Source of the DNA: Pseudonocardiaceae bacterium
GTDB lineage: Bacteria > Actinomycetota > Actinomycetes > Mycobacteriales > Pseudonocardiaceae
Reading direction: 5' to 3'
Length of the DNA: 64,000 nucleotides
NCBI GenBank assembly: GCA_050699875.1
Contig: JBOHFX010000091.1
Span: 1,631-65,630 of the forward strand
Within the stretch, counting starts at the first letter, position 1, and the number at the start of each line of letters is the position of its first letter. This document shows positions 1 to 64,000 of the stretch, piece by piece. The position numbers and the translations under genes were made by a program. The notes below the pieces were generated by a model, which ran no database searches, was not told where the DNA came from, and was given only the letters and a program-made list of their open reading frames with translations.

Positions 1-1578
1 GCCGAGATTTGGGCGCAGGTGTTGGGCGTGGACCGGGTCGGAGTCTATGACAACTTCTTCGAGTTGGGTGGGGACTCGATCCTGAGTATCCAACTTATTT
101 CTCGGGTCCGGAAGGCGGGGTTCATGCTCGCTTCCAGAGACATCTTTTTCCACCAGACCGTCGCAGAACTCGCGTCGGTTGTCACTGCCGCCGACGGCCA
201 GCCCACCGAGTATGAACCGGTCATCGGCCCGACTGCGCTTAATCCGATCCAACACTGGTTCTTCCAGACGCACCCGGTTAATCCGCACCATTTCAACCAG
301 TCGATGATGGTGGAGCTGGATGCGGATGTGGATTGGCAGTTGCTCGAGCGGGCGCTGGAGCTGTTGTGGGTGCATCATGACGCGCTTCGCATGCGGTTCG
401 AGCTGATCGACGGGTACTGGCGCCAAGACAACGCCCCGCCCACACCGACCAGGCTGCTGCGGGTGGTAGATCTGTCGGATGCGGCGAATGCGGACCAGAC
501 CGCGGCGATGGGCAGGGTCGCCGACGACATCCACGCCAGTTTTGACCTGCGGGAGGGCCCACTGTTGAAGGCGGCGCTGTTCACCTTCGGCGCGGAGCGG
601 ACGTGTTATCTGTTCCTGGCCGCTCATCATCTGGTGATCGACGCGGTGTCCTGGCGCATTCTGCTGGAGGACCTTGACACGAGCTACCAGCAGCTGGCGC
701 GCGGCGAAAGCGTCGAGCTGGATGCCAAGACAACGTCGTTTCAGGACTGGACCAACCGCTTGGGCGACTATGTGGCCAAGGGTGGCTTTGACCACGAGGT
801 GGACCACTGGGCACAGGCGTTGGAAACCCATCAGTTGCCGGTGGACGTGGCAGCCTGCGAGAACGGTGCGGTGTCCCGCGCGGTGTCCGTGGTGCTGAGT
901 GGTGAGGACACCGAGTCGCTGCTGCGGTCGGCACCGACGGTCTACCGCACCCGGATCAACGATGTGCTTCTCAGCGCGCTGGCTTGGGCGCTGAGCCGCT
1001 GGACTGAACACAGCCGGGTTTCGATAGATCTGGAGGGCCATGGTCGCGAAGAGATCCTCGATGGTGTCGACCTGTCGCGGACGGTGGGCTGGTTCACCAC
1101 CCTGTTCCCGGTCGCTTTGACGCTGCCGCCGGTTCCCGACGGAGCTGAGCTTCGCTGGCGGGATTTGATCAGGTCGGTGCGCCGGCAGCTGCGCGCGGTG
1201 CCTGGCAACGGCTTGGGCTATGGGGCGCTGCGCTATCTGGGTTCCCCGGCGATCCGCCAGCGCCTCGCCGTGGTTGGGTCAGGGCCGCAGATCTCGTTCA
1301 ACTATCTGGGTCAGTGGGAGACACCGCCAGGGGAGGGGGCTCAGGATTCTGGACGGGGTCTGTATCGGGTGGTGCATGGCTCCCTGGGGCAGGCGCATGA
1401 TCCGGCCGATCCGGGGCCACATCTGCTCGAGGTGGTGGGCGCTGTGCAGAACGGGAAGCTGGCCTTCTCCTGGTTCTACCGACCCTATTGCCACCATGAG
1501 GCCACCGTGCAGAGCGTCGTCGATGAGTTTGCCCAGGCTCTGCGAGCAATCGCGCGGGACTGCCGGAGTCAGCGGTGA
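1..1578 (+). CDS. Non-ribosomal peptide synthetase, 3' end (thiolation domain followed by a terminal condensation-type domain); 5' end lies outside the window
   Basis: Frame 1 is open from nt 1. 'FFELGGDSILSIQL' is the phosphopantetheine-attachment (GGDS) motif. 'AAHHLVIDAVSWRIL' is an HHxxxD condensation-domain motif. The stop overlaps the next start (GTGA at 1575-1578). Confidence 0.85.
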   Translation, partial: AEIWAQVLGVDRVGVYDNFFELGGDSILSIQLISRVRKAGFMLASRDIFFHQTVAELASVVTAADGQPTEYEPVIGPTALNPIQHWFFQTHPVNPHHFNQSMMVELDADVDWQLLERALELLWVHHDALRMRFELIDGYWRQDNAPPTPTRLLRVVDLSDAANADQTAAMGRVADDIHASFDLREGPLLKAALFTFGAERTCYLFLAAHHLVIDAVSWRILLEDLDTSYQQLARGESVELDAKTTSFQDWTNRLGDYVAKGGFDHEVDHWAQALETHQLPVDVAACENGAVSRAVSVVLSGEDTESLLRSAPTVYRTRINDVLLSALAWALSRWTEHSRVSIDLEGHGREEILDGVDLSRTVGWFTTLFPVALTLPPVPDGAELRWRDLIRSVRRQLRAVPGNGLGYGALRYLGSPAIRQRLAVVGSGPQISFNYLGQWETPPGEGAQDSGRGLYRVVHGSLGQAHDPADPGPHLLEVVGAVQNGKLAFSWFYRPYCHHEATVQSVVDEFAQALRAIARDCRSQR

Positions 1579-2849
1579 GCGTGCCGAGCGTTGCGCTGTC
1601 TCGCAACCGGAACTATCAGCTGCTGTGGGTGAGTCAGGTGTTGTCGGGCATCGGACTTAGCGCCGCGGTGCTGGCTTTTCCGCTGTTGGTGCTTGCGCTG
1701 ACTGGGTCGGCGGCGGCGTCTGGTCTCGTGCTGGGGACGATTGCCGCGGCGCAGCTTCTTGCCGGGCTGCCGGCGGGAGCGCTGGTGGACCGCTGGAATC
1801 GTAAGAAAATCATGTTGAGTTGCGAGGCGATTCAGGTTGTCGCGGCGGTGAGTCTGGTCGCGGCCTTGTGGTGGGACAAGGCCCAGGTGGCGCACCTGGT
1901 GGTGGTGGCCGCCGTGATGGGGGTCTGTGGCGCGCTGTTTCGGCCGGCAGAAGATGCGTGCCTGCCTGGGGTGGTACCGGCACAGCAGTTGTCCACGGCG
2001 GTGGCGCTGAATGCGGCCCGCGGGTCGGTAGCGCAGCTATCGGGCACTGCGGCGGGCGGGTTTCTGTTCGCGGTCGGTCGGTTTGTACCGTTCGTGGCCG
2101 ACGCGCTGGCCCACGCGGTGGCTTGCGCCTTGCTGGTATTCCTTCGGCTGCCGTCCCGGGAGGTACAGCCAACGCCGGCTCGCCACGTGGGCCGGGAGAT
2201 TATGGCCGGACTCCAGTGGGTGTGGGGGCGTCGCCACATCCGAGTCACCGCCGTATGCGCGCTCGTGCTCAACCTGTTCTTCAGCGCCTTTTTTCTCATT
2301 GTCATCGTGCTTGCCGCGGGCCGGGGAGTGCCTTCGGGGCAGATCGGCATCATGGCGGCGATGCTCGGGGTGGGGGGGCTGCTGGGCGCGCTGGTCGCGG
2401 CACGTCTGTCCCAGTTAATTAGCCCCTACGCTTCGATTATCGCGGTGTTTTGGGGGATGGCGGTGTTCACCCCGGTGGCGGCATTCGTGCACAGTGGCTA
2501 TGCCCTGGGAGCATTGTTTGCGGTGATGGCGTTGCTGCCCGCGACGGCGAACACGACGATCATCACGGGACAGCTGTTGCTCACGCCTGATGAGCTGCGC
2601 GGCCGGCAGAGCAGCGTGCTGGGCATCCTCACCGGGCTGGCCGCGGCACTGGGGCCGGTGCTGGGTGGGTTGCTGGCCACGGCGGTGTCCGGCCCGGTTG
2701 CGGTGCTGGTGTGCGCGGGTGGCATCGCGGCTGCTGCGGTGGTGGCGACGATCAGCCCGAGCCTGCGTGGTTTTCCCCGGCACCCCGCGGTTACCCAACC
2801 CCCACAGGCCATTTCCGAGCTGCAAACCGACCAACACCGCAGTAGCTAG
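1575..2849 (+). CDS. MFS transporter (EntS/siderophore-exporter-like), about 12 predicted TM segments
   Basis: 424-aa hydrophobic ORF translationally coupled to the NRPS stop. The N-terminus 'NRNYQLLWVSQVLSGIGLSAAVLAFPLLVL' is typical of this MFS subgroup. Confidence 0.8.
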   Translation: MSVPSVALSRNRNYQLLWVSQVLSGIGLSAAVLAFPLLVLALTGSAAASGLVLGTIAAAQLLAGLPAGALVDRWNRKKIMLSCEAIQVVAAVSLVAALWWDKAQVAHLVVVAAVMGVCGALFRPAEDACLPGVVPAQQLSTAVALNAARGSVAQLSGTAAGGFLFAVGRFVPFVADALAHAVACALLVFLRLPSREVQPTPARHVGREIMAGLQWVWGRRHIRVTAVCALVLNLFFSAFFLIVIVLAAGRGVPSGQIGIMAAMLGVGGLLGALVAARLSQLISPYASIIAVFWGMAVFTPVAAFVHSGYALGALFAVMALLPATANTTIITGQLLLTPDELRGRQSSVLGILTGLAAALGPVLGGLLATAVSGPVAVLVCAGGIAAAAVVATISPSLRGFPRHPAVTQPPQAISELQTDQHRSS

Positions 2850-2891
2850 CGCCACATCATGGGAACCCCCTGAGGAAAGGAGATCAGCAAC

Positions 2892-3095
2892 ATGGATGAT
2901 GACGCGAGGTATGAGGTGCTGCGCAACGACGAGGATCAGTACTCGCTGTGGCTGGTCGGGCTGGACGTGCCGGCGGGCTGGTATCGGGTTGGCAAGGAGG
3001 GCAGCAAGGAGGAGTGCTCGGCCTATGTCGATGAGGTGTGGACCGACATGCGGCCGCGTAGCTTGCGTGAGCAGATGGACGGTGCCCAGTCCTGA
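2892..3095 (+). CDS. MbtH-like NRPS accessory protein
   Basis: 67 aa with the signature 'NDEDQYSLW...PAGW' and the third conserved Trp in 'EVWTDMRP'. Confidence 0.9.
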   Translation: MDDDARYEVLRNDEDQYSLWLVGLDVPAGWYRVGKEGSKEECSAYVDEVWTDMRPRSLREQMDGAQS

Positions 3096-3107
3096 GCACG
3101 GGAACTG

Positions 3108-3857
3108 GTGATGGCGCAGCAGGTGGCTCGGTCGGGCTGGGTACAGGTCAGCCGTCGGCGGCCGGGGGCGCGGTTGCGGCTGATCTGCCTGCCGCCGGCC
3201 GGTGGCGGCGCGAGTACCTACCGGGACTGGCCGGGGCAGCTGCCTGATGAGGTAGAGGTCGTGTCGGCGCAGCTGCCCGGCCGGGAAAGCCGCTTTACCG
3301 AGTCCCCGATCGCGTCGATGGAGCAGCTGGCCGGCCCGCTGCTAGCGGGGCTGGACGACTATCTGGAGCGCCCGTTTGCGTTGTTCGGCCACAGCATGGG
3401 CGCGCTGATCGCCTTTGAGCTGGCCCGCCGGCTGCGCCTTGGGGGTGTGCAGCCGGTGCATCTGTTCGCCTCGGGATGCCGAGCGCCCCACCTGCCCAGT
3501 CGGTCGCACTGGCATACTCTGCCCGATGGCCAGTTCCTCACAGCCCTTCAGGAATTGGGCGGGATCCCACCAGAGCTGCTGGCAGAACCGGAATTCCTGG
3601 CCGCCATGCTGCCCACGCTACGCAGCGACTGCACCCTGTCGGAGACTTACCAGTCCAGCGCCCGGGCCCTGCTGAGCTGCCCGGTGTCCGCCTTCGGCGG
3701 TCTGCGCGACAAGGACGTGCCACCCGAAGACGTGCAGGCCTGGTCGCACCACACCACCGGCCCCTTCCAGATACACCTGCTACCGGGAGACCACTTCTTC
3801 CTCCACTCAGCGCGTCCAGAACTGCTCCAGCTAGTCGTATCCAAGCTCCAGCATTAG
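3108..3857 (+). CDS. Type II thioesterase (NRPS/PKS editing)
   Basis: 249 aa; 'LFGHSMGALIAFE' nucleophile elbow (GHSMG); C-terminal 'LPGDHFF' carries the catalytic His; NRPS context. Confidence 0.85.
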   Translation: MMAQQVARSGWVQVSRRRPGARLRLICLPPAGGGASTYRDWPGQLPDEVEVVSAQLPGRESRFTESPIASMEQLAGPLLAGLDDYLERPFALFGHSMGALIAFELARRLRLGGVQPVHLFASGCRAPHLPSRSHWHTLPDGQFLTALQELGGIPPELLAEPEFLAAMLPTLRSDCTLSETYQSSARALLSCPVSAFGGLRDKDVPPEDVQAWSHHTTGPFQIHLLPGDHFFLHSARPELLQLVVSKLQH

Positions 3858-6800
3858 TGCCCGATTACTCTCCGCGGTGCGGTCTCCGGCAGCGGGCTCG
3901 GCCGGACGTCGATCTCCGCCATCCGGCGGACGTAGTTCTCGTAGTGCCGGCGTGCCTCGCCGAGGCGGCCTGCGTCTAGCAGCACTCCAACGAGGGTGCG
4001 ATAGGCATCCTCGTCGTAGCGATCATGTTCGAGAAGGCGCAGCGTGTACCGCACGACCGCGTCAGTATCCCCGGCGTCACGTAGCCGTGCGGACAAAGAC
4101 CGGAGTAGCGCGATGTGGGTGGCACGGACCTGTTCGGCCAGCGCAGTGCCCCACTCTTGGTAGGGGTCGTCTTCGAGGAAATCCCCAGTGTGAGCGGTGA
4201 TGGCCAGCTTGAGTCGCGTGGTGGCACTCGGCTCGTCGGCACGGTCGGCGTCGAGGGCGGCTGTGGCTCGGGCGAGAAAGTCGTCGACGTCGACGCTGAC
4301 CTGAGCCGGGTTCAATGACACCATGCCGTCGGTTGTGGCCAACGGAGCCTCACCCACGGGTTGGGGCTGCAGCACATCGCGGACCGTGGAGAGCAGCACG
4401 GACAGCCTGTTGCCAGCCAAGGCCGGGTCCACTCCCGGCCACAACAGCTCCATCAACTGATCACGCGAGGTCGGCCGGCGTCGCGCGGTCAGGATCTTCA
4501 GAAGATCCCGAGCTTTCTTCGACTGCCATGCCGTATTAGGGATGGGGATCCCGTCTCGGAGGACCCGGAATATGCCCAGTGTCTGGATGGACACCGTGGG
4601 CGAGGAACGGACCAGAGCGCCCAGCGGTCCGGCCACCCGCCGTGACTCGACGTCGACTCCGTGGTCTCGAAGCTTCCGGTCGGCGAGGTCAGCGTGGATT
4701 TCGGCAATGGGCGCGCCGATACGACCGGCCACGACTCTGGTTGCGGCTTCCTCGAGGGGGCAACCCGTCTCCTGCCAGATGTCAATCGCGTCCCGCAGCG
4801 CGTTGGCGTCCACAGCGGGATTGCTGGAGGCCAGCACGCTGAGAGTGATGGCTTCGGCCAGTCCTGGGTTGTCCCGCCGCTGCCGCGCGGTTGCGGCAGC
4901 ACGGTCAGCATCCGCCGCGGCGCCCTGCCGGTCATTGCTCATCAACTTCACCCAGCCACGGGTCAGCAATGCCTGGACCTCGCGAAGTCTTTCACCCAAC
5001 TCCACGGCCCGGTCCGCAAGCTCACGAGCCCGCTTCGGGTCTGTTGCCACACTGATGCGGGCGAGACCCATCAGCGCCGAGCTGATGCCGAAGACGTCGT
5101 GGCACGGTTGTGCGAGGGCCAGAGCTTCTTCGTACGCCGCTTGGGCTCGAACCAGCTGGCCCCTGGTCCGGTACAGGTCGCCGAGGCCGCACACAGGCCA
5201 GGCCAGGAATCGGGAACTGACCCGCTGGAAGAGGTCGGTAGCTGTCATGAAGTCGGCGGCCGCCGCATCTAGCATCCCGAGGCGCGCGCGGGCGCGTCCG
5301 CGCGTGGTTAGCGCATACGCGAGGAAAAACGGGTTCTCGCATTGCTCGCTAAGGCTCAACGCGATCTGGGAGTCGGCCAGCGCACGGCGGGGCGCGCCAG
5401 CTTCGAGCTGATGGAATGCCTGCCAAGCCCGGGTCCACGTCACCTGCAGCAGGTCCTCGCACGCCTCGGCATTGTGCTGGGCATCGGTGCAGTGGGCATC
5501 GTGTTGCAGCCAGTCGCCTTCGGCGGCGGTGAGCAACGCGAAGACCTGGTAGACCCCGGACCAGGCGCGTGGCTCGCCGCACCGTCGGGCTGCGGCACGG
5601 GCGCGGTCAGCGGTTCTCCGCAGACCCACAAGGTCGCCAGTCATCCGGTATGCGCTCGCCGACAATGTCAGCACCCGGATCTCATCCAGGGTGTTCTCGC
5701 GGTCTAACCGGGTTCGTCCCGCCAGCGCCTGGACTTCGGTGAACTCGCCCTGGGCGAACGCAATCAAGCCGATCCGCCAGCCCAGCGCGGGTTCCAGCAC
5801 GTTTTGGTTACCGCCGGCACGCTGGAAGTGCTGCAGCGCCTGCGTCCATCGGCCTCGTACCTGCTGCGCCTGCCCCAGAACTCGTTGGATCCGCGGGTCG
5901 TCGAGGTACTCGGCCGGCAGTCCGGAGGCCTCCAACACCGCGGCGACTTGGCCGCGTTCCACCATCGCACTGCCATGATCGAGCAGGAGCTCGACGCACC
6001 CGGCATGATCGCTTCCTGCGAGGAGGTGTCGCAGGGCTTCAGCCTGTGCTCCCCGCTCGGCACACACTCTGGCTGCGCTGACGTGCAGCGCCGTTCGCTC
6101 ATTTGCAGACGGCGATCCCTCGTGCCTGAAGAAGTCCCTCAACGGACGGACAAGCGACCAGCCGCCGTCCCGTCCGGTGCGCCGCACTAGTCCCTGGTGG
6201 CTTAACTCGGCAAGCGCGATCGTCGGAACATCGAGGCCACGCGCGATCTCCGTGGTGAATCTGGTTTCACCGAAGATCGCCAACTTTCGCAGCAGTTGCT
6301 GAACCCTTTCATGCGCTGCGCTAACAACCTCCTCAGCCAGGTAGCCATGGAATCGCTGTCCCGGGTCCACCAGTTGCCTCAAAGTCGCCAGGCGCTGGTT
6401 CGGCTCGACCGCCCGCAACATCTCCACAGCACAGTGCACGGCGGTGGGCCAACCGGCAGTGTGCTCCCAGACTTGCCTGGGTAGGCCGGGTGGATCTCTT
6501 CCCAGGGTTTTGCGCACGAGAGCATCGACATCGGCGACGTCCAAGGCGAGGTCTGGCGCGTGGATCTCCGCAACCAGACCGCGACCCCGCAGTCGCTGCA
6601 GGGAAAATGGGAGCTCGCATCGTGATATCAGAAGTAGATGCAGCCGCTCAGGTGCTTGCCGGCACAAGGACTCGACTACGCCGGCGGCAGCGCTGTCCGG
6701 CAGCAGCGCATGCAGGTCGTCCAGGACGAGAATGAGATCATCGCTCAGGACGCTGTGCAGCCAGGCGCAGATGGCCGCTACTGATGCCTCCAGATCGTCT

Positions 6801-7150
6801 GCGCCCACCGCCGCAGTACGCTGGATCGGCACCGACGCGTGCGGCCGCAATGCCGTCAACAGACCGGCGAGCAGGCGGTCGGCATCCGACTCGTGATCCT
6901 CGTACCCTAGCCACGCAGTGGGACGGCTGCGTGACCAGGCCGCCACCGCGGTTGTCTTCCCCCACCCGGCCGCGCCGATCACCACACAGATCCGGCGCTT
7001 CGCAGCGCGGTCCAACAACTCGCCAACTGACGGGCGGTCGATGAGCTCATCGGCCGGCGCGGATGGGGTTTTGGCAGTCCATGTTGGGTTGGTGGCCTCG
7101 GCCGGGCCGGTACATTCCACCCAAACCGTGCGCCCCCTCTTGCCCACCAC
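3854..7150 (-). CDS. Large STAND-type regulator: N-terminal P-loop NTPase, central TPR-like region, C-terminal SARP winged-helix plus BTAD domain
   Basis: Walker A 'VVIGAAGWGKTT' and Walker B 'LILVLDDLH' lie near the N-terminus. The C-terminal part has 'LGIFRVLRDGIPIP...KKARDLLKILTARRRPTSRDQLMELLWP' (OmpR/SARP wHTH). This is followed by 'DPYQEWGTALAEQVRATHIALL...DEDAYRTLVGVLLDAGRLGEARRHYENY' (BTAD). GTG start at 7150. Confidence 0.8.
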   Translation of the reverse strand: MVGKRGRTVWVECTGPAEATNPTWTAKTPSAPADELIDRPSVGELLDRAAKRRICVVIGAAGWGKTTAVAAWSRSRPTAWLGYEDHESDADRLLAGLLTALRPHASVPIQRTAAVGADDLEASVAAICAWLHSVLSDDLILVLDDLHALLPDSAAAGVVESLCRQAPERLHLLLISRCELPFSLQRLRGRGLVAEIHAPDLALDVADVDALVRKTLGRDPPGLPRQVWEHTAGWPTAVHCAVEMLRAVEPNQRLATLRQLVDPGQRFHGYLAEEVVSAAHERVQQLLRKLAIFGETRFTTEIARGLDVPTIALAELSHQGLVRRTGRDGGWSLVRPLRDFFRHEGSPSANERTALHVSAARVCAERGAQAEALRHLLAGSDHAGCVELLLDHGSAMVERGQVAAVLEASGLPAEYLDDPRIQRVLGQAQQVRGRWTQALQHFQRAGGNQNVLEPALGWRIGLIAFAQGEFTEVQALAGRTRLDRENTLDEIRVLTLSASAYRMTGDLVGLRRTADRARAAARRCGEPRAWSGVYQVFALLTAAEGDWLQHDAHCTDAQHNAEACEDLLQVTWTRAWQAFHQLEAGAPRRALADSQIALSLSEQCENPFFLAYALTTRGRARARLGMLDAAAADFMTATDLFQRVSSRFLAWPVCGLGDLYRTRGQLVRAQAAYEEALALAQPCHDVFGISSALMGLARISVATDPKRARELADRAVELGERLREVQALLTRGWVKLMSNDRQGAAADADRAAATARQRRDNPGLAEAITLSVLASSNPAVDANALRDAIDIWQETGCPLEEAATRVVAGRIGAPIAEIHADLADRKLRDHGVDVESRRVAGPLGALVRSSPTVSIQTLGIFRVLRDGIPIPNTAWQSKKARDLLKILTARRRPTSRDQLMELLWPGVDPALAGNRLSVLLSTVRDVLQPQPVGEAPLATTDGMVSLNPAQVSVDVDDFLARATAALDADRADEPSATTRLKLAITAHTGDFLEDDPYQEWGTALAEQVRATHIALLRSLSARLRDAGDTDAVVRYTLRLLEHDRYDEDAYRTLVGVLLDAGRLGEARRHYENYVRRMAEIDVRPSPLPETAPRRVIGH

Positions 7151-7273
7151 CGGCTAACAGTACCGCGGTCGCAATCTTTGTTGAATGCAAATTCTTATGC
7201 AGTTGCAAATACTCACCGCGATCAATTGATCACTCCGGGTTGCATTCATTTGCCACAATTCATTACCGAATAA
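7151..7273. promoter_or_regulatory. AT-rich spacer upstream of the STAND-SARP regulator gene with direct and inverted TGCAAAT-type repeats
   Basis: Clearly lower GC than its flanks. 'TGCAAAT' occurs at 7186-7192 and 7204-7210. The inverted pair TTGAATGCAA (7181-7190) / TTGCATTCAT (7240-7249) matches 9/10. ATCAATTGAT at 7221-7230 is a perfect 10-bp palindrome. Confidence 0.35.
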
Positions 7274-8185
7274 CTAGGTTTGCACCAACTCGGTGGGCAC
7301 CGTGATCACGTCTACCATCGCGCCGTTTCGTAGCACGGTGACCGGCAGCTTCGTACCGATGGCGTCAGAGAACAGCTGTCGCTGGATACCCTGGGCGTCG
7401 GTGACGGCTTTGCGTCCTGCGCTGAGCACGAGATCCCCGGCGTGCAGTCCGGCCCGGTCGGCGGGGCTGCCCGGGACGACCTCGACCAGCCGCAGCCCGG
7501 AGGCCTGCCCGGTCCGTTGTGCGACCGGTGCGGGCAACGGTGCAGGTGTTCCGACCAGGCCGAGGTAGCCGCGGCGCACCCGGCCGTCGGCGAGCAGCGC
7601 GCCGATGATCCGGCGGGTCGTGGCGTTGACCGGCACTGCCATTCCGAGCCCGACACCGGCGACGGCGGTGTTGATTCCGATCACCTTGGCGCCTGCGTCG
7701 GCCAACGCGCCGCCGGAGTTGCCGGGGTTGAGCGCGGCGTCGGTCTGGATCACGTCCTCGATCACCCGGGCGGCCCGTCCCGCGCGCACCGGTAACGAGC
7801 GACCCAGCGCGCTGACCACTCCGGCGGTCACCGATCCGGCGAGTCCAAGAGGATTGCCGACGGCGACTACGAGTTGCCCGACCACCAGGTCGTCGGCATC
7901 ACCAAGGATGGCCGCGGGTGGGGTGGCGCTTCTGGCCCGGAGCACCGCGAGGTCGGACAGCGGGTCGCGGCCCACCACGTCGAAGCGGCTCTCGGTGCCG
8001 TCAGTAAACGCCGCGACGCCCTCGCGGATGGAGCCGACGACATGCGCGTTGGTCAACATCAGCCCGTCGTCGGCGAAGACGACGGCTGACCCTGCGCCGG
8101 CCCCGATTCTGAGGCTTGCCACATGCGGGGTGACCGCCGCAGCCACCGAGCTGACCGTCCGCGAGTACGAGTCCAAAGGATCCAC
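7274..8185 (-). CDS. Trypsin-like serine protease (S1C/HtrA-like) with C-terminal PDZ domain
   Basis: 'LTNAHVV' (His), 'DLAVLR' (Asp) and 'GNSGGAL' (Ser) form the catalytic triad. The C-terminal 'GLRLVEVVPGSPADRAGLHAGDLVLS' is PDZ-like. No obvious signal peptide or TM segment. Confidence 0.8.
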   Translation of the reverse strand: MDPLDSYSRTVSSVAAAVTPHVASLRIGAGAGSAVVFADDGLMLTNAHVVGSIREGVAAFTDGTESRFDVVGRDPLSDLAVLRARSATPPAAILGDADDLVVGQLVVAVGNPLGLAGSVTAGVVSALGRSLPVRAGRAARVIEDVIQTDAALNPGNSGGALADAGAKVIGINTAVAGVGLGMAVPVNATTRRIIGALLADGRVRRGYLGLVGTPAPLPAPVAQRTGQASGLRLVEVVPGSPADRAGLHAGDLVLSAGRKAVTDAQGIQRQLFSDAIGTKLPVTVLRNGAMVDVITVPTELVQT

Positions 8186-8337
8186 GCCCGATCACGACTC
8201 CCGGCTCAGCCAATTACACCATTACTACTCCAATGAACGCCGCTCTCACGGCCGGTGTTCCAGCTGTGCCGTCGCCCAGCCATTCGGAGCGCAATGGCGG
8301 TCTGCGTTTCGCCGGGGCGCCGTTCGGAGTCGATTAG

Positions 8338-8961
8338 CTACGCGGATGGTCTACTACCGTCCGATGGCTGATCCGAGTGCGGGTGCGACGGGTGCGAAGC
8401 CCTCGGGCGGACCGCGGCGGGGTCCCAGGCCAGTCCGGGCACGCCCCAACCCTGTGCTTTGAGCATCTTCTTCGCCTCACGGGCGTGCCGGCCGACCAGC
8501 CGGTTGAGGTACAGAATCCCGTCGAGGTGATCGGTCTCGTGCTGCAGGCACCGGGCCAGCAGGCCGGTGCCCGCCACGGTCACCGGTGTGCCGTCGGCAT
8601 CAACCCCGGTTACCTGCGCCCAAGTGGCCCGCCCGGTGGGAAAGGACTCACCGGGTACCGACAGGCAACCTTCCCAGTCATCGTCGGGATCGGGCATGGT
8701 CTCCGGCCGTTCGCTGGTCTCCAGCACCGGGTTGACGACCACACCCCGTTGCCGCCCGTCCTGCTCATCGGTGCAGTCGTAGACGAACAGACGTAGGTCC
8801 ACGCCGATCTGGTTGGCGGCGAGCCCGACGCCCTGCGCCGCCGCCATCGTGTCGAACATGTCGTCGACCAGCGCATGCAGCTCCCCGCCGAACTCTGTGA
8901 CAAGCCTGGTCGGAGTGTGCAGCACCGGATCACCGACGACGCGGATCGGACGCACAGCCAT
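8338..8961 (-). CDS. def: Peptide deformylase
   Basis: '[10 protein letters not shown]', 'EGCLSVPG' and 'HETDHLDG' are the three PDF motifs. Start taken at '[14 protein letters not shown]'. The longer 529-aa ORF is an upstream read-through. Confidence 0.9.
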
Positions 8962-9090
8962 GATGAGGCACAGTAATCGTTCGCCTGCGCCACCTCGTGT
9001 GGTGGGGAGGTGACCACGGGGCGCCGCCGGTCCTTCTGTGGCAGCGCATGGTTCAATGCCAACGGAATCACACACCTGTGATTCTCCCGA

Positions 9091-9429
9091 GTGCAGGATT
9101 CGTACGGGTGGGATCGTGGACCAAGGAGCGCCATGGACGCCGCAGCGGGGCTGCACCCGATCGACGACCAGTCCGAGGGTTTGAGCTGCCAAGAGCGCGA
9201 GATCTTGGCCTTCGAGCGGCAGTGGTGGAAATACGCCGGCGCCAAGGAGCAGGCTGTCCGCGAGCGGTTCGATATGCCCGCCACTCGCTACTACCAGGCC
9301 CTCAACAGCTTGATCGACCGGCCGGAGGCGCTCACCTGCGACCCGATGCTCGTCAAGCGGTTGCGCAGGCTGCGGTCCGGGCGCCAGCGAGCACGGGTCG
9401 CTCGCCGGCTCGGTGCCGACTCGAAGTAA
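9091..9429 (+). CDS. DUF3263-family protein (Rv0430-like)
   Basis: '[46 protein letters not shown]'. Syntenic position between def and the LytR_C gene. The start could be the internal Met at 9133. Confidence 0.7.
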
Positions 9430-9432
9430 GTC

Positions 9433-10047
9433 ATGAGCACGCCGAAGGGGACCGGAGCCGGTGGGCGGCTGCGTACCGCCGGGTTGGCGCTGGTCGCGCT
9501 GGCGGTGATTGCCGTCGTGATCGGGTTGGTGGTGGCCGTCACGCGAGAACAGCAGCAGACGTCGACCGCCCCCGAACCGCCGCTTACCGCAACGGACGTT
9601 CCCAGCAGCCCATCGGCGGTTCCCTCCCTCATCCCCTATCCGCCGCCAGTGCCCTCGTTCCCCGCGGAAGCGCCGCCGGCCTCGCCGCCCGGCTCGCCCG
9701 GCTTCGCGCCGGGCCCGCCGGAGGCTGTGGAGGAGGCGCCGGTGAGCGACCAGGTTTCCAGTCGCGGCACAGTGCGGGTTTACAACAACAGCACCATCCG
9801 TGGTCTGGCTGCGCGAGCCGCCGATGATTTCACTGCCGCCGGTTGGACGGTGGTCGAGGTCGGCAACTATCCACAAGGGATCATTCCGACAACCACCGTG
9901 TACTACCCGGAGGGCACGGACGAGCAAGCCATCGCGGAGGCGATCGGCGCCGAGTTCGGGATGCGTGTCGAACCCCGGTTCTCCGGCATCGAGAACGCTC
10001 CTCCGGGCCTGATCGTGATCGTCACCAACGACTACGTGTCCCCGTAA
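9433..10047 (+). CDS. Membrane-anchored LytR_C-domain protein (Rv0431-like)
   Basis: N-terminal TM '[21 protein letters not shown]', a Pro-rich linker, and C-terminal '[33 protein letters not shown]...TVYY'. Confidence 0.7.
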
Positions 10048-10105
10048 GCTGCCGACACCCGGACTCTCGGTCCAGCTCGACCTGCGGCAAATCTACCGAG
10101 CGGGG

Positions 10106-12295
10106 TCAGCCACGGCTGGTGGCGAAGGCCGCCAGCGCGGCGAGCTGTAGCGAGTCCAGAGAAGGGCGAACGGCCCGGCGGGCGGTGTCCAGGTGTGCCG
10201 CGGTCACCTCGGTGGCTTCCAGGGACTCCCGCATGGCCGTCAGTGCGGCCTCGCGGATCAGCGCCGCGCAGTCTGCTGCGGAGTAGCCCTCCAGCTCATC
10301 GGCCAACGCGTCGAGGTCCACGTCGGCGGCCAGCGGGGTGTTGCGGGCCGTGGCTCGGAGGATGGCCGCACGGGCCTGTGCATCGGGTGGCGGCACATAC
10401 ACCAGCCGCTCCAGCCGGCCGGGCCGCAACAGTGCCGGATCGATGAGCTCGGGGCGGTTGGTCGCGCCCAGCACCACCACGTCGCGCAGCGGCTCCACCC
10501 CGTCGAGCTCGGTGAGCAGCGCGGCAACCACCCGGTCTGCGACACCGGCGTCGGCGGAGCTGCCGCGCCGGGGGGCCAGCGCGTCGACCTCGTCGAGGAA
10601 GATCAGTGCCGGTGCGGCGTCGGAGGCGCGGCGGAACAGCTCCCGCACCGCCCGTTCCGATTCGCCGACCCACTTGTCCAGCAGCTCGGCGCCCTTGACG
10701 GAGAGCACGTTAAGCGCTCCGGACCCGGCCAGTGCCCGGACCAGGAAGGTCTTTCCACCGCCCGGAGGTCCGTAGAGCAGCACCCCGCGGGGCGGGTCGA
10801 CGCCGAGGCGCGTGAATGAATCGGGGTAGCGCAGCGGCCACAGCACCGCTTCGGTGAGCGCCTGCTTGGTCTGCGTCATGTCGCCGACGTCATCCAGCGT
10901 CAGCCCCCCGGTATTGATGGTGTCCGACGTGGACATCGAGATGGGACGGACGGTGTCCAGGGCGCCGATCAGATCCTGCTGGGTGATCACAAGCGTGGAC
11001 TCGGCGTCGCTGCTGGAGCGGTGGCGCAGCGAGGCGCGCACCGCTGCCTCGCGGCGTAGGGCGACAAGGTCAGCGGTGACGAATCCGGGAGTGCGCTCAC
11101 CCACGGCTGCAAGGTCGACCTCGGTGTGCAACGGTATCGCCCGGAGTAGTACCCGGAGCAGCTCGGTTCGGGTCCGGGCTTCCGGCAGCCCCAGCGACAG
11201 CTCGCGATCGATCAGGTCCGGCGCGCGCAGCCGCGGATCCACCGACTCGGGATGCGCGGTGGTGATCACCAGCGCAGCGCGGTCCAGCGCGGGCGCCAGA
11301 GCGTCGAGCACGACGGTGGCCAGCGGCGGCGGATTGGTTGCCGGCAACAGCGCCTCGACATCCGTGATCAACAGCACACTGGGCTGGTGCTGGTAGGCGG
11401 CCGCCACCGCGTCGTGCACCCGCTGGGCGGCGGCGCCAGGCTGTACCGCCGCCACGCTCGGTGCGGCCAGCTCGACGACATGAGCCCCGGCGTCGCGGGC
11501 CACCGCCCGCACCATCGTGGCCTTGCCGACCCCCTCGGGGCCGTGCACCGCCACCCCGAGGCGAGGGCTCGCTCCGAGGCTGCGCAGCAGGTCCGGTCGC
11601 TGGAAAGTGAGTTCGAACCACTCGGCCAGCCGCCGGGCGGCGTCCTGGGCGCCCACCAGATCGGCCACCGCGGGCGTTGGGGATGCTGGCCTGGCGCCGC
11701 TGGAAAGCTGCAACGGCCCAGGCACGTCTCCGGTGCGCGCGCCGTCGCGCCAGCCGACCACAGTGGACGGGTGTGGCGCGACCGGCCCGGTGGGGTCGGT
11801 GGCGGTCACGGTGAGCAGCTCGTTGGTCCACGTCATCCCGATCGCAGCTGCCAGCCGGCGACGCACGCCCGCCACGTCCGACCCGGGCGCCAGATCCTGC
11901 GGAAGCAGGGAGACCGCATCTCCGGTGGTGATCACCTTGCCGGCCAGCGCGAGCCGCAGCGTCTCGGGGCTTACCGAATGGTTGACGAGTGCGGATCCGG
12001 TGACGGTGATGGATCGGGCGGCGGGCACCTGCACCGGTGCGAGCACCACCTCGGAGCCCTCGGTCAACCCCAGGTTGGACAGCGTGAGGTCATCGAGCAG
12101 CGCGATACCGGGGGCGGTGGTCTGCCCAGCGGCCGCCAGCGCCGCGCTGACTCGGGCCCCGGTGAGCCGCACGGCGTCCCACGGCCGCAGCCCCAACGCG
12201 TCGAGCACCTCCGGGTGCAGCCGGACCACACCGCGTCGCGCATCAAGGGCGGAGGTGGTGAGCCTGGCGGTCAAGGTGATCTGCGGCGCGCTCAC
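10106..12295 (-). CDS. Cdc48/VCP-like AAA+ ATPase with two AAA modules (Rv0435c-like)
   Basis: Walker A 'GPEGVGKATM' (D1) and 'GPPGGGKTFL' (D2); 'IFLDEVDAL' Walker B; N-domain 'RGVVRLHPEVLDALGLRPWDAVRLTG'. Start uncertain: GTG at 12295 is preferred over the ORF start at 12406. Confidence 0.85.
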   Translation of the reverse strand: MSAPQITLTARLTTSALDARRGVVRLHPEVLDALGLRPWDAVRLTGARVSAALAAAGQTTAPGIALLDDLTLSNLGLTEGSEVVLAPVQVPAARSITVTGSALVNHSVSPETLRLALAGKVITTGDAVSLLPQDLAPGSDVAGVRRRLAAAIGMTWTNELLTVTATDPTGPVAPHPSTVVGWRDGARTGDVPGPLQLSSGARPASPTPAVADLVGAQDAARRLAEWFELTFQRPDLLRSLGASPRLGVAVHGPEGVGKATMVRAVARDAGAHVVELAAPSVAAVQPGAAAQRVHDAVAAAYQHQPSVLLITDVEALLPATNPPPLATVVLDALAPALDRAALVITTAHPESVDPRLRAPDLIDRELSLGLPEARTRTELLRVLLRAIPLHTEVDLAAVGERTPGFVTADLVALRREAAVRASLRHRSSSDAESTLVITQQDLIGALDTVRPISMSTSDTINTGGLTLDDVGDMTQTKQALTEAVLWPLRYPDSFTRLGVDPPRGVLLYGPPGGGKTFLVRALAGSGALNVLSVKGAELLDKWVGESERAVRELFRRASDAAPALIFLDEVDALAPRRGSSADAGVADRVVAALLTELDGVEPLRDVVVLGATNRPELIDPALLRPGRLERLVYVPPPDAQARAAILRATARNTPLAADVDLDALADELEGYSAADCAALIREAALTAMRESLEATEVTAAHLDTARRAVRPSLDSLQLAALAAFATSRG

Positions 12296-12446
12296 GACGA
12301 CTGAGCCTACGTCAGCGCAACCGCGCGTCAGGGCTCCTCCATGCTGCGCCGGATTGGGCTCCGGGACTCGCCTCGGCCGACGAGCACCATCCGGCGTTCG
12401 TCTCATCAGCCGCTGTCACGGCGCGGTATGCGGATGCGCTATGGAG

Positions 12447-12492
12447 GTGCAACAGATGGCAACTTTGGGCGAGAAGTTGCCATCTGTGGCAC
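12447..12492 (-). terminator. Strong hairpin 31 nt downstream of the glycosyltransferase stop (likely operon terminator; no U-tract)
   Basis: ACAGATGGCAACTT (12452-12465) pairs perfectly with AAGTTGCCATCTGT (12474-12487), with an 8-nt loop. Four further bp follow one mismatch. Confidence 0.5.
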
Positions 12493-12523
12493 GTCTGCAT
12501 GGGGGACAGTTGTTTTCCAGAGT

Positions 12524-13615
12524 TCATCGAAGGTGCAAGTAGAAGTCCAGATGGCAGTGCGCGGCAGCTGACCAGGTGTAGCGGGCGGCGAGCGCGCGGC
12601 CGGCTTGCTCGGCAGCCGGGTCCGGATCAGTGAGCCCGGCCTCCAGTTTCGTCGCAAGCTCGGCCGGGTCGTCGGCGAAGCAGGCGACGCCGGTGAAGAT
12701 CTCCCGGAATACCGGCAGGTTCGTCACGACCAACGGGATGCCGGCGGCCAGCGCCTCCATCGCGGCCAGTCCGAAACCTTCCTTGGTGGACGGAAACGCG
12801 AACACACCCGCGGCGGCTACCAGCGCGGGCAGCGCGTCATGGTCCACCGGTCCGAGCACCACCGGCTCGACCCCGAGCTCATCGGCTCGCTGCTCCCAGC
12901 GGGCCCGGTAGTCCCGGTAGTCGAACAGGGTCTCCCCACCGGCGATCACCAGATGCACGTCCGGCATCCGCGCACTGAGCAGGGCATAGGCCTCTAGCAG
13001 TTTCAGCGATCCTTTGCGGGGCTCGATACCCCCGACGGCCAGCACGTACCGGCCAAACCACGACCGCCACGCGGCCCGGGCGCCGGCACCGGCCGGGCCG
13101 GCAGCACTGCGGAACCGGTGCGCGTCCACGCCGTTCGGGATGACCGTCGCAGTGATCCCCCAACCGTCGATCAATTCATCGGCGACCGAGGTGGACACGC
13201 AGACATGTGCGGACGGGTTGACGATGGCGCGTTCGTGGCAGGCGACCAGCTCGGGGGTGCTGAAGTGGTCGATGTGATGCACGGTGCGCACGCAGCGGTC
13301 GACGGCGTTAGCGCTGATGCAGTCCTGCGCGTGCACCACGTCATAACCGGTCGGGTCGAAAGCGTCCCGCAGCACCTCGATGGAACGCAGGATTCGGGGC
13401 CCGAAATCCTCTTCGGCGACGTCGGGAAACGGGGCGATTCGCAGTTCTATTCTAGGGTCGACGGGTCGGAAGAACGTGCAATCCCCGCCGCGGTCCAGCG
13501 CCCATACCGTCACCCGCTGGTCCAGTGCGACGAGAGCCTCTGCCAGCGACAGCGTGTGCACTACGCTGCCCCGCGGTCTGGTCGAGTACGTGAGCAGCGC
13601 TATCGACAGCCGCAT
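12524..13615 (-). CDS. GT4-family glycosyltransferase (MSMEG_0565-type, last gene of the cluster)
   Basis: 363 aa. 'MRLSIALLTYSTRPRGSVVHTLSLAEAL' at the N-terminus and 'FPSTKEGFGLAAMEALAAGIPLVVTN' (the E-x7-E region of GT-B enzymes). Confidence 0.8.
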   Translation of the reverse strand: MRLSIALLTYSTRPRGSVVHTLSLAEALVALDQRVTVWALDRGGDCTFFRPVDPRIELRIAPFPDVAEEDFGPRILRSIEVLRDAFDPTGYDVVHAQDCISANAVDRCVRTVHHIDHFSTPELVACHERAIVNPSAHVCVSTSVADELIDGWGITATVIPNGVDAHRFRSAAGPAGAGARAAWRSWFGRYVLAVGGIEPRKGSLKLLEAYALLSARMPDVHLVIAGGETLFDYRDYRARWEQRADELGVEPVVLGPVDHDALPALVAAAGVFAFPSTKEGFGLAAMEALAAGIPLVVTNLPVFREIFTGVACFADDPAELATKLEAGLTDPDPAAEQAGRALAARYTWSAAAHCHLDFYLHLR

Positions 13616-14445
13616 CAGTCAACCCGGTACACGCCGGGCTTGCGCTCGTCGATGTGCCGCAGGACCCGGCGAGCCTTGGCGATCTCCGCGGCGACGTCCA
13701 GCTCGGCGGTCGCGATACCGGCTTTGGACCAGGTGCGGGCCAGAATGTCACCGCCGGGTCCGACTACTTTCGCTTGCCCGAGGAAGCGCAGTTCGCCGAG
13801 CATCCCCGTTTGGTTGGATGAGACCAACACGATCTGGTTCTCCGCTGCTCTGGCCTGGTCGTAGAGGTCGAACAGCCGGGCTTGGCGGTCCTGGGCCATC
13901 CGTGGTGCGCGGTCGGTGAGGCTGGCCGGCCACGCTGATAAACAGGCCAGCACGTCGGCACCGTCCAGCGTGAGGGTGCGGGCCGATTCCGGAAAGGTCT
14001 TGTCGTAATCGATTAACATCCCGATCCGGCCAATCGGCGTGTCGAATGCGGAGAAACGCTCACCCGCCGAATACGCGATCGATTCGCCGGCGGGCTGATG
14101 AACCTTGCGATGGCTGCCCAGCACCCCGTCCCCATGCACGCACAGCGCAGTGTTGAAGCGCCGATCCCCGTCAGCTTCACAGAAACCGAAGCACACCACC
14201 ATCTCGGCCGCCAAGGAAGCGACCTTGCGGACGTGCGGATCATCAAGCGGCAGGGCGGGCGGTAACGCAGCCGGATCGGGCCGGCGCAGGTCGCCGAGGT
14301 AACCGCCGAGCGCCGCGTCGGGCAGCACCAGCAGCGCCACCCCGGACCGGCGGGCGTGCTCGATCAGCGTGGCCACCCGCTGCAGGTCGAAGTCGAGATC
14401 ACGACCGAACTTCGCGGCCACGGCGCCGATCCGGATCGCAGTCAT
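13615..14445 (-). CDS. Carbon-nitrogen hydrolase paralogue lacking the catalytic Glu and Cys (predicted pseudo-enzyme)
   Basis: About 70% identical over long stretches to the neighbouring nitrilase, but reads 'LLVLPDAALGGY' (Glu to Asp) and 'GMLIDYDKTFPE' (Cys to Asp). 'HRKVHQP' Lys is retained. Start at 'MTAIRIGAV'. Confidence 0.75.
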   Translation of the reverse strand: MTAIRIGAVAAKFGRDLDFDLQRVATLIEHARRSGVALLVLPDAALGGYLGDLRRPDPAALPPALPLDDPHVRKVASLAAEMVVCFGFCEADGDRRFNTALCVHGDGVLGSHRKVHQPAGESIAYSAGERFSAFDTPIGRIGMLIDYDKTFPESARTLTLDGADVLACLSAWPASLTDRAPRMAQDRQARLFDLYDQARAAENQIVLVSSNQTGMLGELRFLGQAKVVGPGGDILARTWSKAGIATAELDVAAEIAKARRVLRHIDERKPGVYRVD

Positions 14446-14453
14446 CTCAGGTG

Positions 14454-15344
14454 TCAGTATGGAAGGCGACTGCTTTCTGCGGGACAATCCTGCGGGACAC
14501 CCGCGTCCGGGCTGACCCTGTCGAGCCCGGCGTAGGCGTCTGGTCGGCGATCGCGCAGGTGGGCCATCGACCGGCGGGCCGTCTCCAGTGCTTCCTGGAC
14601 ATCCAGCTCGGCAACCGCAAGGCCGGCCTGCACGCCGGTGTCGGTCAGGATGTCACCGCCGGGATCGACGACCTTGGCGCTGGCCACGAACCGCAGCGAC
14701 CCGAACTGGCCGGATTGGTTGGCCGATAGCCAGATGATCTGGTTCTCCAGCGCTCGCACTCGGTCGAACAAGTCAAACCGGCGTTTCCAGCGGTCCTGAT
14801 GCAGGTTCGGTGCCGCCTTGGTGCGGCTGGCCGGCCACGCGGACAAGCACATCACCACCTCGGCCCCGTCCAGTGCCAGCGCCCGGGCGGACTCGGGGAA
14901 CGCCTTGTCATAGCAGATCATCATGCCCAGCCGCCCCACTGGGGTGTCGAAGGCGGTGAAGCGGCTACCCGCGGTGTAGCTGGCGTCCTCACGGAGCGGC
15001 TGATGCACTTTCCGATGGTGGCCCAGCACCCCGTCCCCGGTCACGCAGATGGCACTGTTGTAGAGCTGGTTCGCGTGCTGCTCGCAGTAGCCGACCGCGA
15101 CGACCATCTCCTTCGCCAGCCGCACCAGCCGGCGGATTTCCGACCCGTCCCGAGACAGCGGTGGCGGCAGCCCGGCCGCGCCGTTGAGGTTGGCCAGGTA
15201 CCCGCCCAACGCCGCTTCGGGCAAGGCGAGCAACCGCACTTCCGCGTCCCGAGCGGTGTCGATGAGCCGCTCGATGCGGGCGAAGTCGGCTTCCAGATCC
15301 CGGTCGAAGCCGGCTGCCGCCGCGGCCATCCGTAGCAGGTTCAT
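14454..15344 (-). CDS. Nitrilase / CN-hydrolase with intact Glu-Lys-Cys triad (Sll0784/MSMEG_0571-type)
   Basis: 'LLALPEAALGGY' (Glu), 'HRKVHQP' (Lys), 'GMMICYDKAFPE' (Cys). Its start overlaps the stop of the upstream gene (15341-15344). Confidence 0.8.
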   Translation of the reverse strand: MNLLRMAAAAAGFDRDLEADFARIERLIDTARDAEVRLLALPEAALGGYLANLNGAAGLPPPLSRDGSEIRRLVRLAKEMVVAVGYCEQHANQLYNSAICVTGDGVLGHHRKVHQPLREDASYTAGSRFTAFDTPVGRLGMMICYDKAFPESARALALDGAEVVMCLSAWPASRTKAAPNLHQDRWKRRFDLFDRVRALENQIIWLSANQSGQFGSLRFVASAKVVDPGGDILTDTGVQAGLAVAELDVQEALETARRSMAHLRDRRPDAYAGLDRVSPDAGVPQDCPAESSRLPY

Positions 15345-16765
15345 GCCGCCCCAAGCCCCGTCACCGCGTCCGTGATCACCTCGGTCAGCGCTCCGTCCGG
15401 CCAGCGCAGCGCCACCCCGCAGCCCGGAACTAACTCACCACAGTCCGCGGTGACCGCCGGTGACGCCTCCGGTGGCGGGCGCTCCGCCTGGTCGGCGGTG
15501 AGCATTCCGAAGCCGGGGAAACAGCTGAACCAATCGCCGACGCTGGCCTGCGCAGGACGGGGCACCGCGGCGACCTCAAGCACGGCCCGGCAACCGCTGG
15601 CCTCGGCGAGCATGCCAAGTGTGCCGGCCAGGCCCGCCATCGAGACGTCCTTGGCGGCGGCCGGACCGGCCACGGCCACCGAGCCGAGCATCGCGCGCAG
15701 CTCGGGGGTCCGCCGGTGGGAGGTGGAGTCCCACTGGCGACCGGCATATCCGGGCCGCCACCCACCCGCGGTGACTGCGATGTCTACCGTGTACCGGATG
15801 CGGTGGCCCGGACGGCCGCTACCGCCACGGATCGGATGCGCCGCGCGACCCAGCGCGGTGACCGACAGCGCGGCGGGCACGCCGAGCTGAGTGTGACCGC
15901 CGAGCACCGGGACGCCGTAAGCTTGGCTGGCGCGACGCAATCCGGCCAGCACCCGGCTGGCGAACGAGCGGTCCCGCGCTCCCAGCGCGTCGAGCAGGCC
16001 GACCGGCGTCGCGCCCATGGCTGCCAGGTCGTTGACGTTGACCAGGACCGAGCACCAACCGGCCCACTCCGGGTCACGTTCGACCATCGACGGCAGGATC
16101 GCATCGCAGGCGGCTACCAGGTCACTGCCGGGTACCGGGGCACCATCGTCGCCGACGTAACCAATCCCGCCCGGCGCGAGCTCGGATAGCAGCCCTCCGA
16201 GCTCGGCCTTGGTGGCGGCGACCAGCGCAGCGATCCGGTCGATCGGCCAACGCATCAGCATGTGCGCGGTTCCGGCGACGATTACCGGGCGCACCGGGAT
16301 CCAGCCGAGCCGGGTGAAGAACACCTCATTGCGGGCCTGGACGGTCGCCTCGAAGCGCAGCACTCCAGCGCTTTCCGCGTGCGCGCAGGCGGCCCGAACC
16401 AGGGCAGCACCGACGCCGCGCAGCGGGCAGCGCGGGTCCGCCACGAGCCGCCCGCCATACCACCACCCGAGGTCGGGACCGTTATCTACCGGGCCGAGTC
16501 GCACGCCGCCGAGCACGGAGCCCTCGACGTTGCGGGCCACCAGGACCAGCGTCCGGGGGTCGTCATCGCGGTCGTCGCGGTCGTGATCGGTGAACAAGCC
16601 CTGCCGGTGCACGAACACCTCGGTTCGCAGCCGGTAGTAGGCGTCCCGGGTCGCCGGGTCTGCTGCCGGTGTTATCTGGAAGTCGGCTCGCTGGGCTGGT
16701 TGGCCGAGCAGCGCTTCGCCCAGGCCATGGGCGCTGCGGTAGGCCACTGAGGTCGTCGTGTGCAC
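15341..16765 (-). CDS. Fusion protein: N-terminal GNAT acetyltransferase plus AIR-synthase-related (PurM-like) domain (Sll0786/Sll0787-type)
   Basis: The GNAT part reads 'LRGVGAALVRAACAHAESAGVLRFEATVQARNEVFFTRLGW'. The PurM-like part reads 'VLVNVNDLAAMGATPVGLLDALG...GVPVLGGHTQLG'. GTG start at 16765, 2 nt after the radical SAM stop. The 599-aa ORF start is an overprint on the upstream gene. Confidence 0.75.
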   Translation of the reverse strand: MHTTTSVAYRSAHGLGEALLGQPAQRADFQITPAADPATRDAYYRLRTEVFVHRQGLFTDHDRDDRDDDPRTLVLVARNVEGSVLGGVRLGPVDNGPDLGWWYGGRLVADPRCPLRGVGAALVRAACAHAESAGVLRFEATVQARNEVFFTRLGWIPVRPVIVAGTAHMLMRWPIDRIAALVAATKAELGGLLSELAPGGIGYVGDDGAPVPGSDLVAACDAILPSMVERDPEWAGWCSVLVNVNDLAAMGATPVGLLDALGARDRSFASRVLAGLRRASQAYGVPVLGGHTQLGVPAALSVTALGRAAHPIRGGSGRPGHRIRYTVDIAVTAGGWRPGYAGRQWDSTSHRRTPELRAMLGSVAVAGPAAAKDVSMAGLAGTLGMLAEASGCRAVLEVAAVPRPAQASVGDWFSCFPGFGMLTADQAERPPPEASPAVTADCGELVPGCGVALRWPDGALTEVITDAVTGLGAA

Positions 16766-16767
16766 GG

Positions 16768-17835
16768 TCAGGCTCCTGCCGCCGACAGCGCGCCGCATGC
16801 CCCGCACGCCGCGCAGCCGGCCTGCTGGTCGGCGCCGATCATGCCGGCGGCGCGCAGTGCGGCAGCTACCCGCTCGGTGACGTACCGGACCAGCGTGGCG
16901 GGTGGTGCGCCGATGCCGTCCCGACGGGCCAGCGTGCCGGCCATCGGGCGGAACGGCACCACGAACGGGTACACCCCCCGCTCGATCAACCGGGTTGCAC
17001 CGGCGACCAGCTCGTCCGGGTCCTCGCCCAACCCCACCAGCAGGTAGGTCGACACCCGGTTGCGACCGAAGACTCGCACGGCCTCGTCCCAGGCCGCTTC
17101 GTACTCGGCCATCGGCACTGCACCTTTGCCGGGCATCCACCGCCTGCGCACGTCGTCGTCGAGCGACTCGACGTGGATCCCGATCGCGGTTACACCGGCC
17201 TCGCGCAGGTCGGTGAGGACAGCGAGGTCTCCGGGTGGCTCAATCTGCACCTGGATGGGCAGACCTGGCACTGCTTTGAGCACCGCCCGCACGCAGCGGA
17301 CGAGGTAGCGGGCACCGCGGTCGGGGCCAGCCGTCGTGCCGGTCGTCATCACCATCTGCCGGATCCCATCCAGCCGCACGGCCGCCTGCGCCACCTCAGC
17401 CAACTGGGCCGGGGTCTTGGCCGCGATGGTCGCGCCGGCTCGCAGTGACTCCTCGATGGTGCAGAACCGGCAGCGCTGGTCCTCGGTGTAGCGGATGCAG
17501 GTCTGCACCACGGTGGTGGCCAGTACGTCAGCGCCGTGCAGGCGGGCGATCTGCTCGTACGGCACTCCGTCGGTGGTGGCCAGATCGTAGAACCGGGGCC
17601 GGTTGACGAGCTGGAGCGCCAGCCCGGTGTCCAGCTCCCCGAGGAAGATCCGGCCATCGTGCAGCCGGTAGGGACTGTCCGGGTTGCGGGGTAACGCGGC
17701 GTTGACACCGTCGACGAGCACGTGGCCGTCATCGCTGGGTCCGGCCCCGTCCGGGCGCCGAACCGGTGCTTCCATCTGCACGCCCTGCAACGCGATATCA
17801 ACCCGAGTCGCCAGTCTCTCGGCTGTGGTACCCAT
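16768..17835 (-). CDS. Radical SAM enzyme (MSMEG_0568-type) with C-x8-C-x2-C cluster motif and a C-terminal CxxCxxC tail
   Basis: 'TVVQTCIRYTEDQRCRFCTIEES'; TIM-barrel-like 'MVMTTGTT' and 'IGIHVESLDD'. The tail is 'QAGCAACGACGALSAAGA'. GGAGG lies 6 nt upstream of the ATG at 17835. Confidence 0.8.
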   Translation of the reverse strand: MGTTAERLATRVDIALQGVQMEAPVRRPDGAGPSDDGHVLVDGVNAALPRNPDSPYRLHDGRIFLGELDTGLALQLVNRPRFYDLATTDGVPYEQIARLHGADVLATTVVQTCIRYTEDQRCRFCTIEESLRAGATIAAKTPAQLAEVAQAAVRLDGIRQMVMTTGTTAGPDRGARYLVRCVRAVLKAVPGLPIQVQIEPPGDLAVLTDLREAGVTAIGIHVESLDDDVRRRWMPGKGAVPMAEYEAAWDEAVRVFGRNRVSTYLLVGLGEDPDELVAGATRLIERGVYPFVVPFRPMAGTLARRDGIGAPPATLVRYVTERVAAALRAAGMIGADQQAGCAACGACGALSAAGA

Positions 17836-17959
17836 CGCTGCCTCCTCACCAGAGATCTTTGAGTGCACTCGGCCCCGAACCCGACAGCAGAGCCGTCCGG
17901 CTGCCTTGGCGAGCTCGGCTGTCGAGTTCAGTAAGGACAGGGCTGTGACCAGGGGACGC

Positions 17960-18472
17960 CTAGAACATGTAGGTGGAATTGATGATCGCTCCCTTACGCG
18001 CGTAGTGGATCAACGCGTCCTGCACGTCGAGGGGATGGGTCGGGATGACGCCTTCGATGAGGTCCTCCTCGCGGGCGCCGTGCAGCGAAAGGCCGAAGCG
18101 GCAGCAGAACACCTTGCCGCCCTCTTTCATGAATGTCTTCAACGAGTCGTTGATGTTGTGCTCTCCGGGGAACGCCGAATTACCGGTGGTGGGGAAGCCG
18201 CGGGTGGCGAGGCAGTTCAGCGACCCCGGGCCGTAGAAGTAGATCGCCGACTCGAAGCCCTTCCGCTGCGCCCGGGTGGCCTGCAGGATAGCCACAAAAC
18301 TGACCGATGATTCGTGCGCGATTCCGTGTACCAGCGTGAAATACGTCTCGCCGTTTTCGGCCTGGTAATCCGGGAAAACCTTGGTTCCGCCATAAATGTT
18401 GGATCCTTCGGGCAGCGACGGGTGCGGGATCTCCTCAAGACTCTGCTTCTCGATGTCGGTCAGATCGGCCAT
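17960..18472 (-). CDS. Sll0783/MSMEG_0572-family protein (nitrogen-starvation-associated, function unknown)
   Basis: 170 aa: 'MADLTDIEKQSLEEIPHP...FVAILQATRAQRKGFESAIYFYGPG...CCRFGLSLHG'. GAGGAGG lies 7 nt upstream of the ATG at 18472. Family assignment is by recollection and cluster context. Confidence 0.65.
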   Translation of the reverse strand: MADLTDIEKQSLEEIPHPSLPEGSNIYGGTKVFPDYQAENGETYFTLVHGIAHESSVSFVAILQATRAQRKGFESAIYFYGPGSLNCLATRGFPTTGNSAFPGEHNINDSLKTFMKEGGKVFCCRFGLSLHGAREEDLIEGVIPTHPLDVQDALIHYARKGAIINSTYMF

Positions 18473-18496
18473 GTGACGCCTCCTCATCAGTTGGAT

Positions 18497-19324
18497 TTAC
18501 CCGTAAAGTCCTTCGAACGTGTCGCGGAACACCCGCCTGGCGAGCTCACCGTCGCCGGTGGCTGTACGCAGCTTCGCCAGCTCACCGGCGAAATCCCCCC
18601 AGGGCTGGTCGCTGGCGAACAGGATCCGGTCGTGGCCCACTCCGCGCCGGTTGATTTCGCGGACCAGCCAGCGCGGAGCGAATCCGATCGACCAGGACAG
18701 GTCGGTGTAGATCCGTTTGCCGGCCGCGATCCAGTCGAAGAACCGTGCGCCGGCCAACTTGATGTGGCCGCTCATTCCGCCACCGAAGTGCACCAGGTGA
18801 ATCGCTACCCTGTCGCCGTAGGAGTCGACCAGGCGGCCGACTTCGTCGATGTCCGAATTCCCGCCGGGCGAGGTGTGCACGTGCACCACCAGATTGTGTT
18901 CCCGGGCGACGTGGAAGATTTCATCAAGCAGGGGTGTGCACTCCTGGTCGGTCACCCGGCCACCGAGCAGGAAACTCAACTTCAGCGCTCGCACCCCAGG
19001 CTCACCGGCCAGCGCCAGTGCCTTGGTCGTTCGGTCGGCGTCGGCGGGCTTGGGTGATACCCACAGTGCTGCCCTGATCCGGTCGTCGGTATGGGCTGCC
19101 TCAATGACCAGTTCGTTGAACGAGAACGCGATGTCCGGGTCCGGCACGCCGTAATTCGGGATGACCAGTGCCCGTTCCGTTCCTTCGGTGTCCAGATCCG
19201 AGATCAACTCGGCAATAGTGGCCCTGGCGGTCGTATCGGGATTGACTGCAGGGCCGCCGTAGAACGGGAATGCCGGTAGCACTCCCAGGTGTCGGTGAGC
19301 GTCGAAGACGCGACTGGCGGACAC
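18497..19324 (-). CDS. Amidohydrolase-fold (TIM-barrel metal-dependent hydrolase) protein
   Basis: 'RVFDAHRHLG' (HxH metal motif), 'VVHVHTSPG', 'AIHLVHFGGG', 'ILFASDQPW'. GTG start at 19324, 5 nt after the flavoprotein stop. The longer ORF start overlaps the upstream gene. Confidence 0.7.
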   Translation of the reverse strand: MSASRVFDAHRHLGVLPAFPFYGGPAVNPDTTARATIAELISDLDTEGTERALVIPNYGVPDPDIAFSFNELVIEAAHTDDRIRAALWVSPKPADADRTTKALALAGEPGVRALKLSFLLGGRVTDQECTPLLDEIFHVAREHNLVVHVHTSPGGNSDIDEVGRLVDSYGDRVAIHLVHFGGGMSGHIKLAGARFFDWIAAGKRIYTDLSWSIGFAPRWLVREINRRGVGHDRILFASDQPWGDFAGELAKLRTATGDGELARRVFRDTFEGLYG

Positions 19325-19328
19325 GGCG

Positions 19329-20689
19329 TCACGCCACCGTGCGGGGAGCGACCCACTCGTCGTCCCGCGGGTAGGTGCTGGTCGAGGTGCCCGCAATCCA
19401 CCGGAACACGTGGTCGGAGCTGGCAGTGATGCGCTCAGCGAGGTACCTGGCGTCATCGGCCACTCCGGACAGCCGGCCGGAACCCCAGGTGTGCTGCCAG
19501 GGCAGCCCGAGGAAGAACAGGCCAGGGCTGCTGGTGACACCTCGATCATGCGTCGGGTAACCACGGCCGTCGAATACCGGCACCTCGATCCACCGGTCGT
19601 CGCGACCGAATCCGGTGCTCCAGATCACCGAGGTGACTGCGGTGTCGCCGAGCTCTAATCGGGTGGTTTCCCGCTCGGGTGTCCACACCGGCGTATAGCG
19701 TGATTCGGGCGCAGCGTCGATACAATGCGCCTCGATATGGTCGTCGATGGAGTCCTTGATGCTTTCCGATACCGCATCGGCCTGATCGAGGTTCCTTGCC
19801 AAGTCCGGTGCGAACCGCAACGCGTTCGCGTCCACAGCGACCAGGCGCCCGTAAAGGCGCATCCCTTGCCGGGCGAAGGCGCGCAGGTCGATATCCCGCC
19901 CACCGTCGCGTCCGGTGACGTAATGGTTCACCCGAAACCGCACCGCGTCCGCATCAGCGAACTCGTCGACCGCCTTGCGGTAGTAACCCACCGCGTCCAG
20001 CCAGGCGACTACGTCGCGGCCGCGGTAGAACCGGGCCACTCGCGGGGCGCTACCCACTGCGAGATGTACTTGACGGCCTGCCAGATGCAGATCCTCGGCG
20101 ATCTGGCAGCCGGACTGCCCGGTACCGACCACCAGCACCTCACCGGACGGAAGCTGGTCGGGACCGCGGTATTGCGACGAATGGATCTGCATCAGCTCGT
20201 CGGGCAGTCGGTCGCCCAGCCGGGAATCAGCGGCACCTGGTATGGACCGGTGGCCAGCACGACTCGATCGGCGATCAGCTCTCCGTTGCTGGTACCGACC
20301 AGGTACCGACCTTGACGATCGCGGCGCAACCGGGTAGCCGCGACGCCCTCGATGACCGGTGGGTTGAATGACTGCGCGTATGCCTGGATATACCCGGCAA
20401 TCTCGTCGCGCGTCATGAATCCGTCCGGATCATCGCCGGCGTACGGAAACCCAGGCAGTTGGCACTGCCAATTGGGTGTCACCAGGCAGAAGGAATCCCA
20501 TCGCCGGTCCCGCCATTCATGGCCGACGCGGTCACGCTCCAGCACGACATGATCGACGCCGCGTCGGGTGAGGCAGTAGCTCATGGACAAACCGGCCTGT
20601 CCGCCACCGACGACCACCACCGAATGATGTACGCCCTCGAGGTCTTCGCAAGTATCACCGGGCGTCGAGGCCTTCGCGGTCAGGGTCAT
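19329..20689 (-). pseudogene. Flavin-dependent oxidoreductase (two-dinucleotide-fold, MSMEG_0569-type) split by a 1-nt frameshift
   Basis: The N-terminal ORF (20192-20689) has 'VVVVGGGQAGLS'. The C-terminal ORF (19329-20192) has '[17 protein letters not shown]'. Across the junction, frame A reads '...[20 protein letters not shown]' and frame B reads '[19 protein letters not shown]', so one base is missing near CCCGGCTGGGCG (about 20216-20224). Confidence 0.6.
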
Positions 20690-20867
20690 GCCCCGAATCC
20701 CTCCACGGTAAGTGCCTCACGGCCCGGCCATACGGAAACGCTAAGAACGTGCTTTACTGAGATTGCAAGGTATTCGTGGGCTTTAGTACAGCGGGCGATT
20801 ATTTCCGATTCGTTGCATCCGGAACATCGGCGTGTTGCAAATAAACGCCGGATGTAAATCGCACGTC

Positions 20868-21809
20868 TCAGTGGTGCCGGCGTAGGCCAAGTCGGCGGGG
20901 GCGCCGTTCTCGGGGTATCTGGCCGTTGGTCTCGCCGCCACGCCTGCGGCGCACCGCGGCGCCGGCCCTGGCGGCGGCACCGGCCACCCGTCGTCGCAGC
21001 GGCGGGCGCAGCCCGAGCCGTCGCATGCTGCGAGCGGTGCGGCGGATCGCCCGGCGCTGGCCAGGCGGGACCTCCCACGCCGAGGGATGCCGGGCGAGCC
21101 ATCGGTAGCGGTAGCTCGCATAGGGCACGTGGACCAGATACAGCAGCAACGCCACACCTAGTGATGCGAACGGGAACGTGATCACCGCGGCCGCCAGCCC
21201 GGCGATCAGCACCAGCAGCGGTGCCATCGCACGGGGTGACACCCGCACTGTCTTCATGGACAGCGTGGGTAACCGGCTCACCATCGCCATGGCCACCGCG
21301 ATGGTCCATGCCGCCACGGTCGCCGGCGATGACCACCAGCCCGCACCGAACTGGAGGAAGACCGTGAGTGGGAGCAACGCCAGCAGCGCGCCGGCCGGAG
21401 TGGGGACTCCGACGAAGAACTCTTTGGCGAAGGGCAACGCCTCGGTGTCGTCCAGCAGCGTGTTGAACCGAGCCAGCCGCAACACTGCGCACACCGAGAA
21501 CACCAGCGCCACCGGCCACCCGATCCGGGTGCCATCCAGCACCCAGACGAACAGCACGGCCGCGGGTGCTACCCCAAAGGACACACAGTCGGCCAGCGAG
21601 TCCAGCTCGGCACCGATCCGGGAGGTGGCGTCGAGCAACCGGGCCAGCCGGCCGTCCAGAGCATCCAGCAGCGCCGCGAGCGCGATCGCGGTCAGCGCGC
21701 CGATGTAGTTGCCGTCCAGGGCGAACTTCAGCGCGGAAAGACCCGAGCACAGCGCCAACACGGTGATCGCGTTGGGCAGCAGGCGGACCCCGGCGCCAGC
21801 GTTGGGCAC
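20868..21809 (-). CDS. pssA: CDP-diacylglycerol--serine O-phosphatidyltransferase
   Basis: CDP-alcohol transferase motif 'DALDGRLARLLDATSRIGAELDSLAD'; polytopic membrane protein. GTG start 3 nt after the psd stop. Confidence 0.85.
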   Translation of the reverse strand: MPNAGAGVRLLPNAITVLALCSGLSALKFALDGNYIGALTAIALAALLDALDGRLARLLDATSRIGAELDSLADCVSFGVAPAAVLFVWVLDGTRIGWPVALVFSVCAVLRLARFNTLLDDTEALPFAKEFFVGVPTPAGALLALLPLTVFLQFGAGWWSSPATVAAWTIAVAMAMVSRLPTLSMKTVRVSPRAMAPLLVLIAGLAAAVITFPFASLGVALLLYLVHVPYASYRYRWLARHPSAWEVPPGQRRAIRRTARSMRRLGLRPPLRRRVAGAAARAGAAVRRRRGGETNGQIPRERRPRRLGLRRHH

Positions 21810-21812
21810 GTC

Positions 21813-22526
21813 TCAGGCCTCCCCCGCCACGGGGAGTCGAGCCAGCGCGGTTTCTCCACCCACGGTGTGCTGGCCGGTTCGAACCAGCACGGTGCTGCCC
21901 GGCGGGAGGTAAAGGTCCACCCGGGAGCCGAAGCGGATCAGACCATAGGTTGCCCCGGCCCGCACGATGTCGCCAGGTTGCACCGAGCAGACGATCCGGC
22001 GGGCCACCAGGCCGGCGATCTGTACCACGACGAGGTCATGGCCGGTCGTGGAGCGCAGCAGAACACTGGCGCGCTCGTTGTCCTCGCTGGCCTTGTCCAG
22101 GTCGGCGGTGAGGAATTTGCCGGGTCGATAGACGACGTCGCGAATCTCACCGTCCACGGGGATGCGCTGCACGTGCACGTCGAACACGGACAGGAACACG
22201 CTGATCCGCGGGCGCACCCGGTTGTCAAGACCCAGCTCGGCGGGCGCGAGAGCGGGGGTCACGCTGGTCACTGTGCCGTCCGCGGGAGCCACCGCGAGCC
22301 GTTGGTCCTGAGGCGGTACTCGGTGCGGTTCGCGGAAGAACGCGGCACAGCCCGCGGTGGCGACGGCGCCGAGCGCGCCCGCGGTCGGGGACAGCCTGCG
22401 CAGCAGTAACGCCACGACCGCCGCTGTGGCGACGAAGGGCCGGCCTGCTGGGTGCATCGGTGGGAGAGTCTCGCGCGCGAGGTCCACCAGGTGCCGCAGC
22501 GTCGTGGGAAACCGGGGAGACGCCAT
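21813..22526 (-). CDS. psd: Phosphatidylserine decarboxylase proenzyme
   Basis: 'GLIRFGSRVDLYLP' contains the Gly-Ser self-cleavage site. Start taken at 'MASPRFPTTLRHLV'. Operonic with pssA. Confidence 0.85.
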   Translation of the reverse strand: MASPRFPTTLRHLVDLARETLPPMHPAGRPFVATAAVVALLLRRLSPTAGALGAVATAGCAAFFREPHRVPPQDQRLAVAPADGTVTSVTPALAPAELGLDNRVRPRISVFLSVFDVHVQRIPVDGEIRDVVYRPGKFLTADLDKASEDNERASVLLRSTTGHDLVVVQIAGLVARRIVCSVQPGDIVRAGATYGLIRFGSRVDLYLPPGSTVLVRTGQHTVGGETALARLPVAGEA

Positions 22527-22635
22527 ACGTTCGCTGCGATCCTCGATTGGAGCTTTCCGGGTCAGGGGTGACGGGGGGAACGGCCCGCCATGCGACTGCT
22601 CACCGTACGCCCATAGCCCGGGGCTCAGGGAACGA

Positions 22636-22756
22636 CACCGGGGATCCACCGTCCCCCGACGGAGGATCCCCGGTGCCCGCAACCGCTCGTCCGCTCCCCA
22701 GCTTCCCGAACGGTTTTCTCCCAGCGCGCTTCCTGCGTCCCCCGACGACGCAGGAA
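22636..22756. other. Two stable hairpins sharing an identical 12-mer (CGTCCCCCGACG) in the roughly 400-bp moeA-psd spacer; candidate structured RNA or terminators
   Basis: H1 (22636-22675): CACCGGGGATCC / GGATCCCCGGTG (12 bp), then an A-A mismatch, then CCGTC / GACGG (5 bp), with loop CCCC. H2 (22730-22756): TTCCTGCGTC / GACGCAGGAA (10 bp), with loop CCCCGAC. Confidence 0.4.
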
Positions 22757-22922
22757 CCCCACGCCATTCTGGGATGCGGCAGCTCCGCGGGGCGTTTGTT
22801 ACACTCAGTGTGCTGTGACTCACTCCCGATCACAAGGCCTGTCCGGGTGTCGTGGATTTCTCACACATCCACAGTGAGTGACGATGCTGGCTTGCCGCTT
22901 GTGCACAGTGCACAGTGCGCAG

Positions 22923-24140
22923 TCAGGCGCCGCTGGTGAGCACGGCCACGACCTCCTCGCCTATCGCGACGTGAGTGGTGTTTTCCGGAATGTCGATCAG
23001 GCAGTTCGATCTGGCCAGCGCGGCGAGCAGGTGCGAGGCGGGGCCCCCGATCGGAGCGACGGTGCCTGCGGCGGGATCGAATGCGCCGCGCCGGAACTGC
23101 CGCTTGCCCGCTGGTGACTCCACTGCCTCGGTCAGCCGGGCGGTGGCCCGAAGCCGGTGCACCGGCAGGCCCATCGCGGCCCGCATCGCCGGACGGACGA
23201 ACACCTCGAAGGACACCGAAGCGCTCACCGGGTTGCCCGGTAGCGCCGCCACCGGCACTCCTCGATAACGGCCGGCTCCCTGCGGACCGCCGGGTTGCAT
23301 GGCAACCTTGCCGAAATCCACACCCTGACCGGTCATGGCGCTCTTGACCACCTCGTACGCCCCCGCGCTGACCCCGCCGGAGGTCACCAGCAGGTCCATC
23401 CCAGCCAGCCGGGGGGCTAGCGCGGCCTCCAGCGCGGCGACGTCGTCCGGTACGAAATGCATCAACTGGGCCTCGCCGCAGGCCTCGCGCACTGCCGCGG
23501 CGAGCATCGTGCCGTTCGACTCGTAGATCTGCCCGTGCTCCAGCGGGGTGCCCGGCACGACAAGCTCGGAACCGGTGGACAGCACCAACACCCGCACTGG
23601 GCGGTGCACCGGCAGGCCCGAGCGGCCGAGCGCGGCGGCCACACCGAGTTGCGCCGGCCCCAGCACCACGCCCGCCGGCAGCACCTCGTCGCCGGCCGCC
23701 ACGTCGCCCCCGGCCGGCCGCACACTGTCGCCGGGCGAGCGGGCGGCGAAAATCTGCACCTGGTGGCGCCCCCCGTCGGTGAGTTCCACTGGCACCACCG
23801 CATCCGCGCCCGCTGGCATCGGTGCCCCGGTCATGATCCGGTGCGCGGTGTGCGGCTTCAACAAGGGTGAGTCCGTGCGTCCCGCGGGGATGTCCTCGGT
23901 GACCGGCAGCTGCACCGGCGCGTCGGCGGTGGCGTGCGCGATGTCCGCCGAGCGCACCGCGTAACCGTCCATACCGGAGTTGTCGAAGGGCGGTAGCGGC
24001 ACCGTCGCGGTGATCGGCTCGGCCAGGGCAAGGCCGGCGCATTCCACCAGCGGTAGCCGGATCACCGGGGTGGCGACCAGCAGAGCGGCCACCACTCGGG
24101 CATGCTCGTCGACGGTTCGGGGTTTCTGCGCGATGGACAC
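22923..24140 (-). CDS. moeA: Molybdopterin molybdenumtransferase
   Basis: 405 aa: 'PPFDNSGMDGYAV', 'RIMTGAPMPAGADAVV', 'LVTSGGVSAGAYEVVK', 'GNPVSASVSFEVFVRP'. Confidence 0.85.
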   Translation of the reverse strand: MSIAQKPRTVDEHARVVAALLVATPVIRLPLVECAGLALAEPITATVPLPPFDNSGMDGYAVRSADIAHATADAPVQLPVTEDIPAGRTDSPLLKPHTAHRIMTGAPMPAGADAVVPVELTDGGRHQVQIFAARSPGDSVRPAGGDVAAGDEVLPAGVVLGPAQLGVAAALGRSGLPVHRPVRVLVLSTGSELVVPGTPLEHGQIYESNGTMLAAAVREACGEAQLMHFVPDDVAALEAALAPRLAGMDLLVTSGGVSAGAYEVVKSAMTGQGVDFGKVAMQPGGPQGAGRYRGVPVAALPGNPVSASVSFEVFVRPAMRAAMGLPVHRLRATARLTEAVESPAGKRQFRRGAFDPAAGTVAPIGGPASHLLAALARSNCLIDIPENTTHVAIGEEVVAVLTSGA

Positions 24141-24217
24141 CTCCCGAATCCTGCCCGGTGCCGCTGCGCCACCCCAGTACCCGGTGAGGTCACGTGGCGA
24201 TGGCGAGGGGCGAGCCA

Positions 24218-24279
24218 GCTTGCACTCTCACGGTCCGAGTGCTAAACACGGGCTTAGCACTCGACCCCTTCGAGTGCCA
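24218..24279 (+). promoter_or_regulatory. Two tandem CIRCE (HrcA operator) elements upstream of groEL
   Basis: CTTGCACTC-N9-GAGTGCTAA at 24218-24244 and TTAGCACTC-N9-GAGTGCCAG at 24253-24279. The consensus is TTAGCACTC-N9-GAGTGCTAA. Confidence 0.8.
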
Positions 24280-24395
24280 GCTGTACCAACACCGAGGTCG
24301 GGACGGTGAGTCCGGCAATCGCCGGACGTCCGTCGCGGGCACCGAGCCTGGCCGAGCACCGTGTCCTTGCCGCGGAAGCCCCGCGGCGCCCATGA

Positions 24396-26042
<1,647 letters not shown>

Positions 26043-26060
26043 TCCGCTTCCGCTGTACCC

Positions 26061-26100
26061 GCAAGGGCCCGGTCCTCCAGAGGACCGGGCCCTTGCCTTT
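26061..26100 (+). terminator. Rho-independent terminator after groEL
   Basis: GCAAGGGCCCGGTCCT (26061-26076) / AGGACCGGGCCCTTGC (26081-26096), a perfect 16-bp stem with a 4-nt loop, followed by CTTT. Confidence 0.75.
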
Positions 26101-26216
26101 CCCCAGGGCGTCCCTCGGCTGCATTCTGGGAACTACAACGCAGTAACTCAGGCCCTCGTAGGTACTTCCGGAGACAAAACGCACTAATGCGGCGATCGAG
26201 CGGCTAGCGTCGCCTC

Positions 26217-26972
26217 ATGCGGGGGTTGGGACCTATTGGCTCGGGAGACGGGGTAGTTCCCGGCTTGGTCGATGTCGGGGCGGCGCTGGCCGACGTCTCT
26301 GCCATCGGACCTTTCTACGAGATCGACACTCTGATGGCGGGTCCGGGATGGGTCCCGATGAGCGGTCTGATCGATGGCTGTGACCTCGCCGTCCGGATCG
26401 ACGTCACGCTCGATGCACTCCGCAGGCGAATTGATCGCGACGACGTCGACGTCCGAGTCGCTGCCTCGCTGGTGCAGTTGAACCTGTCTGCACGGTTGTT
26501 GTCACCGGCGATCGCACTGGCCGCCAGATACTCGGTGGTACCGCAGTTGTCGCTTTCGACGTTGCGCTGGCAGCCACGTCTCGGAGGCGCTGCGCCTGTC
26601 GGTGTGCGGCACCCACGGGTGTTCCACGGCGGGAGTACGGCAAAGCTGGCCGCGTTGATCGACGAGCACGTGCTGCTGCCATCAGTCGAGCCTCTGATGA
26701 CCGCTACCGGCATAACGGTGAAGATCTCGCCGCAGGTCCTTCGGGGAAACGTTGGCTCCGCGTTCGCGGGTGCCGCTGCGGTGATCGCGGCGCAGGACCC
26801 GTCGGCGGGCGACCGCGCTCGAGCGCTCGTCCAGCTGCTGCTGGACACCACTCCGCGCGCTGGTACGGGCCACTATGTCGACGGCCGGTTCCACCGCCGA
26901 AGCTGCTGCTTGTACTACCGGATCGAGCCATCAGCTGGCACCTGCGCGGATTGCGTGCTGGGCACGGTGTGA
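26217..26972 (+). CDS. FhuF-like (2Fe-2S)-binding ferric-siderophore reductase family protein
   Basis: The C-terminal 'RRSCCLYYRIEPSAGTCADCVL' is CC-x11-C-x2-C, resembling the FhuF C-terminal cluster motif. The N-terminal start is uncertain. Confidence 0.55.
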   Translation: MRGLGPIGSGDGVVPGLVDVGAALADVSAIGPFYEIDTLMAGPGWVPMSGLIDGCDLAVRIDVTLDALRRRIDRDDVDVRVAASLVQLNLSARLLSPAIALAARYSVVPQLSLSTLRWQPRLGGAAPVGVRHPRVFHGGSTAKLAALIDEHVLLPSVEPLMTATGITVKISPQVLRGNVGSAFAGAAAVIAAQDPSAGDRARALVQLLLDTTPRAGTGHYVDGRFHRRSCCLYYRIEPSAGTCADCVLGTV

Positions 26973-28231
26973 AAGCGTCCCAGCTGGCCGCAAAACCTCC
27001 GTTGTCCCGTCGACTGGGGCCGGCCGACGCGGTCATTCTGGGATTGGGCTCGATGCTCGGTGCCGGAGTGTTCGCCACCTTCGCGCCGGCCGCGGCGGCC
27101 GCGGGTGCCGGGCTGCTGATCGCGCTGGCCATCGCCGCGATCGTGGCCTACTGCAACGCTATTTCTTCTGCCCAGCTAGCGGCCCGATACCCCGAATCAG
27201 GAGGTTCGTATCGATACGGCCGCCACCGGCTGGGGCCGGCCTGGGGTTTCCTGGCGGGCTGGGGATTCGTGATCGGCAAGACGGCCAGCTGCGCGGCGAT
27301 GGCCCTCACCTTCGGTGCCTACACCTGGCCCACCAACCCCACCCCACCGGCGGTGGCCGTCGTGGTGACCCTCACTGTGGTGAACTATCTCGGGATAGCC
27401 AAGACCGCCCGGCTGACCCGGGTCCTGGTCGCGCTGACGCTGCTCGCCCTGGCCGCGGTCGTCGTGGCTGCCCTGGGTGGTGGCCAGGCCGAGCCCGCCA
27501 ACCTCACCGGCTGGACCAGCGGCGGGGTTATCGGCATCACTCAAGCCGCCGCGCTGCTGTTCTTCGCCTTCGCCGGCTACGCCCGGATCGCCACCCTGGG
27601 CGAAGAGGTGCGGGACCCCGCGCGCATCATCCCGCTGGCCATCCCGCTCGCGCTCAGCATCGTCGTCGCCATCTATGCAGTGGTCGGTACCGCCGCACTG
27701 GCCGCGGTGGGCCCCACCGTACTGGCTCACTCGGCAGCGCCGCTGGCGGCGGCCACCCAGTCTGGCACGCTGAGCTGGCTGACCCCCGTGGTGCGCATCG
27801 GCGGCGCCATCGCGTCAGCCGGTGTGCTGCTGTCGTTGCTGGCCGGTGTCGGCCGAACCGTCCTGGCCATGGCTCGCGACCACGAACTCCCACCCGCGCT
27901 GGCGGCCGTCCACCCCCGCTTCCAGGTACCCCACCGCGCCGAGATCCTGCTCGGTGTGACGATCACGACCATCGTGCTGTTTACTGACCTGCGCAACGCC
28001 ATCGGCTTCGCCAGCTTCGCCATCCTGATCTACTACGCGATCGCCAACGCCGCCTCGTTCACCCTGGCTGACCGCCAACGTCGCTGGCGCCGCCCGCTGG
28101 CCGTCCTCGGGCTTACCGGCTGCGCCGTCCTCGCGATGACCCTGCCGCTGACCACCGTGCTGACCGGCACCGCCGTCCTCGTGCTGGGGCTGCTTGGCAG
28201 AGCGGTCCGAACGATCAGGAGCCGACGCTGA
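26969..28231 (+). CDS. APC-superfamily amino acid permease
   Basis: 12-TM protein: 'ILGLGSMLGAGVFATFAPAA', 'YCNAISSAQLAARYPESGGSYRYG'. GTG at 26969 overlaps the upstream stop (GTGA). The ORF-track start is 26951. Confidence 0.8.
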   Translation: MKASQLAAKPPLSRRLGPADAVILGLGSMLGAGVFATFAPAAAAAGAGLLIALAIAAIVAYCNAISSAQLAARYPESGGSYRYGRHRLGPAWGFLAGWGFVIGKTASCAAMALTFGAYTWPTNPTPPAVAVVVTLTVVNYLGIAKTARLTRVLVALTLLALAAVVVAALGGGQAEPANLTGWTSGGVIGITQAAALLFFAFAGYARIATLGEEVRDPARIIPLAIPLALSIVVAIYAVVGTAALAAVGPTVLAHSAAPLAAATQSGTLSWLTPVVRIGGAIASAGVLLSLLAGVGRTVLAMARDHELPPALAAVHPRFQVPHRAEILLGVTITTIVLFTDLRNAIGFASFAILIYYAIANAASFTLADRQRRWRRPLAVLGLTGCAVLAMTLPLTTVLTGTAVLVLGLLGRAVRTIRSRR

Positions 28232-28248
28232 CTCCCGCGCCTGCGGAG

Positions 28249-29520
28249 TCAACCGCCGCTCTGGTGGGGGGCGACGTATGCGAGCGCTTCCGGCGCCATG
28301 AACGGCGGCGTCACCTGCCGGAGCCGGCCCGGCACTCCGATATCGGGAACGCCAACGGAGACCTCCCGAGCAGCCGGGGCGCCGGGCTTGGCGAAGTTCA
28401 GGTCAGCGGTCAGCTTCTCGGTGGTGATGGTGGTGACCTGGCGCAGCGCCTCCTGGATCCCGGCGCGACTCATGTTGCCGTTGGTACAGGCGCGTTCGAG
28501 CAATTGGCCCCAGACCTCGCCGATGGCATACCCGTAGGGCACCCCGCTGTTGGGCAGTTCCTGGTAGCCGGCCTGCTGGTAGGCGCCGGCGACGTGCTGC
28601 GCCTTGGGCACGTCGGAAGTGAACGGCACCGAGCTGGCCACCACCGAAAGGTTGCTCACAGCTCTAGCGTCCGGGCCGGTCAGCAGCTTCGGGGTGAGCG
28701 CTGGGCTGTTACCGATCATCGGCACGTTGAGCCCCAGCTGCTGGTTGACCGTTGCAGCCGACGCGGTCTGTTCAGGGGTGGTGCTCAGTGCGATCGCCGT
28801 GACCCGAGGTTCGCCAGTGAACCTGGTCATGATGTTGCGCATGTCCGGCTCGGTGGCGGTCACCTTGACGTCGCGCACCGTCAGATTGTGGCGCTGGGCG
28901 AAGTACTGGGCGCCGCGCAGACCGTTGGCGCCGTAGTCACCGTCGAGCCAGATGTGGCCGATGGTGCCACCAGGCCGGATCCTGTCTTGCTGCATGAGGA
29001 AAGACAGACCATTGATCATCTCGACGTCGTAGGTGGTAGCCGGAATGATCACGTAGGGATTGCTCAGCAGTGCCGAAGAATTCGACAGCGCGATCACCGT
29101 GGTTTCGTTGTCGATCATGCTCTGACTCAGGGCCGCGGTCACCGAAGAGCCGGCGATCTGCATGAAGCCCAGTACCTCCGGCTCCAGTGCGGCGTACTGG
29201 GTCCTCGCGGTGCCGAGGTTGTCCTGATGATCGCGGATCTCCAACTTGACCTTCCGCCCGCAGATTCCGCCCGCGGCGTTGGTTTCGTTGATCCATACCT
29301 GGTGGCCGTGGACGGCCCCGCGGCTGAGGTCGGAGAACGGGCCGGAGTAGTCAGTCAACGTACCGAGCACGATCTCGCCGGGGGTGACGCCGAAGTCGGT
29401 GGTCAGGCTGTCAGGCTTGACGGCGACATGTGCACCCGATCCCGGCTCGGTGGTAGAGCAGCCTGACAGGGCGAGCAGACTCGCCAGTGCCACGGCCGGG
29501 ACAGCGACCGCACGCTGCAT
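28249..29520 (-). CDS. ABC-transporter substrate-binding lipoprotein (LivK/branched-chain amino acid-type)
   Basis: Lipobox 'LLALSGCST' follows 'MQRAVAVPAVALAS'. Type I periplasmic-binding-fold length. Start at 29520. Confidence 0.7.
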   Translation of the reverse strand: MQRAVAVPAVALASLLALSGCSTTEPGSGAHVAVKPDSLTTDFGVTPGEIVLGTLTDYSGPFSDLSRGAVHGHQVWINETNAAGGICGRKVKLEIRDHQDNLGTARTQYAALEPEVLGFMQIAGSSVTAALSQSMIDNETTVIALSNSSALLSNPYVIIPATTYDVEMINGLSFLMQQDRIRPGGTIGHIWLDGDYGANGLRGAQYFAQRHNLTVRDVKVTATEPDMRNIMTRFTGEPRVTAIALSTTPEQTASAATVNQQLGLNVPMIGNSPALTPKLLTGPDARAVSNLSVVASSVPFTSDVPKAQHVAGAYQQAGYQELPNSGVPYGYAIGEVWGQLLERACTNGNMSRAGIQEALRQVTTITTEKLTADLNFAKPGAPAAREVSVGVPDIGVPGRLRQVTPPFMAPEALAYVAPHQSGG

Positions 29521-29605
29521 GCCATCGTCCCTTCGTCGACTCCCGCTGCCACGGGTTCTGTTGTCAATGACAACGCGGCCGGGATTCCTGGGGTGACGGT
29601 CGCGC

Positions 29606-29977
29606 CTAGCTCCGCGTGGGTAGCTGTTGCAGCGACCATGTGTTCCCATCCGGGTCGCTGAAGGTGACGAAGGAGCCCCACGGCTGGACGTCGACGTCGC
29701 TGGCTTGCACGCCGTGCGCGATGAGCGCTTGCCGGGCGGCCTCGACGTCGTCGACGACGACTAGCAGGCCTTGTTGCGATCCTGGCGGCATCTCGGTGAT
29801 GCCGGTGCCCAGCGCGATGGAGCAGGCCGAGCCGGGTGGGGTGAGCTGCACGAAGCGCAGCGTGTCGTTGACCTGGTGGTCGTGGTCGGCGTGGAAGCCG
29901 ATTTGCTCCACATAGAAGGCTTTGGCGCGGTCGACATCGGTGACCGGAACGGGGACCAGCTCGAGCTTCCAATCCAT
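29606..29977 (-). CDS. VOC (glyoxalase/bleomycin-resistance) family protein
   Basis: 123 aa: 'VPVPVTDVDRAKAFYVEQIGF' and 'FSDPDGNTWSLQQ'. Confidence 0.8.
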   Translation of the reverse strand: MDWKLELVPVPVTDVDRAKAFYVEQIGFHADHDHQVNDTLRFVQLTPPGSACSIALGTGITEMPPGSQQGLLVVVDDVEAARQALIAHGVQASDVDVQPWGSFVTFSDPDGNTWSLQQLPTRS

Positions 29978-30330
29978 GATCGTATTCCCATCTTGAAGTG
30001 GATCACAGTGCGATGGTTCAGACCTTAGAAGGGATAGCGGTCAATTCTTGACCGCAGTGCGCCGCCCGTTCATCGTCGTGTACGGCGATCCAGTCCACGG
30101 TCGGGATGCCAGGACTCGCCGGAGAAGTCGGTCCAGGAGGTCATGCGGCGATCGTGCCGGAAGGGTCCGACAATCCGGTCGTGGTGAACGGCAGGGACCC
30201 AGAGCAGGCCCGCTGACCCGCCGTGGGGTGGTCGGCAGTCGGTGAGCGGGCCGCGTCCTAGCTACCGGTGAGTGCGCTGAAAGCGGAAATCACCCGCTGC
30301 GGCGCTGCGGGCGTACCCAGCCTCGACAGC

Positions 30331-30684
30331 ATGAGCATCACTGAGCTGCGCCCCCACCTGTACCGGCTGGTGCTGGGGAGGTATCAGGCCTTTCTGTGGC
30401 ACGAGGACGACTCCGTCACATTCATCGACACAGGCGAGGCCGGCTCAGGGCCGGCGATTGACGCCGGGCTCAGGCAGATCGGTCTGGCCACCAGCGACCT
30501 TGACCGTCTGGTGCTGACCCATTTTCACGTCGACCGAGCCGAGGCAGCGGCATCGTTTTGCCGGCTTGCCGAGCTTGACGTGGAGACCGCGTGCTTCGGC
30601 CACGGGGAACCGCTGATCGACAACGCGGCGACTCGGTTGCAGCAGGTTGCGAGCGCGCTGGCGTCCGATGCCAGCTCAGACTAG
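30331..30684 (+). CDS. MBL-fold protein, abnormally short (internal deletion suspected)
   Basis: 'VTFIDTGEAGSG' and 'LVLTHFHVD' (HxHxD) run directly into the C-terminal 'ACFGHGEPL'. About 100 aa of a normal MBL core are absent. Confidence 0.45.
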   Translation: MSITELRPHLYRLVLGRYQAFLWHEDDSVTFIDTGEAGSGPAIDAGLRQIGLATSDLDRLVLTHFHVDRAEAAASFCRLAELDVETACFGHGEPLIDNAATRLQQVASALASDASSD

Positions 30685-30849
30685 GCGCTGAACCAGAGGC
30701 AAGCCGGAACATGGCCACCACTGATCACCATCTGTGTGCCCGGGACGACACACCATGTCGTTCCCGTCACACAGGCCGCGATCAAGGGGAGGACCGTGCA
30801 GGGACGTTAGCCTGGCATCCGTGGTCTTATGTGTGGACAAGCGTTGACG

Positions 30850-31455
30850 ATGGCCGAGGAACTGCCGGAATTGACTCTCGCCGATGCCGCCGCATGGCGG
30901 GCGTGGCTGTCGGAACATCACAGCAGCCCCACCGGCGTGTGGTTGGTACTCGCCAGGAAGCGGACCACGCAACCGACCAGCCTCAGCTACGACCAGGCGC
31001 TGGATGAAGCGCTGTGCCACGGCTGGATCGACGGTCGAGCACAACGCCGCGACGAGACCACCTACTGGCAGCGCTTCACCCCCCGGCGGGCACGCAGCCC
31101 GTGGTCGGCGCGCAACGTCGGCATCATCAGCCGACTGGAGGCCGAGGGCCGGATGCACCCGGCGGGAGTAGCCGAAGTCAAGCGTGCCCAAGCCGGCGGA
31201 CGCTGGGAAGCGGCCTACGCCGGGCCGGCCGACATCGAGCTGCCGGCTGACCTCGCCGCCGCGTTGACCGAGCTACCCAGGGCAAGGGCGATGTTTGACA
31301 TTCTCACCAGCCAGAATCGCTATGCCGTGCTCTACCGGATCGAAAGCGCCAAACGCCCCGAAACTCGAGCCCGCCGCATTGAGCAGTTCGTCGCCATGCT
31401 CGCGCGCGGCGAAACGATCTATCCGCAGAAGCGCCAACTTGACAACGACGACTGA
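30850..31455 (+). CDS. YdeI/OmpD-associated family protein
   Basis: 'AAWRAWLSEHHSSPTGVWLVLARK', 'ALCHGWIDG', 'QNRYAVLYRIESAKRPETRARRIEQFVAML'. Confidence 0.7.
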   Translation: MAEELPELTLADAAAWRAWLSEHHSSPTGVWLVLARKRTTQPTSLSYDQALDEALCHGWIDGRAQRRDETTYWQRFTPRRARSPWSARNVGIISRLEAEGRMHPAGVAEVKRAQAGGRWEAAYAGPADIELPADLAAALTELPRARAMFDILTSQNRYAVLYRIESAKRPETRARRIEQFVAMLARGETIYPQKRQLDNDD

Positions 31456-31479
31456 TTTGGCAGATAGGGGGCTGTGCCG

Positions 31480-31659
31480 TCAGTGCGAGTGTTCGTGCTC
31501 CTCTTCGAGGCTTTTCTCGTGAATATGTGGGTGTGCGTGGGTCTGCCCGTTGTGGCCGTGTTCGTGCTCGTGCTCGACGTGCTCATGGTCGTGCAAGACA
31601 TGCGCATGCGTATGCGTCAGTTCGTCGTGAGAGTGCTCGTGAGTGTGCGGTGCGGTCAT
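31480..31659 (-). CDS. Small histidine-rich protein (59 aa, 21 His), putative metal-binding
   Basis: 'MTAPHTHEHSHDELTHTHAHVLHDHEHVEHEHEHGHNGQTHAHPHIHEKSLEEEHEHSH'. GGAGG lies 5 nt upstream of the ATG at 31659. AT-rich upstream region. Confidence 0.6.
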   Translation of the reverse strand: MTAPHTHEHSHDELTHTHAHVLHDHEHVEHEHEHGHNGQTHAHPHIHEKSLEEEHEHSH

Positions 31660-31911
31660 CAGTCCTCCGTTCACAGGACGTCTATTCGGTGTTGCCGCTT
31701 AATCCCTCTGTCCTCTCGATGTTACACGCGCCCGACCGGCGGCTGGCAAGCATTTCCGAAAACAGAATTAAATGCGCCTTTCTTGCAACTGGCTAAACGA
31801 CGTAGGTGCATGTTCATTCCACTGTCCGACAGGTCCGATGGGTGGTTTTAGCGGCCAGGACAGGCACAGGTCGAGTACCACTTCCGCGCATAGTCTACTC
31901 AGCGAACTGGG

Positions 31912-32505
31912 TTGACCCCGTGGGAAGATGCGGCGGTGATCGCCGGACTACTGCTGGCTGCCGGGGCCGGACGGCGCTACGGCATGCCCAAGGCCTTGGT
32001 CGGCGGCGGCGCCTGGCTGCGCCGGGCGGTGGCCACCCTGACCGACGGTGGATGCGACCCAGTGCTGGTCGTGGTTGGTGCGCAGGCCGACCGGGTCGTC
32101 CCGCTGGTACCGGAGACGGCCGGCACCGTGTTGGCGGCGGACTGGGCGGAGGGCATGGGCGCATCGCTACGTGCCGGTCTGGCCGAGCTGATCGGCAGCG
32201 CGCCGCCGCAGGTGCAGGCCGTGCTGGTGCATCTGGTCGATCTGCCCGACGTGGACGCCTCGGTGGTCCACCGGCTCGTCGCGCTGGCAGGGCCCGCCGT
32301 GGTCGCCCGGGCAGGGTTCGAAAGCCAGCCGGGCCATCCGGTGCTGTTCGGACGGCAGCACTGGGCTGACATCGTCGCGTCGGCGCGCGGTGATCGGGGA
32401 GCCCGCGATTGGCTGGCGCAACGGTCTGACGTGACCGTGGTGGACTGCTCCGACCTGGCCAGCGGGATCGACGTGGATCGCCCCGACCAGCGTCTGGCGG
32501 AATAG
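31912..32505 (+). CDS. MobA/MocA-like nucleotidyltransferase (molybdenum cofactor nucleotidylyl-transferase family)
   Basis: 'GLLLAAGAGRRYGMPKAL' (LAAGxGxRxG) and 'LVHLVDLPDV'. Adjacent to xdhC. Confidence 0.7.
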   Translation: MTPWEDAAVIAGLLLAAGAGRRYGMPKALVGGGAWLRRAVATLTDGGCDPVLVVVGAQADRVVPLVPETAGTVLAADWAEGMGASLRAGLAELIGSAPPQVQAVLVHLVDLPDVDASVVHRLVALAGPAVVARAGFESQPGHPVLFGRQHWADIVASARGDRGARDWLAQRSDVTVVDCSDLASGIDVDRPDQRLAE

Positions 32506-32626
32506 CTGCCGCGGCTGCGGCGTCCTGTAGATCAGTCGTTTTGGGTGAACCTGCATGCTGTCTGGGCCGAATACCCTCTAATAGGGGTCCAGCCTGTACC
32601 CGAAGCTCTGTGCGAGGAGGTCTGCG

Positions 32627-33781
32627 GTGCGTGAGGTGCTCGACGAACTGGTGGCGCAGTGGCGCGAGGGCAAGTCCACCGCGGTGGGCACGGTGGTATC
32701 CACCTACCGCTCGGCACCTCGACCGGCCGGAGCCTCGATGCTGGTGACATCACAGGAGCAGGTGGTCGGCAGCGTCTCGGGTGGCTGCGTCGAGGGGGCG
32801 GTCTTCGAGCTGGGCCAGCAGGTGCTCGCCGACGATACCCCTGTCCTGCAGCGCTACGGGGTCTCCGATGACGATGCCTTCACCGTGGGCCTGACCTGTG
32901 GCGGCATCATCGATGTGTTCGTCGAGAAGGTGGACCCGGTCAGCTTTCCCGAGCTCGACGAGGTGGCTGCCTCGGTGGCCACGAAGGAACCGGTCGCCGT
33001 GGTCACCGTGGTCGCGCACCCCGACGCCGAGCGGGTCGGGGCCCGGATGGTGGTCTGGCCGGATCGGCACACTGGCACGACGGGCTCGTCACGCGCCGAC
33101 GAGGCGATCCTGGAGGACGTCCGCGGTGCGCTTGCCGCCGGCCACGTGGTCACCCTGCATTACGGCCCCGAGGGGCAGCGCCGTGGCGAGGGCATGGACG
33201 TGTTCGTGAACTCCATGCAGCCGGCGCCTCGCATGCTGGTCTTCGGCGCGATCGACTTCGCTGCCGCGATGGCCCGGATGGGGGTGTTCCTCGGCTACCA
33301 CGTCACGGTGTGCGACGCGCGACCGGTGTTCGCCACCAAGAGCCGCTTCCCCGACGCGCACGAGGTCGTCGTGAACTGGCCGCACCGGTATCTCAAGGCA
33401 GAGGCCGAAGCTGGGCGGATCGACCCACGGACCGTGATCACCGTGCTGACCCACGACCCGAAATTCGACGTCCCGGTCATCGTCGAGGCACTGAAGCTGG
33501 ACCTCGCCTATCTCGGCGCGATGGGCTCGCGCCGAACCCACAAAGACCGCACGGCGCGGCTGCGGGAGGCGGGCGTGACCGAAGAGGAGCTGACCAAGAT
33601 CGCCTCGCCGATCGGGCTGGACCTGGGCGCCCGCACCCCCGAGGAGACCGCGGTCTCCATCGCCGCAGAGGTGATATCGCTGCGCTGGGGCGGCGGCGCC
33701 ACCCAGACCCGCCTAGCCGACGCCGAAGGCCCCATCCACGGCGCCAACCCCATCGCCGAACCCGAGCCCGTCAAGGCCTGA
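32627..33781 (+). CDS. XdhC/CoxI-family molybdoenzyme maturation factor
   Basis: 'AVGTVVSTYRSAPRPAGASMLV...GSVSGGCVEGAV' and the Rossmann-like 'RMLVFGAIDFAAAMARMGVFLGYHVTVCDARP'. Confidence 0.8.
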   Translation: MREVLDELVAQWREGKSTAVGTVVSTYRSAPRPAGASMLVTSQEQVVGSVSGGCVEGAVFELGQQVLADDTPVLQRYGVSDDDAFTVGLTCGGIIDVFVEKVDPVSFPELDEVAASVATKEPVAVVTVVAHPDAERVGARMVVWPDRHTGTTGSSRADEAILEDVRGALAAGHVVTLHYGPEGQRRGEGMDVFVNSMQPAPRMLVFGAIDFAAAMARMGVFLGYHVTVCDARPVFATKSRFPDAHEVVVNWPHRYLKAEAEAGRIDPRTVITVLTHDPKFDVPVIVEALKLDLAYLGAMGSRRTHKDRTARLREAGVTEEELTKIASPIGLDLGARTPEETAVSIAAEVISLRWGGGATQTRLADAEGPIHGANPIAEPEPVKA

Positions 33782-33842
33782 TTCCGCTGCATCGATCTTG
33801 AGGTTGTGGTCAGCTCAAGCGGCCAAGGCAAACTTCACGATC

Positions 33843-34141
33843 GTGTCAGCGGGAGGGGAACCGGTGGAGCGGCAGCTGGTGGGGTCGGGCTCGCCGTTTG
33901 AGGCGGCGATCGGGTTCTCCCGGGCTGTTCGGGTAGGGGAGCGGGTGCTGGTGTCGGGGACCGCGCCGGTGTGGGGCGACGGGAGCTGCCCGCATGACGT
34001 GACCGCTCAAGCTCGGCGCTGCTTCGAGATCATCGCTGATGCGCTGGCCGAGGCCGGGTCCGATCTGACCGACGTCGTGCGTGTCTCGCCTAGGTACGCC
34101 TCGCCACGACGACCTCGCGCCCATGTCGCCCAAGCACGTCG
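33843..34141 (+). pseudogene. RidA/YjgF-family gene truncated at its 3' end by the vapBC module
   Basis: 'GSGSPFEAAIGFSRAVRVGERVLVSGTAP...QARRCFEIIADALAEAGSDLTDVVRV' is the N-terminal two thirds of a RidA fold. The frame then degenerates and runs into the antisense of vapC, whose stop is at 34142. Confidence 0.4.
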
Positions 34142-34537
34142 TCAGGTCACATCGACATCGACCAGCCGCAGCCCGTGGACCCTGTCGAAGTGTTTGCGGT
34201 TCCTCGTCGCCAGCGGCAGGTTGTGCCGTAGGCAGATGCCCGCCTGGAGGCAGTCGGCGAAGCCGATGGCCGAGCCGGCCTTGCTCAGCACCGCGGCGAT
34301 CTCGCCAGCCTGGAGAGCGGACGCGAGGTCTAGTGCCACGGTCCGAGACCGGAACAGCCGCAAGATCTGTTCTCGCCGGTCCAGGAAGTCGGTGCCGACC
34401 CGTAGCTCGAAACCGGTGACCGCGGTCAGGCGAAGCCGACGCTCGACGAGAAGCTCGCGGGTCAGCCGGGCGCCCGGTCCACGGCCCCGGAGGAAGTCGA
34501 TGATCAGATCGGTGTCGGCTACTACGAGGCTCGCCAC
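34142..34537 (-). CDS. vapC: PIN-domain toxin VapC
   Basis: 'LVVADTDLIIDFL', 'AVTGFEL' and 'FADCLQAGICLRHNLPLATRNRKHF' supply the acidic PIN residues. It overlaps the antitoxin gene. Confidence 0.8.
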   Translation of the reverse strand: MASLVVADTDLIIDFLRGRGPGARLTRELLVERRLRLTAVTGFELRVGTDFLDRREQILRLFRSRTVALDLASALQAGEIAAVLSKAGSAIGFADCLQAGICLRHNLPLATRNRKHFDRVHGLRLVDVDVT

Positions 34538-34761
34538 GTCGCCCTCGCCGCGCCCATCCGTGCCCGCAGTTCCGCCTCTTCCAGCTCGCCGAGCGTTCCT
34601 TCGAGGTCGAGCAGCACGTCGATCTCGTCGTCGTTAAGATCACGCAGGTAGGACTCGAGCGCCTCCTGCACGAGCTGGGAGAAGCCACGTAGGCCGCGCC
34701 GCTGCGCCAGCGCACTGAGAGTGCGATGCTGCTCGTCGCTGATCTCTACCGTGGTCCGCAT
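34522..34761 (-). CDS. vapB: Ribbon-helix-helix antitoxin VapB
   Basis: 79 aa: 'MRTTVEISDEQHRTLSALAQRRGLRGFSQLVQEALESYL'. Immediately upstream of vapC. Confidence 0.7.
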   Translation of the reverse strand: MRTTVEISDEQHRTLSALAQRRGLRGFSQLVQEALESYLRDLNDDEIDVLLDLEGTLGELEEAELRARMGAARATWRAS

Positions 34762-34898
34762 GCATGCATGTTAGCACGTGCGGTACTTCCCCGACCGATC
34801 TGATGCCGAGCCGCCGTCACCCCTGTTATCGATAACCAGGGATCGGTGCTCACTGGTTACGCCCGTCTCGCCAGGATATGCCCAGCTCAACCGGCAGC

Positions 34899-35160
34899 TC
34901 ACCGTTCGAGGCTGCCACGGCGCTGCGCCGCCACCAGGCGGGAGAAGCTTCCGCCGGCCCGGACCGGTTCGTCGGCGACCGATCTCGGCGACGCGCCCAT
35001 TGTCGACGGTGACGATGGGGTCGGCGCTAGCGGATGGTGGACAGCCGGTGGGCGATGAGCAGGGTGGTTCGCCCGCGACGGACCTCGGCCATCGCGGCGT
35101 GCAGTGCACCCGGTGGCCGCCAGGGCAGGATGGCAACCCCGGCAGCGGCACATGCGGCGG
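34899..35160 (-). pseudogene. Remnant of an ABC-exporter ATPase C-terminus (at least 2 frameshifts)
   Basis: Three frames together read 'GALHAAMAEVRRGRTTLLIAHRLSTIR*', 'SADPIVTVDNGRVAEIG' and 'DEPVRAGGSFSRLVAAQ'. This is the H-loop region and C-terminus of an ABC ATPase. No Walker A/B region lies upstream. Confidence 0.5.
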
Positions 35161-35244
35161 GCACGGCTTCGCGCAATCGACCGTAACGGTGCTGCAAGCT
35201 AAACACCGGCGGATACGTAGCGCTGATTGCCTGGGACCGATGTG

Positions 35245-36290
35245 GTCAGCGCCAGGCGCGGCGACGCAGCAGGCGCAGGCCGTTCTCGTCGCGGACCAGC
35301 ACGGCGTCGGCGGTCTGCAGTGCGAGGTCGGAGCCGACTCCACCCATCGCCACCCGAGCTCGGCGGTGGCCAGCGACGGTGCGTCGTTGACGCCGTCGCC
35401 GATGACCAGGACGCGGTTGCCGTCGGTCTGGAGCTGGGCGACTACCCCTACCTTATCTGCGGGCAGCAGCCCGGCCCGCACATCGGTGATGCCGACTTCG
35501 GCAGCGACCCGGCGGGCGGCGGCTGGGTTGTCGCCGGTGAGCAGGATCGGCCGCTTTCCGGTGAGCGTGACCAACCTAGCCACCGCCGCTGCCGCGCCGG
35601 GGCGTGTCCGGTCGGCCAGCCCGAGCACTCCTGGGGCGACCCCATCTATGGTGACGACCACGGCCGTGCAGCCTTCGGTCTGCAGCTCCCGCACGATCTC
35701 CGTGGCAACTGGCTCTATATCGCCATAGTCGGGTCTGGTGACCGCGACGCGGCGTTGGCCGACCATGGCCCGTCACGCCACGACCCGGCTCGGCTCGGAA
35801 GTCGTGGGCGGTGGCTACAGCGATTCCGGCTTCCGCTGCATGCGTGACCATCGCCCGGGCTAGCGGGTGCTCGCTGGGCGTCTCGGCGGCCGCGGCGAGC
35901 GCGAGCAGCGTGTCGGCGTCCTGGTCGGGCAGGGGCGGATGGCGACCAGGCGCGGGGCGCCCTCCGTCAGGGTGCCGGTCTTACCCAGGACCGCGAGGGT
36001 GGCGGTGCCCAGCCGCGTCGGCGCCAGCGCCGCCCCGAACGCCAGCGGCAAGGCGAACAAGGCAAGGGTCGCCACGACCACGCCAACCGAGTAGCGCTGC
36101 TCGACCCGTTCGATGAACAGGCTTCACCGGGCTCTACAGCAATAGGCAGGGATTCACCGGTGACGCTGGCCTGGTCGATCTCGCTGCGCCCGGCGATCAC
36201 GCGGCCGTCCGCGCCGATCAGCTCCCCGGGCGCACGGTGATGACATCGCCCACCGCGAGGTCGGCGACCGGCACTGGCTCCTCGGTGCAC
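35245..36290 (-). pseudogene. Decayed heavy-metal P-type ATPase (multiple frameshifts and internal deletions; N-terminus missing)
   Basis: Fragments in different frames include 'VADLAVGDVITV', 'PGELIGADGRVIAGRSEIDQASVTGESLPIAVEPGE' and 'LGKTGTLTEG' (a degenerate DKTGT). Others are 'HAAEAGIAVATAHDFRAEPGRGV', 'LLTGDNPAAARRVAAEVGI', 'VIGDGVNDAPSLATAE' and 'AMGGVGSDLALQTADAVLVRDE'. Confidence 0.6.
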
Positions 36291-36399
36291 CGGCGCAGGG
36301 AAGGCACCTTCATCTACTACGACGTCGCCGCCGACGAACACCTGCGCCCGCTACTCACCGACGCCCTCTTTGGTCGTGAGGCACACGCCTCGGACTGAG
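36262..36399 (+). pseudogene. C-terminal fragment of an ArsR/SmtB-type metalloregulator
   Basis: My own translation gives 'VHRRREGTFIYYDVAADEHLRPLLTDALFGREAHASD*', which resembles the wing and C-terminal helix of ArsR repressors. No N-terminal part is present. Confidence 0.3.
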
Positions 36400-36841
36400 T
36401 CAGTGGTCATCGACGGTCGTTCTAGACACCCGCCCGGAGCGGCTCCTCACGATGAGCTCGGTTTGCGGCGAAGAGTCCCTTCATCCTGGAATCCCCGCTC
36501 GCGATCAATGGCCTCGAGGCGATGGCCAAGCGACTCGCCGCATCGCCGTGATCTCTGCACAGGACAGCAGGCAGGGGTGAGACAGTTCGCCGTCACAAGC
36601 CACCCTGGGACTTGCACCGCAGCACATGGGTGGTCCGGATACCGTTATGAGGCCGCACGCCGTGCAGGCATCGGTAGTTGTCAAGGACTAGGACCTCACC
36701 TGAGCCGTTCGGGAACGAAGTCCACGCCTTCGACGATCGGCTGTAACTCGGGCCTTATGGCGCCGTTCCGGCGCCCGATCTCGGTAGCCTGTCCCATTCG
36801 AAGCTTCCCTGTCGTTGGCGTAGCCCCATCGGTCAACCCGG

Positions 36842-37648
36842 CTAAAGCGGACTGGCCCGCGCAATCAAGATATGGTCGGTGCCCGACTGCCAGACTGGGC
36901 CGATCGAGGTGAAGCCCGCCGCGCGCAGCATCGCAACGTGCTCGTCCACGGACAGGCGATTTCCGTAGCCGTGGCGCAGCCCCCGCTGTACCCGCCGCGC
37001 CTGTAGTTCGGCCAAGGCGGGTTCGGCGGTGACCTCATCCCACCAGGTGCTCCAGTCCTCGTTCTCGGTCACCCCGGTCCGCTCGGCGCGGCCTTTCTCG
37101 GCGGCCTCCGCGAGCTCGCAGAGGGACTGGTCGGCGAGCTTGAGATGATCGCCGTTGACGAGGATGCCACCGGGACGCAACAGCGCGGCTATGTCGACAT
37201 AGAGCCTGGCCAGGTGCTCGGGTGGCACCCAGTGCAGGGCGGTGGTGGAGACCGCGGCGTCGATCATCTGGACCGGGCTTAGGGCCTGCGTCCAGCCGGC
37301 TGCGGTGATGTCGGCATCGATGAAGTGGACCCGGTGGCCGTAGCGGGTCCGCCCCAGTGCCAGCAACAGCGGATCAATGTCCACGCCCAGCAGCACGGCG
37401 TGCGGCAAGCGGTGGGCGAGCCGGCCGGCCAGCGACCCTGGTCCGCAGCCGATGTCGAGCACGACTGGCGCCGCCGCGTCATCGACCACGTGGGCAACGA
37501 CGTCGCCGATCACCGCGAAGCGCTCCTCGCGGTCTGCGATGTAGCGCATTTGCTGAGCGTCCCATCGCGCAATCCAGGTGGCGGCCACTTCCTGTGCGAC
37601 GTCCGCCGCGAAGTCGGCACCGGCCCCGCTGGCCGCCTTGGCGGTCAT
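36842..37648 (-). CDS. Class I SAM-dependent methyltransferase
   Basis: 'VVLDIGCGPGSLAGRL' (motif I), 'LLGVDIDP', 'LLRPGGILV'. AAGGAG lies 6 nt upstream of the ATG at 37648. Confidence 0.8.
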   Translation of the reverse strand: MTAKAASGAGADFAADVAQEVAATWIARWDAQQMRYIADREERFAVIGDVVAHVVDDAAAPVVLDIGCGPGSLAGRLAHRLPHAVLLGVDIDPLLLALGRTRYGHRVHFIDADITAAGWTQALSPVQMIDAAVSTTALHWVPPEHLARLYVDIAALLRPGGILVNGDHLKLADQSLCELAEAAEKGRAERTGVTENEDWSTWWDEVTAEPALAELQARRVQRGLRHGYGNRLSVDEHVAMLRAAGFTSIGPVWQSGTDHILIARASPL

Positions 37649-37945
37649 AGTCGGCTCCTTTGCACTAATCAGTTGTAGCAAAAATTATGCATTAGATGGT
37701 CGCCGTCGTCGATGGTTACTTCGTCGTTCTCGGTACCTTCGACGTCGCCGAGGTGCAGACCCTGAGGCCGTGTCGAGTACGCACTGGTCCGCGCCGTCGG
37801 CCGCGGCGCCCTCGATGCACCCGTATCTCGGGATCGTGCGACGAACTTCTCCACGCTGGTCTCTGTGTACCTCCTGCCGACGCTGGCGAGCGAGTCAGGC
37901 GCTCCAAGGCGACCGTCTCGGCCGGCGGTGGCGCCACTACCCCTT

Positions 37946-38013
37946 GCGTTCTGGAGACAGAACGCGGTTATCGAGGCCTCCGTGGCAACGCTCTGGAGAC
38001 AGAATGCTGTGAT
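37946..38013. promoter_or_regulatory. Perfect 8-bp palindrome plus a roughly 21-nt direct repeat upstream of the DUF1707 gene
   Basis: GCGTTCTG-GAGA-CAGAACGC lies at 37946-37965. The 13-mer TCTGGAGACAGAA occurs at 37950-37962 and 37992-38004, and the extended units match 18/21. Confidence 0.4.
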
Positions 38014-38045
38014 GCGGGGGAGCGTAACGGTGTTATGGTTGGTTT

Positions 38046-38489
38046 GTGGACGAGGAGACGTCGCGAAGTCGGGTGCGGGCTGCGGACACTGATCGAGAAC
38101 GGGTGGCGGAGCAGTTGCGGTCGGCGCACGCCGACGGCCGTCTCGACCTAGCCGAGTATGACGAGCGGGTCCAGCAAGCCTGGGCCGCGCGGACCTATGG
38201 CGAGCTCGAGACGCTTACCACCGACCTGCCTCGGCCCCGCCCGGCTGCTGCCGATGAGACCCGTGCGGAGGTGCGACAACCGCGCCATCAACATGGGCGT
38301 GGCGGCCGCGGTGCGGTCGCCGCCTGGGCCAGCGTGAGTCTGATCAACGTGGTGATCTGGGCACTGGTCTGCCTGTTCACCCTAGGCTGGATCTATCCCT
38401 GGTGGGTCTGGATAGCGGGACCGTGGGGCGCGGTGCTCCTGGCCGGCTGGGTAGGTGACCGGGTGAGGTCCGCCGGCCCTCAGCGGTAA
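38046..38489 (+). CDS. DUF1707-domain membrane protein
   Basis: '[52 protein letters not shown]', then two C-terminal TM helices. GTG start. Confidence 0.7.
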
Positions 38490-38722
38490 TCGGTTGGGGC
38501 CGGTTTGGATCTGGGCGTGACCTGGACGTAAACTGTGGTGTCGGCGCGAGCAACGCGCTGGTTTCTCGCGTGTCTGCAGGTATCTGCGCAGGCTTCCTGC
38601 ACACAGCAGGGCGTCCCCGCACTTTTCGTGATGCCGCCCCACGTCGTGGAACTGGTGAGTACCCGGGTCGTGGCAAGGCCGCCAGCCGGCGGCGTGGCGA
38701 AGTGAGCAGGAACGCGGAGGAC

Positions 38723-38944
38723 ATGGGCAAGAAGGACGGCGCGATCGAGGTCGAGGGTCGGGTGGTCGAACCACTTCCCAACGCGATGTTCCGGGTCGAG
38801 TTGGAGAACGGTCACCGCGTTCTCGCACACATCAGCGGCAAGATGCGTCAGCACTATATCCGTATCCTGCCCGAGGATCGGGTGGTCGTGGAGCTTTCGC
38901 CCTACGACCTGTCCCGGGGCCGCATCGTCTACCGCTATAAGTAA
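38723..38944 (+). CDS. infA: Translation initiation factor IF-1
   Basis: '[73 protein letters not shown]'. Confidence 0.95.
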
Positions 38945-38982
38945 GGCACCACACAGCGAGCACAACTACAGGGACAGATGAC

Positions 38983-39096
38983 GTGAAGGTACAACCAAGC
39001 GTCAAGAGGATCTGCGACAAGTGCAAAGTGATCCGCCGCCACGGCGTGGTCATGGTGATCTGCGAGAACCTGCGCCACAAGCAGCGCCAGGGCTAG
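38983..39096 (+). CDS. rpmJ: 50S ribosomal protein L36
   Basis: My own translation from GTG 38983 gives '[37 protein letters not shown]'. Too short for the ORF track. Confidence 0.9.
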
Positions 39097-39270
39097 CAGG
39101 GCACGACGTCGCCGGCCCACGGCGCGAGAAGACCTCCCCGCACCACCCGATCCACCCGGGATCGGTCCGCCCCCGGACATCAGGCCGGGGCCCGCGAATG
39201 ACGGTGCAACCGTCAGGGCGGGACGGACGGGGAGCAGACCTGGTGACGACGAGACAGGAGAACCCGTCGC

Positions 39271-39651
39271 ATGGCGCGACTCGCCGGCGTCGATCTTCCC
39301 CGCGACAAGCGGATGGAGATCGCGCTGACCTACATCTACGGCATCGGCCGTACCCGCTCGCACGAGATCCTCAGCGCCACCGGGGTCAACCCGGACCTGC
39401 GCTCCAAGGACCTGTCTGACGAGGACCTCGTCCGGCTGCGGGACTACATCGAGGACAGCTACAAGGTTGAGGGTGACCTCCGTCGGGAGGTCCAGGCCGA
39501 CATCCGCCGGAAGATCGAGATCGGCTGCTACGAGGGCCTGCGGTGGCGCCGCGGGCTGCCCGTGCGTGGTCAACGAACCAAGACCAACGCCCGCACCCGC
39601 AAGGGGCCGAAGAAGACCGTCGCCGGCAAGAAGAAGGCCGGGAAGAAGTAG
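39271..39651 (+). CDS. rpsM: 30S ribosomal protein S13
   Basis: '[30 protein letters not shown]...'. Confidence 0.97.
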
Positions 39652-39709
39652 CGCCGGTTGAATCAACGACAGGTCAGCCTGACCCAGACTTTGTAGGAGC
39701 GCAAACCGC

Positions 39710-40117
39710 ATGCCACCCAGAGCACGAACAGGCACCGGCGTCAAGAAGGTGCGTCGCAAGGAAAAGAAGAATGTCGCGCATGGCCATGCTCATATCAAGT
39801 CGACGTTCAACAACACGATCGTCTCGATCACCGACCCCACCGGCGCGGTGATCGCGTGGGCGTCCGCGGGTCACGTGGGGTTCAAGGGCTCCCGCAAGTC
39901 CACCCCGTTCGCCGCGCAGATGGCCGCCGAGAACGCCGCGCGCAAGGCCGCCGAGCATGGGATGAAGAAGGTCGATGTCTTCGTGAAGGGTCCGGGTTCA
40001 GGCCGCGAGACCGCGATCCGGTCGCTGCAGGCCGCCGGCCTTGAGGTCGGCACCATCCAGGACGTGACCCCGCAGCCGCACAACGGTTGCCGGCCGCCGA
40101 AGCGACGCCGGGTCTGA
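39710..40117 (+). CDS. rpsK: 30S ribosomal protein S11
   Basis: '[30 protein letters not shown]...[10 protein letters not shown]'. Confidence 0.97.
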
Positions 40118-40141
40118 CGGCGCGGAAGGGAGAAGCTAGCA

Positions 40142-40747
40142 ATGGCTCGGTACACCGGACCCGTCACCCGCAAGTCCCGCCGGCTCAAGACCGACCTGGT
40201 CGGCGGCGACCAGGCCTTCGAGCGCCGTCCATATCCGCCCGGCCAGCACGGCCGCGCCCGGATCAAGGAGAGCGAGTACCTACTGCAGATGCAGGAGAAG
40301 CAGAAGGCTCGCTTCACCTACGGCGTCATGGAAAAGCAGTTCCACCGCTACTACGAGGAAGCCAACCGCCGTCCCGGTAAGACCGGTGACACCCTGCTGC
40401 AGATTTTGGAGTCTCGGCTGGACAACGTCATTTACCGGGCTGGCCTGGCCCGCACCCGGCGCCAGGCACGCCAGCTGGTGAGCCACGGACACTTCCTGGT
40501 CAATGGCGGCAAAGTCGATGTCCCCAGTTTCCGGGTATCCAAGTTCGACATCATCGACGTCAAACCCAAGTCGGTACCGACCCTGCCGTTCGTGGTGGCC
40601 AAGGAAAGCTTGGGAGACCGCCCGGTACCTGCGTGGCTGCAAGTCGTTCCCGCAACGATGCGGGTGCTGGTGCACCGGCTGCCGGAGCGGGCTCAGATCG
40701 ACGTACCGCTGCAGGAGCAGCTGATCGTCGAGCTCTACTCCAAGTAA
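40142..40747 (+). CDS. rpsD: 30S ribosomal protein S4
   Basis: 'MARYTGPVTRKSRRL...SEYLLQMQEKQKARFTYG...'. Confidence 0.97.
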   Translation: MARYTGPVTRKSRRLKTDLVGGDQAFERRPYPPGQHGRARIKESEYLLQMQEKQKARFTYGVMEKQFHRYYEEANRRPGKTGDTLLQILESRLDNVIYRAGLARTRRQARQLVSHGHFLVNGGKVDVPSFRVSKFDIIDVKPKSVPTLPFVVAKESLGDRPVPAWLQVVPATMRVLVHRLPERAQIDVPLQEQLIVELYSK

Positions 40748-40795
40748 ACCCGACCAACGGCGTCAAATAGCGGGCGCCAGAGGAGGAACATCACC

Positions 40796-41869
40796 ATGTT
40801 GATCACCCAGCGGCCCAACCTCAGCGAGGACCCGGTCGACTACACCCGTTCCCGGTTCGTGATCGAGCCGCTGGAGCCGGGGTTCGGCTACACCTTGGGT
40901 AATTCGCTGCGCCGGACGTTGCTCTCGTCCATTCCGGGGGCGGCGGTCACCAGCATCCGCATTGATGGCGTGCTGCACGAGTTCACCACCGTGCCGGGCG
41001 TCAAGGAGGACATCACCGACATCATCCTCAACCTCAAGGAGCTCGTGGTCGGCTCCGAAGAGGACGAACCGGTGACGATGTACCTGCGCAAGCAGGGTCC
41101 GGGTGACGTCACCGCGGGCGACATCGTGCCGCCGGCCGGTGTCACCGTGTACAACCCCGATCTGCACATCGCCACCCTGAACGGCAAGGGCAAGCTGGAG
41201 ATCGAGCTGGTCGTGGAGCGTGGCCGCGGCTATGTCCCCGCGGTGCAGAACAAGACGTCCGGTGCCGAGATCGGCCGGATCCCGGTGGATTCGATCTACT
41301 CGCCGGTGCTGAAGGTGACCTACAAGGTCGAGGCCACCCGGGTCGAGCAGCGCACCGACTTCGACAAGCTGATCCTCGACGTGGAGACCAAGCCGTCGCT
41401 TACCCCGCGTGACGCGCTTGCTTCGGCCGGCCGCACCCTGGTGGAGTTGTTCGGCCTGGCCCGCGAGCTCAACGTGGACGCCGAGGGCATCGAGATCGGT
41501 CCCTCGCCGGCCGAAGCGGACACGATCGCCGCGTTCGCGATGCCCATCGAGGACCTGGACCTCACCGTCCGTTCCTACAACTGCCTCAAGCGCGAGGGCA
41601 TCCACACCGTCGGCGAGTTGGTCAGCCGCAGCGAGGCAGACCTGCTGGACATCCGAAACTTCGGTGCCAAGTCCATCGACGAGGTGAAGCTGAAATTGGC
41701 CGGCCTCGGTCTGCAGCTCAAGGACAGCCCTCCCGGCTTCGACCCCGCAGCGGTGGCCGCGGAGTACTCGATCGACGGGTGGGGCGACGCCAGCGACAAC
41801 GGAGTCGACAGCGGTACGGACTACGGAAACGACGACGGCCACGACTACGCCGAAACCGAGCAGCTTTAG
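40796..41869 (+). CDS. rpoA: DNA-directed RNA polymerase subunit alpha
   Basis: '[43 protein letters not shown]' and the CTD '[23 protein letters not shown]'. Confidence 0.97.
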
Positions 41870-41899
41870 CTGCTCACGGGGCGACCGAAGGGAGCCAAG

Positions 41900-42487
41900 A
41901 TGCCAACGCCGACCAAGGGCGCCCGGCTAGGGGGGTCGCCGGCCCATGAACGGCTGATGTTGGCCAACCTGGCGACATCGCTGTTCACCCATGGCCGGAT
42001 CACCACCACCGAGGCCAAGGCGAAACGGCTGCGCCCGTTCGCCGAGCGGTTGATCACCAAAGCCCGCCGGGCGGATCTGCACAACCGGCGCGAGATCATG
42101 CGAGTGATCCGGGACAAGGACGTGGTGCACAAGCTGGTCGCGGAGATCGGCCCACAGTTCGAGGGCCGGCCGGGTGGCTACACCCGCATCGTCAAGACCG
42201 TGCCACGCAAGGGTGACAACGCTCCGATGGCGATCATCGCTCTGGTCACCGAGCGCACCGCAGCGGAAGTAGAAGAGGTCAAGAGGAAGGCCTTCCAGGA
42301 GCGGCCGAAGCCGCAGCAGCCGGCCGAGAGCACCGGTGAGCTCACCACTGCACACGTTCCTGCCGGGCAGGACACCACCGCCGAGGAGGTGGCCTCGGTG
42401 GAGCCGGAAACTTCGGCCGAACAGGAGACCTCGACCGAGGAGCGGGCCCCGTCTGCCGCCCGGCAGGAGGACAAGGGCGAATCCTGA
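41900..42487 (+). CDS. rplQ: 50S ribosomal protein L17 (with acidic C-terminal extension)
   Basis: '[55 protein letters not shown]'. Confidence 0.95.
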
Positions 42488-42489
42488 CT

Positions 42490-43380
42490 CTGAGCAGCAC
42501 GCCGCAGGAGCCCGCCACCCCCGCCGGGGACGGCGGGCTCCTGCGCTACCGGCTGGACATCAGCTACGACGGGACCGGCTTTTCCGGATGGGCCCGTCAG
42601 CCGGGGCGGCGCACCGTTCAGGGAGTGATCGAGGGCGCGCTGGCGACCGTGATGCGGATCCAGGCCATCCTTACCGTCGCAGGACGCACCGACGCTGGCG
42701 TGCACGCCACCGGACAGGTCGCGCACCTTGACGTGCCGCCCGGGGCGCTGCTGCCTGACCAGCTCGCCCACCGGCTGGCTCGGCTGCTGCCACCGGACCT
42801 CCGGGTGCCCGCGGTGCGGCAGGTGCCACGCGCCTTCGACGCTCGCTTCTCCGCGCTGCGCCGGCACTACCGGTACCGGATTTGCGACGCGCCGTGGGGA
42901 GGCGATCCGCTGCGCCGGTACGACACGGTGAGCCATTCCCGCAGGCTCGACGATGCCGCGATGAATACCGCAAGCCGGCTGTTGCTGGGCGAACATGACT
43001 TCGCCGCGTTCTGCCGCCACCGGGAAGGTGCGAGCGCGGTGCGCACCCTGGAGCGGCTCGAATGGACCCGAGGCGAACCCTACCTGCTGGTCGCGCATGT
43101 CGCGGCGGACGCGTTCTGCCACTCGATGGTGCGCAGCTTGGTGGGTGCTCTGCTGGCAGTGGGGGAAGGCCGGCGTGCTCCGGAGTGGCCCGCCGGCCTA
43201 CTTCGCCATACCACTCGCGCCAGCGCGGTAACGGTGGCACCGGCGCACGGCCTCGCCCTGATCCGTGTGGACTATCCCGACCAGGACCATCTCGGCGCCC
43301 GCGCCGAGATGACCCGGGCCCGGCGGGTCGCTCGTGAAGGGCCGCTCGATAAGCCGGCGGCGCAAATTCGTGCGCAATGA
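42490..43380 (+). CDS. truA: tRNA pseudouridine(38-40) synthase; start codon unresolved
   Basis: '[22 protein letters not shown]' and the catalytic '[18 protein letters not shown]'. The conserved N-terminus lies upstream of the first ATG/GTG/TTG in frame (GTG 42625). The 5' coordinate given is a CTG and is only a guess. Confidence 0.85.
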
Positions 43381-43385
43381 CCGGG

Positions 43386-43970
43386 TCAACGGAAGATCCA
43401 GATCATGCTCCACCCGGTCTCGGCGGGTGCTGCAATGTCGTCCGCCTCGATCCGGTCCAGGCGGTAGCCGAGGCGGCGGGGGACCGCTTGGCTGCGGACA
43501 TTCGCCTCGTCGCAGTGAATCTCCACCCGGTCAACGCCGGGAAGTGCGAGGCCGGCGATCGTCAGGGCTTGAGCTGCGGAGGTGATGTGCCCGTGCCCTA
43601 CGGCCGCCACGGTGAGCCAGTAACCGAGCTCGATGCCCCCGGGACCGATCCGCCGGTGCAGGCCACACATCCCAAGGAGTTCGTCACTGTCTCGGGCCCA
43701 GAGCAGGTAGCCGTAATCGGTACCGTCCTGCCAGCGTTTCATTGCGGACGTGAGGCGTTCACGCTGGAAGGAGACGGCCGAAGCTTCGGGCACGGCCCAG
43801 GCCATCCAGGGCGTGAGGTGGCTCAAGTTGTCAGCTACCGCTGTTGCTACCCGCTCTGCATCGGCGACCGTCTCCCGTTGCAGGATGAGGCCGCGAAGCT
43901 CGATCCGTTCGGCAGGAAGGAGCTGCACAGGCGCAACCGTAGGTGTGCCAGGCCCCGCCCGGCGACCCAT
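43386..43970 (-). CDS. GNAT-family N-acetyltransferase (RimJ/RimL-like)
   Basis: 'IELGYWLTVAAVGHGHITSAAQALTIAGLALPGVDRVEIHCDEANVRSQAVPRRLGY'. Confidence 0.75.
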   Translation of the reverse strand: MGRRAGPGTPTVAPVQLLPAERIELRGLILQRETVADAERVATAVADNLSHLTPWMAWAVPEASAVSFQRERLTSAMKRWQDGTDYGYLLWARDSDELLGMCGLHRRIGPGGIELGYWLTVAAVGHGHITSAAQALTIAGLALPGVDRVEIHCDEANVRSQAVPRRLGYRLDRIEADDIAAPAETGWSMIWIFR

Positions 43971-44031
43971 TTTCTGCTCGACATGCGCTGGCGCGACGCA
44001 CTGGAGCGCATCGCCACACACACTCGTACCC

Positions 44032-44622
44032 ATGGATATCGAGTCAATCGCTGAGGATTCGCGGTCCCAGCGTGAGCGGATGCTCGCCGGTGACCTCTAC
44101 ATCGCCAACGATCCTGCACTGGCGGCGGACAGCCTGCGCGCATTGACGCTGACCGCCCAGTACAACGCCTGTGCCGCGGACAACGCTCAGCAGCGCCGCC
44201 GGTTGCTCACTGAGCTGCTGGGGTCGGTGGGGCCCGATACCGAAATCCGGCCCCCGCTGTACTGCGACTATGGCTACCAGATCTGCATTGGCTCGCGGAC
44301 GTTCGTCAATTTCGGGCTGATGGCATTGGACGTCGCCAAGATCACCATTGGGGACGACGTGCAGATCGGCCCGAACGTGCAGCTGCTCACCCCCACTCAC
44401 CCGATCGAGGCGGGTCCCCGCCGCGCCAAGTGGGAGGCTGCCCGGCCCATCACCATCGGGGATAACGTCTGGCTCGGCGGAGGGGTCATCGTCCTACCCG
44501 GAATCACGATCCGAGAGAACAGCGTTGTCGGCGCCGGGACAGTGGTGACCACAGACCTCCCAGCCAACGTCGTCGCAGTGGGCAATCCGGCCCGCGTCGT
44601 TCGCCATATCGGCACCGGCTAG
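44032..44622 (+). CDS. Maltose/galactoside O-acetyltransferase (left-handed beta-helix, hexapeptide repeats)
   Basis: 'ERMLAGDLYIANDP', 'IGDDVQIGPNVQLLTPTHP', 'ITIGDNVWLGGGVIVLPGITIRENSVVGAGTVV'. Confidence 0.8.
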   Translation: MDIESIAEDSRSQRERMLAGDLYIANDPALAADSLRALTLTAQYNACAADNAQQRRRLLTELLGSVGPDTEIRPPLYCDYGYQICIGSRTFVNFGLMALDVAKITIGDDVQIGPNVQLLTPTHPIEAGPRRAKWEAARPITIGDNVWLGGGVIVLPGITIRENSVVGAGTVVTTDLPANVVAVGNPARVVRHIGTG

Positions 44623-44901
44623 CTGGAGCGCAACGCGGGTGGCGCCGCGCAATCTCGAATGCGGGCCATGGACATTGCCTCTGAGGTTTTCAGCTATGGC
44701 TCGCCTGACAGCATGACGCTTGGCTGGTGGCATGACATCCAACACCGACGGCCACGAGATCGCGTTGACTGGTTGGAAGAGCCAAGCTACCGGCAGCGCA
44801 TGATGCTCGAAGCGATGCGCGTGACCATCCTGGTGGCGCCACGCTGGCCGCGGGCCGGACCGGATCGCCGATCTTGCCAAGGTGCGTGAACGTTTCGAAG
44901 C

Positions 44902-45933
44902 TCAGACCAGCCAGATGACAAGCTGGGCGCAGGGACGGGGGTCGCCGGTGAGTTCGATCGGCTGGCGGAGGTACCGGGCGCCGTCCTTCATCACGATTGA
45001 CGGCTCGGCCGTGAGAGTGAGCTGGACCTGGTAGTCCGGCGGGGCGAACAGAGCGATGTTCGGAGCAGATAATGCATGGGAACCCGACAACGGGAAATTG
45101 ACAAATTGATCTTGTTCAAGCGGGCCGAAATCGAAGGTGTAAACGTTCGGGCCGTGGATATCGACGGGCTGCGAGGGATAGGCGTAATCGCCCGCGTTGC
45201 TGCCCGGTAAGTCAGCGTATCCGGGATGGTCGGAGAATGCCGCCTTCTTTCCGGCACGAAGGTGCTCGCCCTGACTGGTCCAACCCGGTAGTGCAGTGCA
45301 CGGCTGTCCCGGTGGGGGGGTCAATCGAGGAGTCGGAGCGGGCGCTCCGGGCTGCGCCGGACTACACGAGCCGGTCCCGACACCAACAGGGATTATCCGG
45401 CCCCTCCGGGAGTCGGCGACGACCCAGGACGTCTGTGTCGGCGGGGTCTGCTGGCACACCATGGCCGGCGCGTTCGATGTCGGGGAGTGGGCTGGTCCGC
45501 TGCAGCTTGACCCGCCGGAGCTCACCGCGATGCCTCTCTCGACCTCAACGATGACCGACTGTGTCGGCGGACTCTCCGCACACACATTGCCTGTGGTTGT
45601 GGGCGTCTGAGCCGCGGGCGGGGCCGGATCAGTGCAACCGGGTGGGGTTACCACGGTGGGCGCACTGTCGGCAGGCGGCACTGGCTCGCACGTTTCCCCA
45701 GTTCCGCTGGACACGCTTCCGGGTCCAGTTACGACGGCCGGTGGGGCCGGCACGGTTTGGCCGATCTCTGGTGGAGCCACCTCGGTCGTGATCGGAGAAT
45801 CATCCGTGGCTGCAGCCTGGAGCTGGGTCTCTGTTGAACCAGCTGGATACATTCCCCAGACAGCGACCGCGCCAATGACAAGGAGTGCCGCGAACAGGAT
45901 GGAAACGATCGTGACTGGCCTTTTCTGGTTCAT
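44902..45933 (-). CDS. Membrane-anchored Pro/Thr-rich protein with two roughly 43-aa Cys-containing repeats; function unknown
   Basis: N-terminal TM 'VTIVSILFAALLVIGAVAVW'. The repeats are 'VCAESPPTQSVIVEVERGIAVSSGGSSCSGPA' and 'VCQQTPPTQTSWVVADSRRGRIIPVGVGTGSCSPA'. The C-terminal ~130-aa domain is encoded by lower-GC DNA. Confidence 0.55.
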   Translation of the reverse strand: MNQKRPVTIVSILFAALLVIGAVAVWGMYPAGSTETQLQAAATDDSPITTEVAPPEIGQTVPAPPAVVTGPGSVSSGTGETCEPVPPADSAPTVVTPPGCTDPAPPAAQTPTTTGNVCAESPPTQSVIVEVERGIAVSSGGSSCSGPAHSPTSNAPAMVCQQTPPTQTSWVVADSRRGRIIPVGVGTGSCSPAQPGAPAPTPRLTPPPGQPCTALPGWTSQGEHLRAGKKAAFSDHPGYADLPGSNAGDYAYPSQPVDIHGPNVYTFDFGPLEQDQFVNFPLSGSHALSAPNIALFAPPDYQVQLTLTAEPSIVMKDGARYLRQPIELTGDPRPCAQLVIWLV

Positions 45934-46108
45934 ACAGGCTTCCTATTCGCTGGCGGCAAGCAGGCCGAGCGGGGCGAACCCACGAGTCCCGCTACGCAGG
46001 CACACACCAATCTGGCGACGACATTGCTCCTGCGAGGTAGCAAAACGAAGTCCAACGGCTGATGGAAAGTCAACGAAGAACACCACGAGGGACAGCTATA
46101 TGTCGTGG

Positions 46109-46828
46109 TCAGTCTCCCCGGCGCACCGGACCCAGGATCTCCCGCTCCGCGGGAGTGGTGATCAGCCGCAAAGGCAGCCACAGGTCCGGACCCAACGCCA
46201 CCACTCCGTCGTCGGTCAGCAGGGCCAGCTGGTTGGCCATCGGTGCAGGCAGCCGCCACATCATGGCGGCCAGCTTCGCCTGGCTGGCCGAAAGCCGCTG
46301 GAGTAGCACCAGGTCGGCGTTGTTCGCGGTGCTCTCTGCCTGCGGGTGCAGGTAGGGCAACACGTACAGGGTCGTTTGCCACGCTGAGCGCGGAGGGAAC
46401 AGTTCCTGTGGTACCGCTCCGCCGTCGTGCACGACCACCAGCGGCGCGTCCTCCGAGGCCCGTGGCAGCTCGACCGGTGCGAGCCGGCGCACCTGCATCA
46501 GCGGAGCGGGAGAGCCGTCGGGACCCTCGCCGGCGGCTCGGGTGAGCATGTGCCAGGCTGCCGGCCGGCCGGTGGCGACGACCACCCAGGCGCCGGTGGC
46601 CATCGAGCGCAGGGCGACCTGCCGGGCTAGGTAGAGCCCGCCGACCAGGACCAGCCGGGTTGGTTGCGGACGTAGCACGGACACACTCAGGGCTTCGTCG
46701 TGCGGACCGCAACCCAGGACCATCCCCCCGCGGTCCCCTGACGGGCTGACCACGTCGAGCAGGCCGGGCGTGACGAGGAACTCCGGCGCCACCGACCTGG
46801 CTCCCGCGTGGTGAACCAGTGTCCTCAT
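46109..46828 (-). CDS. ESX-associated protein resembling a degenerate (Walker-A-less) FtsK/SpoIIIE-type NTPase domain
   Basis: Its ATG overlaps the eccE stop (ATGA at 46825-46828). 'PTRLVLVGGLYLARQVALRSMATGAWVVV' sits where a P-loop would be. 'PLVVVHDGG' is Walker-B-like. 'ADLVLLQRLSASQAKLAAMMWRLP' resembles the FtsK-domain C-terminal region. Confidence 0.5.
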   Translation of the reverse strand: MRTLVHHAGARSVAPEFLVTPGLLDVVSPSGDRGGMVLGCGPHDEALSVSVLRPQPTRLVLVGGLYLARQVALRSMATGAWVVVATGRPAAWHMLTRAAGEGPDGSPAPLMQVRRLAPVELPRASEDAPLVVVHDGGAVPQELFPPRSAWQTTLYVLPYLHPQAESTANNADLVLLQRLSASQAKLAAMMWRLPAPMANQLALLTDDGVVALGPDLWLPLRLITTPAEREILGPVRRGD

Positions 46829-48060
46829 CCGGGAACGCCGAACGGTAGCGTCGCCGCCAACCCCGCAACCTGCCGCCCACACAGCGGGCTGAGTGCCAGG
46901 CCGAGACGTTGCGAAACGGCCTGCAGCCGACCGTCGGCCGCCTCGAGTTCCGCTGGGTCGCGGGCGCTGACTCGAACCAGACCGCGCAGCCCGACCTCGG
47001 CGTCGTCTTCCCCTGGTGACAGCGACAGCGAGACGGCTGTGGACAGCGCCCGCACTCCCGTCAACGCGTTGAGATTGTGCGCCGCATTGCTAGGCCCCCA
47101 GCCGGTGATCGCGTAGCTGGCATGCCCGACCCCGGCGGCGGTGACCGCCGTCCATCCTTCATGCAGCGTCACCGGTTGCCCGGTACCGGCCACCGCGGAC
47201 AGCTCGGCGGCCGAGATGCCGGCGCGTAACAGTTGATCGGCATTCACCGGTCGGGTCGCCACACCACGGGATTCCAGCGCGCCGCGCACCCGGGACAGCG
47301 CACCGATCAGTGCCCGGTGGCAGCCCATCACCCCACCACCACGTTCGGCCACCGCGGTCGGGCAGCGGCGGGGATCCAAGCGCACCGCGATCCATGTGGT
47401 GCGGCGGGCGGCCGCCGGTAGCGGGCCGAGAACCTCCAGGTACGAGCGCAGCGCCGGGGACGACGACGGCAGAGCTGCGCTGCCCGGGTAGCAGTGCCAG
47501 ATCACCTGGATCGCGTCCAGCACTACGCCGCGGTCTTGCAGGCAGGGTGCCAGCGTGCCGAGCGGCAGGCCGGCGGCCCCGCCGACCGGTGTGATCATCG
47601 ATGGTGAAGCGACCACCTCCAGCACGGCGGTCCAGGTTCCCTGGTGCCACGCCAGGCCCAGCGGCTCGCGCTGGTGGTCGGTGCCGTGAGCGATGATCAG
47701 ATCCGGCAGGATCAGACGAAGCAGGGCGACTCGTGGATCGTCGGAGCCCCCCGTCGGCTGCAGCGAGACGGCAGCCGCCGGGTCCGGACTGGTGACGCTA
47801 CGGTCGCGGCAGCGCGCCAGGTACCCGACGGCGAGCTGGACCCACCGCACCAACCAGCGACCGCGCCAGCGGACCAGCCCCAACGGCACCGTGGTCAGCA
47901 GCACCCCCAGCGCTGCCCACCACAGGGCGGTGTCCGCGGCGAGTAACGCCAGACCGAGCGCCAGCCCGATCTCCAACACCACCAGGTTGACCAGGGGTAG
48001 TGGACCCAGGCGCGAACCCGTCGAACGCAGCTGGGGTGGAGCCGATGCTGCGGTGGTCAT
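46825..48060 (-). CDS. eccE: Type VII secretion membrane component EccE
   Basis: Start at 'MTTAASAPPQLRSTG'. Two N-terminal TM helices are followed by 'VRWRGRWLVRWVQLAVGYLARC', then a soluble C-terminal domain of about 300 aa. Divergent from eccB. The longer ORF start is an antisense overprint. Confidence 0.7.
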   Translation of the reverse strand: MTTAASAPPQLRSTGSRLGPLPLVNLVVLEIGLALGLALLAADTALWWAALGVLLTTVPLGLVRWRGRWLVRWVQLAVGYLARCRDRSVTSPDPAAAVSLQPTGGSDDPRVALLRLILPDLIIAHGTDHQREPLGLAWHQGTWTAVLEVVASPSMITPVGGAAGLPLGTLAPCLQDRGVVLDAIQVIWHCYPGSAALPSSSPALRSYLEVLGPLPAAARRTTWIAVRLDPRRCPTAVAERGGGVMGCHRALIGALSRVRGALESRGVATRPVNADQLLRAGISAAELSAVAGTGQPVTLHEGWTAVTAAGVGHASYAITGWGPSNAAHNLNALTGVRALSTAVSLSLSPGEDDAEVGLRGLVRVSARDPAELEAADGRLQAVSQRLGLALSPLCGRQVAGLAATLPFGVPG

Positions 48061-48159
48061 ATCTGGCGCCTCCGCGGGCGTGGACGGACGGTGGTCCGCC
48101 GATGGCGCTTCGCTATCCTGCGGCACCGTACAGCCCCGGGAAGAGCGGCAGGCAACCCG

Positions 48160-49638
48160 ATGTCCACCAGCCCGACCACCAAGTCGCAGGTGCAGGCCTA
48201 CCGCTTCGTGCTCCGCAGGATGCAGTCGGCGCTGGTCCGCAAGGACGCGGTGATGCTGCACGAGCCGATGCGCCACCATCTGCGGGCATCGGCGGTCGGT
48301 GCGATCGTGGGTATTCTGGGTTTGGCGGCCTTCTTCGTGGTGGGTCAGTTCCGGCCGGTCAGCGTGCTCAATGCCAATGAGATCGTCATCGGCAGCCCGT
48401 CCCAAGCGATCTTTGTGGTGCAGGACAATCCGCGGCGGCTCATCCCGGTGGTCAATCTGACGTCAGCGCGCTTGCTATTGGCGGCAATCTCACCGGGCCG
48501 GGAGGCAGCGGAGGCCAAGACGGTCGAAGATTCCACATTGGCCGGCATTTCGCGCGGGCCAATGACCGGGCTTCCCGGGCTCCCGCCGCTGCCGGTACCG
48601 GAAAACCTGATCAGCGGAGTTTGGTCGGTATGTGACACCGGCACAATCCGGCCAGATTTGCCGAATGCCGCATCCCGGCCCCAGATTTCCACCACCGTCC
48701 TGGTCCAGGAGCAGGCGCCGGCGAGCCGCCCGCTAGGCGACGATCAGGCCCTGCTCGTGGCAGAGCAGAACACGGGGATCACCTACCTGGTGTGGAACGG
48801 CAGCCGAGGGCGAGTAGACCTGCGCGACGACGCAGTGCGCAGCCACTACCGGCTGGGCAACGTTGTCCCGCGCAAGGTCAGCACCGGCCTGCTCAACGCA
48901 ATCCCCGAGGGGCCCCCGCTCACCCTGCCGGCTATCCCGACCGGACCACCATTCCCGCAGCTTCCGGGTGTCCAGGTTGGTGACGTCGTGCGGGTGAAGG
49001 GTGTCCAGGACTCGTTCTTCTTGCTCCTGCCGCAAGGTGTCCAGCCAGTCGAACCGGCGGTGGCCGACCTGATCCGCTACCGCCGCAGCACGACCACCGA
49101 TTTCGTCAACGTCACACCCGAAGCTATTTCCCGGGTGCCGGAAGCACCGATCGCTAGCCAGCTGAACCTGGCCGGCTTTCCGGCCCAGGTCCCGCAGATC
49201 GTCAAGGTCGCCGAAACGCCGGTTGCCTGCCTTACCTGGCAGGGTCCGGATCGACCTCCGGTGATCACTGTCAGTTCGGAGGAGCAGCTGTCCCTGGGCG
49301 CTGGCCAGAGCCCGGTTGAAGTGCCCCGCGCGGGCCTCGGCCAGACGGCAGACCTGGTTTTCCTGGAGCCGACCAAGGCTGCCCTGGTCCGCGGGGTGGT
49401 GCCCGGCCAGCGTCCCGACACCGGGGCCATCTGGTTGGTCACCGACCAGGGTTTCCGCTTCGGCGTGCCCTCGATGGAGGTCGCGGGTGCACTGGGGCTT
49501 GGTCAGGTCACCACGCCGGCGCCCGAGCCCATCCTGGACCTGCTGCCGATCGGGCCGACCCTGGAGCCCCAGCGGGCCTTGGAACTGTTCAATCCGGCGC
49601 TGGCCCGAGAGCAGGCCGAGCAACGCCCCGGCGGTTGA
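48160..49638 (+). CDS. eccB: Type VII secretion membrane component EccB
   Basis: 'MSTSPTTKSQVQAYRFVLRRMQSALVRKD', a single TM 'AVGAIVGILGLAAFFVV', and a large extracytoplasmic domain. Confidence 0.85.
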   Translation: MSTSPTTKSQVQAYRFVLRRMQSALVRKDAVMLHEPMRHHLRASAVGAIVGILGLAAFFVVGQFRPVSVLNANEIVIGSPSQAIFVVQDNPRRLIPVVNLTSARLLLAAISPGREAAEAKTVEDSTLAGISRGPMTGLPGLPPLPVPENLISGVWSVCDTGTIRPDLPNAASRPQISTTVLVQEQAPASRPLGDDQALLVAEQNTGITYLVWNGSRGRVDLRDDAVRSHYRLGNVVPRKVSTGLLNAIPEGPPLTLPAIPTGPPFPQLPGVQVGDVVRVKGVQDSFFLLLPQGVQPVEPAVADLIRYRRSTTTDFVNVTPEAISRVPEAPIASQLNLAGFPAQVPQIVKVAETPVACLTWQGPDRPPVITVSSEEQLSLGAGQSPVEVPRAGLGQTADLVFLEPTKAALVRGVVPGQRPDTGAIWLVTDQGFRFGVPSMEVAGALGLGQVTTPAPEPILDLLPIGPTLEPQRALELFNPALAREQAEQRPGG

Positions 49639-49703
49639 GCCACGGCATGCGCCCTGGCGGAGCAAGCTTCGACCGCGCCTCTTCCCTCGACCAGCGGTGT
49701 ACC

Positions 49704-49991
49704 ATGACGACCATGAGTACACATAGCCTTCGCGACCTGCGCAACAATCTCGGCGCTGTGGTGCGCGAGGTTGCCTACACCGGTCACGAGGCGGTCATCA
49801 CCGACAACGGCCGGGACGTCGCTGTCATTATCAGCTTGGACGATTACGAGCGGCTACACGAGCACGCCGATATCGCCGACGCCCTGCGTCTACGGAACCT
49901 GCGCGCCACCGGCTACGCCACAATTTCGCTGGACGACATGCTCGCCACGCTGGGCGTATCTATCGAGGATTTCGCAGAGCAGGCAGTGTGA
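49704..49991 (+). CDS. Phd/YefM-family antitoxin
   Basis: 'HSLRDLRNNLGAVVREVAYTGHEAVITDNGRDVAVIISLDDYERL'. It overlaps the toxin start by 4 nt. Confidence 0.75.
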   Translation: MTTMSTHSLRDLRNNLGAVVREVAYTGHEAVITDNGRDVAVIISLDDYERLHEHADIADALRLRNLRATGYATISLDDMLATLGVSIEDFAEQAV

Positions 49992-50239
49992 ACATCGCGT
50001 TTCATCCCGACGTCTACAAGCAGCTCCAGCAACTGCCTCGCCAGATGTTCTCAGCAGCGCTACACGCAATCATTGCCCTCACACACAACCCGCGACCGAT
50101 CGGTGTCAAGAAGCTGGTCGGTAGTCGCAGCGACTGGCGCATACGCCTCGGCGAATACCGAATCATCTATGAGATCGACGATACCGCCGAGACAATAACG
50201 GTGCTGCAGGTTGAACACCGGCGGGATGCGTACCGCTGA
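49988..50239 (+). CDS. RelE/ParE-family toxin
   Basis: 83 aa: 'GSRSDWRIRLGEYRIIYEIDDTAETITVLQVEHRRDAY'. Confidence 0.75.
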   Translation: MNIAFHPDVYKQLQQLPRQMFSAALHAIIALTHNPRPIGVKKLVGSRSDWRIRLGEYRIIYEIDDTAETITVLQVEHRRDAYR

Positions 50240-50368
50240 TCGCAGACGATCCCGGCCGCCGACAAGCCTCCTGAGAGGTGCGGGGAGGTTGACGACAACC
50301 GCTCTTCTGCGCACACTGTACCCAGTAGCGTATTAGCGTACGACGTACTCAGTCAGGAGGCGGCAACG

Positions 50369-51220
50369 GTGCTGATCTTGGTGACCGGAGCGACCGGGAC
50401 CGTCGGGAGCAGTCTTGTCCGGCAGCTTGTGAGCGCGGGGCACCGGGTTCGAGCACTGACCCGCAACCCTGGATCGGAGGCGGCGGCGAGGCTGCCGAAG
50501 CATGTCGAGATCGTCCAAGGCGACTTCAGCACGCCGGAGACCCTCGTTCCCGCCTTGTGCGGGGTCGAGCGGATGCATCTGGTCGCAATCGACGGGTACG
50601 GCCCGTTGACCACCGGTCCGCAGATCCTCGAGCTTGCGAAGCGGGCCGGTGTGCGTCGGATCACGCACTTGGGTCACCACGATCCGAGCAGGGCCGACGA
50701 CGATCCGTTGGAGGCCGACCACCGCGCCGTGCAGAAGGCCATCGAGAACTCCGGCCTGGAGTGGACTCACGTGTTCCCGGGTGAGTTCATGGCCAACACC
50801 TGGGAGTGGGCCGAGTCCATCAAGACCGAGGGTGTCGTGCGTGCGCCGTTCGGCGGTTGGAACAGCGCGATGGTCCACGAGGCCGACGTCGCCGCCGTAA
50901 TCATGGCCGCGCTGCTGGAGGACAACCACGTGGGCAAGACGTACTGGCCGACCGGTCCGGAGCCGGTGAAACGTCGCGACGCGGTACGGATGATCGGCGA
51001 GGCCATCGGCCGGAAGATCCAATTCATCGAGCTAACTCCTGCACAAGCCCGCGAACACTGGAAGGACAGCTACCCCGAGCAAGTTATCGAGTGGTTCTTG
51101 GAGATGGGGCAGTATCTCGACGGCAACGCCCCGGTCCTGCCGGACCTCGAGCAGGTCACCGGCAAGCGAGGACGCACCTTCGCGCAGTGGGCCATCGACC
51201 ATGCCGACGACTTCCGCTGA
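50369..51220 (+). CDS. NmrA-like / atypical SDR NAD(P)-binding protein
   Basis: 'MLILVTGATGTVGSSLVRQLVSAGHRVRALTRNP'. AGGAGG lies upstream of the start. Confidence 0.8.
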   Translation: MLILVTGATGTVGSSLVRQLVSAGHRVRALTRNPGSEAAARLPKHVEIVQGDFSTPETLVPALCGVERMHLVAIDGYGPLTTGPQILELAKRAGVRRITHLGHHDPSRADDDPLEADHRAVQKAIENSGLEWTHVFPGEFMANTWEWAESIKTEGVVRAPFGGWNSAMVHEADVAAVIMAALLEDNHVGKTYWPTGPEPVKRRDAVRMIGEAIGRKIQFIELTPAQAREHWKDSYPEQVIEWFLEMGQYLDGNAPVLPDLEQVTGKRGRTFAQWAIDHADDFR

Positions 51221-51245
51221 CCCCCAATAACCCCGGTGACTGAGC

Positions 51246-51407
51246 ATGACGATCCTGGTGACTGGCGCGACTGGGCATGTCGGCCGGCACATCGTGGAGC
51301 AGCTGGCAGCGCGTGGTGTGGCGGTGCGGGCGCTCACGCGTGCTCGCCACACCGCTGACCTACCCGAAACCCCGCTCAGCCCCGCTGGACGCGGTGGTGC
51401 CGTTTGA
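51246..51407 (+). pseudogene. 5' remnant of a second NmrA-like gene, truncated where it meets the 3' end of mycP
   Basis: My own translation gives 'MTILVTGATGHVGRHIVEQLAARGVAVRALTRARHTADLPE...', followed by nonsense over the antisense of mycP and a stop at 51405-51407. Confidence 0.4.
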
Positions 51408-52809
51408 TGGTGTGGACGATCAGTAGGGTGAGTCCTAAGAGAGTGATAGCGGCGGCGGAGCCGGCGAGAGCGATGGTGCGCGGCAGCGTGTCGTCCGGCG
51501 GTGACGGTCCGAGACCATCCAAAGTGGTCGGACGCGGCGGCTCGGGATGGGGACCTTGCTCCTCGGGCAGCACCGCAGTGAGCGCGGCGACCGGGTCGAC
51601 CATTCCGTAGCCGAGTTCCTCGCTGCGCCCATCGTGGCCGGCGGTGTGCTGGGCGGTCTTTTGGATGCGCTGCATCACCTGGCGCGCGGTCAGGTGCCGG
51701 TACCGGTCCCTGACCAGCGCGGCGAGTCCAGCGACGTATGGCGTGGCGAAGCTGGTGCCGTCGAGCCCGCGCGCTACGCCCCGGGTGTCGACGAGTGCAG
51801 TGGTCAGCCCCGGTCGACCGGCCGCCAGGGATACCGCCCCGGTGCCCGGAGCGGCCACATCCACCCACGGTGCACGGATCGAGAAGTCCGCGGGCTCGTC
51901 ATGGTCATCGGTCGCAGCGACGGTGAGCACGTCGTTGTCGAACCAGCCTGGCGACGAGATCGTGGTGACCGCTCCGGGGCTGTTCTGCTTGCAGGTGCTA
52001 CTGGTGTTGGCGGCGGCGACCACCACGACTGCGTCGTGCTCCACCGCGTAGTGCACGGCGGCCTGCAGGTCTGGGGCGTTGACCTGGTCGGGCTCGGCGG
52101 GAAAGCAGGCGGCCTCCGAGATGTTGATCACCGTCGCGCCTAGCTGGACCGCGCGCATCACGGCCTGCGCCATGCTGACCGTGTCGCCGGCACCTGAACT
52201 GCGGGTCTCCTCGCGGGTGTCGAGGTGGCGCAGCGGTACCGAATAGAAGGTGCTGGCCTGGCGAATGGCCAGGATCTGCGCGTCAGGCGCTACTCCGACG
52301 AATCGAGTGGCTGGATCGGGCGCTGCGGCGATGAGGCCGGCTACCGCAGTGCCATGGCCGTCGCAGTCGAAAAGGCCGCTGCGATTCTCGATGTAATCGC
52401 CACCGTCGACCAACCTTCCGCGCAGTCTGGGATGCGGCTGAACGCCACTGTCGATCACGGCGATCCGCTGGTCGCGTCCGGTCGCGAACTCGTGGGCTTG
52501 CCGGATCCGCAGCCGCTGTTGCGCCGGCGGCTCGGCTTCCAGGTCCGGTGCGCCAGCTAGTGCCGGCTGCTGGCAGGGCGCCTGCTGCTCGACCGGGCCG
52601 GTCTGCCGGGTAGCCGTGTTGTTCACGGTGTAAGGCATGGCTTTCACGCTGCCGGGGGTTGGCACGGCGGCTGGATTCACGGGAGGTGGTATCCCTGGTG
52701 GTCGGCTGCCGGGCTGGGCGGCCACTGACCACCCCGGACCCACCAGGCACAGCAAAGCGGCCCCGACAGCCCCAGCCGCAGTGCGGCGACGACCGGCGAA
52801 TGTCTTCAC
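51376..52809 (-). CDS. mycP: Mycosin (subtilisin-like type VII secretion protease)
   Basis: Signal peptide; 'AVIDSGV' (Asp), 'DGHGTAVAGLIAA' (His), 'GTSFATPYVAGLAALV' (Ser); C-terminal TM anchor 'AAAITLLGLTLLIVHTI'. Confidence 0.9.
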   Translation of the reverse strand: MKTFAGRRRTAAGAVGAALLCLVGPGWSVAAQPGSRPPGIPPPVNPAAVPTPGSVKAMPYTVNNTATRQTGPVEQQAPCQQPALAGAPDLEAEPPAQQRLRIRQAHEFATGRDQRIAVIDSGVQPHPRLRGRLVDGGDYIENRSGLFDCDGHGTAVAGLIAAAPDPATRFVGVAPDAQILAIRQASTFYSVPLRHLDTREETRSSGAGDTVSMAQAVMRAVQLGATVINISEAACFPAEPDQVNAPDLQAAVHYAVEHDAVVVVAAANTSSTCKQNSPGAVTTISSPGWFDNDVLTVAATDDHDEPADFSIRAPWVDVAAPGTGAVSLAAGRPGLTTALVDTRGVARGLDGTSFATPYVAGLAALVRDRYRHLTARQVMQRIQKTAQHTAGHDGRSEELGYGMVDPVAALTAVLPEEQGPHPEPPRPTTLDGLGPSPPDDTLPRTIALAGSAAAITLLGLTLLIVHTIKRHHRVQRG

Positions 52810-54356
52810 AATGCCCGGAAGGTGTTGTAGAGGTCCATCACACCCAGGGCCAGCGGTAGCACCGCGGCGATGAGCACCGCTTCCATGACGTCTACCGCGC
52901 GGCGTGCCACCGGCGAGAACCGGCGGCGAGGCAGGACCAGTCCGGCGATCAGCGCGAACGTCGCGACAACCAGCAGGCCACCGAAGCCGACCAGCAGCAA
53001 GACGGCCTGGTCAGCTGTCGCCATTAGCCCGGCCATCATCCCGCCTACCGCGGCCATCCCGCTGACCAGCAGCGCTATCGCCTGGCTGCCGTTGGCGTAG
53101 GACCGGGCCCGCAAGAGCAGAACGGCGGCGACGACGGCGCCCAGTAGGACTCCCAACGTACCACCGGCCGCGGCCAGGACCGCGCCGATCGCGGCTACCG
53201 CACCGGCTCCCATGATCATGCCGGTCAGATACTCGTGTGCCAGACCTGACCGACGCTCGATCGCGGTGTAGTTCGGTAATCCAGCGTCTTCCTGGAGGTC
53301 CTGGGCGCTACTCGGAACCTTTGGCATCGGTAGCCGAGACAGTTGGATGGTCAACCGGGGCAACGCCGAGATGGCACCGAGAGCCAGTGCAGCTGCCCCC
53401 GCCGCGATGCCTGCCCCGGGACGATCAACCAGGCTGGCCACCAGAAAAGCCAACGCTCCCAGTGCAGCGGCGGTGGCGGTGGCGACGAACGGTGTGATGC
53501 CGGCACCAAGCACCATGATCGACGCGCTGGCGAGCACCAGGGTCAGCGTGCAGGCCAGTAAGAGGTTCTCCGAGCCGACGCTGCCAGGAACGATGTAGAG
53601 GCCGCTGACGAAGCCCAGCGGCAGGCTTGCTGCTGCGACCAGCACGCCCGCGTTCGTCTCGGCGTACACCCGGCCAATGACCGAGCCGACGACCAGCGCG
53701 GTCACCGCTGCCGCACCCGCGAGGAAGGCGACGCCGAGCCCGGGTCCGGCGCGGAGCAGGGCAACGGCACCGCCCAGCAACGCCAATCCGCCTGCGACCA
53801 TCCCGAGCGTGCGGGCAGTTCGCTCGGTCCATGGGCGGTAGCTGCTCGGTGCGGTTGCCGCGATGGCTTCGACCACGTCGTCGAACAGCGGGGGCGGGGG
53901 GTTGTCGGTACGGCGCCGGAGCTGCAACAGATCGCCGTCGACCACGCCCAGTGCGGCCAGCGGACGGTCCGGATCGATCACCTCGCCGCCGAGCTTCGCC
54001 AGACACCAGCCGCCGTGCCTGGTGCCACCGTCTGGACTGGACTCGCCGGCCATCTTGAGCAGCATCGGCAACAGATTGACGACCGCGACATCCGACGGCA
54101 GCGCCAGGTCGATGCGGGTGCGGGGGGCTACCACTGTCACTCTGCTCAGCGCTGCGGACGGTGGAACCGTCGATCCAGCGCCGGACGGTGGAACCGTCGA
54201 TCCAGCGCCGGACGGTGGAACTGACTGTGACGGTTGCATCAAGGGTCCCGCCGAATGTCGAGCCGTCGATCCAGCCCGAGACGGTGGAACCGTCGATCCA
54301 GCCCGAGACGGTTGAACCGCCGGAGCCCCGTTGGTATTGCTCGGCACCCGCTGCAC
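52806..54356 (-). CDS. eccD: Type VII secretion membrane channel component EccD (start uncertain: 54356, 54239 or GTG 54140)
   Basis: 'RVTVVAPRTRIDLALPSDVAVVNLLPMLLKM' is the ubiquitin-like N-domain, followed by about 11 TM helices. The stop overlaps the mycP start. Confidence 0.85.
   Translation of the reverse strand: MQRVPSNTNGAPAVQPSRAGSTVPPSRAGSTARHSAGPLMQPSQSVPPSGAGSTVPPSGAGSTVPPSAALSRVTVVAPRTRIDLALPSDVAVVNLLPMLLKMAGESSPDGGTRHGGWCLAKLGGEVIDPDRPLAALGVVDGDLLQLRRRTDNPPPPLFDDVVEAIAATAPSSYRPWTERTARTLGMVAGGLALLGGAVALLRAGPGLGVAFLAGAAAVTALVVGSVIGRVYAETNAGVLVAAASLPLGFVSGLYIVPGSVGSENLLLACTLTLVLASASIMVLGAGITPFVATATAAALGALAFLVASLVDRPGAGIAAGAAALALGAISALPRLTIQLSRLPMPKVPSSAQDLQEDAGLPNYTAIERRSGLAHEYLTGMIMGAGAVAAIGAVLAAAGGTLGVLLGAVVAAVLLLRARSYANGSQAIALLVSGMAAVGGMMAGLMATADQAVLLLVGFGGLLVVATFALIAGLVLPRRRFSPVARRAVDVMEAVLIAAVLPLALGVMDLYNTFRAL
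54157..54320. repeat. 27-bp tandem repeats (about 5 units, two subfamilies) at or upstream of the eccD 5' end
   Basis: GACGGTGGAACCGTCGATCCAGCGCCG occurs at 54157-54183 and 54184-54210, with a partial third unit. CCGTCGATCCAGCCCGAGACGGTGGAA occurs at 54263-54289 and 54290-54316. In the eccD frame these encode STVPPS(G/R)AG units. Confidence 0.85.
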
Positions 54357-54767
54357 TCCTCGCTCGGCCCGCCGATGTGCGGTGGCCGCGGCACTGTAGT
54401 TCCCGGAGTATCCATCGGTGCAGCGCCAGCCGTTCTAGGGGCCCGCACCCCCGGCTCGTCCTCCACACCTGCGACGATGGGCCACAGGACGTGGACAATT
54501 GCAGTAATGCACCGGCCGCCGATCGGCCCAGCGGATGCGCAGCTCATCGCCGAGAGGCCGCAAGCCGACGGCCAACGGCTCATCGCTCCTGATCCGGCTT
54601 ACCGCCCACCATCGGCCGTGTCGGTATGGCCTCAGGCATCGAGCGTGGCGAGTTCTATCTGCTCGACCCGCTGCACCTGCGCGCTCTCGCGTCCTGGCGT
54701 CGTTTGTCGCAGCAGCCACAGTGTCACGTCAGCCCCAGCAAGGACGCACAGCGATTTTCTGTGCAGT

Positions 54768-54809
54768 TGCCACAGGCGGCAACTGCGGAGATGGTTGCCG
54801 CCTGTGGCA
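54768..54809. other. Perfect 16-bp inverted repeat in the eccD-eccC divergent spacer
   Basis: TGCCACAGGCGGCAAC (54768-54783), a 10-nt loop, then GTTGCCGCCTGTGGCA (54794-54809). Confidence 0.6.
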
Positions 54810-55200
54810 CGTTCTCACGCTGCAACACCCCTTCCCGGGCAGCCCGTACAGCGACGATCGCCGTTCGTCTCCCCCAACGCCGAGCCTCGATCTCGGATGA
54901 TCGCCTTGTCGGTAGGAGGCTGTTGCCGAGTTGCTCCGTGACGACGGGACCGGCGTGGTAGGCCCCGGAAGAACGTCCGTGGCGTCGAGTTCACGGACAC
55001 CGCTGGTTGACAGGCTCCGGGGAGGGGCCTGGTGGTATTCGGGTGAACCGCCGTGGCGCGCTACGGCGGCTGCTCCGGCATCGCTGACCATCTGCCCTTC
55101 GTCAGCGTCACGCAGGCGCTAGGGTGACCGGCCGCGCGCGAAGCCGTCCACCGTCCACGGGGTGATCGCGCGCGGGTGGGCCCCGGGAGGTGGTCTGGAC

Positions 55201-58200
55201 ATGAGCACCGTGCAGTTCCGGCGATTACCGCGGCTGGCCGCGCCGAAGATGCCCGGTGGAGAGGTTCATCTGGAGGCGCCACCCGAGGTGCCCAGGGTCC
55301 TGCCCGGCAACATCGTGCAGAAGATCCTGCCGGTCGTGATGATCGTGGCCGTGCTGGGCATGTTGGCCTACGTCTTCACCAGCGGGGAGGCCAGAAGCAA
55401 CCCACTGTTCCTGATGTTTCCGATCATGATGGTGGTGTCGACCGCCGGCATGTTCATCGGCAACGGCCGTGGCGGCCAGGCCAAGGCCGAGATGAACGAG
55501 GACCGCAAGGATTACCTACGCTACCTGGGCCAGATGCGGGAACGGGCTCGGGAGGCCGCGCAGGAGCAGCGCGCGGCATTGGAGTGGAGCCATCCCGATC
55601 CCGCCGCGTTGTGGTCGATCGCAAGCAGCCGACGGATGTGGGAGCGCCGCGGCGGTGACCCGGACTTTTGCCACGTGCGGATTTGCCGGGGGTCGCAGCG
55701 GCTGGCCACCCGGCTGGTGCCGCCGCAGACCGGTCCGGTGGACGAGCTGGAGCCGATCACCACGTTGGCGCTGCGCCAGTTCGTCCGAGCGCATTCCATC
55801 GTGCCGGAGCTGCCGATTGCGATCTCGGTGCGTGGGTTCGCCGCGATCGGGATCTCCGGCGATCCGGCCCTGTCCCGGGGGCTGGCGCGCTCGATGGTGG
55901 CCCAGCTGGCTACCTTCCACAACCCCGACGACCTACTCGTTGCCGTGGCCACCGCTGGGCGGGCGAAGGCGGACTGGGAATGGGCGAAGTGGTTGCCGCA
56001 CGTGCAACATCCCAGCCGCGTCGACGGTGCCGGGCCGATGCGGATCATGGCCGGCTCGCTGGCCCAGATCGAGGAGCTGCTCGCCGAACAGTTCCGGGAC
56101 CGGCCGCGGTTCGCTCGCAATGCCCAGCCGCACGGCGACGGCCCGCATATTCTGATCGTCATCGACGGCGGGGAGGTCACCGGCGCGGAGCAGATCATCC
56201 TCGAGGAGGGACTGGCCGGGGTGACCCTGCTTGACCTCTCGGATTCACTGGGCACCCTGACCAGCCGCCGTGGGCTGCAGCTGGCGATCGAGGGTGCGGC
56301 GATCGGCGCCCGCGGGGCGACCGAGGTCGAGTTCTTCGGATCTCCTGACTCGCTGGGCGTCGTCGAGGCCGAGGCGGTGGCTCGCGCGTTGTGCCCCTAC
56401 CGCCTCGGCACAGCGGACTCGCAGGGCGAGGACGAGCCGCTGTCAGGCAGCAACGAGCTGCTCGAACTGCTTGGCCTTGCCGCGGATCCCCGCGCCTTAG
56501 ACGTCGCCCAGGCGTGGCGCCCGCGCCCGATCCGGGACCGGTTGCGGGTACCGATCGGGGTCGGCGAGTTCGGTCAACCGGTCGAGCTGGACATCAAGGA
56601 AGCCGCCCAGGGCGGGATGGGTCCGCACGGACTGTGCGTGGGGGCCACTGGATCGGGCAAGTCGGAGTTCCTGCGCACCCTGGTCCTGGGCCTGATCGCC
56701 ACCCACTCGTCGTCGATGCTCAACCTCGTGCTCGTCGACTTCAAGGGCGGCGCGACGTTCCTGGGCATGGAGCACGCCCCGCATGTCGCCGCGGTGATCA
56801 CCAACCTGGCCGACGACCTGACCCAGGTCACCCGCATGCAGGACGCGCTGGCCGGCGAGATGAATCGCCGCCAGGAACTGCTGCGCACCGCAGGAAACTT
56901 CGCCAACGTCAAGGACTACGAAAAGGCCCGGGAAAACGGCGCCGACCTCGATCCGCTGCCGGCGCTGTTCATCGTGATCGACGAGTTCTCCGAGTTGCTC
57001 GCCCAGAAACCGGAATTCATCGACCTGTTCGTGGCGATCGGCCGGCTGGGCCGCTCGCTGCAGATGCACTTGTTGCTTGCATCGCAACGCCTCGAGGAGG
57101 GCCGGCTGCGCGGCTTGGAGTCCCACCTGTCCTACCGGATCGGTCTGAAGACTTTCTCCGCCGGGGAGTCCCGGGCAGTGCTGGGGGTGCCCGACGCCTA
57201 CGAGCTGCCGCCGGTGCCCGGCTCGGGCTACCTGAAGTTCGACACCACGTCCATGGAGCGCTTCAAAGCGTCCTACGTCTCGGGCCCGTACCGCGCCGGC
57301 GGTGCCATCGCGGCGCCTGGTACGACTGAAGTCACTTCGGACCGCCGGCCCCGACCTTTCGTGCCCGACTACGTAGAGCCACCCGAGCCGGCTGAGGTCG
57401 CCGGGCACCACCACGTGATCGAGGCGCCGGTGATCGAGAACGTCACCGAACCCAGCGTGCTGGACATCGTGGTGGACCTGCTGAGAGGGCAGGGGCCACC
57501 GGCTCACGAGGTGTGGCTGCCGCCGCTGGAAGCGCCGCCCTCGCTGGATCAGCTGCTGCCCCCGTTGTCGGCGACCGAGGATCGCGGGTTGTCCCCGGTC
57601 GGGTTCTTCGGCAACGGCCGGCTCGCCGTCCCGGTCGGGATTGTGGACAAGCCCTACGAGCAGCGCCGTGACCTGCTCTGGGCGGACCTCTCCGGGGCCG
57701 CCGGCCACGCCGTGGTCACCGGCGGCCCGCAGTCTGGCAAGTCCACCCTGCTGCGTTCCATGCTGATGTCGCTGGCGCTCACCCACACCCCGGAAGAGGT
57801 GCAGTTTTTCGGCATCGACTTCGGTGGCGGCACGCTGGCGTCACTGGATGGCCTGCCGCACAGCGGCGGGGTGGCCGGGCGGCTGGAGCCGGACACAATC
57901 CGGCGCATTCTCGCCGAGGTGACCGGGTTGCTCACCGCCCGCGAGCAGCGCTTCCGATCCCAGGGCATCGATTCGATGGCCGATTTCCGGGCCCGCAAGC
58001 AACGCAGCCAAGCGACTGACGATCCCTTCGGCGATGTGTTCCTGGTGATCGACGGATGGCACAGCTTCCGCCAGGAGTTCGATGTCACCGACCTGGAGAT
58101 GCGGGTGGTGAACCTGGCCACCCAGGGTCTGTCCTACGGGGTGCACGTGGTGATCGGCGCCACCCGCTGGGCCGAGATCCGGCCCGCTTTGAAAGACCTG

Positions 58201-59196
58201 CTCGGTACCCGTTTCGAGCTGCGCCTCGGTGATCCGGGCGAGTCCGATATCGATCGGCGGGTGGCGGTCAATGTGCCGCCGGGTCGGCCGGGACGGGGAT
58301 TGTCCCGGGACAAGCTGCATTTCCTCGCCGCGCTACCCAGGATCGACGCGGCCACCAGCGCCGAGGACGTCGGCATCGGGGTGGCCGATGCGGTGGCGCA
58401 CATCCGCGGCGGGTGGCAGGGCCATCGGGCACCCCGGGTCCGGCTGCTGCCCGACCGGATCCCCTACCAGCAGTTGCCCACCCCGCAGCCGCCACGACCG
58501 CACCTGATCCCGATCGGGGTCAACGAGGCCGAGCTCGCGACGGTGTATCTCGACTTCGCCGCCGAGCCGCATTTCCTGTGCTTCGCCGAGGGCGAGTGCG
58601 GCAAGACCAACCTGCTGCGGACGATCGCCCGAGGCATTGTGCAACGCTGCTCGCCGGATCAGGCGCGCATCATCATGGTCGATTACCGCCGCACCATGCT
58701 CGGCTTCCTGGACTCCGAACACGTCATCGGGTACGGCATGTCCGCCGACTCGCTGACCCCGATCATCAGTGACGTGCAGCGTTCCATGCGCCAGCGCCTG
58801 CCTGGGGCCGGTGTCACCCAGCAGCAGCTCCGGGACGGCTCCTGGTGGTCGGGCCCGGAGCTCTACGTCCTGGTCGACGACTACGACCTGGTGGCCACCC
58901 AGGGCGGCCCGAACCCGCTCGCACCGCTGCTGGAGTTCTTGGCGCAGGCCAAGGACGTGGGACTGCATTTGATCGTCACCCGGCGTTCGGGTGGTGCCGC
59001 GCGGGCCCTGTTCGAGCCGTTCATCGCCCGGCTGCGGGAGCTGTCCACACCCGGCATCGTGATGAGCGGCAGCCCCGAAGAGGGCCCGTTGCTGGGCAAC
59101 GTCAAACCGGCTCTGATGCCGCCCGGTCGCGGCACTCTGATCGGGCGCAAGACCGGTCAGCAACTCGTCCAGATCGCCTGGATACCTACGGACTGA
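55201..59196 (+). CDS. eccC: Type VII secretion FtsK/SpoIIIE-family ATPase EccC (three ATPase domains)
   Basis: 'MSTVQFRRLPRLAAPKMPGGEVHLEAPPEVP' and two TM helices. P-loops are 'GATGSGKSEFL', 'GGPQSGKSTLL' and 'GECGKTNLL'. Confidence 0.95.
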   Translation: MSTVQFRRLPRLAAPKMPGGEVHLEAPPEVPRVLPGNIVQKILPVVMIVAVLGMLAYVFTSGEARSNPLFLMFPIMMVVSTAGMFIGNGRGGQAKAEMNEDRKDYLRYLGQMRERAREAAQEQRAALEWSHPDPAALWSIASSRRMWERRGGDPDFCHVRICRGSQRLATRLVPPQTGPVDELEPITTLALRQFVRAHSIVPELPIAISVRGFAAIGISGDPALSRGLARSMVAQLATFHNPDDLLVAVATAGRAKADWEWAKWLPHVQHPSRVDGAGPMRIMAGSLAQIEELLAEQFRDRPRFARNAQPHGDGPHILIVIDGGEVTGAEQIILEEGLAGVTLLDLSDSLGTLTSRRGLQLAIEGAAIGARGATEVEFFGSPDSLGVVEAEAVARALCPYRLGTADSQGEDEPLSGSNELLELLGLAADPRALDVAQAWRPRPIRDRLRVPIGVGEFGQPVELDIKEAAQGGMGPHGLCVGATGSGKSEFLRTLVLGLIATHSSSMLNLVLVDFKGGATFLGMEHAPHVAAVITNLADDLTQVTRMQDALAGEMNRRQELLRTAGNFANVKDYEKARENGADLDPLPALFIVIDEFSELLAQKPEFIDLFVAIGRLGRSLQMHLLLASQRLEEGRLRGLESHLSYRIGLKTFSAGESRAVLGVPDAYELPPVPGSGYLKFDTTSMERFKASYVSGPYRAGGAIAAPGTTEVTSDRRPRPFVPDYVEPPEPAEVAGHHHVIEAPVIENVTEPSVLDIVVDLLRGQGPPAHEVWLPPLEAPPSLDQLLPPLSATEDRGLSPVGFFGNGRLAVPVGIVDKPYEQRRDLLWADLSGAAGHAVVTGGPQSGKSTLLRSMLMSLALTHTPEEVQFFGIDFGGGTLASLDGLPHSGGVAGRLEPDTIRRILAEVTGLLTAREQRFRSQGIDSMADFRARKQRSQATDDPFGDVFLVIDGWHSFRQEFDVTDLEMRVVNLATQGLSYGVHVVIGATRWAEIRPALKDLLGTRFELRLGDPGESDIDRRVAVNVPPGRPGRGLSRDKLHFLAALPRIDAATSAEDVGIGVADAVAHIRGGWQGHRAPRVRLLPDRIPYQQLPTPQPPRPHLIPIGVNEAELATVYLDFAAEPHFLCFAEGECGKTNLLRTIARGIVQRCSPDQARIIMVDYRRTMLGFLDSEHVIGYGMSADSLTPIISDVQRSMRQRLPGAGVTQQQLRDGSWWSGPELYVLVDDYDLVATQGGPNPLAPLLEFLAQAKDVGLHLIVTRRSGGAARALFEPFIARLRELSTPGIVMSGSPEEGPLLGNVKPALMPPGRGTLIGRKTGQQLVQIAWIPTD

Positions 59197-59314
59197 CCCG
59201 CGGGCGTTCGCGCATGCAACGTTCTGCGACCACACGGTCACGGACCGGAACCGGTCGCCAGCTGTGGCGTTCCCCGTATAGGAAGACCGTCCAAGCCCGA
59301 GGAGACCGCAGCAG

Positions 59315-59629
59315 ATGGCACAGCAGTTCGGCGCGCAGTTCGAGCAGATGCAGGCGGCGGCGAACCACGTCGCCGAGGTGAATCAGAGCGTGCAGGGTCA
59401 GCTCATGGGTCTGCGCAACCAGCTGGCACCGCTGGCCGGGGGGTGGAAGGGCCAGGCCTCGACCGCCTTCCACTTGCTGATGGAGCGCTGGGACACCGAC
59501 GCGCGCAATCTCAATGAGGCGCTCAACAGCATCGGTGAGCAGATCCGGGGTTCCGGGACTACTTATGCGCAGGCCGACGAGGCCGAGAACCAGACCTATT
59601 CACGGATCAGCCAGGTGCTTGGTACCTGA
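59315..59629 (+). CDS. WXG100-family ESX substrate (EsxB/CFP-10-like partner with C-terminal YxxxD/E signal)
   Basis: 104 aa. 'LAGGWKGQASTAF' (W-x-G). The C-terminus 'GTTYAQADEAENQ' fits YxxxD/E. Confidence 0.85.
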   Translation: MAQQFGAQFEQMQAAANHVAEVNQSVQGQLMGLRNQLAPLAGGWKGQASTAFHLLMERWDTDARNLNEALNSIGEQIRGSGTTYAQADEAENQTYSRISQVLGT

Positions 59630-59680
59630 GTCCGCTTGCCCACCCGTACCGCTGGCGACCAGATCAAGGAGATAGACAAC

Positions 59681-59968
59681 GTGAGCGAAATCCTGGTCAC
59701 GTTCGGCGAGCTTGAAAGCGCGCGGAGCTCGATCCAGACGACGTGGACCAATATCAGCCGGGAGATGGAGGACCTCAAGAGGTACCTGCAACCGATGGTG
59801 GCGACCTGGACCGGCGACGCAGCGACTGCCTATCAGGCCCACCAAGCGAAGTGGGATCGATCGACCGCGGACCTGAACCAGGTGCTGAACCAGATCGGGG
59901 TGGCGCTGGGCACGTCGAACGACAACTATCAGGCTGGCGAAGCAGCGAACCGGGCTCGCTGGGCGTAG
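59681..59968 (+). CDS. WXG100-family ESX substrate (EsxA-like partner)
   Basis: AAGGAG lies 8 nt upstream of GTG 59681. 'MVATWTGDAATAYQAHQAKW' (W-x-G). 95 aa. Confidence 0.85.
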   Translation: MSEILVTFGELESARSSIQTTWTNISREMEDLKRYLQPMVATWTGDAATAYQAHQAKWDRSTADLNQVLNQIGVALGTSNDNYQAGEAANRARWA

Positions 59969-59985
59969 CCGCGCGGATCAGTATC

Positions 59986-60035
59986 GGGGTCGTCGCTGGC
60001 GTGTTGGCCCCAGCGTCCGGCGGCGACCCCGCTTT
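59986..60035 (+). terminator. Candidate terminator after the esx pair
   Basis: GGGGTCGTCGC (59986-59996) / GCGGCGACCCC (60020-60030) pairs 10 of 11, with an inner GCTGG/CCAGC stem, followed by GCTTT. Confidence 0.35.
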
Positions 60036-60170
60036 GACCGCATTGCGCGGCGGTCGGTATCGTTTCTCTACCGCTGTGCGGACGTGCGTGGCTCCGGAGT
60101 GGACGCCCACCTTGCAGGATGCACGGCTGCACCCGCACCCCGACGTAAACTGTGATGACGAGGTAGGTCC

Positions 60171-60614
60171 GTGCGCACGTACAGCCCCAAGCCCGGCGAG
60201 GTGCAACGCGCCTGGCATGTGATCGACGCCACGGACGTGGTGCTGGGCCGCCTGGCCAGTCAGGCCGCCACGCTGCTGCGCGGCAAACACAAACCGACCT
60301 ACGCCCCGCACGTCGACACCGGCGACTTCGTTGTGATCGTCAACGCCGGCCGGGTGGCCCTGTCGGGCAACAAGGGCGATCGAAGCTTCGTCTACCGGCA
60401 CAGCGGCCGACCAGGCGGGCTCAAGCGACGCTCCTTTACCGAGATGCTCGCCACGCGGCCGGAGCGACTGGTGGAGCGGGCTGTCAAGGGCATGCTCCCG
60501 AAGAACACACTGGGCCGGGCGATGGGCCGCAAGCTCAAGGTCTACGCGAGCGCCGAACATCCCCACGTGGCCCAACGACCCCAGCCGTTCGAGATCACGC
60601 AGGTGGCCCAGTGA
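60171..60614 (+). CDS. rplM: 50S ribosomal protein L13
   Basis: '[52 protein letters not shown]'. Confidence 0.97.
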
Positions 60615-61135
60615 CCATGTCGAACCCAGCGACCGCTCCTAGCGAGGACCCGAGAGACGCTGTGACCGTTCCGCAGACACCGCAACCCGAGGCCGGGCAA
60701 GCTGCCGTTGCTCGGGTACCGCTCGTGTCGGCGGTACCTGTGCCCAGCGGGACGGCAGTGCAGGCAGTCGGTCGCCGCAAGGAGGCGGTTGTCCGGGTGC
60801 GCCTGGTGCCCGGCAGCGGTGCCTTCACACTTAATGGCACGAGCCTGGAGCAGTACTTCCCGAACAAGGTGCACCAGCAGCTGATCCGGGAGCCCCTGCT
60901 CACCGTCAACCGGCCTGAGTCCTACGACGTGACCGGAACCCTTTCCGGTGGCGGTACTTCCGGCCAAGCCGGCGCGCTGCGGCTGGCCATTGCCCGAGCA
61001 TTGGTGGAGCTCAACGTCGATGACCGTCCGGCACTGAAGAAGGCCGGCTTTCTCACCCGCGATGCCCGAGTCAAGGAGCGCAAGAAGTACGGCCTGAAGA
61101 AGGCCCGTAAGGCGCCCCAGTACTCGAAGCGTTAG
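60611..61135 (+). CDS. rpsI: 30S ribosomal protein S9 (with N-terminal extension)
   Basis: '[17 protein letters not shown]...[19 protein letters not shown]...[25 protein letters not shown]'. Confidence 0.95.
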
Positions 61136-61166
61136 GCCGCGCTGCGTTGACACCTTGCCTGTATTG

Positions 61167-62522
61167 ATGCCCCGCCTATTTGGCACCGACGGGGTACGGG
61201 GGCTGGCCAACGCCAAGCTCACGCCGGAGCTGGCGCTCGCCGTGTCCGGCGCGGCGGCGCGGGTGCTCGCCGACAGCGGCGTTGGAGGCCTTGGGGGTCT
61301 GCGGGGACGCCCGGTCGCAGTGGTGGGGCGGGACCCGAGAGCTAGTGGCGAGATGCTGGAGGCCGCCGTCACCGCAGGCCTCACCTCGGCGGGCGCCGAC
61401 GTGCTGCAGGTCGGCGTGTTGCCCACCCCAGCGGTTGCCCACCTGGTGGCCGAGTTCCGCGCAGACCTCGGTGTGATGATCTCCGGCTCGCACAACCCGA
61501 TGCCGGACAACGGCATCAAGCTCTTCGCCGCCGACGGCCACAAACTTCCCGACGCAGTAGAGGACGAGATCACCGCCCGGATGGGCGGCGGCGACGTCAA
61601 GCGTCCCACCGGAGCCGGGATCGGCCGGGTGCGCGACGTGCCGGAGGGCACCGGACGTTACGTCGACCACCTGCTGCGGGCCACACCGCATTCGCTGGAC
61701 GGCCTCCGCGTCGTGGTCGACTGCGCGCACGGCGCGGCGTCCGCCGTCGCTCCGCAGGTCTACCGCAAGGCCGGCGCCGAGGTAGTGGAGCTCCATGCGG
61801 AGCCCGACGGTCTCAATATCAACGACGGGTGCGGCTGTACCCAGCTGGACTCCCTGCGCAAGGCGGTGCTGGCGCAGCACGCCGCGATCGGTATCGCGCA
61901 CGACGGTGACGCGGACCGCTGTCTGGCGGTGGACGCCACCGGCGAGGTGGTGGATGGCGATCGGATCATGGCTATCCTGGCGCTGGCAATGCGAGACAGC
62001 GGTGAGCTGGTCGAGAACACCCTGGTCACAACCGTGATGAGTAATCTGGGTCTGCATCAGGCGATGCGCGAGCACGGCGTCAGGGTCAGGACTACCGCCG
62101 TGGGGGACCGGTATGTACTTGAGGCGCTGGTGGCGGGCGGGTTCTCGCTCGGCGGCGAGCAGTCCGGGCATGTGGTGCTGCCCCGGTACGCCACCACTGG
62201 TGATGGCCTGCTCACCGCATTGCGACTGATGGACCGGATGGTCGCCTCGGGTCAGAGCCTGGCGGATCTGGCCGGCGTGCTGACCCGACTGCCGCAGGTG
62301 TTGGTCAACGTCGCGGTCGCGGACAAGGCGGCGGTTGCGGCGGCGGCTGTGGTGGCCGACGCCATCGCTGGTGCACAGGCCGAGCTGGGAACGGCCGGCC
62401 GGGTGTTGCTGCGCCCGTCGGGCACCGAGCAGCTGGTGCGAGTGATGGTCGAAGCCCCTACCGAGTCCGTCGCCACCACAATCGCTCACCGCATTGCCAC
62501 GATTGTCGCGACCGCGAGTTGA
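61167..62522 (+). CDS. glmM: Phosphoglucosamine mutase
   Basis: '[15 protein letters not shown]', the phosphoserine loop '[14 protein letters not shown]', '[10 protein letters not shown]' and 'GGEQSGH'. Confidence 0.95.
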
Positions 62523-62565
62523 CTCCGCCTTACTGTGTTCTACTCCAGAATGCAGTGATTGGACG

Positions 62566-62664
62566 TTAGCGTCCCGCCGATCTGAAAACCATCCATACCG
62601 CCCCAAGTGCGAATATAGCGATCACGATCCAGAGGACGACCAGCATAATGTAACCGATAACCAT
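62566..62664 (-). CDS. Candidate 32-aa hydrophobic micro-protein
   Basis: My own translation gives 'MVIGYIMLVVLWIVIAIFALGAVWMVFRSAGR*'. GGGAG lies 6 nt upstream of the ATG. The segment is locally AT-richer. Confidence 0.3.
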   Translation of the reverse strand: MVIGYIMLVVLWIVIAIFALGAVWMVFRSAGR

Positions 62665-62737
62665 GGCGACTCCCTTTGGCAAAGCGCCCGGCGTGGCGCT
62701 GCGCTTACTATAAGGCACCCACGGTGTCGGAGACTCG

Positions 62738-63523
62738 TCAAATCACACCAGGGGTTGGCGTCAGCACCGCGTCGTAGTCGGTGATCCCGGTGAGATGGTG
62801 CAGCAGGAACGCGGTGACTAGCGCGCGGCTGATCCGTCGAGTCCCGTACTGTGGCCGGCTGTCGATCACCAGGTCTGTCCAGTGCTGGCCCTGAAGGTAA
62901 CCGAGATGACCGGCGTCGGGCAGCAGCCGCACCTGCACTGGTCCTGCCCAAGCCGCTGCCACCGGGTTGGCGTGACCGACCGGTGGTGCCAGCAGATCCT
63001 TATCCCCGGCCAGGTGCAAACCCGGCATGGCGCAGTCGCGCGCCGCGACGACCGCTGAGGGCATGGTCTCGGCCAGCGCCAGCGTCACCACCGCGCGGCA
63101 ACGGTCGTCGGCCGCCGCGGCGAGCACTGCGCACCCACCTCCCATCCCATGCCCGGCCAGGCCGAGCTTGCCGGCATCTACACTGATCGCCCCTTCGCCC
63201 AGCCGGACGCCGGCGCACACGTCCAGGGTCGCGCGGAGATCGGCAGCGAGCTGGCGGTGCGACGCAAACGCGCCACCCTGGGTGGCCGGCGCCGCCGCGA
63301 CCAACCCCCAGGTGGCCAGGTGACGCAGCAACTCCTCATAGCGCGATGTCGGCTGCAACCAGCCGTGCCCGAACGCGACCGCGGGAAGCCCGAGCCCGGA
63401 CCTCGGAGTGAAAACCACGCCCGGCATGCCGGCCGAGGTGAGGTCACCGCGGGCCACCGGATGCGGACCCGGCCGGGAAAGCTCCTCAGCCGTGCGGCGG
63501 ACCGCGGGGTCGGTGCGTGCCAT
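62738..63523 (-). CDS. Alpha/beta-hydrolase-fold protein (dienelactone hydrolase/chlorophyllase-like) with Gly at the nucleophile position
   Basis: 'VAFGHGWLQ', the elbow 'LGLAGHGMGGGCAV' (G-H-G-M-G instead of G-H-S-M-G), 'LAGDKDLLAP', 'PDAGHLGYL'. Confidence 0.7.
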   Translation of the reverse strand: MARTDPAVRRTAEELSRPGPHPVARGDLTSAGMPGVVFTPRSGLGLPAVAFGHGWLQPTSRYEELLRHLATWGLVAAAPATQGGAFASHRQLAADLRATLDVCAGVRLGEGAISVDAGKLGLAGHGMGGGCAVLAAAADDRCRAVVTLALAETMPSAVVAARDCAMPGLHLAGDKDLLAPPVGHANPVAAAWAGPVQVRLLPDAGHLGYLQGQHWTDLVIDSRPQYGTRRISRALVTAFLLHHLTGITDYDAVLTPTPGVI

Positions 63524-63567
63524 GAGCCGGGAAGGTATCGGATTCGCGCTGGGCTAGCGTGACGCAC

Positions 63568-64000
63568 ATGTGCGGAATCGTGGGCTACGTAGGGCATCGA
63601 GGCGCTCTGGACGTCGTCCTGCAGGGTCTGGGCCGGCTGGAGTACCGCGGGTACGACTCGGCTGGTGTCGCGGTGCTCACCAGTACCGGCACTCTGACGG
63701 TGGCTCGTAAGGCCGGGGCCCTGGCCAATCTGATCGTCGAGCTGGACGCCACCGGGCGGGCTGCCTTCAGCGGCACTGCCGGGATGGGCCACACCCGCTG
63801 GGCCACCCACGGGGCGCCGACCGATCGCAACGCCCACCCGCACTGCGACACCACCGGCCGGCTCGCCGTGGTGCACAACGGGATCATCGAAAATCACGCC
63901 CAGCTGCGGGCCGAATTGGAGCGCAGCGGCGTGGAGCTGGCCAGCGACACCGACTCCGAGACCGCCGCGCATCTGCTCGCCGCGGCTTACGCGTGTTGCG
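63568..64000 (+). CDS. glmS: Glutamine--fructose-6-phosphate aminotransferase, 5' part (continues past the window)
   Basis: 'MCGIVGYVGHRGALDVVLQGLGRLEYRGYDSAGVAV...GHTRWATHGAPTDRNAHPH', with the Ntn Cys2. Confidence 0.9.
   Translation, partial: MCGIVGYVGHRGALDVVLQGLGRLEYRGYDSAGVAVLTSTGTLTVARKAGALANLIVELDATGRAAFSGTAGMGHTRWATHGAPTDRNAHPHCDTTGRLAVVHNGIIENHAQLRAELERSGVELASDTDSETAAHLLAAAYACC

What the first reader, a model, noticed from the sequence alone, without database searches (positions are those of the whole stretch)
12524..20689. Eight-gene Nit1C / 'MSMEG_0565-0572, Sll0783-0787'-type cluster of unresolved chemistry, apparently inserted between a Cdc48-like ATPase and psd-pssA
All eight genes are co-directional on the minus strand and tightly packed or overlapping. 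In order they are:
- a flavin oxidoreductase
- an amidohydrolase
- an Sll0783-like protein
- a radical SAM enzyme
- a GNAT-AIR-synthase fusion
- a nitrilase
- a second CN-hydrolase
- a GT4 glycosyltransferase

A strong hairpin closes the unit at 12447-12492, and an AT-richer promoter region lies at 20690-20867.

From memory, these families co-occur as a conserved neighbourhood. They have been linked to nitrogen starvation in Synechocystis and mycobacteria, and to growth on cyanide in Pseudomonas ('Nit1C'). To my knowledge no substrate, product or pathway logic has been established.

The enzyme set (radical SAM, ATP-grasping PurM-like domain, acyltransferase, nitrilase, flavoenzyme, glycosyltransferase) looks like small-molecule biosynthesis or detoxification rather than bulk nitrogen metabolism.

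In M. tuberculosis, as I recall, the ATPase (Rv0435c) directly abuts pssA (Rv0436c). The cluster here therefore behaves as an accessory insertion into conserved synteny.
Basis: partly seen in the sequence, partly recalled or inferred. Interest (0 to 1): 0.75.

Follow-up and report, generated by a model that had tools for sequence, protein, structure and literature searches.

The report
Nitrogen-starvation gene cluster, one gene broken
This is a real copy of a widespread but chemically unsolved nitrogen-starvation operon (the mycobacterial 'gpr' relative of Nit1C), sitting in a variable chromosomal slot of an uncultured soil actinomycete; one of its eight genes is frameshifted and one 'hydrolase' lacks its catalytic cysteine.

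Summary
The eight-gene minus-strand unit at 12524-20689 is real. Five of the genes match NCBIfam models of the MSMEG_0565-0572 set above cut-off. The strong hairpin (12444-12495) and the AT-richer leader (53% vs 67.5% GC) are also confirmed.

- The host is an uncultured Pseudonocardiaceae, not a mycobacterium.
- The flavoprotein gene is split by a 1-nt deletion in a C run. An independent assembly of the reads shows the same deletion.
- Neither CN-hydrolase is a Nit6803-type nitrilase. They are paralogues: one keeps the Glu-Lys-Cys triad and the other has Asp-Lys-Asp.
- No MSMEG_0570 gene is present. An Amidohydro_2 TIM-barrel protein, decarboxylase/lactonase-like by fold, is an extra member.

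The same gene order recurs in Amycolatopsis and Kutzneria, and in Streptomyces with an added MSMEG_0570 gene, each in an unrelated genomic context.

pssA directly abuts the ATPase in 29 of 67 informative relatives. The cluster fills the slot in 7, all close relatives. The "accessory insertion" reading therefore holds.

A GlnR-box-like operator travels with the operon in five genera.

The chemistry remains unknown. This is a sub-architecture of a known cluster family, of moderate interest.

The parts
20801..20838 (-). Four-site operator-like block GCAAC-n6-ATGTT-n6-GCAAC-n6-GAAAT (a1-b1-a2-b2, 11-nt register). An invariant-spaced heptamer CTGTACT follows at 20785-20791.
   Evidence: The block is conserved upstream of the operon in close MAGs. 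It is also found in Amycolatopsis, Kutzneria, Streptomyces and a Rhodococcus plasmid, whose flanks are unrelated. The pattern hits once in the window against 0 expected, and nowhere else in the 87 loci. It has the architecture of actinomycete GlnR boxes as described in PMC3662644. GlnR binding itself is inferred.
20690..20867 (-). Leader/promoter region between pssA and the first cluster gene
   Evidence: 53% G+C against 67.5% for the cluster and the window. No sigma-70 consensus match. No Rfam match.
20192..20689 (-). Flavoprotein, N-terminal piece (165 aa, FAD-binding GGGQAG). It ends at a TGA created by a frameshift.
   Evidence: TIGR04046 profile positions 1-143, 208.9 bits. There is a 1-nt deletion in the C run at about 20222-20224, relative to six orthologues that are uninterrupted. 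Logan contig L087, assembled from the same read set, is identical across the site.
19329..20192 (-). Flavoprotein, C-terminal piece (287 aa, second GTGQSG nucleotide-binding motif). Its ATG overlaps the upstream stop (TGATG).
   Evidence: TIGR04046 profile positions 146-400, 417.6 bits. The repaired 453-aa protein scores 650.4 bits against a cut-off of 498.35. The ATG codon is unique to the window; relatives have ACG or ACC there.
18497..19324 (-). Amidohydro_2 TIM-barrel metal-dependent enzyme (275 aa)
   Evidence: PF04909, 53.7 bits. No NCBIfam hit and no PDB sequence hit. The AF2 model has pLDDT 82 and pTM 0.86. The best folds are LigI lactonase, IDCase, gamma-resorcylate decarboxylase and ACMSD, at TM 0.62-0.70. 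H10/H12, H148/H150, H176/H179 and D239 are invariant.
17960..18487 (-). MSMEG_0572/Sll0783 family protein (NitB equivalent). The start is more likely at 18472, giving 170 aa.
   Evidence: TIGR04044, 254.3 bits against a cut-off of 109.85. There is a weak DsrE-like Pfam hit below cut-off. It is 96-97% identical in close MAGs and 80% identical to the Rhodococcus plasmid copy. The identical Logan contig has it called as 170 aa.
16768..17835 (-). MSMEG_0568-family variant radical SAM enzyme (355 aa)
   Evidence: TIGR04043, 492.3 bits against a cut-off of 303.7. It has a Cx8CxxC cluster motif and a conserved C-terminal GCxxCGxC. The start was chosen by its RBS.
15341..16765 (-). GNAT + PurM/AIR-synthase-like fusion (474 aa)
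   Evidence: TIGR04045, 88.3 bits (cut-off 68.45). TIGR04050, 461.9 bits (cut-off 312.2). The closest PDB sequences are ThiL, HypE and PurM. The GTG start lies 2 nt after the rSAM stop.
14454..15344 (-). CN-hydrolase 1 (296 aa) with an intact Glu-Lys-Glu-Cys set
   Evidence: PF00795, 132 bits. The Nit6803 model scores only 30.3 bits against a cut-off of 502.6. The closest PDB entry is PH0642 (1j31), E = 1e-25. The LPE / RKVH / MICYDK motifs are conserved in orthologues.
13615..14445 (-). CN-hydrolase 2 (276 aa), a paralogue 55% identical to hydrolase 1 in which the catalytic Glu and Cys are both replaced by Asp (LPD / LIDYDK)
   Evidence: The same substitutions occur in all orthologues examined, including the gene just before the GT on the Rhodococcus plasmid. 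At the level of 50%-identity representatives, this clade has D/G/H/A at the Glu position and D or G at the Cys position.
12524..13615 (-). MSMEG_0565-family GT4 glycosyltransferase (363 aa)
   Evidence: TIGR04047, 452.1 bits against a cut-off of 259.85. The next named families are EpsE, MshA and BshA, all far below their cut-offs.
12444..12495 (-). Stem-loop closing the operon (22-nt arms, 8-nt loop, no T tail)
   Evidence: It is unique: absent from the 87 loci and not repeated in the window.
20868..21809 (-). pssA (CDP-alcohol phosphatidyltransferase), upstream flank
   Evidence: PF01066. It was used as the anchor for the 80 related loci.
10106..12406 (-). Cdc48-like double-AAA ATPase, downstream flank
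   Evidence: PF00004 x2, AAA_lid_3 and CDC48_N. It directly follows pssA in 29 related genomes.

Best explanation
SHOWN. The region is one co-directional operon of the actinobacterial MSMEG_0565-0572 ('gpr') family, a relative of Nit1C. It has a sub-architecture shared with Amycolatopsis and Kutzneria, and with Streptomyces plus an added 0570 gene: flavin monooxygenase-like protein, Amidohydro_2, 0572/Sll0783 protein, variant radical SAM, GNAT-PurM fusion, active CN-hydrolase, Cys-less CN-hydrolase paralogue, GT4. It occupies a variable slot between pssA and a Cdc48-like ATPase. Those two genes are directly adjacent in most Pseudonocardiaceae genera. In this genome the flavoprotein gene carries a 1-nt deletion.

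INFERRED.
- Under nitrogen limitation a GlnR-type response regulator binds the conserved four-site operator at 20801-20838 and switches on the whole unit, which ends at the 12444-12495 hairpin.
- The enzymes act together on one small nitrogen-containing metabolite.
- The PurM-like domain activates a carbonyl or amide oxygen with ATP, as ThiL, HypE and PurM do, and the fused GNAT transfers an acyl group.
- The radical SAM enzyme and the NAD(P)H-dependent flavoprotein carry out radical and oxygenation steps. This would tie the pathway to the NADPH pool.
- The Amidohydro_2 enzyme performs a decarboxylation or ring-opening type step, taking the place of or adding to the small 0570 protein.
- The Glu-Lys-Cys hydrolase, probably as a heterodimer with its dead paralogue, cleaves a C-N bond. 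This is more likely an amide or carbamoyl bond than a nitrile, and it releases ammonia.
- The GT4 glycosylates the product or an intermediate.
- With the flavoprotein split, the pathway in this organism is either impaired and on its way to loss, or it runs on a two-piece enzyme.
For: - Family hits above curated cut-offs.
- The same eight-gene order in L081 and L082, and in L086 with an added 0570 gene, each with unrelated neighbours. The same order in seven close MAGs.
- Tight spacing and start/stop overlaps.
- Junction census: 29 adjacent, 7 with the cluster, 8 with other 2-5 kb inserts, 23 with other content.
- The operator is conserved in five genera with identical 11-nt register and 9-nt spacing to a heptamer. 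It hits once in the window (0 expected) and only upstream of the cluster in the 87 loci.
- In M. smegmatis a GlnR ChIP peak lies at MSMEG_0572 with 263-fold induction (PMC3662644).
- Deleting gpr lowers the NADPH/NADP ratio and peroxide resistance (PMC6039565). The Synechocystis sll0783 mutant shows the same direction of NADPH/NADP change (PMC3901256).
- PurM-family neighbours are ThiL, HypE and PurM.
- Active/dead CN-hydrolase pair. Related tandem two-domain proteins nearly always pair a Cys-bearing N-domain with a Cys-less C-domain.
- Amidohydro_2 fold neighbours.
- The frameshift is reproduced in a second assembly. A decayed copy exists in L003.
Against: - No substrate, product or single-enzyme activity is known for any member except the Nit6803-type nitrilase, which is absent here.
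- The operator pattern was derived after seeing the sequences. Its b-sites (TTRTT, GnnAT) depart from the GaAAC consensus. A loose GlnR consensus is not enriched in the window (12 hits against 10.6 expected). No GlnR binding was tested.
- A glycosyltransferase fits a biosynthetic pathway better than a scavenging one.
- The heterodimer idea rests on analogy only.
- The frameshift means function in this genome is uncertain.
- Both assemblies use the same read set, so a systematic read error is not excluded.
Confidence: 0.6

Rival explanations
1. It is a biosynthetic cluster. It would build a glycosylated small molecule, for example a redox-protective or low-molecular-weight-thiol-like compound. 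Ammonia release would be incidental, and nitrogen starvation would only be the trigger.
For: - The GT4 is a dedicated family member (TIGR04047). Its nearest named relatives include MshA and BshA, of mycothiol and bacillithiol synthesis.
- An MSMEG_0568-family rSAM and an MSMEG_0565-family GT recur together in L018. There they sit with a SARP regulator, an amino-acid kinase and a CoA ligase, which is typical secondary-metabolite company.
- PGAP attaches 'biosynthetic process' to these families.
- The mutant phenotypes are redox and peroxide phenotypes, not growth on a particular nitrogen source.
Against: - The MshA and BshA scores are far below their cut-offs.
- Nit1C versions lack the GT altogether, so glycosylation is not core to the family.
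- GlnR, NtcA and sigma-54 control, and the cyanide-growth phenotype in Pseudomonas, point to nitrogen acquisition.
- No product has ever been reported.
Confidence: 0.3
2. It is a Nit1C cluster in the strict sense. It would be a cyanide/nitrile assimilation system whose key enzyme is a nitrilase acting on cyanohydrins or other nitriles.
For: - It shares five families with Nit1C: 0572/NitB, rSAM/NitD, GNAT/NitE, PurM-like/NitF and flavoprotein/NitH.
- Nit1C is required for growth on cyanide in Pseudomonas.
Against: - Both CN-hydrolases score 27-30 bits on the Nit6803 model against a cut-off of 502.6.
- They are about 26% identical to Klebsiella NitC.
- Their nearest solved relatives are PH0642-type enzymes, N-carbamoylputrescine amidase and Nit2, not branch-1 nitrilases.
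- NitG/0570 is absent.
- No sigma-54 activator lies next to the unit.
Confidence: 0.1
3. In this genome the cluster is a dying relic. The frameshift would inactivate the flavoprotein, so the operon would no longer make or degrade anything.
For: - The 1-nt deletion splits the gene and is present in two assemblies.
- L003 shows a copy with internal losses in four genes.
- The cluster is present in only 7 of 26 informative close relatives.
Against: - The other seven genes are full-length.
- The window's proteins are 73-97% identical to their orthologues, apart from the GNAT-PurM fusion (54-61%).
- The operator is intact.
- The split falls just before the second nucleotide-binding motif. An ATG found only in the window overlaps the new stop, which would allow re-initiation.
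Confidence: 0.3

Closest known systems
gpr (GlnR-dependent peroxide resistance) cluster, MSMEG_0565-0572 of Mycolicibacterium smegmatis. It is represented here by the same architecture on Rhodococcus qingshengii plasmid pN9T4-1 (L083).
   Same: - It has the 0572 protein, 0568 rSAM, fused GNAT-PurM (0567), 0569 flavoprotein, 0565 GT4 and two non-Nit6803 CN-hydrolases.
- In the Rhodococcus copy one hydrolase has Glu-Lys-Cys. The one just before the GT has Asp-Lys-Asp, exactly as in the window.
- A similar operator block lies upstream.
   Different: - The gene order differs. Rhodococcus has 0572-rSAM-0567-CNh-0570-flavoprotein-CNh-GT.
- The window lacks the 0570 protein and carries an Amidohydro_2 gene that the Mycobacteriales version lacks.
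- The window's flavoprotein gene is frameshifted.
- The M. smegmatis sequence itself was not examined here.
Nit1C cluster (nitBCDEFGH) of Pseudomonas, Synechocystis (sll0783-0787) and Klebsiella plasmids (L084)
   Same: It shares the NitB/0572, NitD/rSAM, NitE/GNAT, NitF/PurM-like and NitH/flavoprotein families. It is also linked to nitrogen starvation.
   Different: - Nit1C has a true Nit6803-family nitrilase and NitG/0570.
- Its GNAT and PurM-like genes are separate.
- It has no GT4, no second hydrolase and no Amidohydro_2.
- It has a sigma-54 activator in Pseudomonas.
Streptomyces sp. GQFP nine-gene version (L086)
   Same: It has the same order from the flavoprotein to the GT, including Amidohydro_2 (77% identical) and the hydrolase pair. 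It has the same operator block.
   Different: It keeps an MSMEG_0570-family gene (127 bits against a cut-off of 79.85) in front of the flavoprotein. The Pseudonocardiaceae copies have none.

Membership tests
MSMEG_0565-0572 / gpr-type cluster | MSMEG_0572/Sll0783 family protein | tested here: met
   TIGR04044, 254.3 bits against a cut-off of 109.85
MSMEG_0565-0572 / gpr-type cluster | MSMEG_0568 family radical SAM protein | tested here: met
   TIGR04043, 492.3 bits against 303.7
MSMEG_0565-0572 / gpr-type cluster | Fused GNAT (MSMEG_0567 N-terminal) and PurM-like (MSMEG_0567 C-terminal) protein | tested here: met
   TIGR04045, 88.3 bits against 68.45. TIGR04050, 461.9 bits against 312.2. Both in one ORF.
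MSMEG_0565-0572 / gpr-type cluster | MSMEG_0569 family flavin-dependent oxidoreductase, as an intact gene | tested here: inconclusive
   The family is certain: the two pieces score 208.9 + 417.6 bits, and the repaired ORF scores 650.4 against 498.35. The gene is split by a 1-nt deletion.
MSMEG_0565-0572 / gpr-type cluster | MSMEG_0570 family small protein | tested here: not met
   tblastn with three 0570 proteins gives no hit better than E = 1.5 in the window, and none at E <= 1e-3 in L081, L082 or six cluster-bearing MAG relatives
MSMEG_0565-0572 / gpr-type cluster | MSMEG_0565 family glycosyltransferase | tested here: met
   TIGR04047, 452.1 bits against 259.85
MSMEG_0565-0572 / gpr-type cluster | Two CN-hydrolase genes that are not Nit6803-type | tested here: met
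   PF00795, 132 and 113 bits. The same active/Cys-less pair is on the Rhodococcus plasmid.
MSMEG_0565-0572 / gpr-type cluster | GlnR-dependent induction under nitrogen starvation | not testable with these tools
   There is only a conserved GlnR-box-like operator. Binding and expression were not measured.
Nit1C (nitBCDEFGH) | Nit6803 / sll0784 family nitrilase (NitC) | tested here: not met
   TIGR04048, 30.3 and 26.6 bits against a cut-off of 502.6. About 26% identity to Klebsiella NitC.
Nit1C (nitBCDEFGH) | NitG (MSMEG_0570 family) | tested here: not met
   Absent
Nit1C (nitBCDEFGH) | Seven-gene order nitB-C-D-E-F-G-H with separate NitE and NitF | tested here: not met
   The order is different, GNAT and PurM-like are fused, and GT, Amidohydro_2 and a second hydrolase are added
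Nit1C (nitBCDEFGH) | Requirement for growth on cyanide as nitrogen source | not testable with these tools
   This is a phenotype known only for Pseudomonas
Nitrilase-superfamily enzyme (catalytic Glu-Lys-Cys) | Nucleophile Cys and general-base Glu present in CN-hydrolase 2 | tested here: not met
   It has LPD and LIDYDK in place of LPE and MICYDK. The change is conserved in all orthologues.

The most novel reading that the evidence does not exclude
The actinobacterial clusters may encode an obligate heteromeric CN-hydrolase, with one catalytic subunit and one conserved Cys-less (Asp-Lys-Asp) subunit that holds or delivers the substrate to the adjacent GT4. The 0568-type radical SAM enzyme and the 0565-type GT may form a portable two-enzyme module reused with different activation enzymes (GNAT-PurM here, amino-acid kinase plus CoA ligase in L018). 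Together they would make a previously unseen glycosylated nitrogen metabolite that sets the NADPH/NADP balance during nitrogen starvation.
Probability: 0.2. Interest if true: 0.65.

Novelty: new variant of a known kind. Interest (0 to 1): 0.4.

Why it matters
They also occur on hundreds of Klebsiella plasmids. The cluster is among the most strongly nitrogen-starvation-induced loci in M. smegmatis and Synechocystis. No substrate or product is known.

This instance does not solve that problem, but the comparison around it narrows it in four ways:
- It shows which parts are core (0572, rSAM, GNAT, PurM-like, flavoprotein) and which are exchangeable: nitrilase against an active/dead amidase-like pair, 0570 against Amidohydro_2, and the GT.
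- It shows that one 'hydrolase' cannot be a nitrilase-type catalyst.
- It points to a cis-element that can be tested directly with GlnR.
- It identifies cultured carriers of the same architecture in which deletions and metabolomics are feasible.

Tried and rejected
- Sigma-70 promoter and T-tailed terminator scans over 12300-21000 found nothing useful: 0 promoters, and 1 terminator-like site inside a gene against 3.7 expected.
- Rfam found no match in the window at gathering scores, and none in the leader at E <= 1. A riboswitch in the leader is not supported.
- A loose GlnR consensus (GnnAC-n6-GnAAY) is not enriched in the window: 12 hits against 10.6 expected. The single match alone is no evidence; only the cross-genus conservation is.
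- PDB sequence searches gave nothing for the 0572 protein or Amidohydro_2, and only marginal hits for the rSAM enzyme.
- The 124-nt spacer after the 0572 gene contains a stem, but the fold is not better than shuffles (z = -0.72). An internal attenuator is not supported.
- No direct repeats, IS remnants or tRNA were found at the cluster borders in the window. Cluster G+C equals window G+C. There is therefore no mark of a recent transfer or of the insertion mechanism.
- The GC-rich tandem repeats that flank the cluster in L019/L028 are absent from the window.
- Assembly error as the cause of the frameshift was considered. An independent Logan assembly of SRR27067769 carries the same base sequence. 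A read-level error remains possible.
- Selenoprotein read-through, proposed for M. smegmatis in PMC6039565, was considered for the split flavoprotein and rejected. The two pieces are in different frames, so read-through of the TGA cannot join them.

Full report
**What is there.**
Nine minus-strand ORFs tile 12524-20689. After choosing starts by ribosome-binding sites and by comparison with orthologues, the layout is:
- flavoprotein, 20689-19329, in two pieces
- Amidohydro_2, 19324-18497
- MSMEG_0572/Sll0783 protein, 18487 or 18472-17960
- radical SAM, 17835-16768
- GNAT+PurM-like fusion, 16765-15341
- CN-hydrolase 1, 15344-14454
- CN-hydrolase 2, 14445-13615
- GT4, 13615-12524

Neighbouring genes overlap by 1-4 nt or lie 2-24 nt apart. 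The one exception is a 124-nt gap after the 0572 gene, whose fold is not better than shuffles.

The 117-nt spacer before the ATPase gene holds a stem-loop with 22-nt arms at 12444-12495. It folds at -43.7 kcal/mol, z = -4.6, and 0 of 200 shuffles fold as well. The leader 20690-20867 is 53% G+C, against 67.5% for both the cluster and the window.

**Family assignment.**
NCBIfam models are matched above their curated cut-offs for five of the genes:
- MSMEG_0565 GT: 452 bits against 260
- MSMEG_0567 N-terminal: 88 bits against 68
- MSMEG_0567 C-terminal: 462 bits against 312
- MSMEG_0568 rSAM: 492 bits against 304
- MSMEG_0572: 254 bits against 110
- MSMEG_0569 flavoprotein: 650 bits against 498, once the frame is repaired

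- The Nit6803/sll0784 nitrilase model gives only 27-30 bits against a cut-off of 502.6 for either CN-hydrolase.
- No MSMEG_0570 homologue exists anywhere in the window. None exists at the clusters in Amycolatopsis, Kutzneria or six cluster-bearing MAG relatives.

The flanks are pssA, psd and a Cdc48-like double-AAA ATPase. groEL, rpoA and ESX secretion genes lie further along. This is conserved chromosomal core. From my own memory, the order ATPase-pssA-psd-...-groEL matches M. tuberculosis Rv0435c-Rv0440; I did not test that.

**Organism.**
The best pssA matches (82-89%) are uncultured Pseudonocardiaceae MAGs. The Amidohydro_2 and flavoprotein-N proteins are 100% identical to proteins of an NCBI Pseudonocardiaceae MAG contig of 88,764 nt. 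The host is not a mycobacterium.

**A broken gene.**
The flavoprotein profile is covered in two frames: positions 1-143 by 20689-20192 and positions 146-400 by 20192-19329. I aligned the DNA with six orthologues, each of which has one uninterrupted 448-477-codon frame. The alignment shows a single missing C in a C run at about 20222-20224 and no other frame-breaking indel.

Two Logan contigs assembled independently from run SRR27067769 are 100% identical to the window over 17447-21222, including the deletion. An assembler artefact is therefore unlikely. A read-level error is not excluded.

The new stop overlaps an ATG (TGATG). That ATG is unique to the window; relatives have Thr codons there. 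The split falls just before the second GxGxxG motif. Re-initiation yielding a two-piece enzyme is conceivable but untested.

One relative, L003, carries a copy with internal losses and frame changes in four genes. Decay of the cluster does occur in this lineage.

**The 'nitrilase' pair.**
The two CN-hydrolases are paralogues, 55% identical. Their nearest solved relatives are Pyrococcus PH0642-type proteins, N-carbamoylputrescine amidase and Nit2. They are only about 26% identical to a Nit1C nitrilase.
- Hydrolase 1 keeps the Glu-Lys-Glu-Cys set (LPE, RKVH, LRED, MICYDK).
- Hydrolase 2 has Asp at both the Glu and the Cys positions (LPD, LIDYDK).

The hydrolase 2 substitutions are found in the five MAG orthologues aligned, in Amycolatopsis and Kutzneria, and in the gene just before the GT on a Rhodococcus plasmid.

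Among 50%-identity representatives, the relatives closest to hydrolase 2 have D, G, H or A at the Glu position and D or G at the Cys position. Some also lack the Lys. Of the remaining single-domain relatives, 36 carry the full Glu-Lys-Glu-Cys pattern.

A related family of ~550-600-residue tandem proteins pairs a Cys-bearing N-domain with a Cys-less C-domain in nearly every case. I infer that hydrolase 2 is a non-catalytic partner of hydrolase 1. This is analogy, not a test.

**The extra gene.**
The Amidohydro_2 protein has no NCBIfam family and no PDB sequence relative. It is nonetheless 75-80% identical in Streptomyces, Streptosporangiaceae and Carbonactinospora.

An AlphaFold model (pLDDT 82, pTM 0.86) is closest to LigI lactonase, isoorotate decarboxylase, gamma-resorcylate decarboxylase and ACMSD. 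These matches have TM 0.62-0.70 at 12-17% identity. The His-x-His, further His residues and the strand-8 Asp are invariant. It looks like an active metal enzyme of the decarboxylase/lactonase group, not an amide hydrolase.

**Three architectures.**
1. Nit1C, seen on a Klebsiella plasmid: 0572 - Nit6803 nitrilase - rSAM - GNAT - PurM-like - 0570 - flavoprotein.
2. Mycobacteriales, seen on a Rhodococcus plasmid between two IS256 copies: 0572 - rSAM - GNAT/PurM - CNh(EKC) - 0570 - flavoprotein - CNh(DKD) - GT.
3. The window, Amycolatopsis acidiphila and Kutzneria sp.: flavoprotein - Amidohydro_2 - 0572 - rSAM - GNAT/PurM - CNh(EKC) - CNh(DKD) - GT. Streptomyces sp. GQFP adds a 0570 gene in front.

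In the genomes of type 3 the neighbours are unrelated to one another, so the unit moves as a block.

**Insertion into conserved synteny.**
Eighty species-level loci anchored on pssA fall into these classes:
- 29 have pssA directly followed by the ATPase; 28 of these are in other genera such as Pseudonocardia, Lentzea, Saccharothrix and Saccharopolyspora
- 7 carry the cluster, all in the close MAG clade and all in the same place and orientation
- 8 have another 2-5 kb insert before the ATPase
- 23 carry other content
- 13 are too short to tell

In close relatives the same slot holds quite different cargo:
- L002 has a trypsin-STAND-WD40 system and a DUF222 gene.
- L018/L006 have a SARP regulator with another MSMEG_0568-family rSAM, an amino-acid kinase, a CoA ligase and an MSMEG_0565-family GT.

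I found no repeats or mobile-element scars at the borders and no G+C deviation. The mechanism and date of insertion are unknown.

**Regulation.**
The leaders of the seven close copies diverge, except for an ~80-nt block. The core of that block also lies upstream of the operon in Amycolatopsis, Kutzneria, Streptomyces and the Rhodococcus plasmid. It reads GTAAC-n6-TTRTT-n6-GnnnC-n6-GnnAT, followed after exactly 9 nt by a CTGTACT-like heptamer.

The pattern occurs once in the window (0 expected). In the 87 loci fetched it occurs only at these leaders. I derived the pattern after seeing the sequences, so only its specificity counts as evidence, not the matches it was built from.

Four 5-nt sites in 11-nt register are the layout described for actinomycete GlnR boxes: gTnAc-n6-GaAAc, with a core of AC-n9-AC (PMC3662644). 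In M. smegmatis a GlnR ChIP-seq peak lies at MSMEG_0572 and the gene is induced 263-fold. I infer GlnR control here; it was not tested.

**How it probably works.**
*Published.*
- The M. smegmatis cluster (gpr) is needed for peroxide resistance and for a high NADPH/NADP ratio under nitrogen starvation (PMC6039565).
- The Synechocystis sll0783 mutant also has a more oxidised NADPH pool (PMC3901256).
- Nit1C is needed for growth on cyanide in Pseudomonas, through its nitrilase (PMC7815647 and PMC11049912).
- None of the papers found reports a substrate or product.

*My reading (inference).* This is a GlnR-switched pathway acting on one small nitrogen-containing compound:
- ATP-dependent activation and acyl transfer by the GNAT-PurM protein, whose relatives are ThiL, HypE and PurM
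- radical and NAD(P)H-dependent oxygenation steps
- a decarboxylase/lactonase-type step
- C-N cleavage by an amidase-like, not nitrilase-like, heteromer
- glycosylation

Whether the net purpose is nitrogen release or synthesis of a protective glycoside cannot be decided from sequence. I give the biosynthetic rival 0.3 and the strict nitrile/cyanide reading 0.1.

**Verdict.**
This is a sub-architecture of a known, unsolved cluster family, already present in many sequenced genomes. No paper found in the searches here deals with this sub-architecture. Interest is moderate.

Noticed in passing
L018 10818-20384 (also L006): In sister MAGs the same slot downstream of pssA holds a different cluster. 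It comprises a SARP/BTAD-AAA-TPR regulator, an MSMEG_0568-family rSAM (399 bits, above cut-off) on the opposite strand, an amino-acid kinase, a CoA-ligase and an MSMEG_0565-family GT (358 bits, above cut-off). The rSAM and GT look like a portable pair.
   Followed up: partly
L002 11814-20898: Another sister MAG has unrelated cargo in the slot. It holds a trypsin-nSTAND1 protein next to an nSTAND1-WD40 protein (possibly one split STAND NTPase), a DUF222 protein and a trans-2-enoyl-CoA reductase.
   Followed up: partly
L003 6770-9522: This is a decayed copy of the cluster. It has internal losses and frame changes in the flavoprotein (residues 72-171 missing), Amidohydro_2 (first 68 residues missing), the 0572 protein (first 46 missing) and the rSAM (77-143 missing). 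Misassembly was not excluded.
   Followed up: partly
window 20190-20194: The stop of the truncated flavoprotein piece overlaps an ATG (TGATG). That ATG is unique to this genome; six relatives have ACG or ACC. It could be chance, or it could be a change that allows re-initiation and a two-piece enzyme.
   Followed up: partly
L019 10951-11080 and 19240-19330; L028, L034 and L020 leaders: Tandem GC-rich ~20-nt repeats (consensus about GCCCGSTGTGTCGCGC) lie between pssA and the cluster in several relatives. In L019 they lie on both sides of the cluster. They are absent from the window.
   Followed up: no
L083 3561-4844 and 17650-18489: The Rhodococcus qingshengii plasmid copy of the cluster has an IS256-family transposase gene on each side (4.1 kb upstream and 1.2 kb downstream), like a composite transposon.
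   Followed up: no
L084: Nit1C-type clusters sit on 516 plasmid records, 374 of them Klebsiella and 30 Escherichia. In the Klebsiella plasmid examined, an AMP-binding protein follows the flavoprotein and a PLP-dependent aminotransferase-family gene lies upstream, divergently.
   Followed up: no
window 16768-17835: The radical SAM enzyme has a non-canonical Cys spacing (Cx8CxxC; Cx9CxxC in Klebsiella). It also has a conserved C-terminal GCxxCGxC motif that could bind a second cluster.
   Followed up: partly
P0273, P0279 and about 35 further representatives: This is a family of ~550-600-residue proteins with two CN-hydrolase domains. The N-domain keeps the catalytic Cys and the C-domain almost always has Gly instead.
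   Followed up: partly
L004 and L013: In two close MAGs pssA is followed within 1.6-5 kb by the def gene with no ATPase in between, so the Cdc48-like ATPase itself is dispensable in this lineage.
   Followed up: no
window 48091-59196: There are ESX/type VII secretion genes (EccB 48091-49638; an FtsK/SpoIIIE-type EccC-like protein 55162-59196) downstream of the rpoA region. groEL lies at 24414-26042, next to psd.
   Followed up: no

What the first reader, a model, noticed from the sequence alone, without database searches (positions are those of the whole stretch)
13615..15344. Tandem CN-hydrolase paralogues: one has the Glu-Lys-Cys triad, the other reads Asp-Lys-Asp
The two adjacent ORFs align over their whole length. 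One example is 'GDGVLGHHRKVHQP...FDTPVGRLGMMICYDKAFPESARALALDGAEVVMCLSAWPAS' against 'GDGVLGSHRKVHQP...FDTPIGRIGMLIDYDKTFPESARTLTLDGADVLACLSAWPAS'.

The upstream copy keeps 'LPEAALGG' and 'ICYDK'. The downstream copy has 'LPDAALGG' and 'IDYDK', so both the general-base Glu and the nucleophilic Cys are replaced by Asp. I verified both codons on the DNA (GAC at the Glu site, GAT at the Cys site).

A nucleophile-less nitrilase-fold protein kept in an operon suggests a non-catalytic partner, a binding or scaffold subunit, or a changed chemistry.
Basis: seen in the sequence. Interest (0 to 1): 0.6.

Follow-up and report, generated by a model that had tools for sequence, protein, structure and literature searches.

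The report
Conserved cysteine-less nitrilase-fold paralogue
One of two neighbouring amidase-like genes in a nitrogen-starvation operon of actinomycetes has aspartate where these enzymes need their reactive cysteine, yet selection keeps it as tightly as the best-conserved enzymes of the operon in hundreds of species, so it cannot be the "aliphatic amidase" the literature calls it.

Summary
Two tandem CN_hydrolase genes lie on the minus strand. A (14454-15344) has Glu43-Lys112-Cys144. B (13615-14445) has Asp43-Lys114-Glu121-Asp146. They are 55% identical.

This is not decay or a strain quirk.
- Among 333 distinct B-type sequences, the Cys site is Asp in every one. The first-Glu site is D in 328, H in 3, G in 1 and A in 1.
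- All 103 A-type sequences are E-K-E-C.
- B is one ancient clade nested among Cys-bearing relatives.
- Its dN/dS is 0.08-0.12, lower than A at 0.15-0.23.
- No cysteine is invariant in B.
- An AlphaFold model (pLDDT 90) puts Asp146 at the nucleophile elbow.

The genes belong to the MSMEG_0565-0572 (gpr, Nit1C-like) cluster. By synteny, B is MSMEG_0566, annotated as "aliphatic amidase".

B's tightest genomic link is to the GT4 glycosyltransferase, not to A. The B stop overlaps the GT start in 81 of 98 loci, and B stays with the GT when the cluster is rearranged or split. B-like genes also occur in genomes with neither A nor that GT.

Most likely B is a thiol-less protein that keeps its pocket and binds a pathway intermediate without hydrolysing it. 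Carboxylate-based new chemistry is a serious rival. I could not decide between these readings.

The parts
13615..14445 (-). Gene B: thiol-less nitrilase-fold paralogue (276 aa; MSMEG_0566 family by synteny), with D43-K114-E121-D146 in place of E-K-E-C
   Evidence: conservation; AF2 model
14008..14010 (-). GAT codon for Asp146 at the nucleophile (Cys) position
   Evidence: aligned to Cys146 of 3ivz; lies at the N-terminus of helix 146-150, after strand 139-145, in the model
14317..14319 (-). GAC codon for Asp43 at the first catalytic Glu position
   Evidence: this position varies (D, H, G, A) among orthologues
14104..14106 (-). AAG codon for Lys114, the retained catalytic Lys
   Evidence: invariant in alignment A1
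14083..14085 (-). GAA codon for Glu121, the retained second Glu
   Evidence: invariant in alignment A1
14454..15344 (-). Gene A: canonical CN-hydrolase paralogue (296 aa; MSMEG_0571 family by synteny), with E43-K112-E119-C144
   Evidence: 103 of 103 A-type sequences are E-K-E-C
12524..13615 (-). MSMEG_0565-family GT4 glycosyltransferase; its ATG overlaps B's TGA by one base (TGATG)
   Evidence: TIGR04047, 452 bits, cut-off 259.85; B-GT overlap in 81 of 98 loci
15341..16759 (-). GNAT + AIR-synthase-like fusion (MSMEG_0567 family). The listed ORF runs to 17140, but the true start is probably near 16759, by the 472-aa length of this gene in Mycolicibacterium loci
   Evidence: TIGR04050 462 bits, TIGR04045 88 bits; for orthologue length
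16768..17868 (-). MSMEG_0568-family radical SAM protein
   Evidence: TIGR04043, 492 bits
17960..18487 (-). MSMEG_0572/Sll0783-family nitrogen-starvation response protein
   Evidence: TIGR04044, 254 bits
18497..19564 (-). Amidohydro_2 protein
   Evidence: PF04909, 53.7 bits
19329..20689 (-). MSMEG_0569-family flavin oxidoreductase, split into two ORFs (20192-20689 and 19329-20192) by a frameshift

Best explanation
Gene B is the local member of an old, widespread actinobacterial family, to which MSMEG_0566 belongs by synteny. It arose by one duplication of an active amidase-type CN-hydrolase of the A lineage (the MSMEG_0571 family), and aspartate became fixed at the nucleophile elbow.

Shown:
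- B keeps the nitrilase fold, the catalytic Lys and the second Glu.
- It has no conserved cysteine anywhere.
- It is under purifying selection at least as strong as A.

Inferred:
- Without a thiol it cannot form the thioacyl-enzyme, so it is not an amidase or nitrilase of the canonical kind.
- Most likely it uses the retained pocket (Lys114, Glu121, Asp146, and the YDK, FPE and AWP motifs) to bind a pathway intermediate without hydrolysing it.
- It would then work as a stoichiometric binding or hand-off subunit. It is made in translational coupling with the MSMEG_0565 glycosyltransferase.
- It possibly also pairs with A across the usual nitrilase dimer interface, where most of the fixed A/B differences lie.
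- Asp at the N-terminus of the elbow helix may also be kept because it is a good helix cap.
For: Universality: 333 of 333 distinct B-type sequences have Asp at the Cys site, and all keep Lys and Glu2. All 103 A-type sequences are E-K-E-C. At least 571 GTDB species genomes carry B-specific peptide patterns.

Origin: B is monophyletic (100/98) inside an A+B clade (100/100). Its branch lengths are like A's, and Cys-bearing sequences are its sisters.

Selection:
- dN/dS against close relatives is 0.08-0.12 for B, 0.15-0.23 for A and 0.20-0.30 for GT.
- Over 88 genomes, B is the second most conserved of six cluster proteins.
- B has 68 invariant columns and A has 65.
- No Cys is invariant in B.

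Structure: the AF2 model has pLDDT 90.4 and pTM 0.90, with Asp146 at the strand-helix elbow. Its TM-score to solved nitrilase-superfamily amidases is 0.82-0.87.

The Glu1 site is relaxed (D, H, G, A) while K, E2 and D are fixed. Deeper relatives have lost K and E but keep Asp, with signatures AQHD, AQDD and AQQD.

GT link:
- B sits directly upstream of the GT in all 20 clusters of the class-wide survey that carry B.
- It does so in all 80 loci from named genomes.
- The stop overlaps the start in 81 of 98 loci.
- B stays with the GT when the flavin oxidoreductase separates it from A.
- B stays with the GT when the cluster is split over two contigs.

A link: A and B are adjacent or within 30 nt in 82 of 96 loci. 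Four of the five fixed non-catalytic A/B differences (T150, Q188, L191, A201) lie in helices 146-160 and 183-203. From my own knowledge of nitrilase structures, these correspond to the dimer-forming helices alpha5 and alpha6.

Expression: all eight ORFs of MSMEG_0565-0572 are expressed (PMC6039565). MSMEG_0566 is induced under nitrogen limitation (PMC4617892, PMC4222082).
Against: - No binding, complex or activity data exist.
- Conservation higher than that of the active paralogue, with K114, E121 and D146 invariant, would fit a working enzyme as well as a binder.
- B-like genes occur in genomes lacking both A and an MSMEG_0565-family GT: G018 and G146. In those lineages, at least, no such partner is needed.
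- Some clusters have A and GT but no B (L051-L057), so neither A nor GT strictly needs B.
- Mirror-tree partial correlations are no higher than for other pairs: A-B 0.32, B-GT 0.31.
- Inter-protein covariation is uninformative.
- The two apparent fusion proteins are frameshift artefacts.
- Assigning helices 146-160 and 183-203 to the dimer interface rests on recalled topology, not on a complex model.
Confidence: 0.45

Rival explanations
1. Changed chemistry. B is an active enzyme in which Asp146, with Lys114 and Glu121, acts as a carboxylate nucleophile or as a general base for direct water attack. It would work on an activated or glycosylated intermediate made or used by the neighbouring glycosyltransferase. 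This would be a new catalytic type on the nitrilase fold.
For: - Asp at the Cys site is invariant in 333 of 333 sequences, together with invariant Lys and Glu2.
- dN/dS is lower than for the active paralogue.
- The old general-base position (Glu1) is the one that is relaxed, as expected if the base role moved.
- B-like genes stand alone in genomes without A or the GT, next to sugar-metabolism genes: aldose 1-epimerase in L047 and an NTP_transferase in L050 and L058.
- From my own knowledge, the isochorismatase-like hydrolases offer a precedent. Cys-less members such as PhzD and EntB carry out a different hydrolysis using an Asp.
Against: - No nitrilase-superfamily enzyme with a carboxylate nucleophile is known to me or was found in the paper library.
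- Deeper members of the B clade keep Asp but have lost Lys and both Glu (AQHD, AQDD, AQQD). That fits a structural role for Asp better than a catalytic Lys/Glu/Asp set.
- The sugar-gene neighbours of the standalone copies are few, and in L050 they are not in one operon with it.
Confidence: 0.33
2. Pure prozyme. B has no ligand function of its own. It exists only to form an A:B heterodimer that activates, stabilises or tunes the active paralogue A. The model is the dead paralogue ('prozyme') of trypanosomatid AdoMetDC, or the heteromeric NIT4A/NIT4B nitrilases of grasses.
For: - In the class-wide survey, A and B are present in the same genome in all 20 cluster-bearing genomes.
- They are usually adjacent.
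- A-B has the highest raw distance correlation, r = 0.918.
- The fixed A/B differences concentrate in the two presumed interface helices.
- About 40 unrelated 530-610 aa proteins fuse an E-K-(E/D)-C domain to a Cys-less (Gly) CN_hydrolase domain. Active-plus-dead pairing therefore recurs in this fold.
- Heteromeric NIT4 complexes are reported for Poaceae (PMC3537687, citing Jenrich et al. 2007). The prozyme case is described in PMC6221367.
Against: - B is separated from A by the oxidoreductase in 11 loci, and lies on another contig in G301. It never leaves the GT in cluster contexts.
- B-like genes exist without A, and A exists without B.
- Invariance of the pocket residues K114 and E121 is not needed for a scaffold.
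- A's residues at the diverged helix positions (W, R, L) are unchanged in the B-less clusters, so A did not adapt to B.
Confidence: 0.15
3. Decay or artefact. B is a dying duplicate, a strain-specific mutant or a sequencing error.
For: The genome is a fragmented assembly of 196 contigs. A neighbouring gene, the flavin oxidoreductase, carries a frameshift.
Against: - B is an intact ORF.
- The identical substitution is present in 333 of 333 homologues from many genera, including complete genomes.
- dN/dS is about 0.1.
- B forms a single old clade.
Confidence: 0.01

Closest known systems
MSMEG_0566 ('aliphatic amidase') and MSMEG_0571 ('carbon-nitrogen hydrolase') of the GlnR-dependent gpr cluster MSMEG_0565-0572 of Mycobacterium smegmatis (PMC6039565, PMC4617892, PMC4222082)
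   Same: The eight-gene system is the same. NCBIfam models named after these genes hit the window's GT, GNAT-AIRS, radical SAM, 0572 and oxidoreductase genes. Mycolicibacterium loci have the order 0572-A-97aa-FMO-rSAM-GNAT_AIRS-B-GT. That order matches the locus-tag numbering, so B corresponds to MSMEG_0566 and A to MSMEG_0571. All 120 Mycolicibacterium-type B homologues have Asp at the Glu1 site and Lys; 116 were read as D-K-D outright and no Cys appeared at the nucleophile site.
   Different: Gene order differs. Here A and B are tandem; in mycobacteria they lie at opposite ends of the cluster. The literature treats MSMEG_0566 as a C-N-bond-hydrolysing amidase that contributes to nitrogen assimilation, and does not mention the missing nucleophile. 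I did not read the M. smegmatis sequence itself; the equivalence is by synteny in related Mycolicibacterium genomes.
Small amidase-type members of the nitrilase superfamily with solved structures: Pyrococcus abyssi nitrilase 3ivz, P. horikoshii PH0642 amidase 1j31/6ypa, Medicago N-carbamoylputrescine amidohydrolase 5h8i
   Same: The fold is the same (Foldseek TM 0.82-0.87). The sequence is alignable end to end (E = 1e-20). Lys, the second Glu and the flanking motifs are the same.
   Different: These enzymes have the E-K-E-C catalytic set. B has Asp at the Cys site and usually Asp at the first Glu site. A and B also carry an insertion of about 12 residues that lengthens helix 183-203.
Nit1C cluster nitrilase NitC / Nit6803 family (TIGR04048) of Pseudomonas and Synechocystis (PMC7815647, PMC1199592)
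   Same: The surrounding cluster is homologous: radical SAM, GNAT, AIR-synthase-like, Sll0783-like and flavin oxidoreductase genes.
   Different: Neither A nor B belongs to that nitrilase family: 30.3 and 26.6 bits against a cut-off of 502.6. The actinobacterial version has an amidase-type pair plus a GT4 glycosyltransferase instead of one true nitrilase.
Dead-paralogue partners of active enzymes: trypanosomatid AdoMetDC prozyme (PMC6221367); heteromeric NIT4A/NIT4B nitrilases of Poaceae (Jenrich et al. 2007, cited in PMC3537687)
   Same: A duplicated paralogue that does not itself catalyse is retained next to, or together with, the active copy.
   Different: No complex has been shown here. 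As I recall, the NIT4 isoforms all keep their Cys. B's most constant neighbour is a glycosyltransferase, not its paralogue.

Membership tests
Nitrilase superfamily / CN_hydrolase (PF00795) | Sequence match to the family model | tested here: met
   B scores 113.2 bits and A scores 132.2 bits; the cut-off is 23.2.
Nitrilase superfamily / CN_hydrolase (PF00795) | Alpha-beta-beta-alpha sandwich fold | tested here: met
   The AF2 model of B has pLDDT 90.4. Foldseek gives TM 0.82-0.87 to 3ivz, 5h8k, 2w1v, 6ypa and 6mg6.
Nitrilase superfamily / CN_hydrolase (PF00795) | Catalytic Glu-Lys-Cys triad (plus second Glu) | tested here: not met
   B has D43-K114-E121-D146 at the columns of E42-K113-E120-C146 of 3ivz. 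No Cys is invariant in 22 class-wide orthologues. A meets this feature: E43-K112-E119-C144.
Nit6803 / NitC nitrilase of Nit1C clusters (TIGR04048) | Score over the curated cut-off | tested here: not met
   B scores 26.6 bits and A scores 30.3 bits; the cut-off is 502.6.
Aliphatic amidase AmiE (NF009802), the published annotation of MSMEG_0566 | Score over the curated cut-off, and a Cys nucleophile | tested here: not met
   NF009802 is not among B's hits at E <= 1e-5, and the Cys is absent.
MSMEG_0565-0572 (gpr) cluster | Presence of the signature genes over their cut-offs, in one co-directional block | tested here: met
   Scores against cut-offs are TIGR04047 452/259.85, TIGR04050 462/312.2, TIGR04045 88/68.45, TIGR04043 492/303.7 and TIGR04044 254/109.85. 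TIGR04046 is split into 418 + 209 bits by a frameshift. All genes lie on the minus strand at 12524-20689.
MSMEG_0565-0572 (gpr) cluster | GlnR-dependent induction under nitrogen limitation, and peroxide resistance | not testable with these tools
   This is reported for M. smegmatis only (PMC6039565, PMC4222082). I did not look for a GlnR box or for expression data in this genome.
Pseudoenzyme (dead paralogue under selection) | Loss of an essential catalytic residue | tested here: met
   Cys->Asp in 333 of 333 sequences.
Pseudoenzyme (dead paralogue under selection) | Retention under purifying selection | tested here: met
   dN/dS is 0.08-0.12 and B is monophyletic with normal branch lengths.
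Pseudoenzyme (dead paralogue under selection) | Demonstrated absence of catalytic activity | not testable with these tools
   This needs enzyme assays. Carboxylate-based activity is not excluded.
Heteromeric nitrilase / prozyme-type complex | Physical complex of the dead and the active paralogue | tested here: inconclusive
   Adjacency holds in 82 of 96 loci. Mirror-tree partial r is 0.32, no higher than for other pairs. Covariation is uninformative. No multimer prediction was available.

The most novel reading that the evidence does not exclude
B-family proteins are active enzymes that use Asp146 as a carboxylate nucleophile or base on the nitrilase fold. That would be a catalytic type not known in this superfamily. 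They would act on a glycosylated or sugar-linked intermediate together with the GT4 enzyme they are translationally coupled to. A second possibility is that they are a dedicated acceptor-binding subunit of that glycosyltransferase.
Probability: 0.3. Interest if true: 0.8.

Novelty: new variant of a known kind. Interest (0 to 1): 0.55.

Why it matters
The MSMEG_0565-0572 / Nit1C-like clusters are widespread, strongly induced by nitrogen starvation and linked to peroxide resistance in mycobacterial biofilms (PMC6039565). Their chemistry is still unknown.

One of the two "amidases" that the literature counts among nitrogen-scavenging C-N hydrolases (PMC4617892, PMC4222082, PMC6039565) cannot work as one. 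This changes how the pathway should be reconstructed. There is one hydrolytic step, not two. There is also a conserved nitrilase-fold protein tied to a glycosyltransferase.

The finding corrects an annotation that affects at least 571 species genomes. It defines a clean family signature: D/H-K-E-D, plus Q188, L191 and A201. It gives simple experiments: D146 variants, pull-downs with the GT and with A, and metabolite profiles of single-gene deletions.

If the Asp turns out to be catalytic, it would add a new mechanism to a well-studied superfamily. I found no description of a natural Cys-less nitrilase-superfamily member in the searchable literature.

Tried and rejected
1. Alternative nucleophile. 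I looked for another conserved Cys in B. Cys85 is 95% conserved and lies two residues before Gly87 in strand 83-92. By inference from the 3ivz alignment it is in the sheet core, and A also has Cys there in 8 of 26 sequences. No Cys is invariant. Rejected.

2. Relaxed selection. Rejected by dN/dS and by branch lengths.

3. Mirror-tree test for a specific partner. Partial correlations were A-B 0.32 and B-GT 0.31. Unrelated pairs were as high or higher, for example rSAM-f0572 at 0.50. Inconclusive.

4. Inter-protein covariation (MI with APC) on 88 genomes, Neff about 40. The top z-scores were the same for every protein pair. Uninformative.

5. Rosetta-stone fusions. P0135 (B + GT4, 669 aa) and P0198 (AIRS + A, 508 aa) looked like fusions by Pfam. 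Both contain long Arg/Pro-rich off-frame stretches and match only fragments of each domain. They are frameshift artefacts.

6. One locus seemed to have B and GT without A (L097). That genome has A with rSAM and GNAT-AIRS on another contig. So the cluster is split; A is not lost.

7. The query I used for the Amidohydro_2 gene in the synteny scans was accidentally out of frame. Its hits mark homologous DNA only, so I drew no dN/dS from it.

8. Literature searches for a nitrilase-superfamily pseudoenzyme, or for a biochemical study of MSMEG_0566, found nothing.
Full report
**Observation**

The minus strand of 13615-15344 holds two adjacent ORFs. Both match Pfam CN_hydrolase: A at 14454-15344 scores 132 bits and B scores 113 bits. 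They are 55% identical over 273 residues, E = 1e-102.

- A has LPE(43)AALGG, HRK(112)VH and MIC(144)YDK.
- B has LPD(43)AALGG (GAC 14319-14317), HRK(114)VH, GE(121)S and LID(146)YDK (GAT 14010-14008).

B most plausibly starts at the ATG at 14445, 8 nt after A's TGA. Its own TGA overlaps the ATG of the next gene (TGATG at 13615).

A phmmer alignment to the solved Pyrococcus abyssi nitrilase 3ivz places B's D43, K114, E121 and D146 opposite E42, K113, E120 and C146 with high posterior. From my own knowledge, those four are the catalytic residues of that enzyme.

**Context**

The pair sits inside a co-directional block, 12524-20689. NCBIfam identifies this block as the MSMEG_0565-0572 system.

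| Gene | Model and score |
|---|---|
| GT4 glycosyltransferase | TIGR04047, 452 bits |
| B | no specific model |
| A | no specific model |
| GNAT + AIR-synthase-like fusion | TIGR04050 and TIGR04045 |
| Radical SAM protein | TIGR04043 |
| Sll0783-like protein | TIGR04044 |
| Amidohydro_2 protein | PF04909 |
| Flavin oxidoreductase | TIGR04046, split by a frameshift |

Neither A nor B is the Nit6803/NitC nitrilase of proteobacterial and cyanobacterial Nit1C clusters: they score 30 and 27 bits against a cut-off of 503. Their best hits are archaeal amidase-type nitrilases and N-carbamoylputrescine amidase, all far below cut-off.

Source names of the closest homologues place the genome in the Pseudonocardiaceae.

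**Is the variant conserved?**

- All 120 closest database homologues (at least 77% identical) have Asp at both the first-Glu site and the Cys site.
- In an even sample of 301 genomes of the class, 29 have a hit, covering 20 of 151 genera. Twenty of them carry a cluster with both A and B. Every B has Asp at the Cys site and keeps Lys. The first-Glu site is mostly D, but also H, G or A.
- A pattern scan of GTDB species genomes found at least 571 genomes with B-specific peptides. They include Amycolatopsis, Actinokineospora, Kutzneria, Saccharothrix, Lentzea, Streptomyces, Streptosporangiaceae and Cryptosporangium. In the 80 loci returned, B reads D-K-D in 78, and my pattern missed one position in each of the other two. 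All 77 A copies found are E-K-C. The gene order is ...GNAT_AIRS-A-B-GT.
- A second search, seeded from a Mycolicibacterium rutilum orthologue, returned 120 mycobacterial homologues. All have Asp43 and Lys114. 116 read D-K-D outright, my pattern missed the last position in four, and none shows Cys.
- Pooling everything on one HMM alignment gives 333 distinct B-type sequences. 328 are D-K-E-D, 3 are H-K-E-D, 1 is G-K-E-D and 1 is A-K-E-D. All 103 A-type sequences are E-K-E-C.
- In 50%-identity cluster representatives, deeper members of the B clade have even lost Lys and both Glu (AQHD, AQDD, AQQD). They still keep the Asp.

**History and selection**

A maximum-likelihood tree shows the following.
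- A+B form one clade (100/100) apart from other E-K-E-C hydrolases.
- B is a single clade (100/98) nested among Cys-bearing sequences.
- The A genes of B-less clusters are basal.
- B's terminal branches are as short as A's.

So one old duplication was followed by fixation of Asp.

dN/dS against eight close relatives is 0.08-0.15 for B. For the seven with a true A orthologue, it is 0.08-0.12 for B, 0.15-0.23 for A, 0.20-0.30 for the GT and 0.10-0.16 for the radical SAM gene. More distant pairs give similar values for A and B.

Across 88 genomes, B is the second most conserved of six cluster proteins. B has 68 invariant columns and A has 65. No cysteine is invariant in B.

Decay, strain-specific mutation and sequencing error are excluded.

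**Structure**

AlphaFold2 on a 43-sequence alignment gives pLDDT 90.4 and pTM 0.90.
- Asp146 is the first residue of helix 146-150, directly after strand 139-145. This is the nucleophile elbow.
- Lys114 follows strand 107-113.
- Asp43 follows strand 38-40.

Foldseek matches solved nitrilase-superfamily amidases with TM 0.82-0.87. The tools return no residue-level superposition. The structure-guided statement therefore rests on the secondary-structure register plus the sequence alignment.

**Who does B work with?**

Evidence for A:
- A and B lie in the same genome in all 20 cluster-bearing genomes of the class-wide survey.
- They overlap or lie within 30 nt of each other in 82 of 96 loci.
- Besides C->D, there are five sites that are fixed differently in A and B. 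Four of them (A148->T150, W186->Q188, R189->L191, L199->A201) lie in helices 146-160 and 183-203 of the model. These two helices make up about 13% of the protein. From my knowledge of nitrilase structures, they correspond to the alpha5 and alpha6 helices that form the dimer interface.

Evidence for the GT, which is stronger:
- B is immediately upstream of the GT in all 20 B-bearing clusters of the survey and in all 80 named loci.
- The stop overlaps the start in 81 of 98 loci.
- In 11 loci the oxidoreductase separates A from B, yet B stays with the GT and A stays with GNAT-AIRS.
- In one Pseudonocardiaceae genome the system is split into FMO-Amidohydro_2-f0572-B-GT on one contig and f0572-rSAM-GNAT_AIRS-A on another.

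Evidence against any obligate partner:
- Seven genomes have A and GT but no B. In the six of these without an MSMEG_0569-type oxidoreductase, a gap of about 1.8 kb lies between A and GT; the three I examined hold a different FAD protein.
- Two genomes have a B-like Cys->Asp gene but neither A nor an MSMEG_0565-family GT over cut-off. In one the gene sits next to aldose 1-epimerase. In the other it sits in a citrate-synthase / NTP-transferase / moeA neighbourhood.

The statistical tests for a partner were uninformative. Two apparent fusion proteins are frameshift artefacts.

**Mechanism**

Shown: B has the fold, Lys114, Glu121 and the motifs around the pocket. It has no thiol, and it is strongly constrained.

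Inferred: it cannot form a thioacyl intermediate, so it is not a canonical amidase or nitrilase.

My preferred reading (0.45) is a non-hydrolytic protein that uses its pocket. It would bind a pathway intermediate and act as a stoichiometric subunit with the GT, possibly also dimerising with A. The Asp would be kept partly because it caps the elbow helix.

The main rival (0.33) is a real enzyme with carboxylate-based chemistry. High conservation, the invariant K/E/D set, relaxation of the old general-base position and the standalone copies all fit that. The deeper relatives that keep Asp but lose K and E argue against it.

A pure prozyme for A gets 0.15. Decay gets about 0.01.

**Comparison with what is known**

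By synteny, B is MSMEG_0566 and A is MSMEG_0571 of the GlnR-dependent gpr cluster. Mycolicibacterium loci read 0572-A-97aa-FMO-rSAM-GNAT_AIRS-B-GT.

That operon is necessary and sufficient for nitrogen-starvation-induced peroxide resistance in M. smegmatis, and all eight ORFs are expressed (PMC6039565). MSMEG_0566 is induced 3- to 9-fold under nitrogen limitation. It is listed as an "aliphatic amidase" among C-N-bond enzymes (PMC4617892, PMC4222082), and is said to possibly contribute directly to nitrogen assimilation (PMC6039565). None of these papers notes the missing nucleophile.

I found no paper describing a natural Cys-less nitrilase-superfamily member.

Mechanistic analogues are dead-paralogue partners such as the AdoMetDC prozyme (PMC6221367) and the heteromeric NIT4 nitrilases of grasses (PMC3537687). 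No complex has been shown here.

Earlier notes of this scan report the same paralogue in other genomes. I read them after my own analysis. They agree with it but are not independent evidence.

**Verdict**

This is a real, conserved and functionally unexplained variant of a known fold in a known but biochemically unsolved operon. It is a new variant of a known kind. Interest is moderate to good at 0.55. It corrects a widespread annotation and sets up simple, decisive experiments.

Noticed in passing
window 19329-20689 (-): The MSMEG_0569-family flavin oxidoreductase is split into two ORFs, 20192-20689 and 19329-20192. They match profile positions 1-143 and 146-400. The junction reads ...gagcTGATGcag.... 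In the Mycolicibacterium loci, the one set for which gene calls were available, the gene is one ORF of 425 aa. This could be a real pseudogene or an assembly indel in this 196-contig genome.
   Followed up: partly
proteins P0153, P0159, P0178 and about 40 other 50%-cluster representatives: A family of 530-610 aa proteins has two CN_hydrolase domains in tandem. The N-terminal domain is E-K-(E/D)-C. The C-terminal domain has Gly at the Cys site (E-K-D-G or E-Q-x-G). This is an independent case of an active domain paired with a Cys-less one in this fold. The sequences are unnamed and metagenomic and fall below all NCBIfam cut-offs.
   Followed up: partly
L097 (G301 contig 60) and L147 (G301 contig 25): One Pseudonocardiaceae genome has the system split into two modules, each with its own Sll0783-like gene. 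One is FMO-Amidohydro_2-f0572-B-GT. The other is f0572-(1 kb)-rSAM-GNAT_AIRS-A. This suggests two functional sub-modules.
   Followed up: partly
L051-L057: A cluster variant in one family (f50, genome sizes 7-10 Mb) lacks B. In six of the seven loci a gap of about 1.8 kb lies between A and the GT. In the three I examined (L051, L054, L055) it holds a 517-599 aa FAD-binding protein (FAD_binding_3; Trp_halogenase-like in L054), not the MSMEG_0569-type oxidoreductase. L056 instead has A-FMO-GT. The A genes of the six gap-type loci are basal in the tree.
   Followed up: partly
L047 9341-11333; L050 and L058 around 9200-10550: Standalone B-like (Cys->Asp) genes occur outside any cluster. One lies 1 nt upstream of an aldose 1-epimerase gene. 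Two lie in a shared neighbourhood with citrate synthase, an NTP_transferase and moeA. The latter two form a separate long-branched subclade with His at the first-Glu site.
   Followed up: partly
window 15341-17140 and 16768-17868 (-): The longest ORF of the GNAT-AIRS gene overlaps the radical SAM gene by about 370 nt. The GNAT match begins only at residue 154, and orthologues are 472 aa long. The real start is therefore probably near 16759, directly after the radical SAM stop.
   Followed up: no
proteins P0135 and P0198 (public metagenome ORFs): Two database proteins look like B-GT and AIRS-A fusions but are frameshift-ridden ORFs. In GC-rich DNA, off-frame reading stays open and produces long Arg/Pro-rich stretches. 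This is a caution for Rosetta-stone arguments based on metagenome ORFs.
   Followed up: yes

What the first reader, a model, noticed from the sequence alone, without database searches (positions are those of the whole stretch)
54141..55200. Very long eccD-eccC divergent spacer (0.85-1.06 kb) with no convincing ORF
Core ESX genes are normally tightly packed. Here at least 845 bp separate the eccD ORF start (54356) from the eccC ATG (55201). The gap grows to about 1060 bp if EccD starts at GTG 54140, just before the conserved 'TVVAPRTRIDLALP'.

The six-frame ORFs in the interval translate to low-complexity Arg/Pro/Ala strings.

The region holds the 27-bp repeat array and a perfect 16-bp palindrome (54768-54809), which has a relative at 12447-12492.

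The region must contain both divergent promoters. It could also encode a regulatory RNA or multiple operator sites controlling the secretion machine.
Basis: seen in the sequence. Interest (0 to 1): 0.6.

Follow-up and report, generated by a model that had tools for sequence, protein, structure and literature searches.

The report
Composite eccD-eccC spacer, no hidden gene
The long gap between two secretion-machine genes is real, but it is a patchwork: a repeat-built start of the EccD protein, conserved promoter regions, and inserted hairpin repeats, with no hidden gene or known regulatory RNA.

Summary
eccD (minus strand) and eccC (plus strand) are divergent, and 853 bp separate their starts. 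In other families of the order, 108-363 bp separate the conserved N-termini.

The interval has four parts:
1. 54141-54347 is coding. EccD starts at GTG 54347 behind a GAGGAG Shine-Dalgarno (ribosome-binding) site. The 27-bp repeats encode an in-frame PPSxAGSTV tail, with 0-7 units across 33 orthologues.
2. 54348-54594 is a genus-conserved eccD promoter and upstream region. It includes an invariant GATACT box and a two-part box, and shows no conserved RNA fold.
3. 54595-55095 is filler shared only with the nearest relative. It carries the 16-bp palindrome, which belongs to a dispersed hairpin family (5 copies in this genome, 23 of 71 genus genomes). It also carries a decayed copy of a second, commoner hairpin family.
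4. 55096-55200 is the conserved eccC promoter (TAGGGT), a leader hairpin and the ribosome-binding site.

I found no Pfam-positive or conserved ORF, no tRNA and no convincing Rfam match.

This site takes insertions repeatedly. Relatives carry Uma2 endonuclease, hydrolase or membrane-protein genes here, or have no eccC within about 3-9 kb upstream of eccD.

One oddity remains. Each repeat unit holds a genus-specific palindrome, GACGGT-N3-ACCGTC. It is conserved at synonymous sites and also occurs in tandem between groES and groEL.

No transcript data could be obtained.

The parts
52806..54347 (-). eccD coding sequence (513 aa) with the start proposed here, GTG 54347-54345
   Evidence: Pfam PF19053 and PF08817 are recorded on its homologues. 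The start codon is GTG or TTG in 33/33 distinct orthologues. GAGGAG lies 8 nt upstream. There is no stop before the conserved VTVVAPRTRIDLALP.
54141..54347 (-). N-terminal tail of EccD, rich in Pro, Ser, Thr, Gly and Ala, encoded by an in-frame 27-bp minisatellite. TRF arrays are at 54155-54221 and 54263-54319. Unit: GGATCGACGGTTCCACCGTCC..., peptide PPSxAGSTV.
   Evidence: Orthologues carry 0-7 units, and all indels are multiples of 3. All 90 units in 30 orthologues are in one frame. Sibling genera have only MATGTTVFSR before VTVV.
54157..54294 (.). Three exact copies of the palindrome GACGGT-N3-ACCGTC (54157-54171, 54184-54198, 54280-54294), one per repeat unit. Near copies lie at 54211-54225 and 54307-54321.
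   Evidence: There are 9 exact copies in the genome against 0.55 expected. The arms are 87-100% conserved across 90 units, including third codon positions.
54348..54361 (-). eccD translation initiation region: Shine-Dalgarno GAGGAG (54356-54361) plus an 8-nt spacer
   Evidence: The block GGCCGAGCGAGGAGTGCAGCGG is nearly invariant in 32 orthologues.
54407..54412 (-). GATACT, candidate -10 box of the eccD promoter. The inferred 5' UTR is about 53 nt.
   Evidence: Invariant in 28/28 aligned leaders. Its role as a promoter is inferred, not shown.
54413..54594 (-). Genus-conserved eccD upstream region. Blocks: ACCTGCGACGAT at 54467-54478, and a two-part box with ATCGCCGAGAGGC (54546-54558) and GACGGCCAACGGCTC (54567-54581).
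   Evidence: The box is unique in the genome. It is kept upstream of eccD in genomes where eccC is not adjacent. No conserved fold. Single-base indels exclude coding.
54595..55095 (.). Lineage-specific filler. It is absent from most relatives and partly shared with the nearest relative, G051.
   Evidence: Spacer alignment. blastn against G051 matches 53000-54584, 54888-54958 and 55095-55232; no BLAST match covers 54585-54887. No Pfam hit and no conserved ORF.
54742..54846 (+). Family-A hairpin element. Perfect 16-bp arms at 54768-54783 / 54794-54809. Family consensus: ACGTGCC-N6-GGCAAC-loop-GTTGCC-N6-GGCACGT.
   Evidence: Folding z-score -5.2 (plus strand) and -3.7 (minus strand). 5 elements in the own genome, 23/71 genus genomes, 0 control hits. 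A hairpin of the same type lies at the equivalent place in G051, seen by eye in the printed sequence.
54936..54996 (+). Decayed family-B hairpin. The right arm AACGTCCGTGGCGTCGAGTTCACGG (54972-54996) is intact. The left arm (54936-54956) has deletions.
   Evidence: 39 right arms in the genome at <=4 mismatches, most paired with a left arm CCGTGAACTCGACGnCACCGACGT. There are hits in many genus genomes. The window copy no longer folds better than shuffles, z +0.2 and +0.5.
55120..55125 (+). TAGGGT, candidate -10 box of the eccC promoter, inside the conserved block GCTAGGGTGACC
   Evidence: Present in 16 of 19 distinct upstream sequences. Its role as a promoter is inferred.
55126..55200 (+). eccC 5' leader: GC hairpin CCGCGCGCGA (55132-55141) / TCGCGCGCGG (55166-55175), then Shine-Dalgarno GGGAGG (55185-55190)
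   Evidence: In most relatives a 5' ACCUCU pairs with the Shine-Dalgarno site in the lowest-energy fold. That anti-SD stretch is deleted in the window.
55201..59196 (+). eccC. The start is conserved as ATG or GTG followed by Ser-Thr.

Best explanation
The interval is a composite with four parts.

1. 54141-54347 is translated.
- EccD begins at GTG 54347, behind a GAGGAG ribosome-binding site.
- It carries an N-terminal tail that looks low in complexity and probably disordered.
- A 27-bp in-frame minisatellite builds this tail. Copy number drifts between species.

2. 54348-54594 is the eccD promoter, a short 5' UTR and an upstream control region.
- It is conserved through this uncultured Pseudonocardiaceae genus.
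- It travels with eccD even where eccC has been displaced.

3. 54595-55095 is passenger DNA acquired in the common ancestor of this genome and its nearest relative.
- It holds one intact and one decayed member of two dispersed hairpin-repeat families.
- These most likely spread as small non-autonomous repeats and have no ESX-specific role.

4. 55096-55200 is the conserved eccC promoter plus a structured leader that ends in the ribosome-binding site.

The gap is long for two reasons. The genus has an enlarged control region, and the divergent junction tolerates insertions and acquires them repeatedly.

Shown: the anatomy, the conservation, the reading-frame behaviour and the repeat families.
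Inferred: the promoter assignments, actual use of the upstream start codon, and the passenger status of the hairpins.
For: Coding tail:
- All 33 distinct orthologues keep the EccD frame open from the conserved ERGVQRVPT to VTVVAPRT, with 0-7 units and only 3n indels.
- The start codon is GTG or TTG in 33/33 orthologues; GAGGAG lies 8 nt upstream.
- Any initiation there reads into eccD without a stop.
- The codons PSTVFSR upstream of GTG 54140 vary mostly at third positions: 0.116 / 0.083 / 0.24 for positions 1 / 2 / 3, my means of the per-position values printed.
- Sibling genera translate a short MATGTTVFSR tail, and their VTVV valine is GTC.
- Gene callers gave the long form for many homologues, including ones 67-71% identical that have a non-repetitive tail.

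Conserved control regions.
- Block 54508-54594 is found in at least 30 genus genomes.
- It stays upstream of eccD in G085, G070, G082 and G072, where no eccC lies within about 3-9 kb.

Filler and hairpins:
- Alignment and BLAST.
- Family A is dispersed. Its variable 6-nt stem segment differs between copies and is complementary in some copies and mismatched in others.
- Family B is abundant.

No hidden gene or RNA.

Insertion-prone site:
- Inserted genes: Uma2 endonuclease in G051 and G043, alpha/beta hydrolase in G006, membrane protein in a sibling genus.
- About a third of the named genus loci (17 of 56) have no eccC start within 2.5 kb.
Against:
- GTG 54140 remains a possible second start, as does the GTG in STVFSR in most orthologues.
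- The eight codons right after the proposed start (VPTNTNGA) vary about equally at all three positions (0.16 / 0.13 / 0.15). This fits a weakly constrained tail but is not positive evidence for coding.
- In the repeat units, conservation follows the palindrome rather than the codons. The same 27-bp repeat occurs in another reading frame at the 5' end of a SAF-domain gene. The DNA itself may therefore have a function.
- GATACT and TAGGGT are imperfect -10 boxes, and the consensus scan found no sigma-70-type promoter.
- Two of the four family-A hairpin copies whose flanks I examined sit in divergent promoter regions, so a regulatory role is not excluded.
Confidence: 0.72

Rival explanations
1. 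EccD starts at GTG 54140. Under this reading the 27-bp units are non-coding: a tandem array of palindromic operator sites or RNA hairpins in the eccD 5' UTR. The true spacer would then be 1060 bp.
For: - The palindrome arms are conserved at third codon positions (0.84-0.96), and the rare codons GTT and CCA are kept.
- The central nucleotide, a second codon position, is the most variable position of the palindrome.
- The same palindrome occurs in tandem in clearly non-coding DNA between groES and groEL. The same 27-bp repeat lies in another frame at C178:2265-2306.
- The motif is enriched about 16-fold.
- Many database gene calls use the short form of 441-445 aa.
Against: - All indels in 33 orthologues are multiples of 3, and all 90 units share one frame.
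- A conserved Shine-Dalgarno site plus a GTG or TTG start lies upstream with no intervening stop, so ribosomes starting there make the long protein.
- The codons just upstream of 54140 show a coding pattern of variation.
- In sibling genera the VTVV valine is GTC, not a start codon.
- A coding role and a DNA or RNA role can coexist.
Confidence: 0.13
2. The filler 54595-55095 encodes something functional. This could be a small protein (for example ORF 54626-54961) or a small RNA ending at the family-A hairpin.
For: - At 54600-54750, GC is highest at the third position and lowest at the second position of the frame of ORF 54626-54961.
- The hairpin is very stable, z -5.2.
Against: - The ORF has no Pfam hit, no paralogue and no counterpart even in the nearest relative.
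- There is no U-tract terminator and no sigma-70-type promoter.
- There is no convincing Rfam match.
- Most relatives lack the whole segment.
Confidence: 0.07
3. The 16-bp palindrome, together with its relative at 12447-12492, is the operator of a regulator that controls the ESX-4 genes.
For: - It lies between divergent starts.
- A second copy lies 41 nt upstream of the start of an AAA ATPase gene.
- The sequence blocks GGCAAC and GGCACGT are conserved across the family.
Against: - The element occurs at unrelated loci: after a response-regulator gene, and between unrelated divergent genes.
- It occurs in only 23 of 71 genus genomes.
- In the seven-spacer alignment, only the window has it; G011, G004, G005, G021 and G010 align gaps there and G006 aligns inserted-gene DNA. 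All of these keep the ESX-4 genes. A survey of 31 named spacers found a GGCAAC..GTTGCC inverted repeat in only two.
- In several copies the variable 6-nt stem segment differs between copies yet stays complementary. This points to a hairpin or a fold-back origin, not to sequence-specific half-sites.
Confidence: 0.06

Closest known systems
ESX-4 locus of mycobacteria (eccB4, mycP4, eccD4, eccC4, esxU/esxT beside rplM-rpsI-glmM)
   Same: - The gene set and order match: EccE, EccB, MycP, EccD, then divergent EccC and two WXG100 genes, followed by rplM, rpsI and glmM.
- A GGAACCG motif, the SigM -35 box reported for M. abscessus and M. smegmatis (PMC13491425), lies 62 nt upstream of the WXG100 pair.
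   Different: - The eccD-eccC junction is three to five times longer than in other families of the order.
- EccD has a repeat-built N-terminal tail restricted to this genus.
- Accessory genes (Phd antitoxin, NmrA-like) sit inside the locus.
- No SigM-type promoter is evident for eccC or eccD.
In-frame minisatellites of actinobacteria, such as mycobacterial MIRU/VNTR loci (comparison from my own knowledge)
   Same: - They are short tandem units whose length keeps the reading frame.
- Copy number varies between relatives.
- They sit at gene ends.
   Different: - The unit is 27 bp and lies inside the 5' coding part of a core secretion gene.
- Each unit contains a 15-bp palindrome that also occurs outside genes.
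REP/BIME-type dispersed palindromic repeats, and the conserved hairpin 'TRIT' elements of M. tuberculosis (from my own knowledge)
   Same: - Families A and B are short, GC-rich hairpins.
- Family B is multi-copy (39 right arms) and its paired copies lie mostly between genes. Family A is low-copy (5 elements here) and the copies examined are intergenic.
- The stem sequence is conserved between copies.
   Different: - The 97%-complete genome has no REP-associated Y1 transposase.
- There is no U-tract.
- Two of the four family-A copies examined lie between divergent gene starts, where a terminator has no obvious use.
- Family A has a variable 6-bp stem segment that is complementary in some copies and mismatched in others.

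Membership tests
ESX-4-type type VII secretion locus (context) | Core genes eccB, eccC, eccD, mycP and a WXG100 pair are present | tested here: met
   Pfam hits for EccB, EccE and two WXG100 proteins. EccD homologues carry PF19053 and PF08817. EccC and MycP were recognised by 72-89% identical orthologues in relatives.
ESX-4-type type VII secretion locus (context) | Lies next to rplM-rpsI-glmM, with eccD and eccC divergent | tested here: met
   Ribosomal_L13, Ribosomal_S9 and phosphoglucomutase domains lie downstream of the esx pair. eccD and eccC are divergent in 27/27 loci across the order.
In-frame coding minisatellite (VNTR) | Unit length is a multiple of 3, one reading frame is shared with the host gene, and copy number varies among relatives | tested here: met
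   The unit is 27 bp. Orthologues carry 0-7 units and the frame is always open. 90/90 units are in one frame.
In-frame coding minisatellite (VNTR) | The repeat is actually translated | not testable with these tools
   This needs proteomics or ribosome profiling. Support is indirect: the conserved Shine-Dalgarno site and start codon.
REP elements with RAYT transposase | Short palindromic repeats, multi-copy, mostly intergenic | tested here: met
   Family B: 39 right arms and 22 paired hairpins; 14 of the 22 are intergenic, 5 overlap a called gene edge and 3 lie inside a called gene. Family A: 5 copies.
REP elements with RAYT transposase | A cognate Y1 (IS200/IS605-like) transposase gene is in the genome | tested here: not met
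   PF01797 gives no match in the own genome (96.9% complete). The positive controls matched.
Intrinsic transcription terminator | GC-rich hairpin followed by a U-tract, downstream of a gene | tested here: not met
   No terminator-like site in 54000-55300. The hairpin lies between two divergent gene starts.
Known RNA families (Rfam 15) | Covariance-model match at or near the gathering score | tested here: not met
   The only match is MIR4371 at 19.4 bits against a gathering score of 110, E 0.52. No tRNA or tmRNA.
Structured cis-regulatory RNA in the conserved block 54508-54594 | A conserved secondary structure with covariation | tested here: not met
   RNAalifold covariation term -0.28 kcal/mol on 24 sequences. 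The minus-strand consensus is -3.6 kcal/mol.
SigM-dependent promoter | A -35 GGAACCG box with a suitably spaced -10 box, facing the regulated gene | tested here: inconclusive
   - GGAACCG occurs in three repeat units, but antisense to eccD and about 1 kb from eccC.
- It has no counterpart of the CGTTCC found 14 nt downstream of the local esx-promoter GGAACCG.
- The published -10 consensus could not be read.

The most novel reading that the evidence does not exclude
The 15-bp palindrome GACGGT-N3-ACCGTC may be a genus-specific cis-element that works as a tandem operator array or as a row of RNA hairpins. Under this reading it is embedded in the translated 5' end of eccD, so the repeats both encode the EccD tail and regulate it. 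It also lies in the groES-groEL spacer, at the 5' end of a SAF-domain gene and upstream of rpsM. At three of these four loci the centre reads TCN in the sense of the local genes (TCC at eccD, TCG at groES-groEL and the SAF-domain gene); at rpsM it reads GCA.
Probability: 0.25. Interest if true: 0.6.

Novelty: new member of a known kind. Interest (0 to 1): 0.3.

Why it matters
- The result corrects the gene model of a core ESX-4 component: EccD probably has 513 aa with a variable repeat tail. Public gene calls for its close homologues mix long forms with a short form of 441-445 aa.
- It shows that a gap that looked like a regulatory anomaly is mostly coding repeat plus inserted repeats.
- It marks short conserved boxes (GATACT, the two-part box at 54546-54581, TAGGGT and the leader hairpin) as the places to test for ESX-4 control in an uncultured soil lineage.
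- The palindrome-bearing coding minisatellite and the family-A hairpins are small, testable curiosities, not a new system.

Tried and rejected
- **Remnant of the hydrolase gene.** A relative (G006) carries a hydrolase gene in this spacer. tblastn of it against the window spacer found nothing.
- **Small ORF in block 54508-54594.** Both strands read open and peptide-like. Single-base indels in G069, G051, G072 and G021 break every frame. Variation sits in a 9-10-nt linker between invariant boxes.
- **RNA fold of that block.** No covariation on either strand.
- **Regulon search with the conserved boxes.** Each box is unique in the genome.
- **Classical REP elements with a RAYT transposase.** No Y1 transposase is present.
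- **SigM promoters in the repeats.** The orientation is wrong and there is no matching -10 box. The SigM papers PMC6048512 and PMC1698216 are not held.
- **tRNA-like look of the family-B arm.** ARAGORN finds nothing.
- **Intergenic-length statistics.** My crude GC3-based gene caller misses too many genes to be informative: 6% of its gaps are at least 845 bp.
- **Start-codon logic test.** I asked whether any in-frame start lies between 54347 and VTVV. The test was not decisive, because most orthologues have a GTG in STVFSR and all have the GTG of VTVV.
Full report
**Setting**

The window carries an ESX-4-type type VII secretion locus of an uncultured member of the Pseudonocardiaceae. All close relatives are soil and sediment MAGs labelled Pseudonocardiaceae or Pseudonocardiales bacterium.

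The gene order is:
- eccE (-), eccB (+), a Phd antitoxin, an NmrA-like gene;
- mycP (51376-52809, -) and eccD (-);
- the gap;
- eccC (55201-59196, +) and two WXG100 genes;
- rplM, rpsI and glmM.

This is the arrangement known from mycobacterial ESX-4 (my own knowledge). In 27 of 27 loci sampled across other genera and families of the order, eccD and eccC are likewise divergent.

**The observation**

- the ORF start at GTG 54356 and the alternative GTG 54140;
- the eccC ATG at 55201;
- two 27-bp arrays, 54155-54221 and 54263-54319;
- the perfect 16-bp inverted repeat 54768-54783 / 54794-54809;
- its relative at 12447-12492.

The gap is long by the standard of relatives.
- In other families, the distance between the conserved EccD and EccC N-termini is 108-363 bp. 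Two loci are exceptions at 902 and 1069 bp; the 902-bp one holds an inserted gene.
- In this genus the same distance is 248-2158 bp (median 675) in the 31 named loci that have both genes.

**Part 1: the 27-bp repeats are coding**

*Frame behaviour.* In all 33 distinct orthologous sequences the EccD frame is open from a conserved ERG-VQR-VPT to FSR-VTVVAPRTRIDLALP.
- The number of PPSxAGSTV units ranges from 0 to 7.
- Every length difference is a multiple of three.
- All 90 units from 30 orthologues sit in the same frame relative to eccD.

*Start site.* The sequence GGCCGAGCGAGGAGTGCAGCGG is nearly invariant. It is followed by GTG in 30 orthologues and TTG in 3, both valid start codons. GAGGAG is therefore placed 8 nt upstream of the start.
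- In the window this start is GTG 54347.
- GTG 54356 overlaps the ribosome-binding site and is too close to it.
- No stop follows, so initiation at 54347 necessarily produces the long EccD.

*Other support.*
- The seven codons before GTG 54140 vary mainly at third positions.
- Sibling genera have a short MATGTTVFSR tail and a GTC valine at VTVV, which rules out that codon as their start.
- Homologues only 67-71% identical have a non-repetitive tail that still begins MPT..N and ends PSTVF(S/T)R.

I therefore place the eccD start at 54347 with about 80% confidence. The true intergenic distance is then 853 bp.

**A wrinkle in the repeats**

Each unit contains the palindrome GACGGT-N3-ACCGTC.
- Across the 90 units, the arms are 87-100% conserved, including third codon positions (0.84-0.96). 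The rare codons GTT and CCA are kept.
- For comparison, third positions in the adjacent, highly conserved eccD codons are on average about 75% conserved.
- The central base is a second codon position that switches Pro, Gln and Arg. It is the most variable position of the palindrome.

The exact palindrome occurs 9 times in the genome, against 0.55 expected from shuffled arms:
- three times in eccD;
- twice in tandem between groES and groEL;
- twice in tandem, with 27-bp period and in another reading frame, at the 5' end of a SAF-domain gene;
- once 56 nt upstream of rpsM;
- once inside a long unrelated gene.

At eccD, groES-groEL and the SAF-domain gene the centre reads TCN in the sense of the local genes; at rpsM it reads GCA. 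The tandem form is found in 26 of 71 genomes of the genus, and in none of 193 genomes from 59 other genera of the family.

So the DNA or RNA of the repeat seems to be under a constraint of its own, but I cannot say what it does. The GGAACCG inside the eccD version equals the published SigM -35 box (PMC13491425). Here, however, it points away from eccD and has no matching -10 box. A properly placed GGAACCG does precede the WXG100 genes.

**Part 2: the conserved eccD control region (54348-54594)**

Aligned leaders of 28 orthologues show these blocks:
- an invariant GATACT (54412-54407 on the minus strand), which has the A and T most critical for a -10 box;
- ATCGTCGCAGGT;
- CCAGACCCCTC;
- a two-part box, GAGCCGTTGACCGT, then a 9-10-nt linker, then GCCTCTCGGCGATG.

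The block 54508-54594 is detectable in at least 30 genomes.
- It is unique in the own genome.
- It has no conserved RNA fold on either strand.
- It cannot be coding, because single-base indels break every frame.
- It stays upstream of eccD in G085, G070, G082 and G072, where no eccC lies within about 3-9 kb. It therefore belongs to eccD.

I read it as promoter plus upstream protein-binding boxes. This is an inference.

**Part 3: the filler (54595-55095)**

Relatives with short spacers go from the conserved block to the eccC promoter in about 170 bp. The window has about 500 bp.

Only two stretches of the filler recur elsewhere in the genome:
- 54742-54846, the family-A hairpin;
- 54916-54996, the family-B hairpin.

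*Family A.* The consensus is ACGTGCC-N6-GGCAAC-loop-GTTGCC-N6-GGCACGT.
- There are 5 elements in this genome. 23 of 71 genus genomes have at least one, with no hits for the reversed control.
- The N6 stem segment differs between copies. It is fully complementary in several of them (ACCGGT, ATCGGT, ATCTGT, ACCTGT, GTCCCT and GCCTGT with its complement) and has one to several mismatches in others.
- It folds far better than shuffles, z -5.2 and -6.5.
- The copies I examined lie after a response-regulator gene, between unrelated divergent genes, and between a glycosyltransferase stop and an AAA ATPase start.

*Family B.* The form is CCGTGAACTCGACGnCACCGACGT-loop-AACGTCGGTGGCGTCGAGTTCACGG.
- It has 39 right arms in the genome, and some copies lie inside a longer multi-copy non-coding repeat.
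- The window copy has a damaged left arm and no longer folds better than chance.

A family-A-type and a family-B-type hairpin can be seen at the equivalent places in the printed spacer of the nearest relative, G051. The window shares a further BLAST-detectable 70 bp (54888-54958) with G051. So the insert predates the split of the two genomes.

The genome has no Y1 transposase, so these are not classical REP/RAYT systems.

None of the filler ORFs has a Pfam hit, a paralogue or an orthologue. Rfam and ARAGORN find nothing convincing. The GC-by-codon-position signal at 54600-54750 is the only hint of past or present coding.

**Part 4: the eccC side (55096-55200)**

The conserved elements are the block GCTAGGGTGACC (TAGGGT at 55120-55125), a GC-rich hairpin and GGGAGGTG.

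In most relatives the lowest-energy fold pairs a 5' ACCUCU with the ribosome-binding site. In the window that stretch is deleted, and the hairpin CCGCGCGCGA / TCGCGCGCGG remains. There is no covariation to test, because both partners are invariant.

**Why the gap is long**

Two factors add up.
- The genus has a larger control region. True intergenic distances are 342-699 bp in the main group.
- The junction accepts insertions. Examples are Uma2 endonuclease genes in G051 and G043, an alpha/beta hydrolase in G006 and a membrane protein in a sibling genus.
- In 17 of 56 named genus loci no eccC start lies within 2.5 kb. In five of six genomes checked further, none lies within the sequence fetched upstream of eccD, about 3 kb in one case and about 8-9 kb in the other four.

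The window's 853 bp equals a typical genus spacer plus the hairpin-bearing insert of roughly 330-450 bp.

**Limits**

- Two SigM papers were not held.
- Promoters, the start codon and any function of the palindromes therefore remain predictions.

**Verdict**

The feature is largely ordinary: a coding minisatellite, divergent promoters and dispersed hairpin repeats. One unexplained element remains, the palindrome conserved inside the coding repeat.

Noticed in passing
G000:C91:74145-74184 (same contig, about 8.5 kb beyond the window's end): Two copies of GACGGTTCGACCGTC, 25 bp apart, lie between the groES stop and the groEL start. The orthologous site in G004 (C17:125231-125270) carries them too, and G049 has a very similar tandem (C299:22332-22371) whose context I did not check.
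   Followed up: partly
window 39200-39214: A single palindrome GACGGTGCAACCGTC lies 56 nt upstream of the rpsM start.
   Followed up: no
G000:C178:2255-2320: Three 27-bp units of the same repeat family lie at the 5' end of a SAF-domain (CpaB-like) ORF. They read MRMRRFDRP in a different frame from the eccD units. This stretch is probably 5' UTR or a mis-called start.
   Followed up: partly
window 59247-59253: GGAACCG, the published SigM -35 box, lies 62 nt upstream of the first WXG100 gene and is followed 14 nt later by CGTTCC. This suggests that SigM-type control of the esx pair is conserved outside mycobacteria.
   Followed up: partly
G000: C2:95349, C103:5494, C156:8754, C69, C93, C97, C173: A non-coding repeat longer than 150 bp, with a family-B hairpin at its core, is present in at least 7 near-identical copies. 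Several copies lie at contig ends, and the three copies examined have no transposase-like gene beside them.
   Followed up: partly
L024 (G051) 2127-3123; L159 (G043) 4913-5818; L020 (G006) spacer; L054 spacer: Relatives carry whole genes inside the eccD-eccC junction: Uma2-family endonuclease in two genomes, an alpha/beta hydrolase in one, and a membrane protein in a sibling genus.
   Followed up: partly
L157, L158, L160, L161, L162: In five genomes of the genus, no eccC lies within the sequence fetched upstream of eccD (about 3 kb in L162, about 8-9 kb in the others). The eccD-mycP pair and the eccD upstream block are kept. I did not look for where eccC has gone.
   Followed up: no
window 46825-48405 (-) and 48091-49638 (+): The longest eccE ORF overlaps the eccB ORF by about 300 bp. 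The EccE Pfam domain begins at residue 331, so the real eccE start is probably well downstream of 48405.
   Followed up: no
window 55126-55140 compared with relatives: The window has lost the ACCUCU stretch that pairs with the eccC ribosome-binding site in most relatives' leaders. This may loosen translational control of eccC in this lineage.
   Followed up: partly
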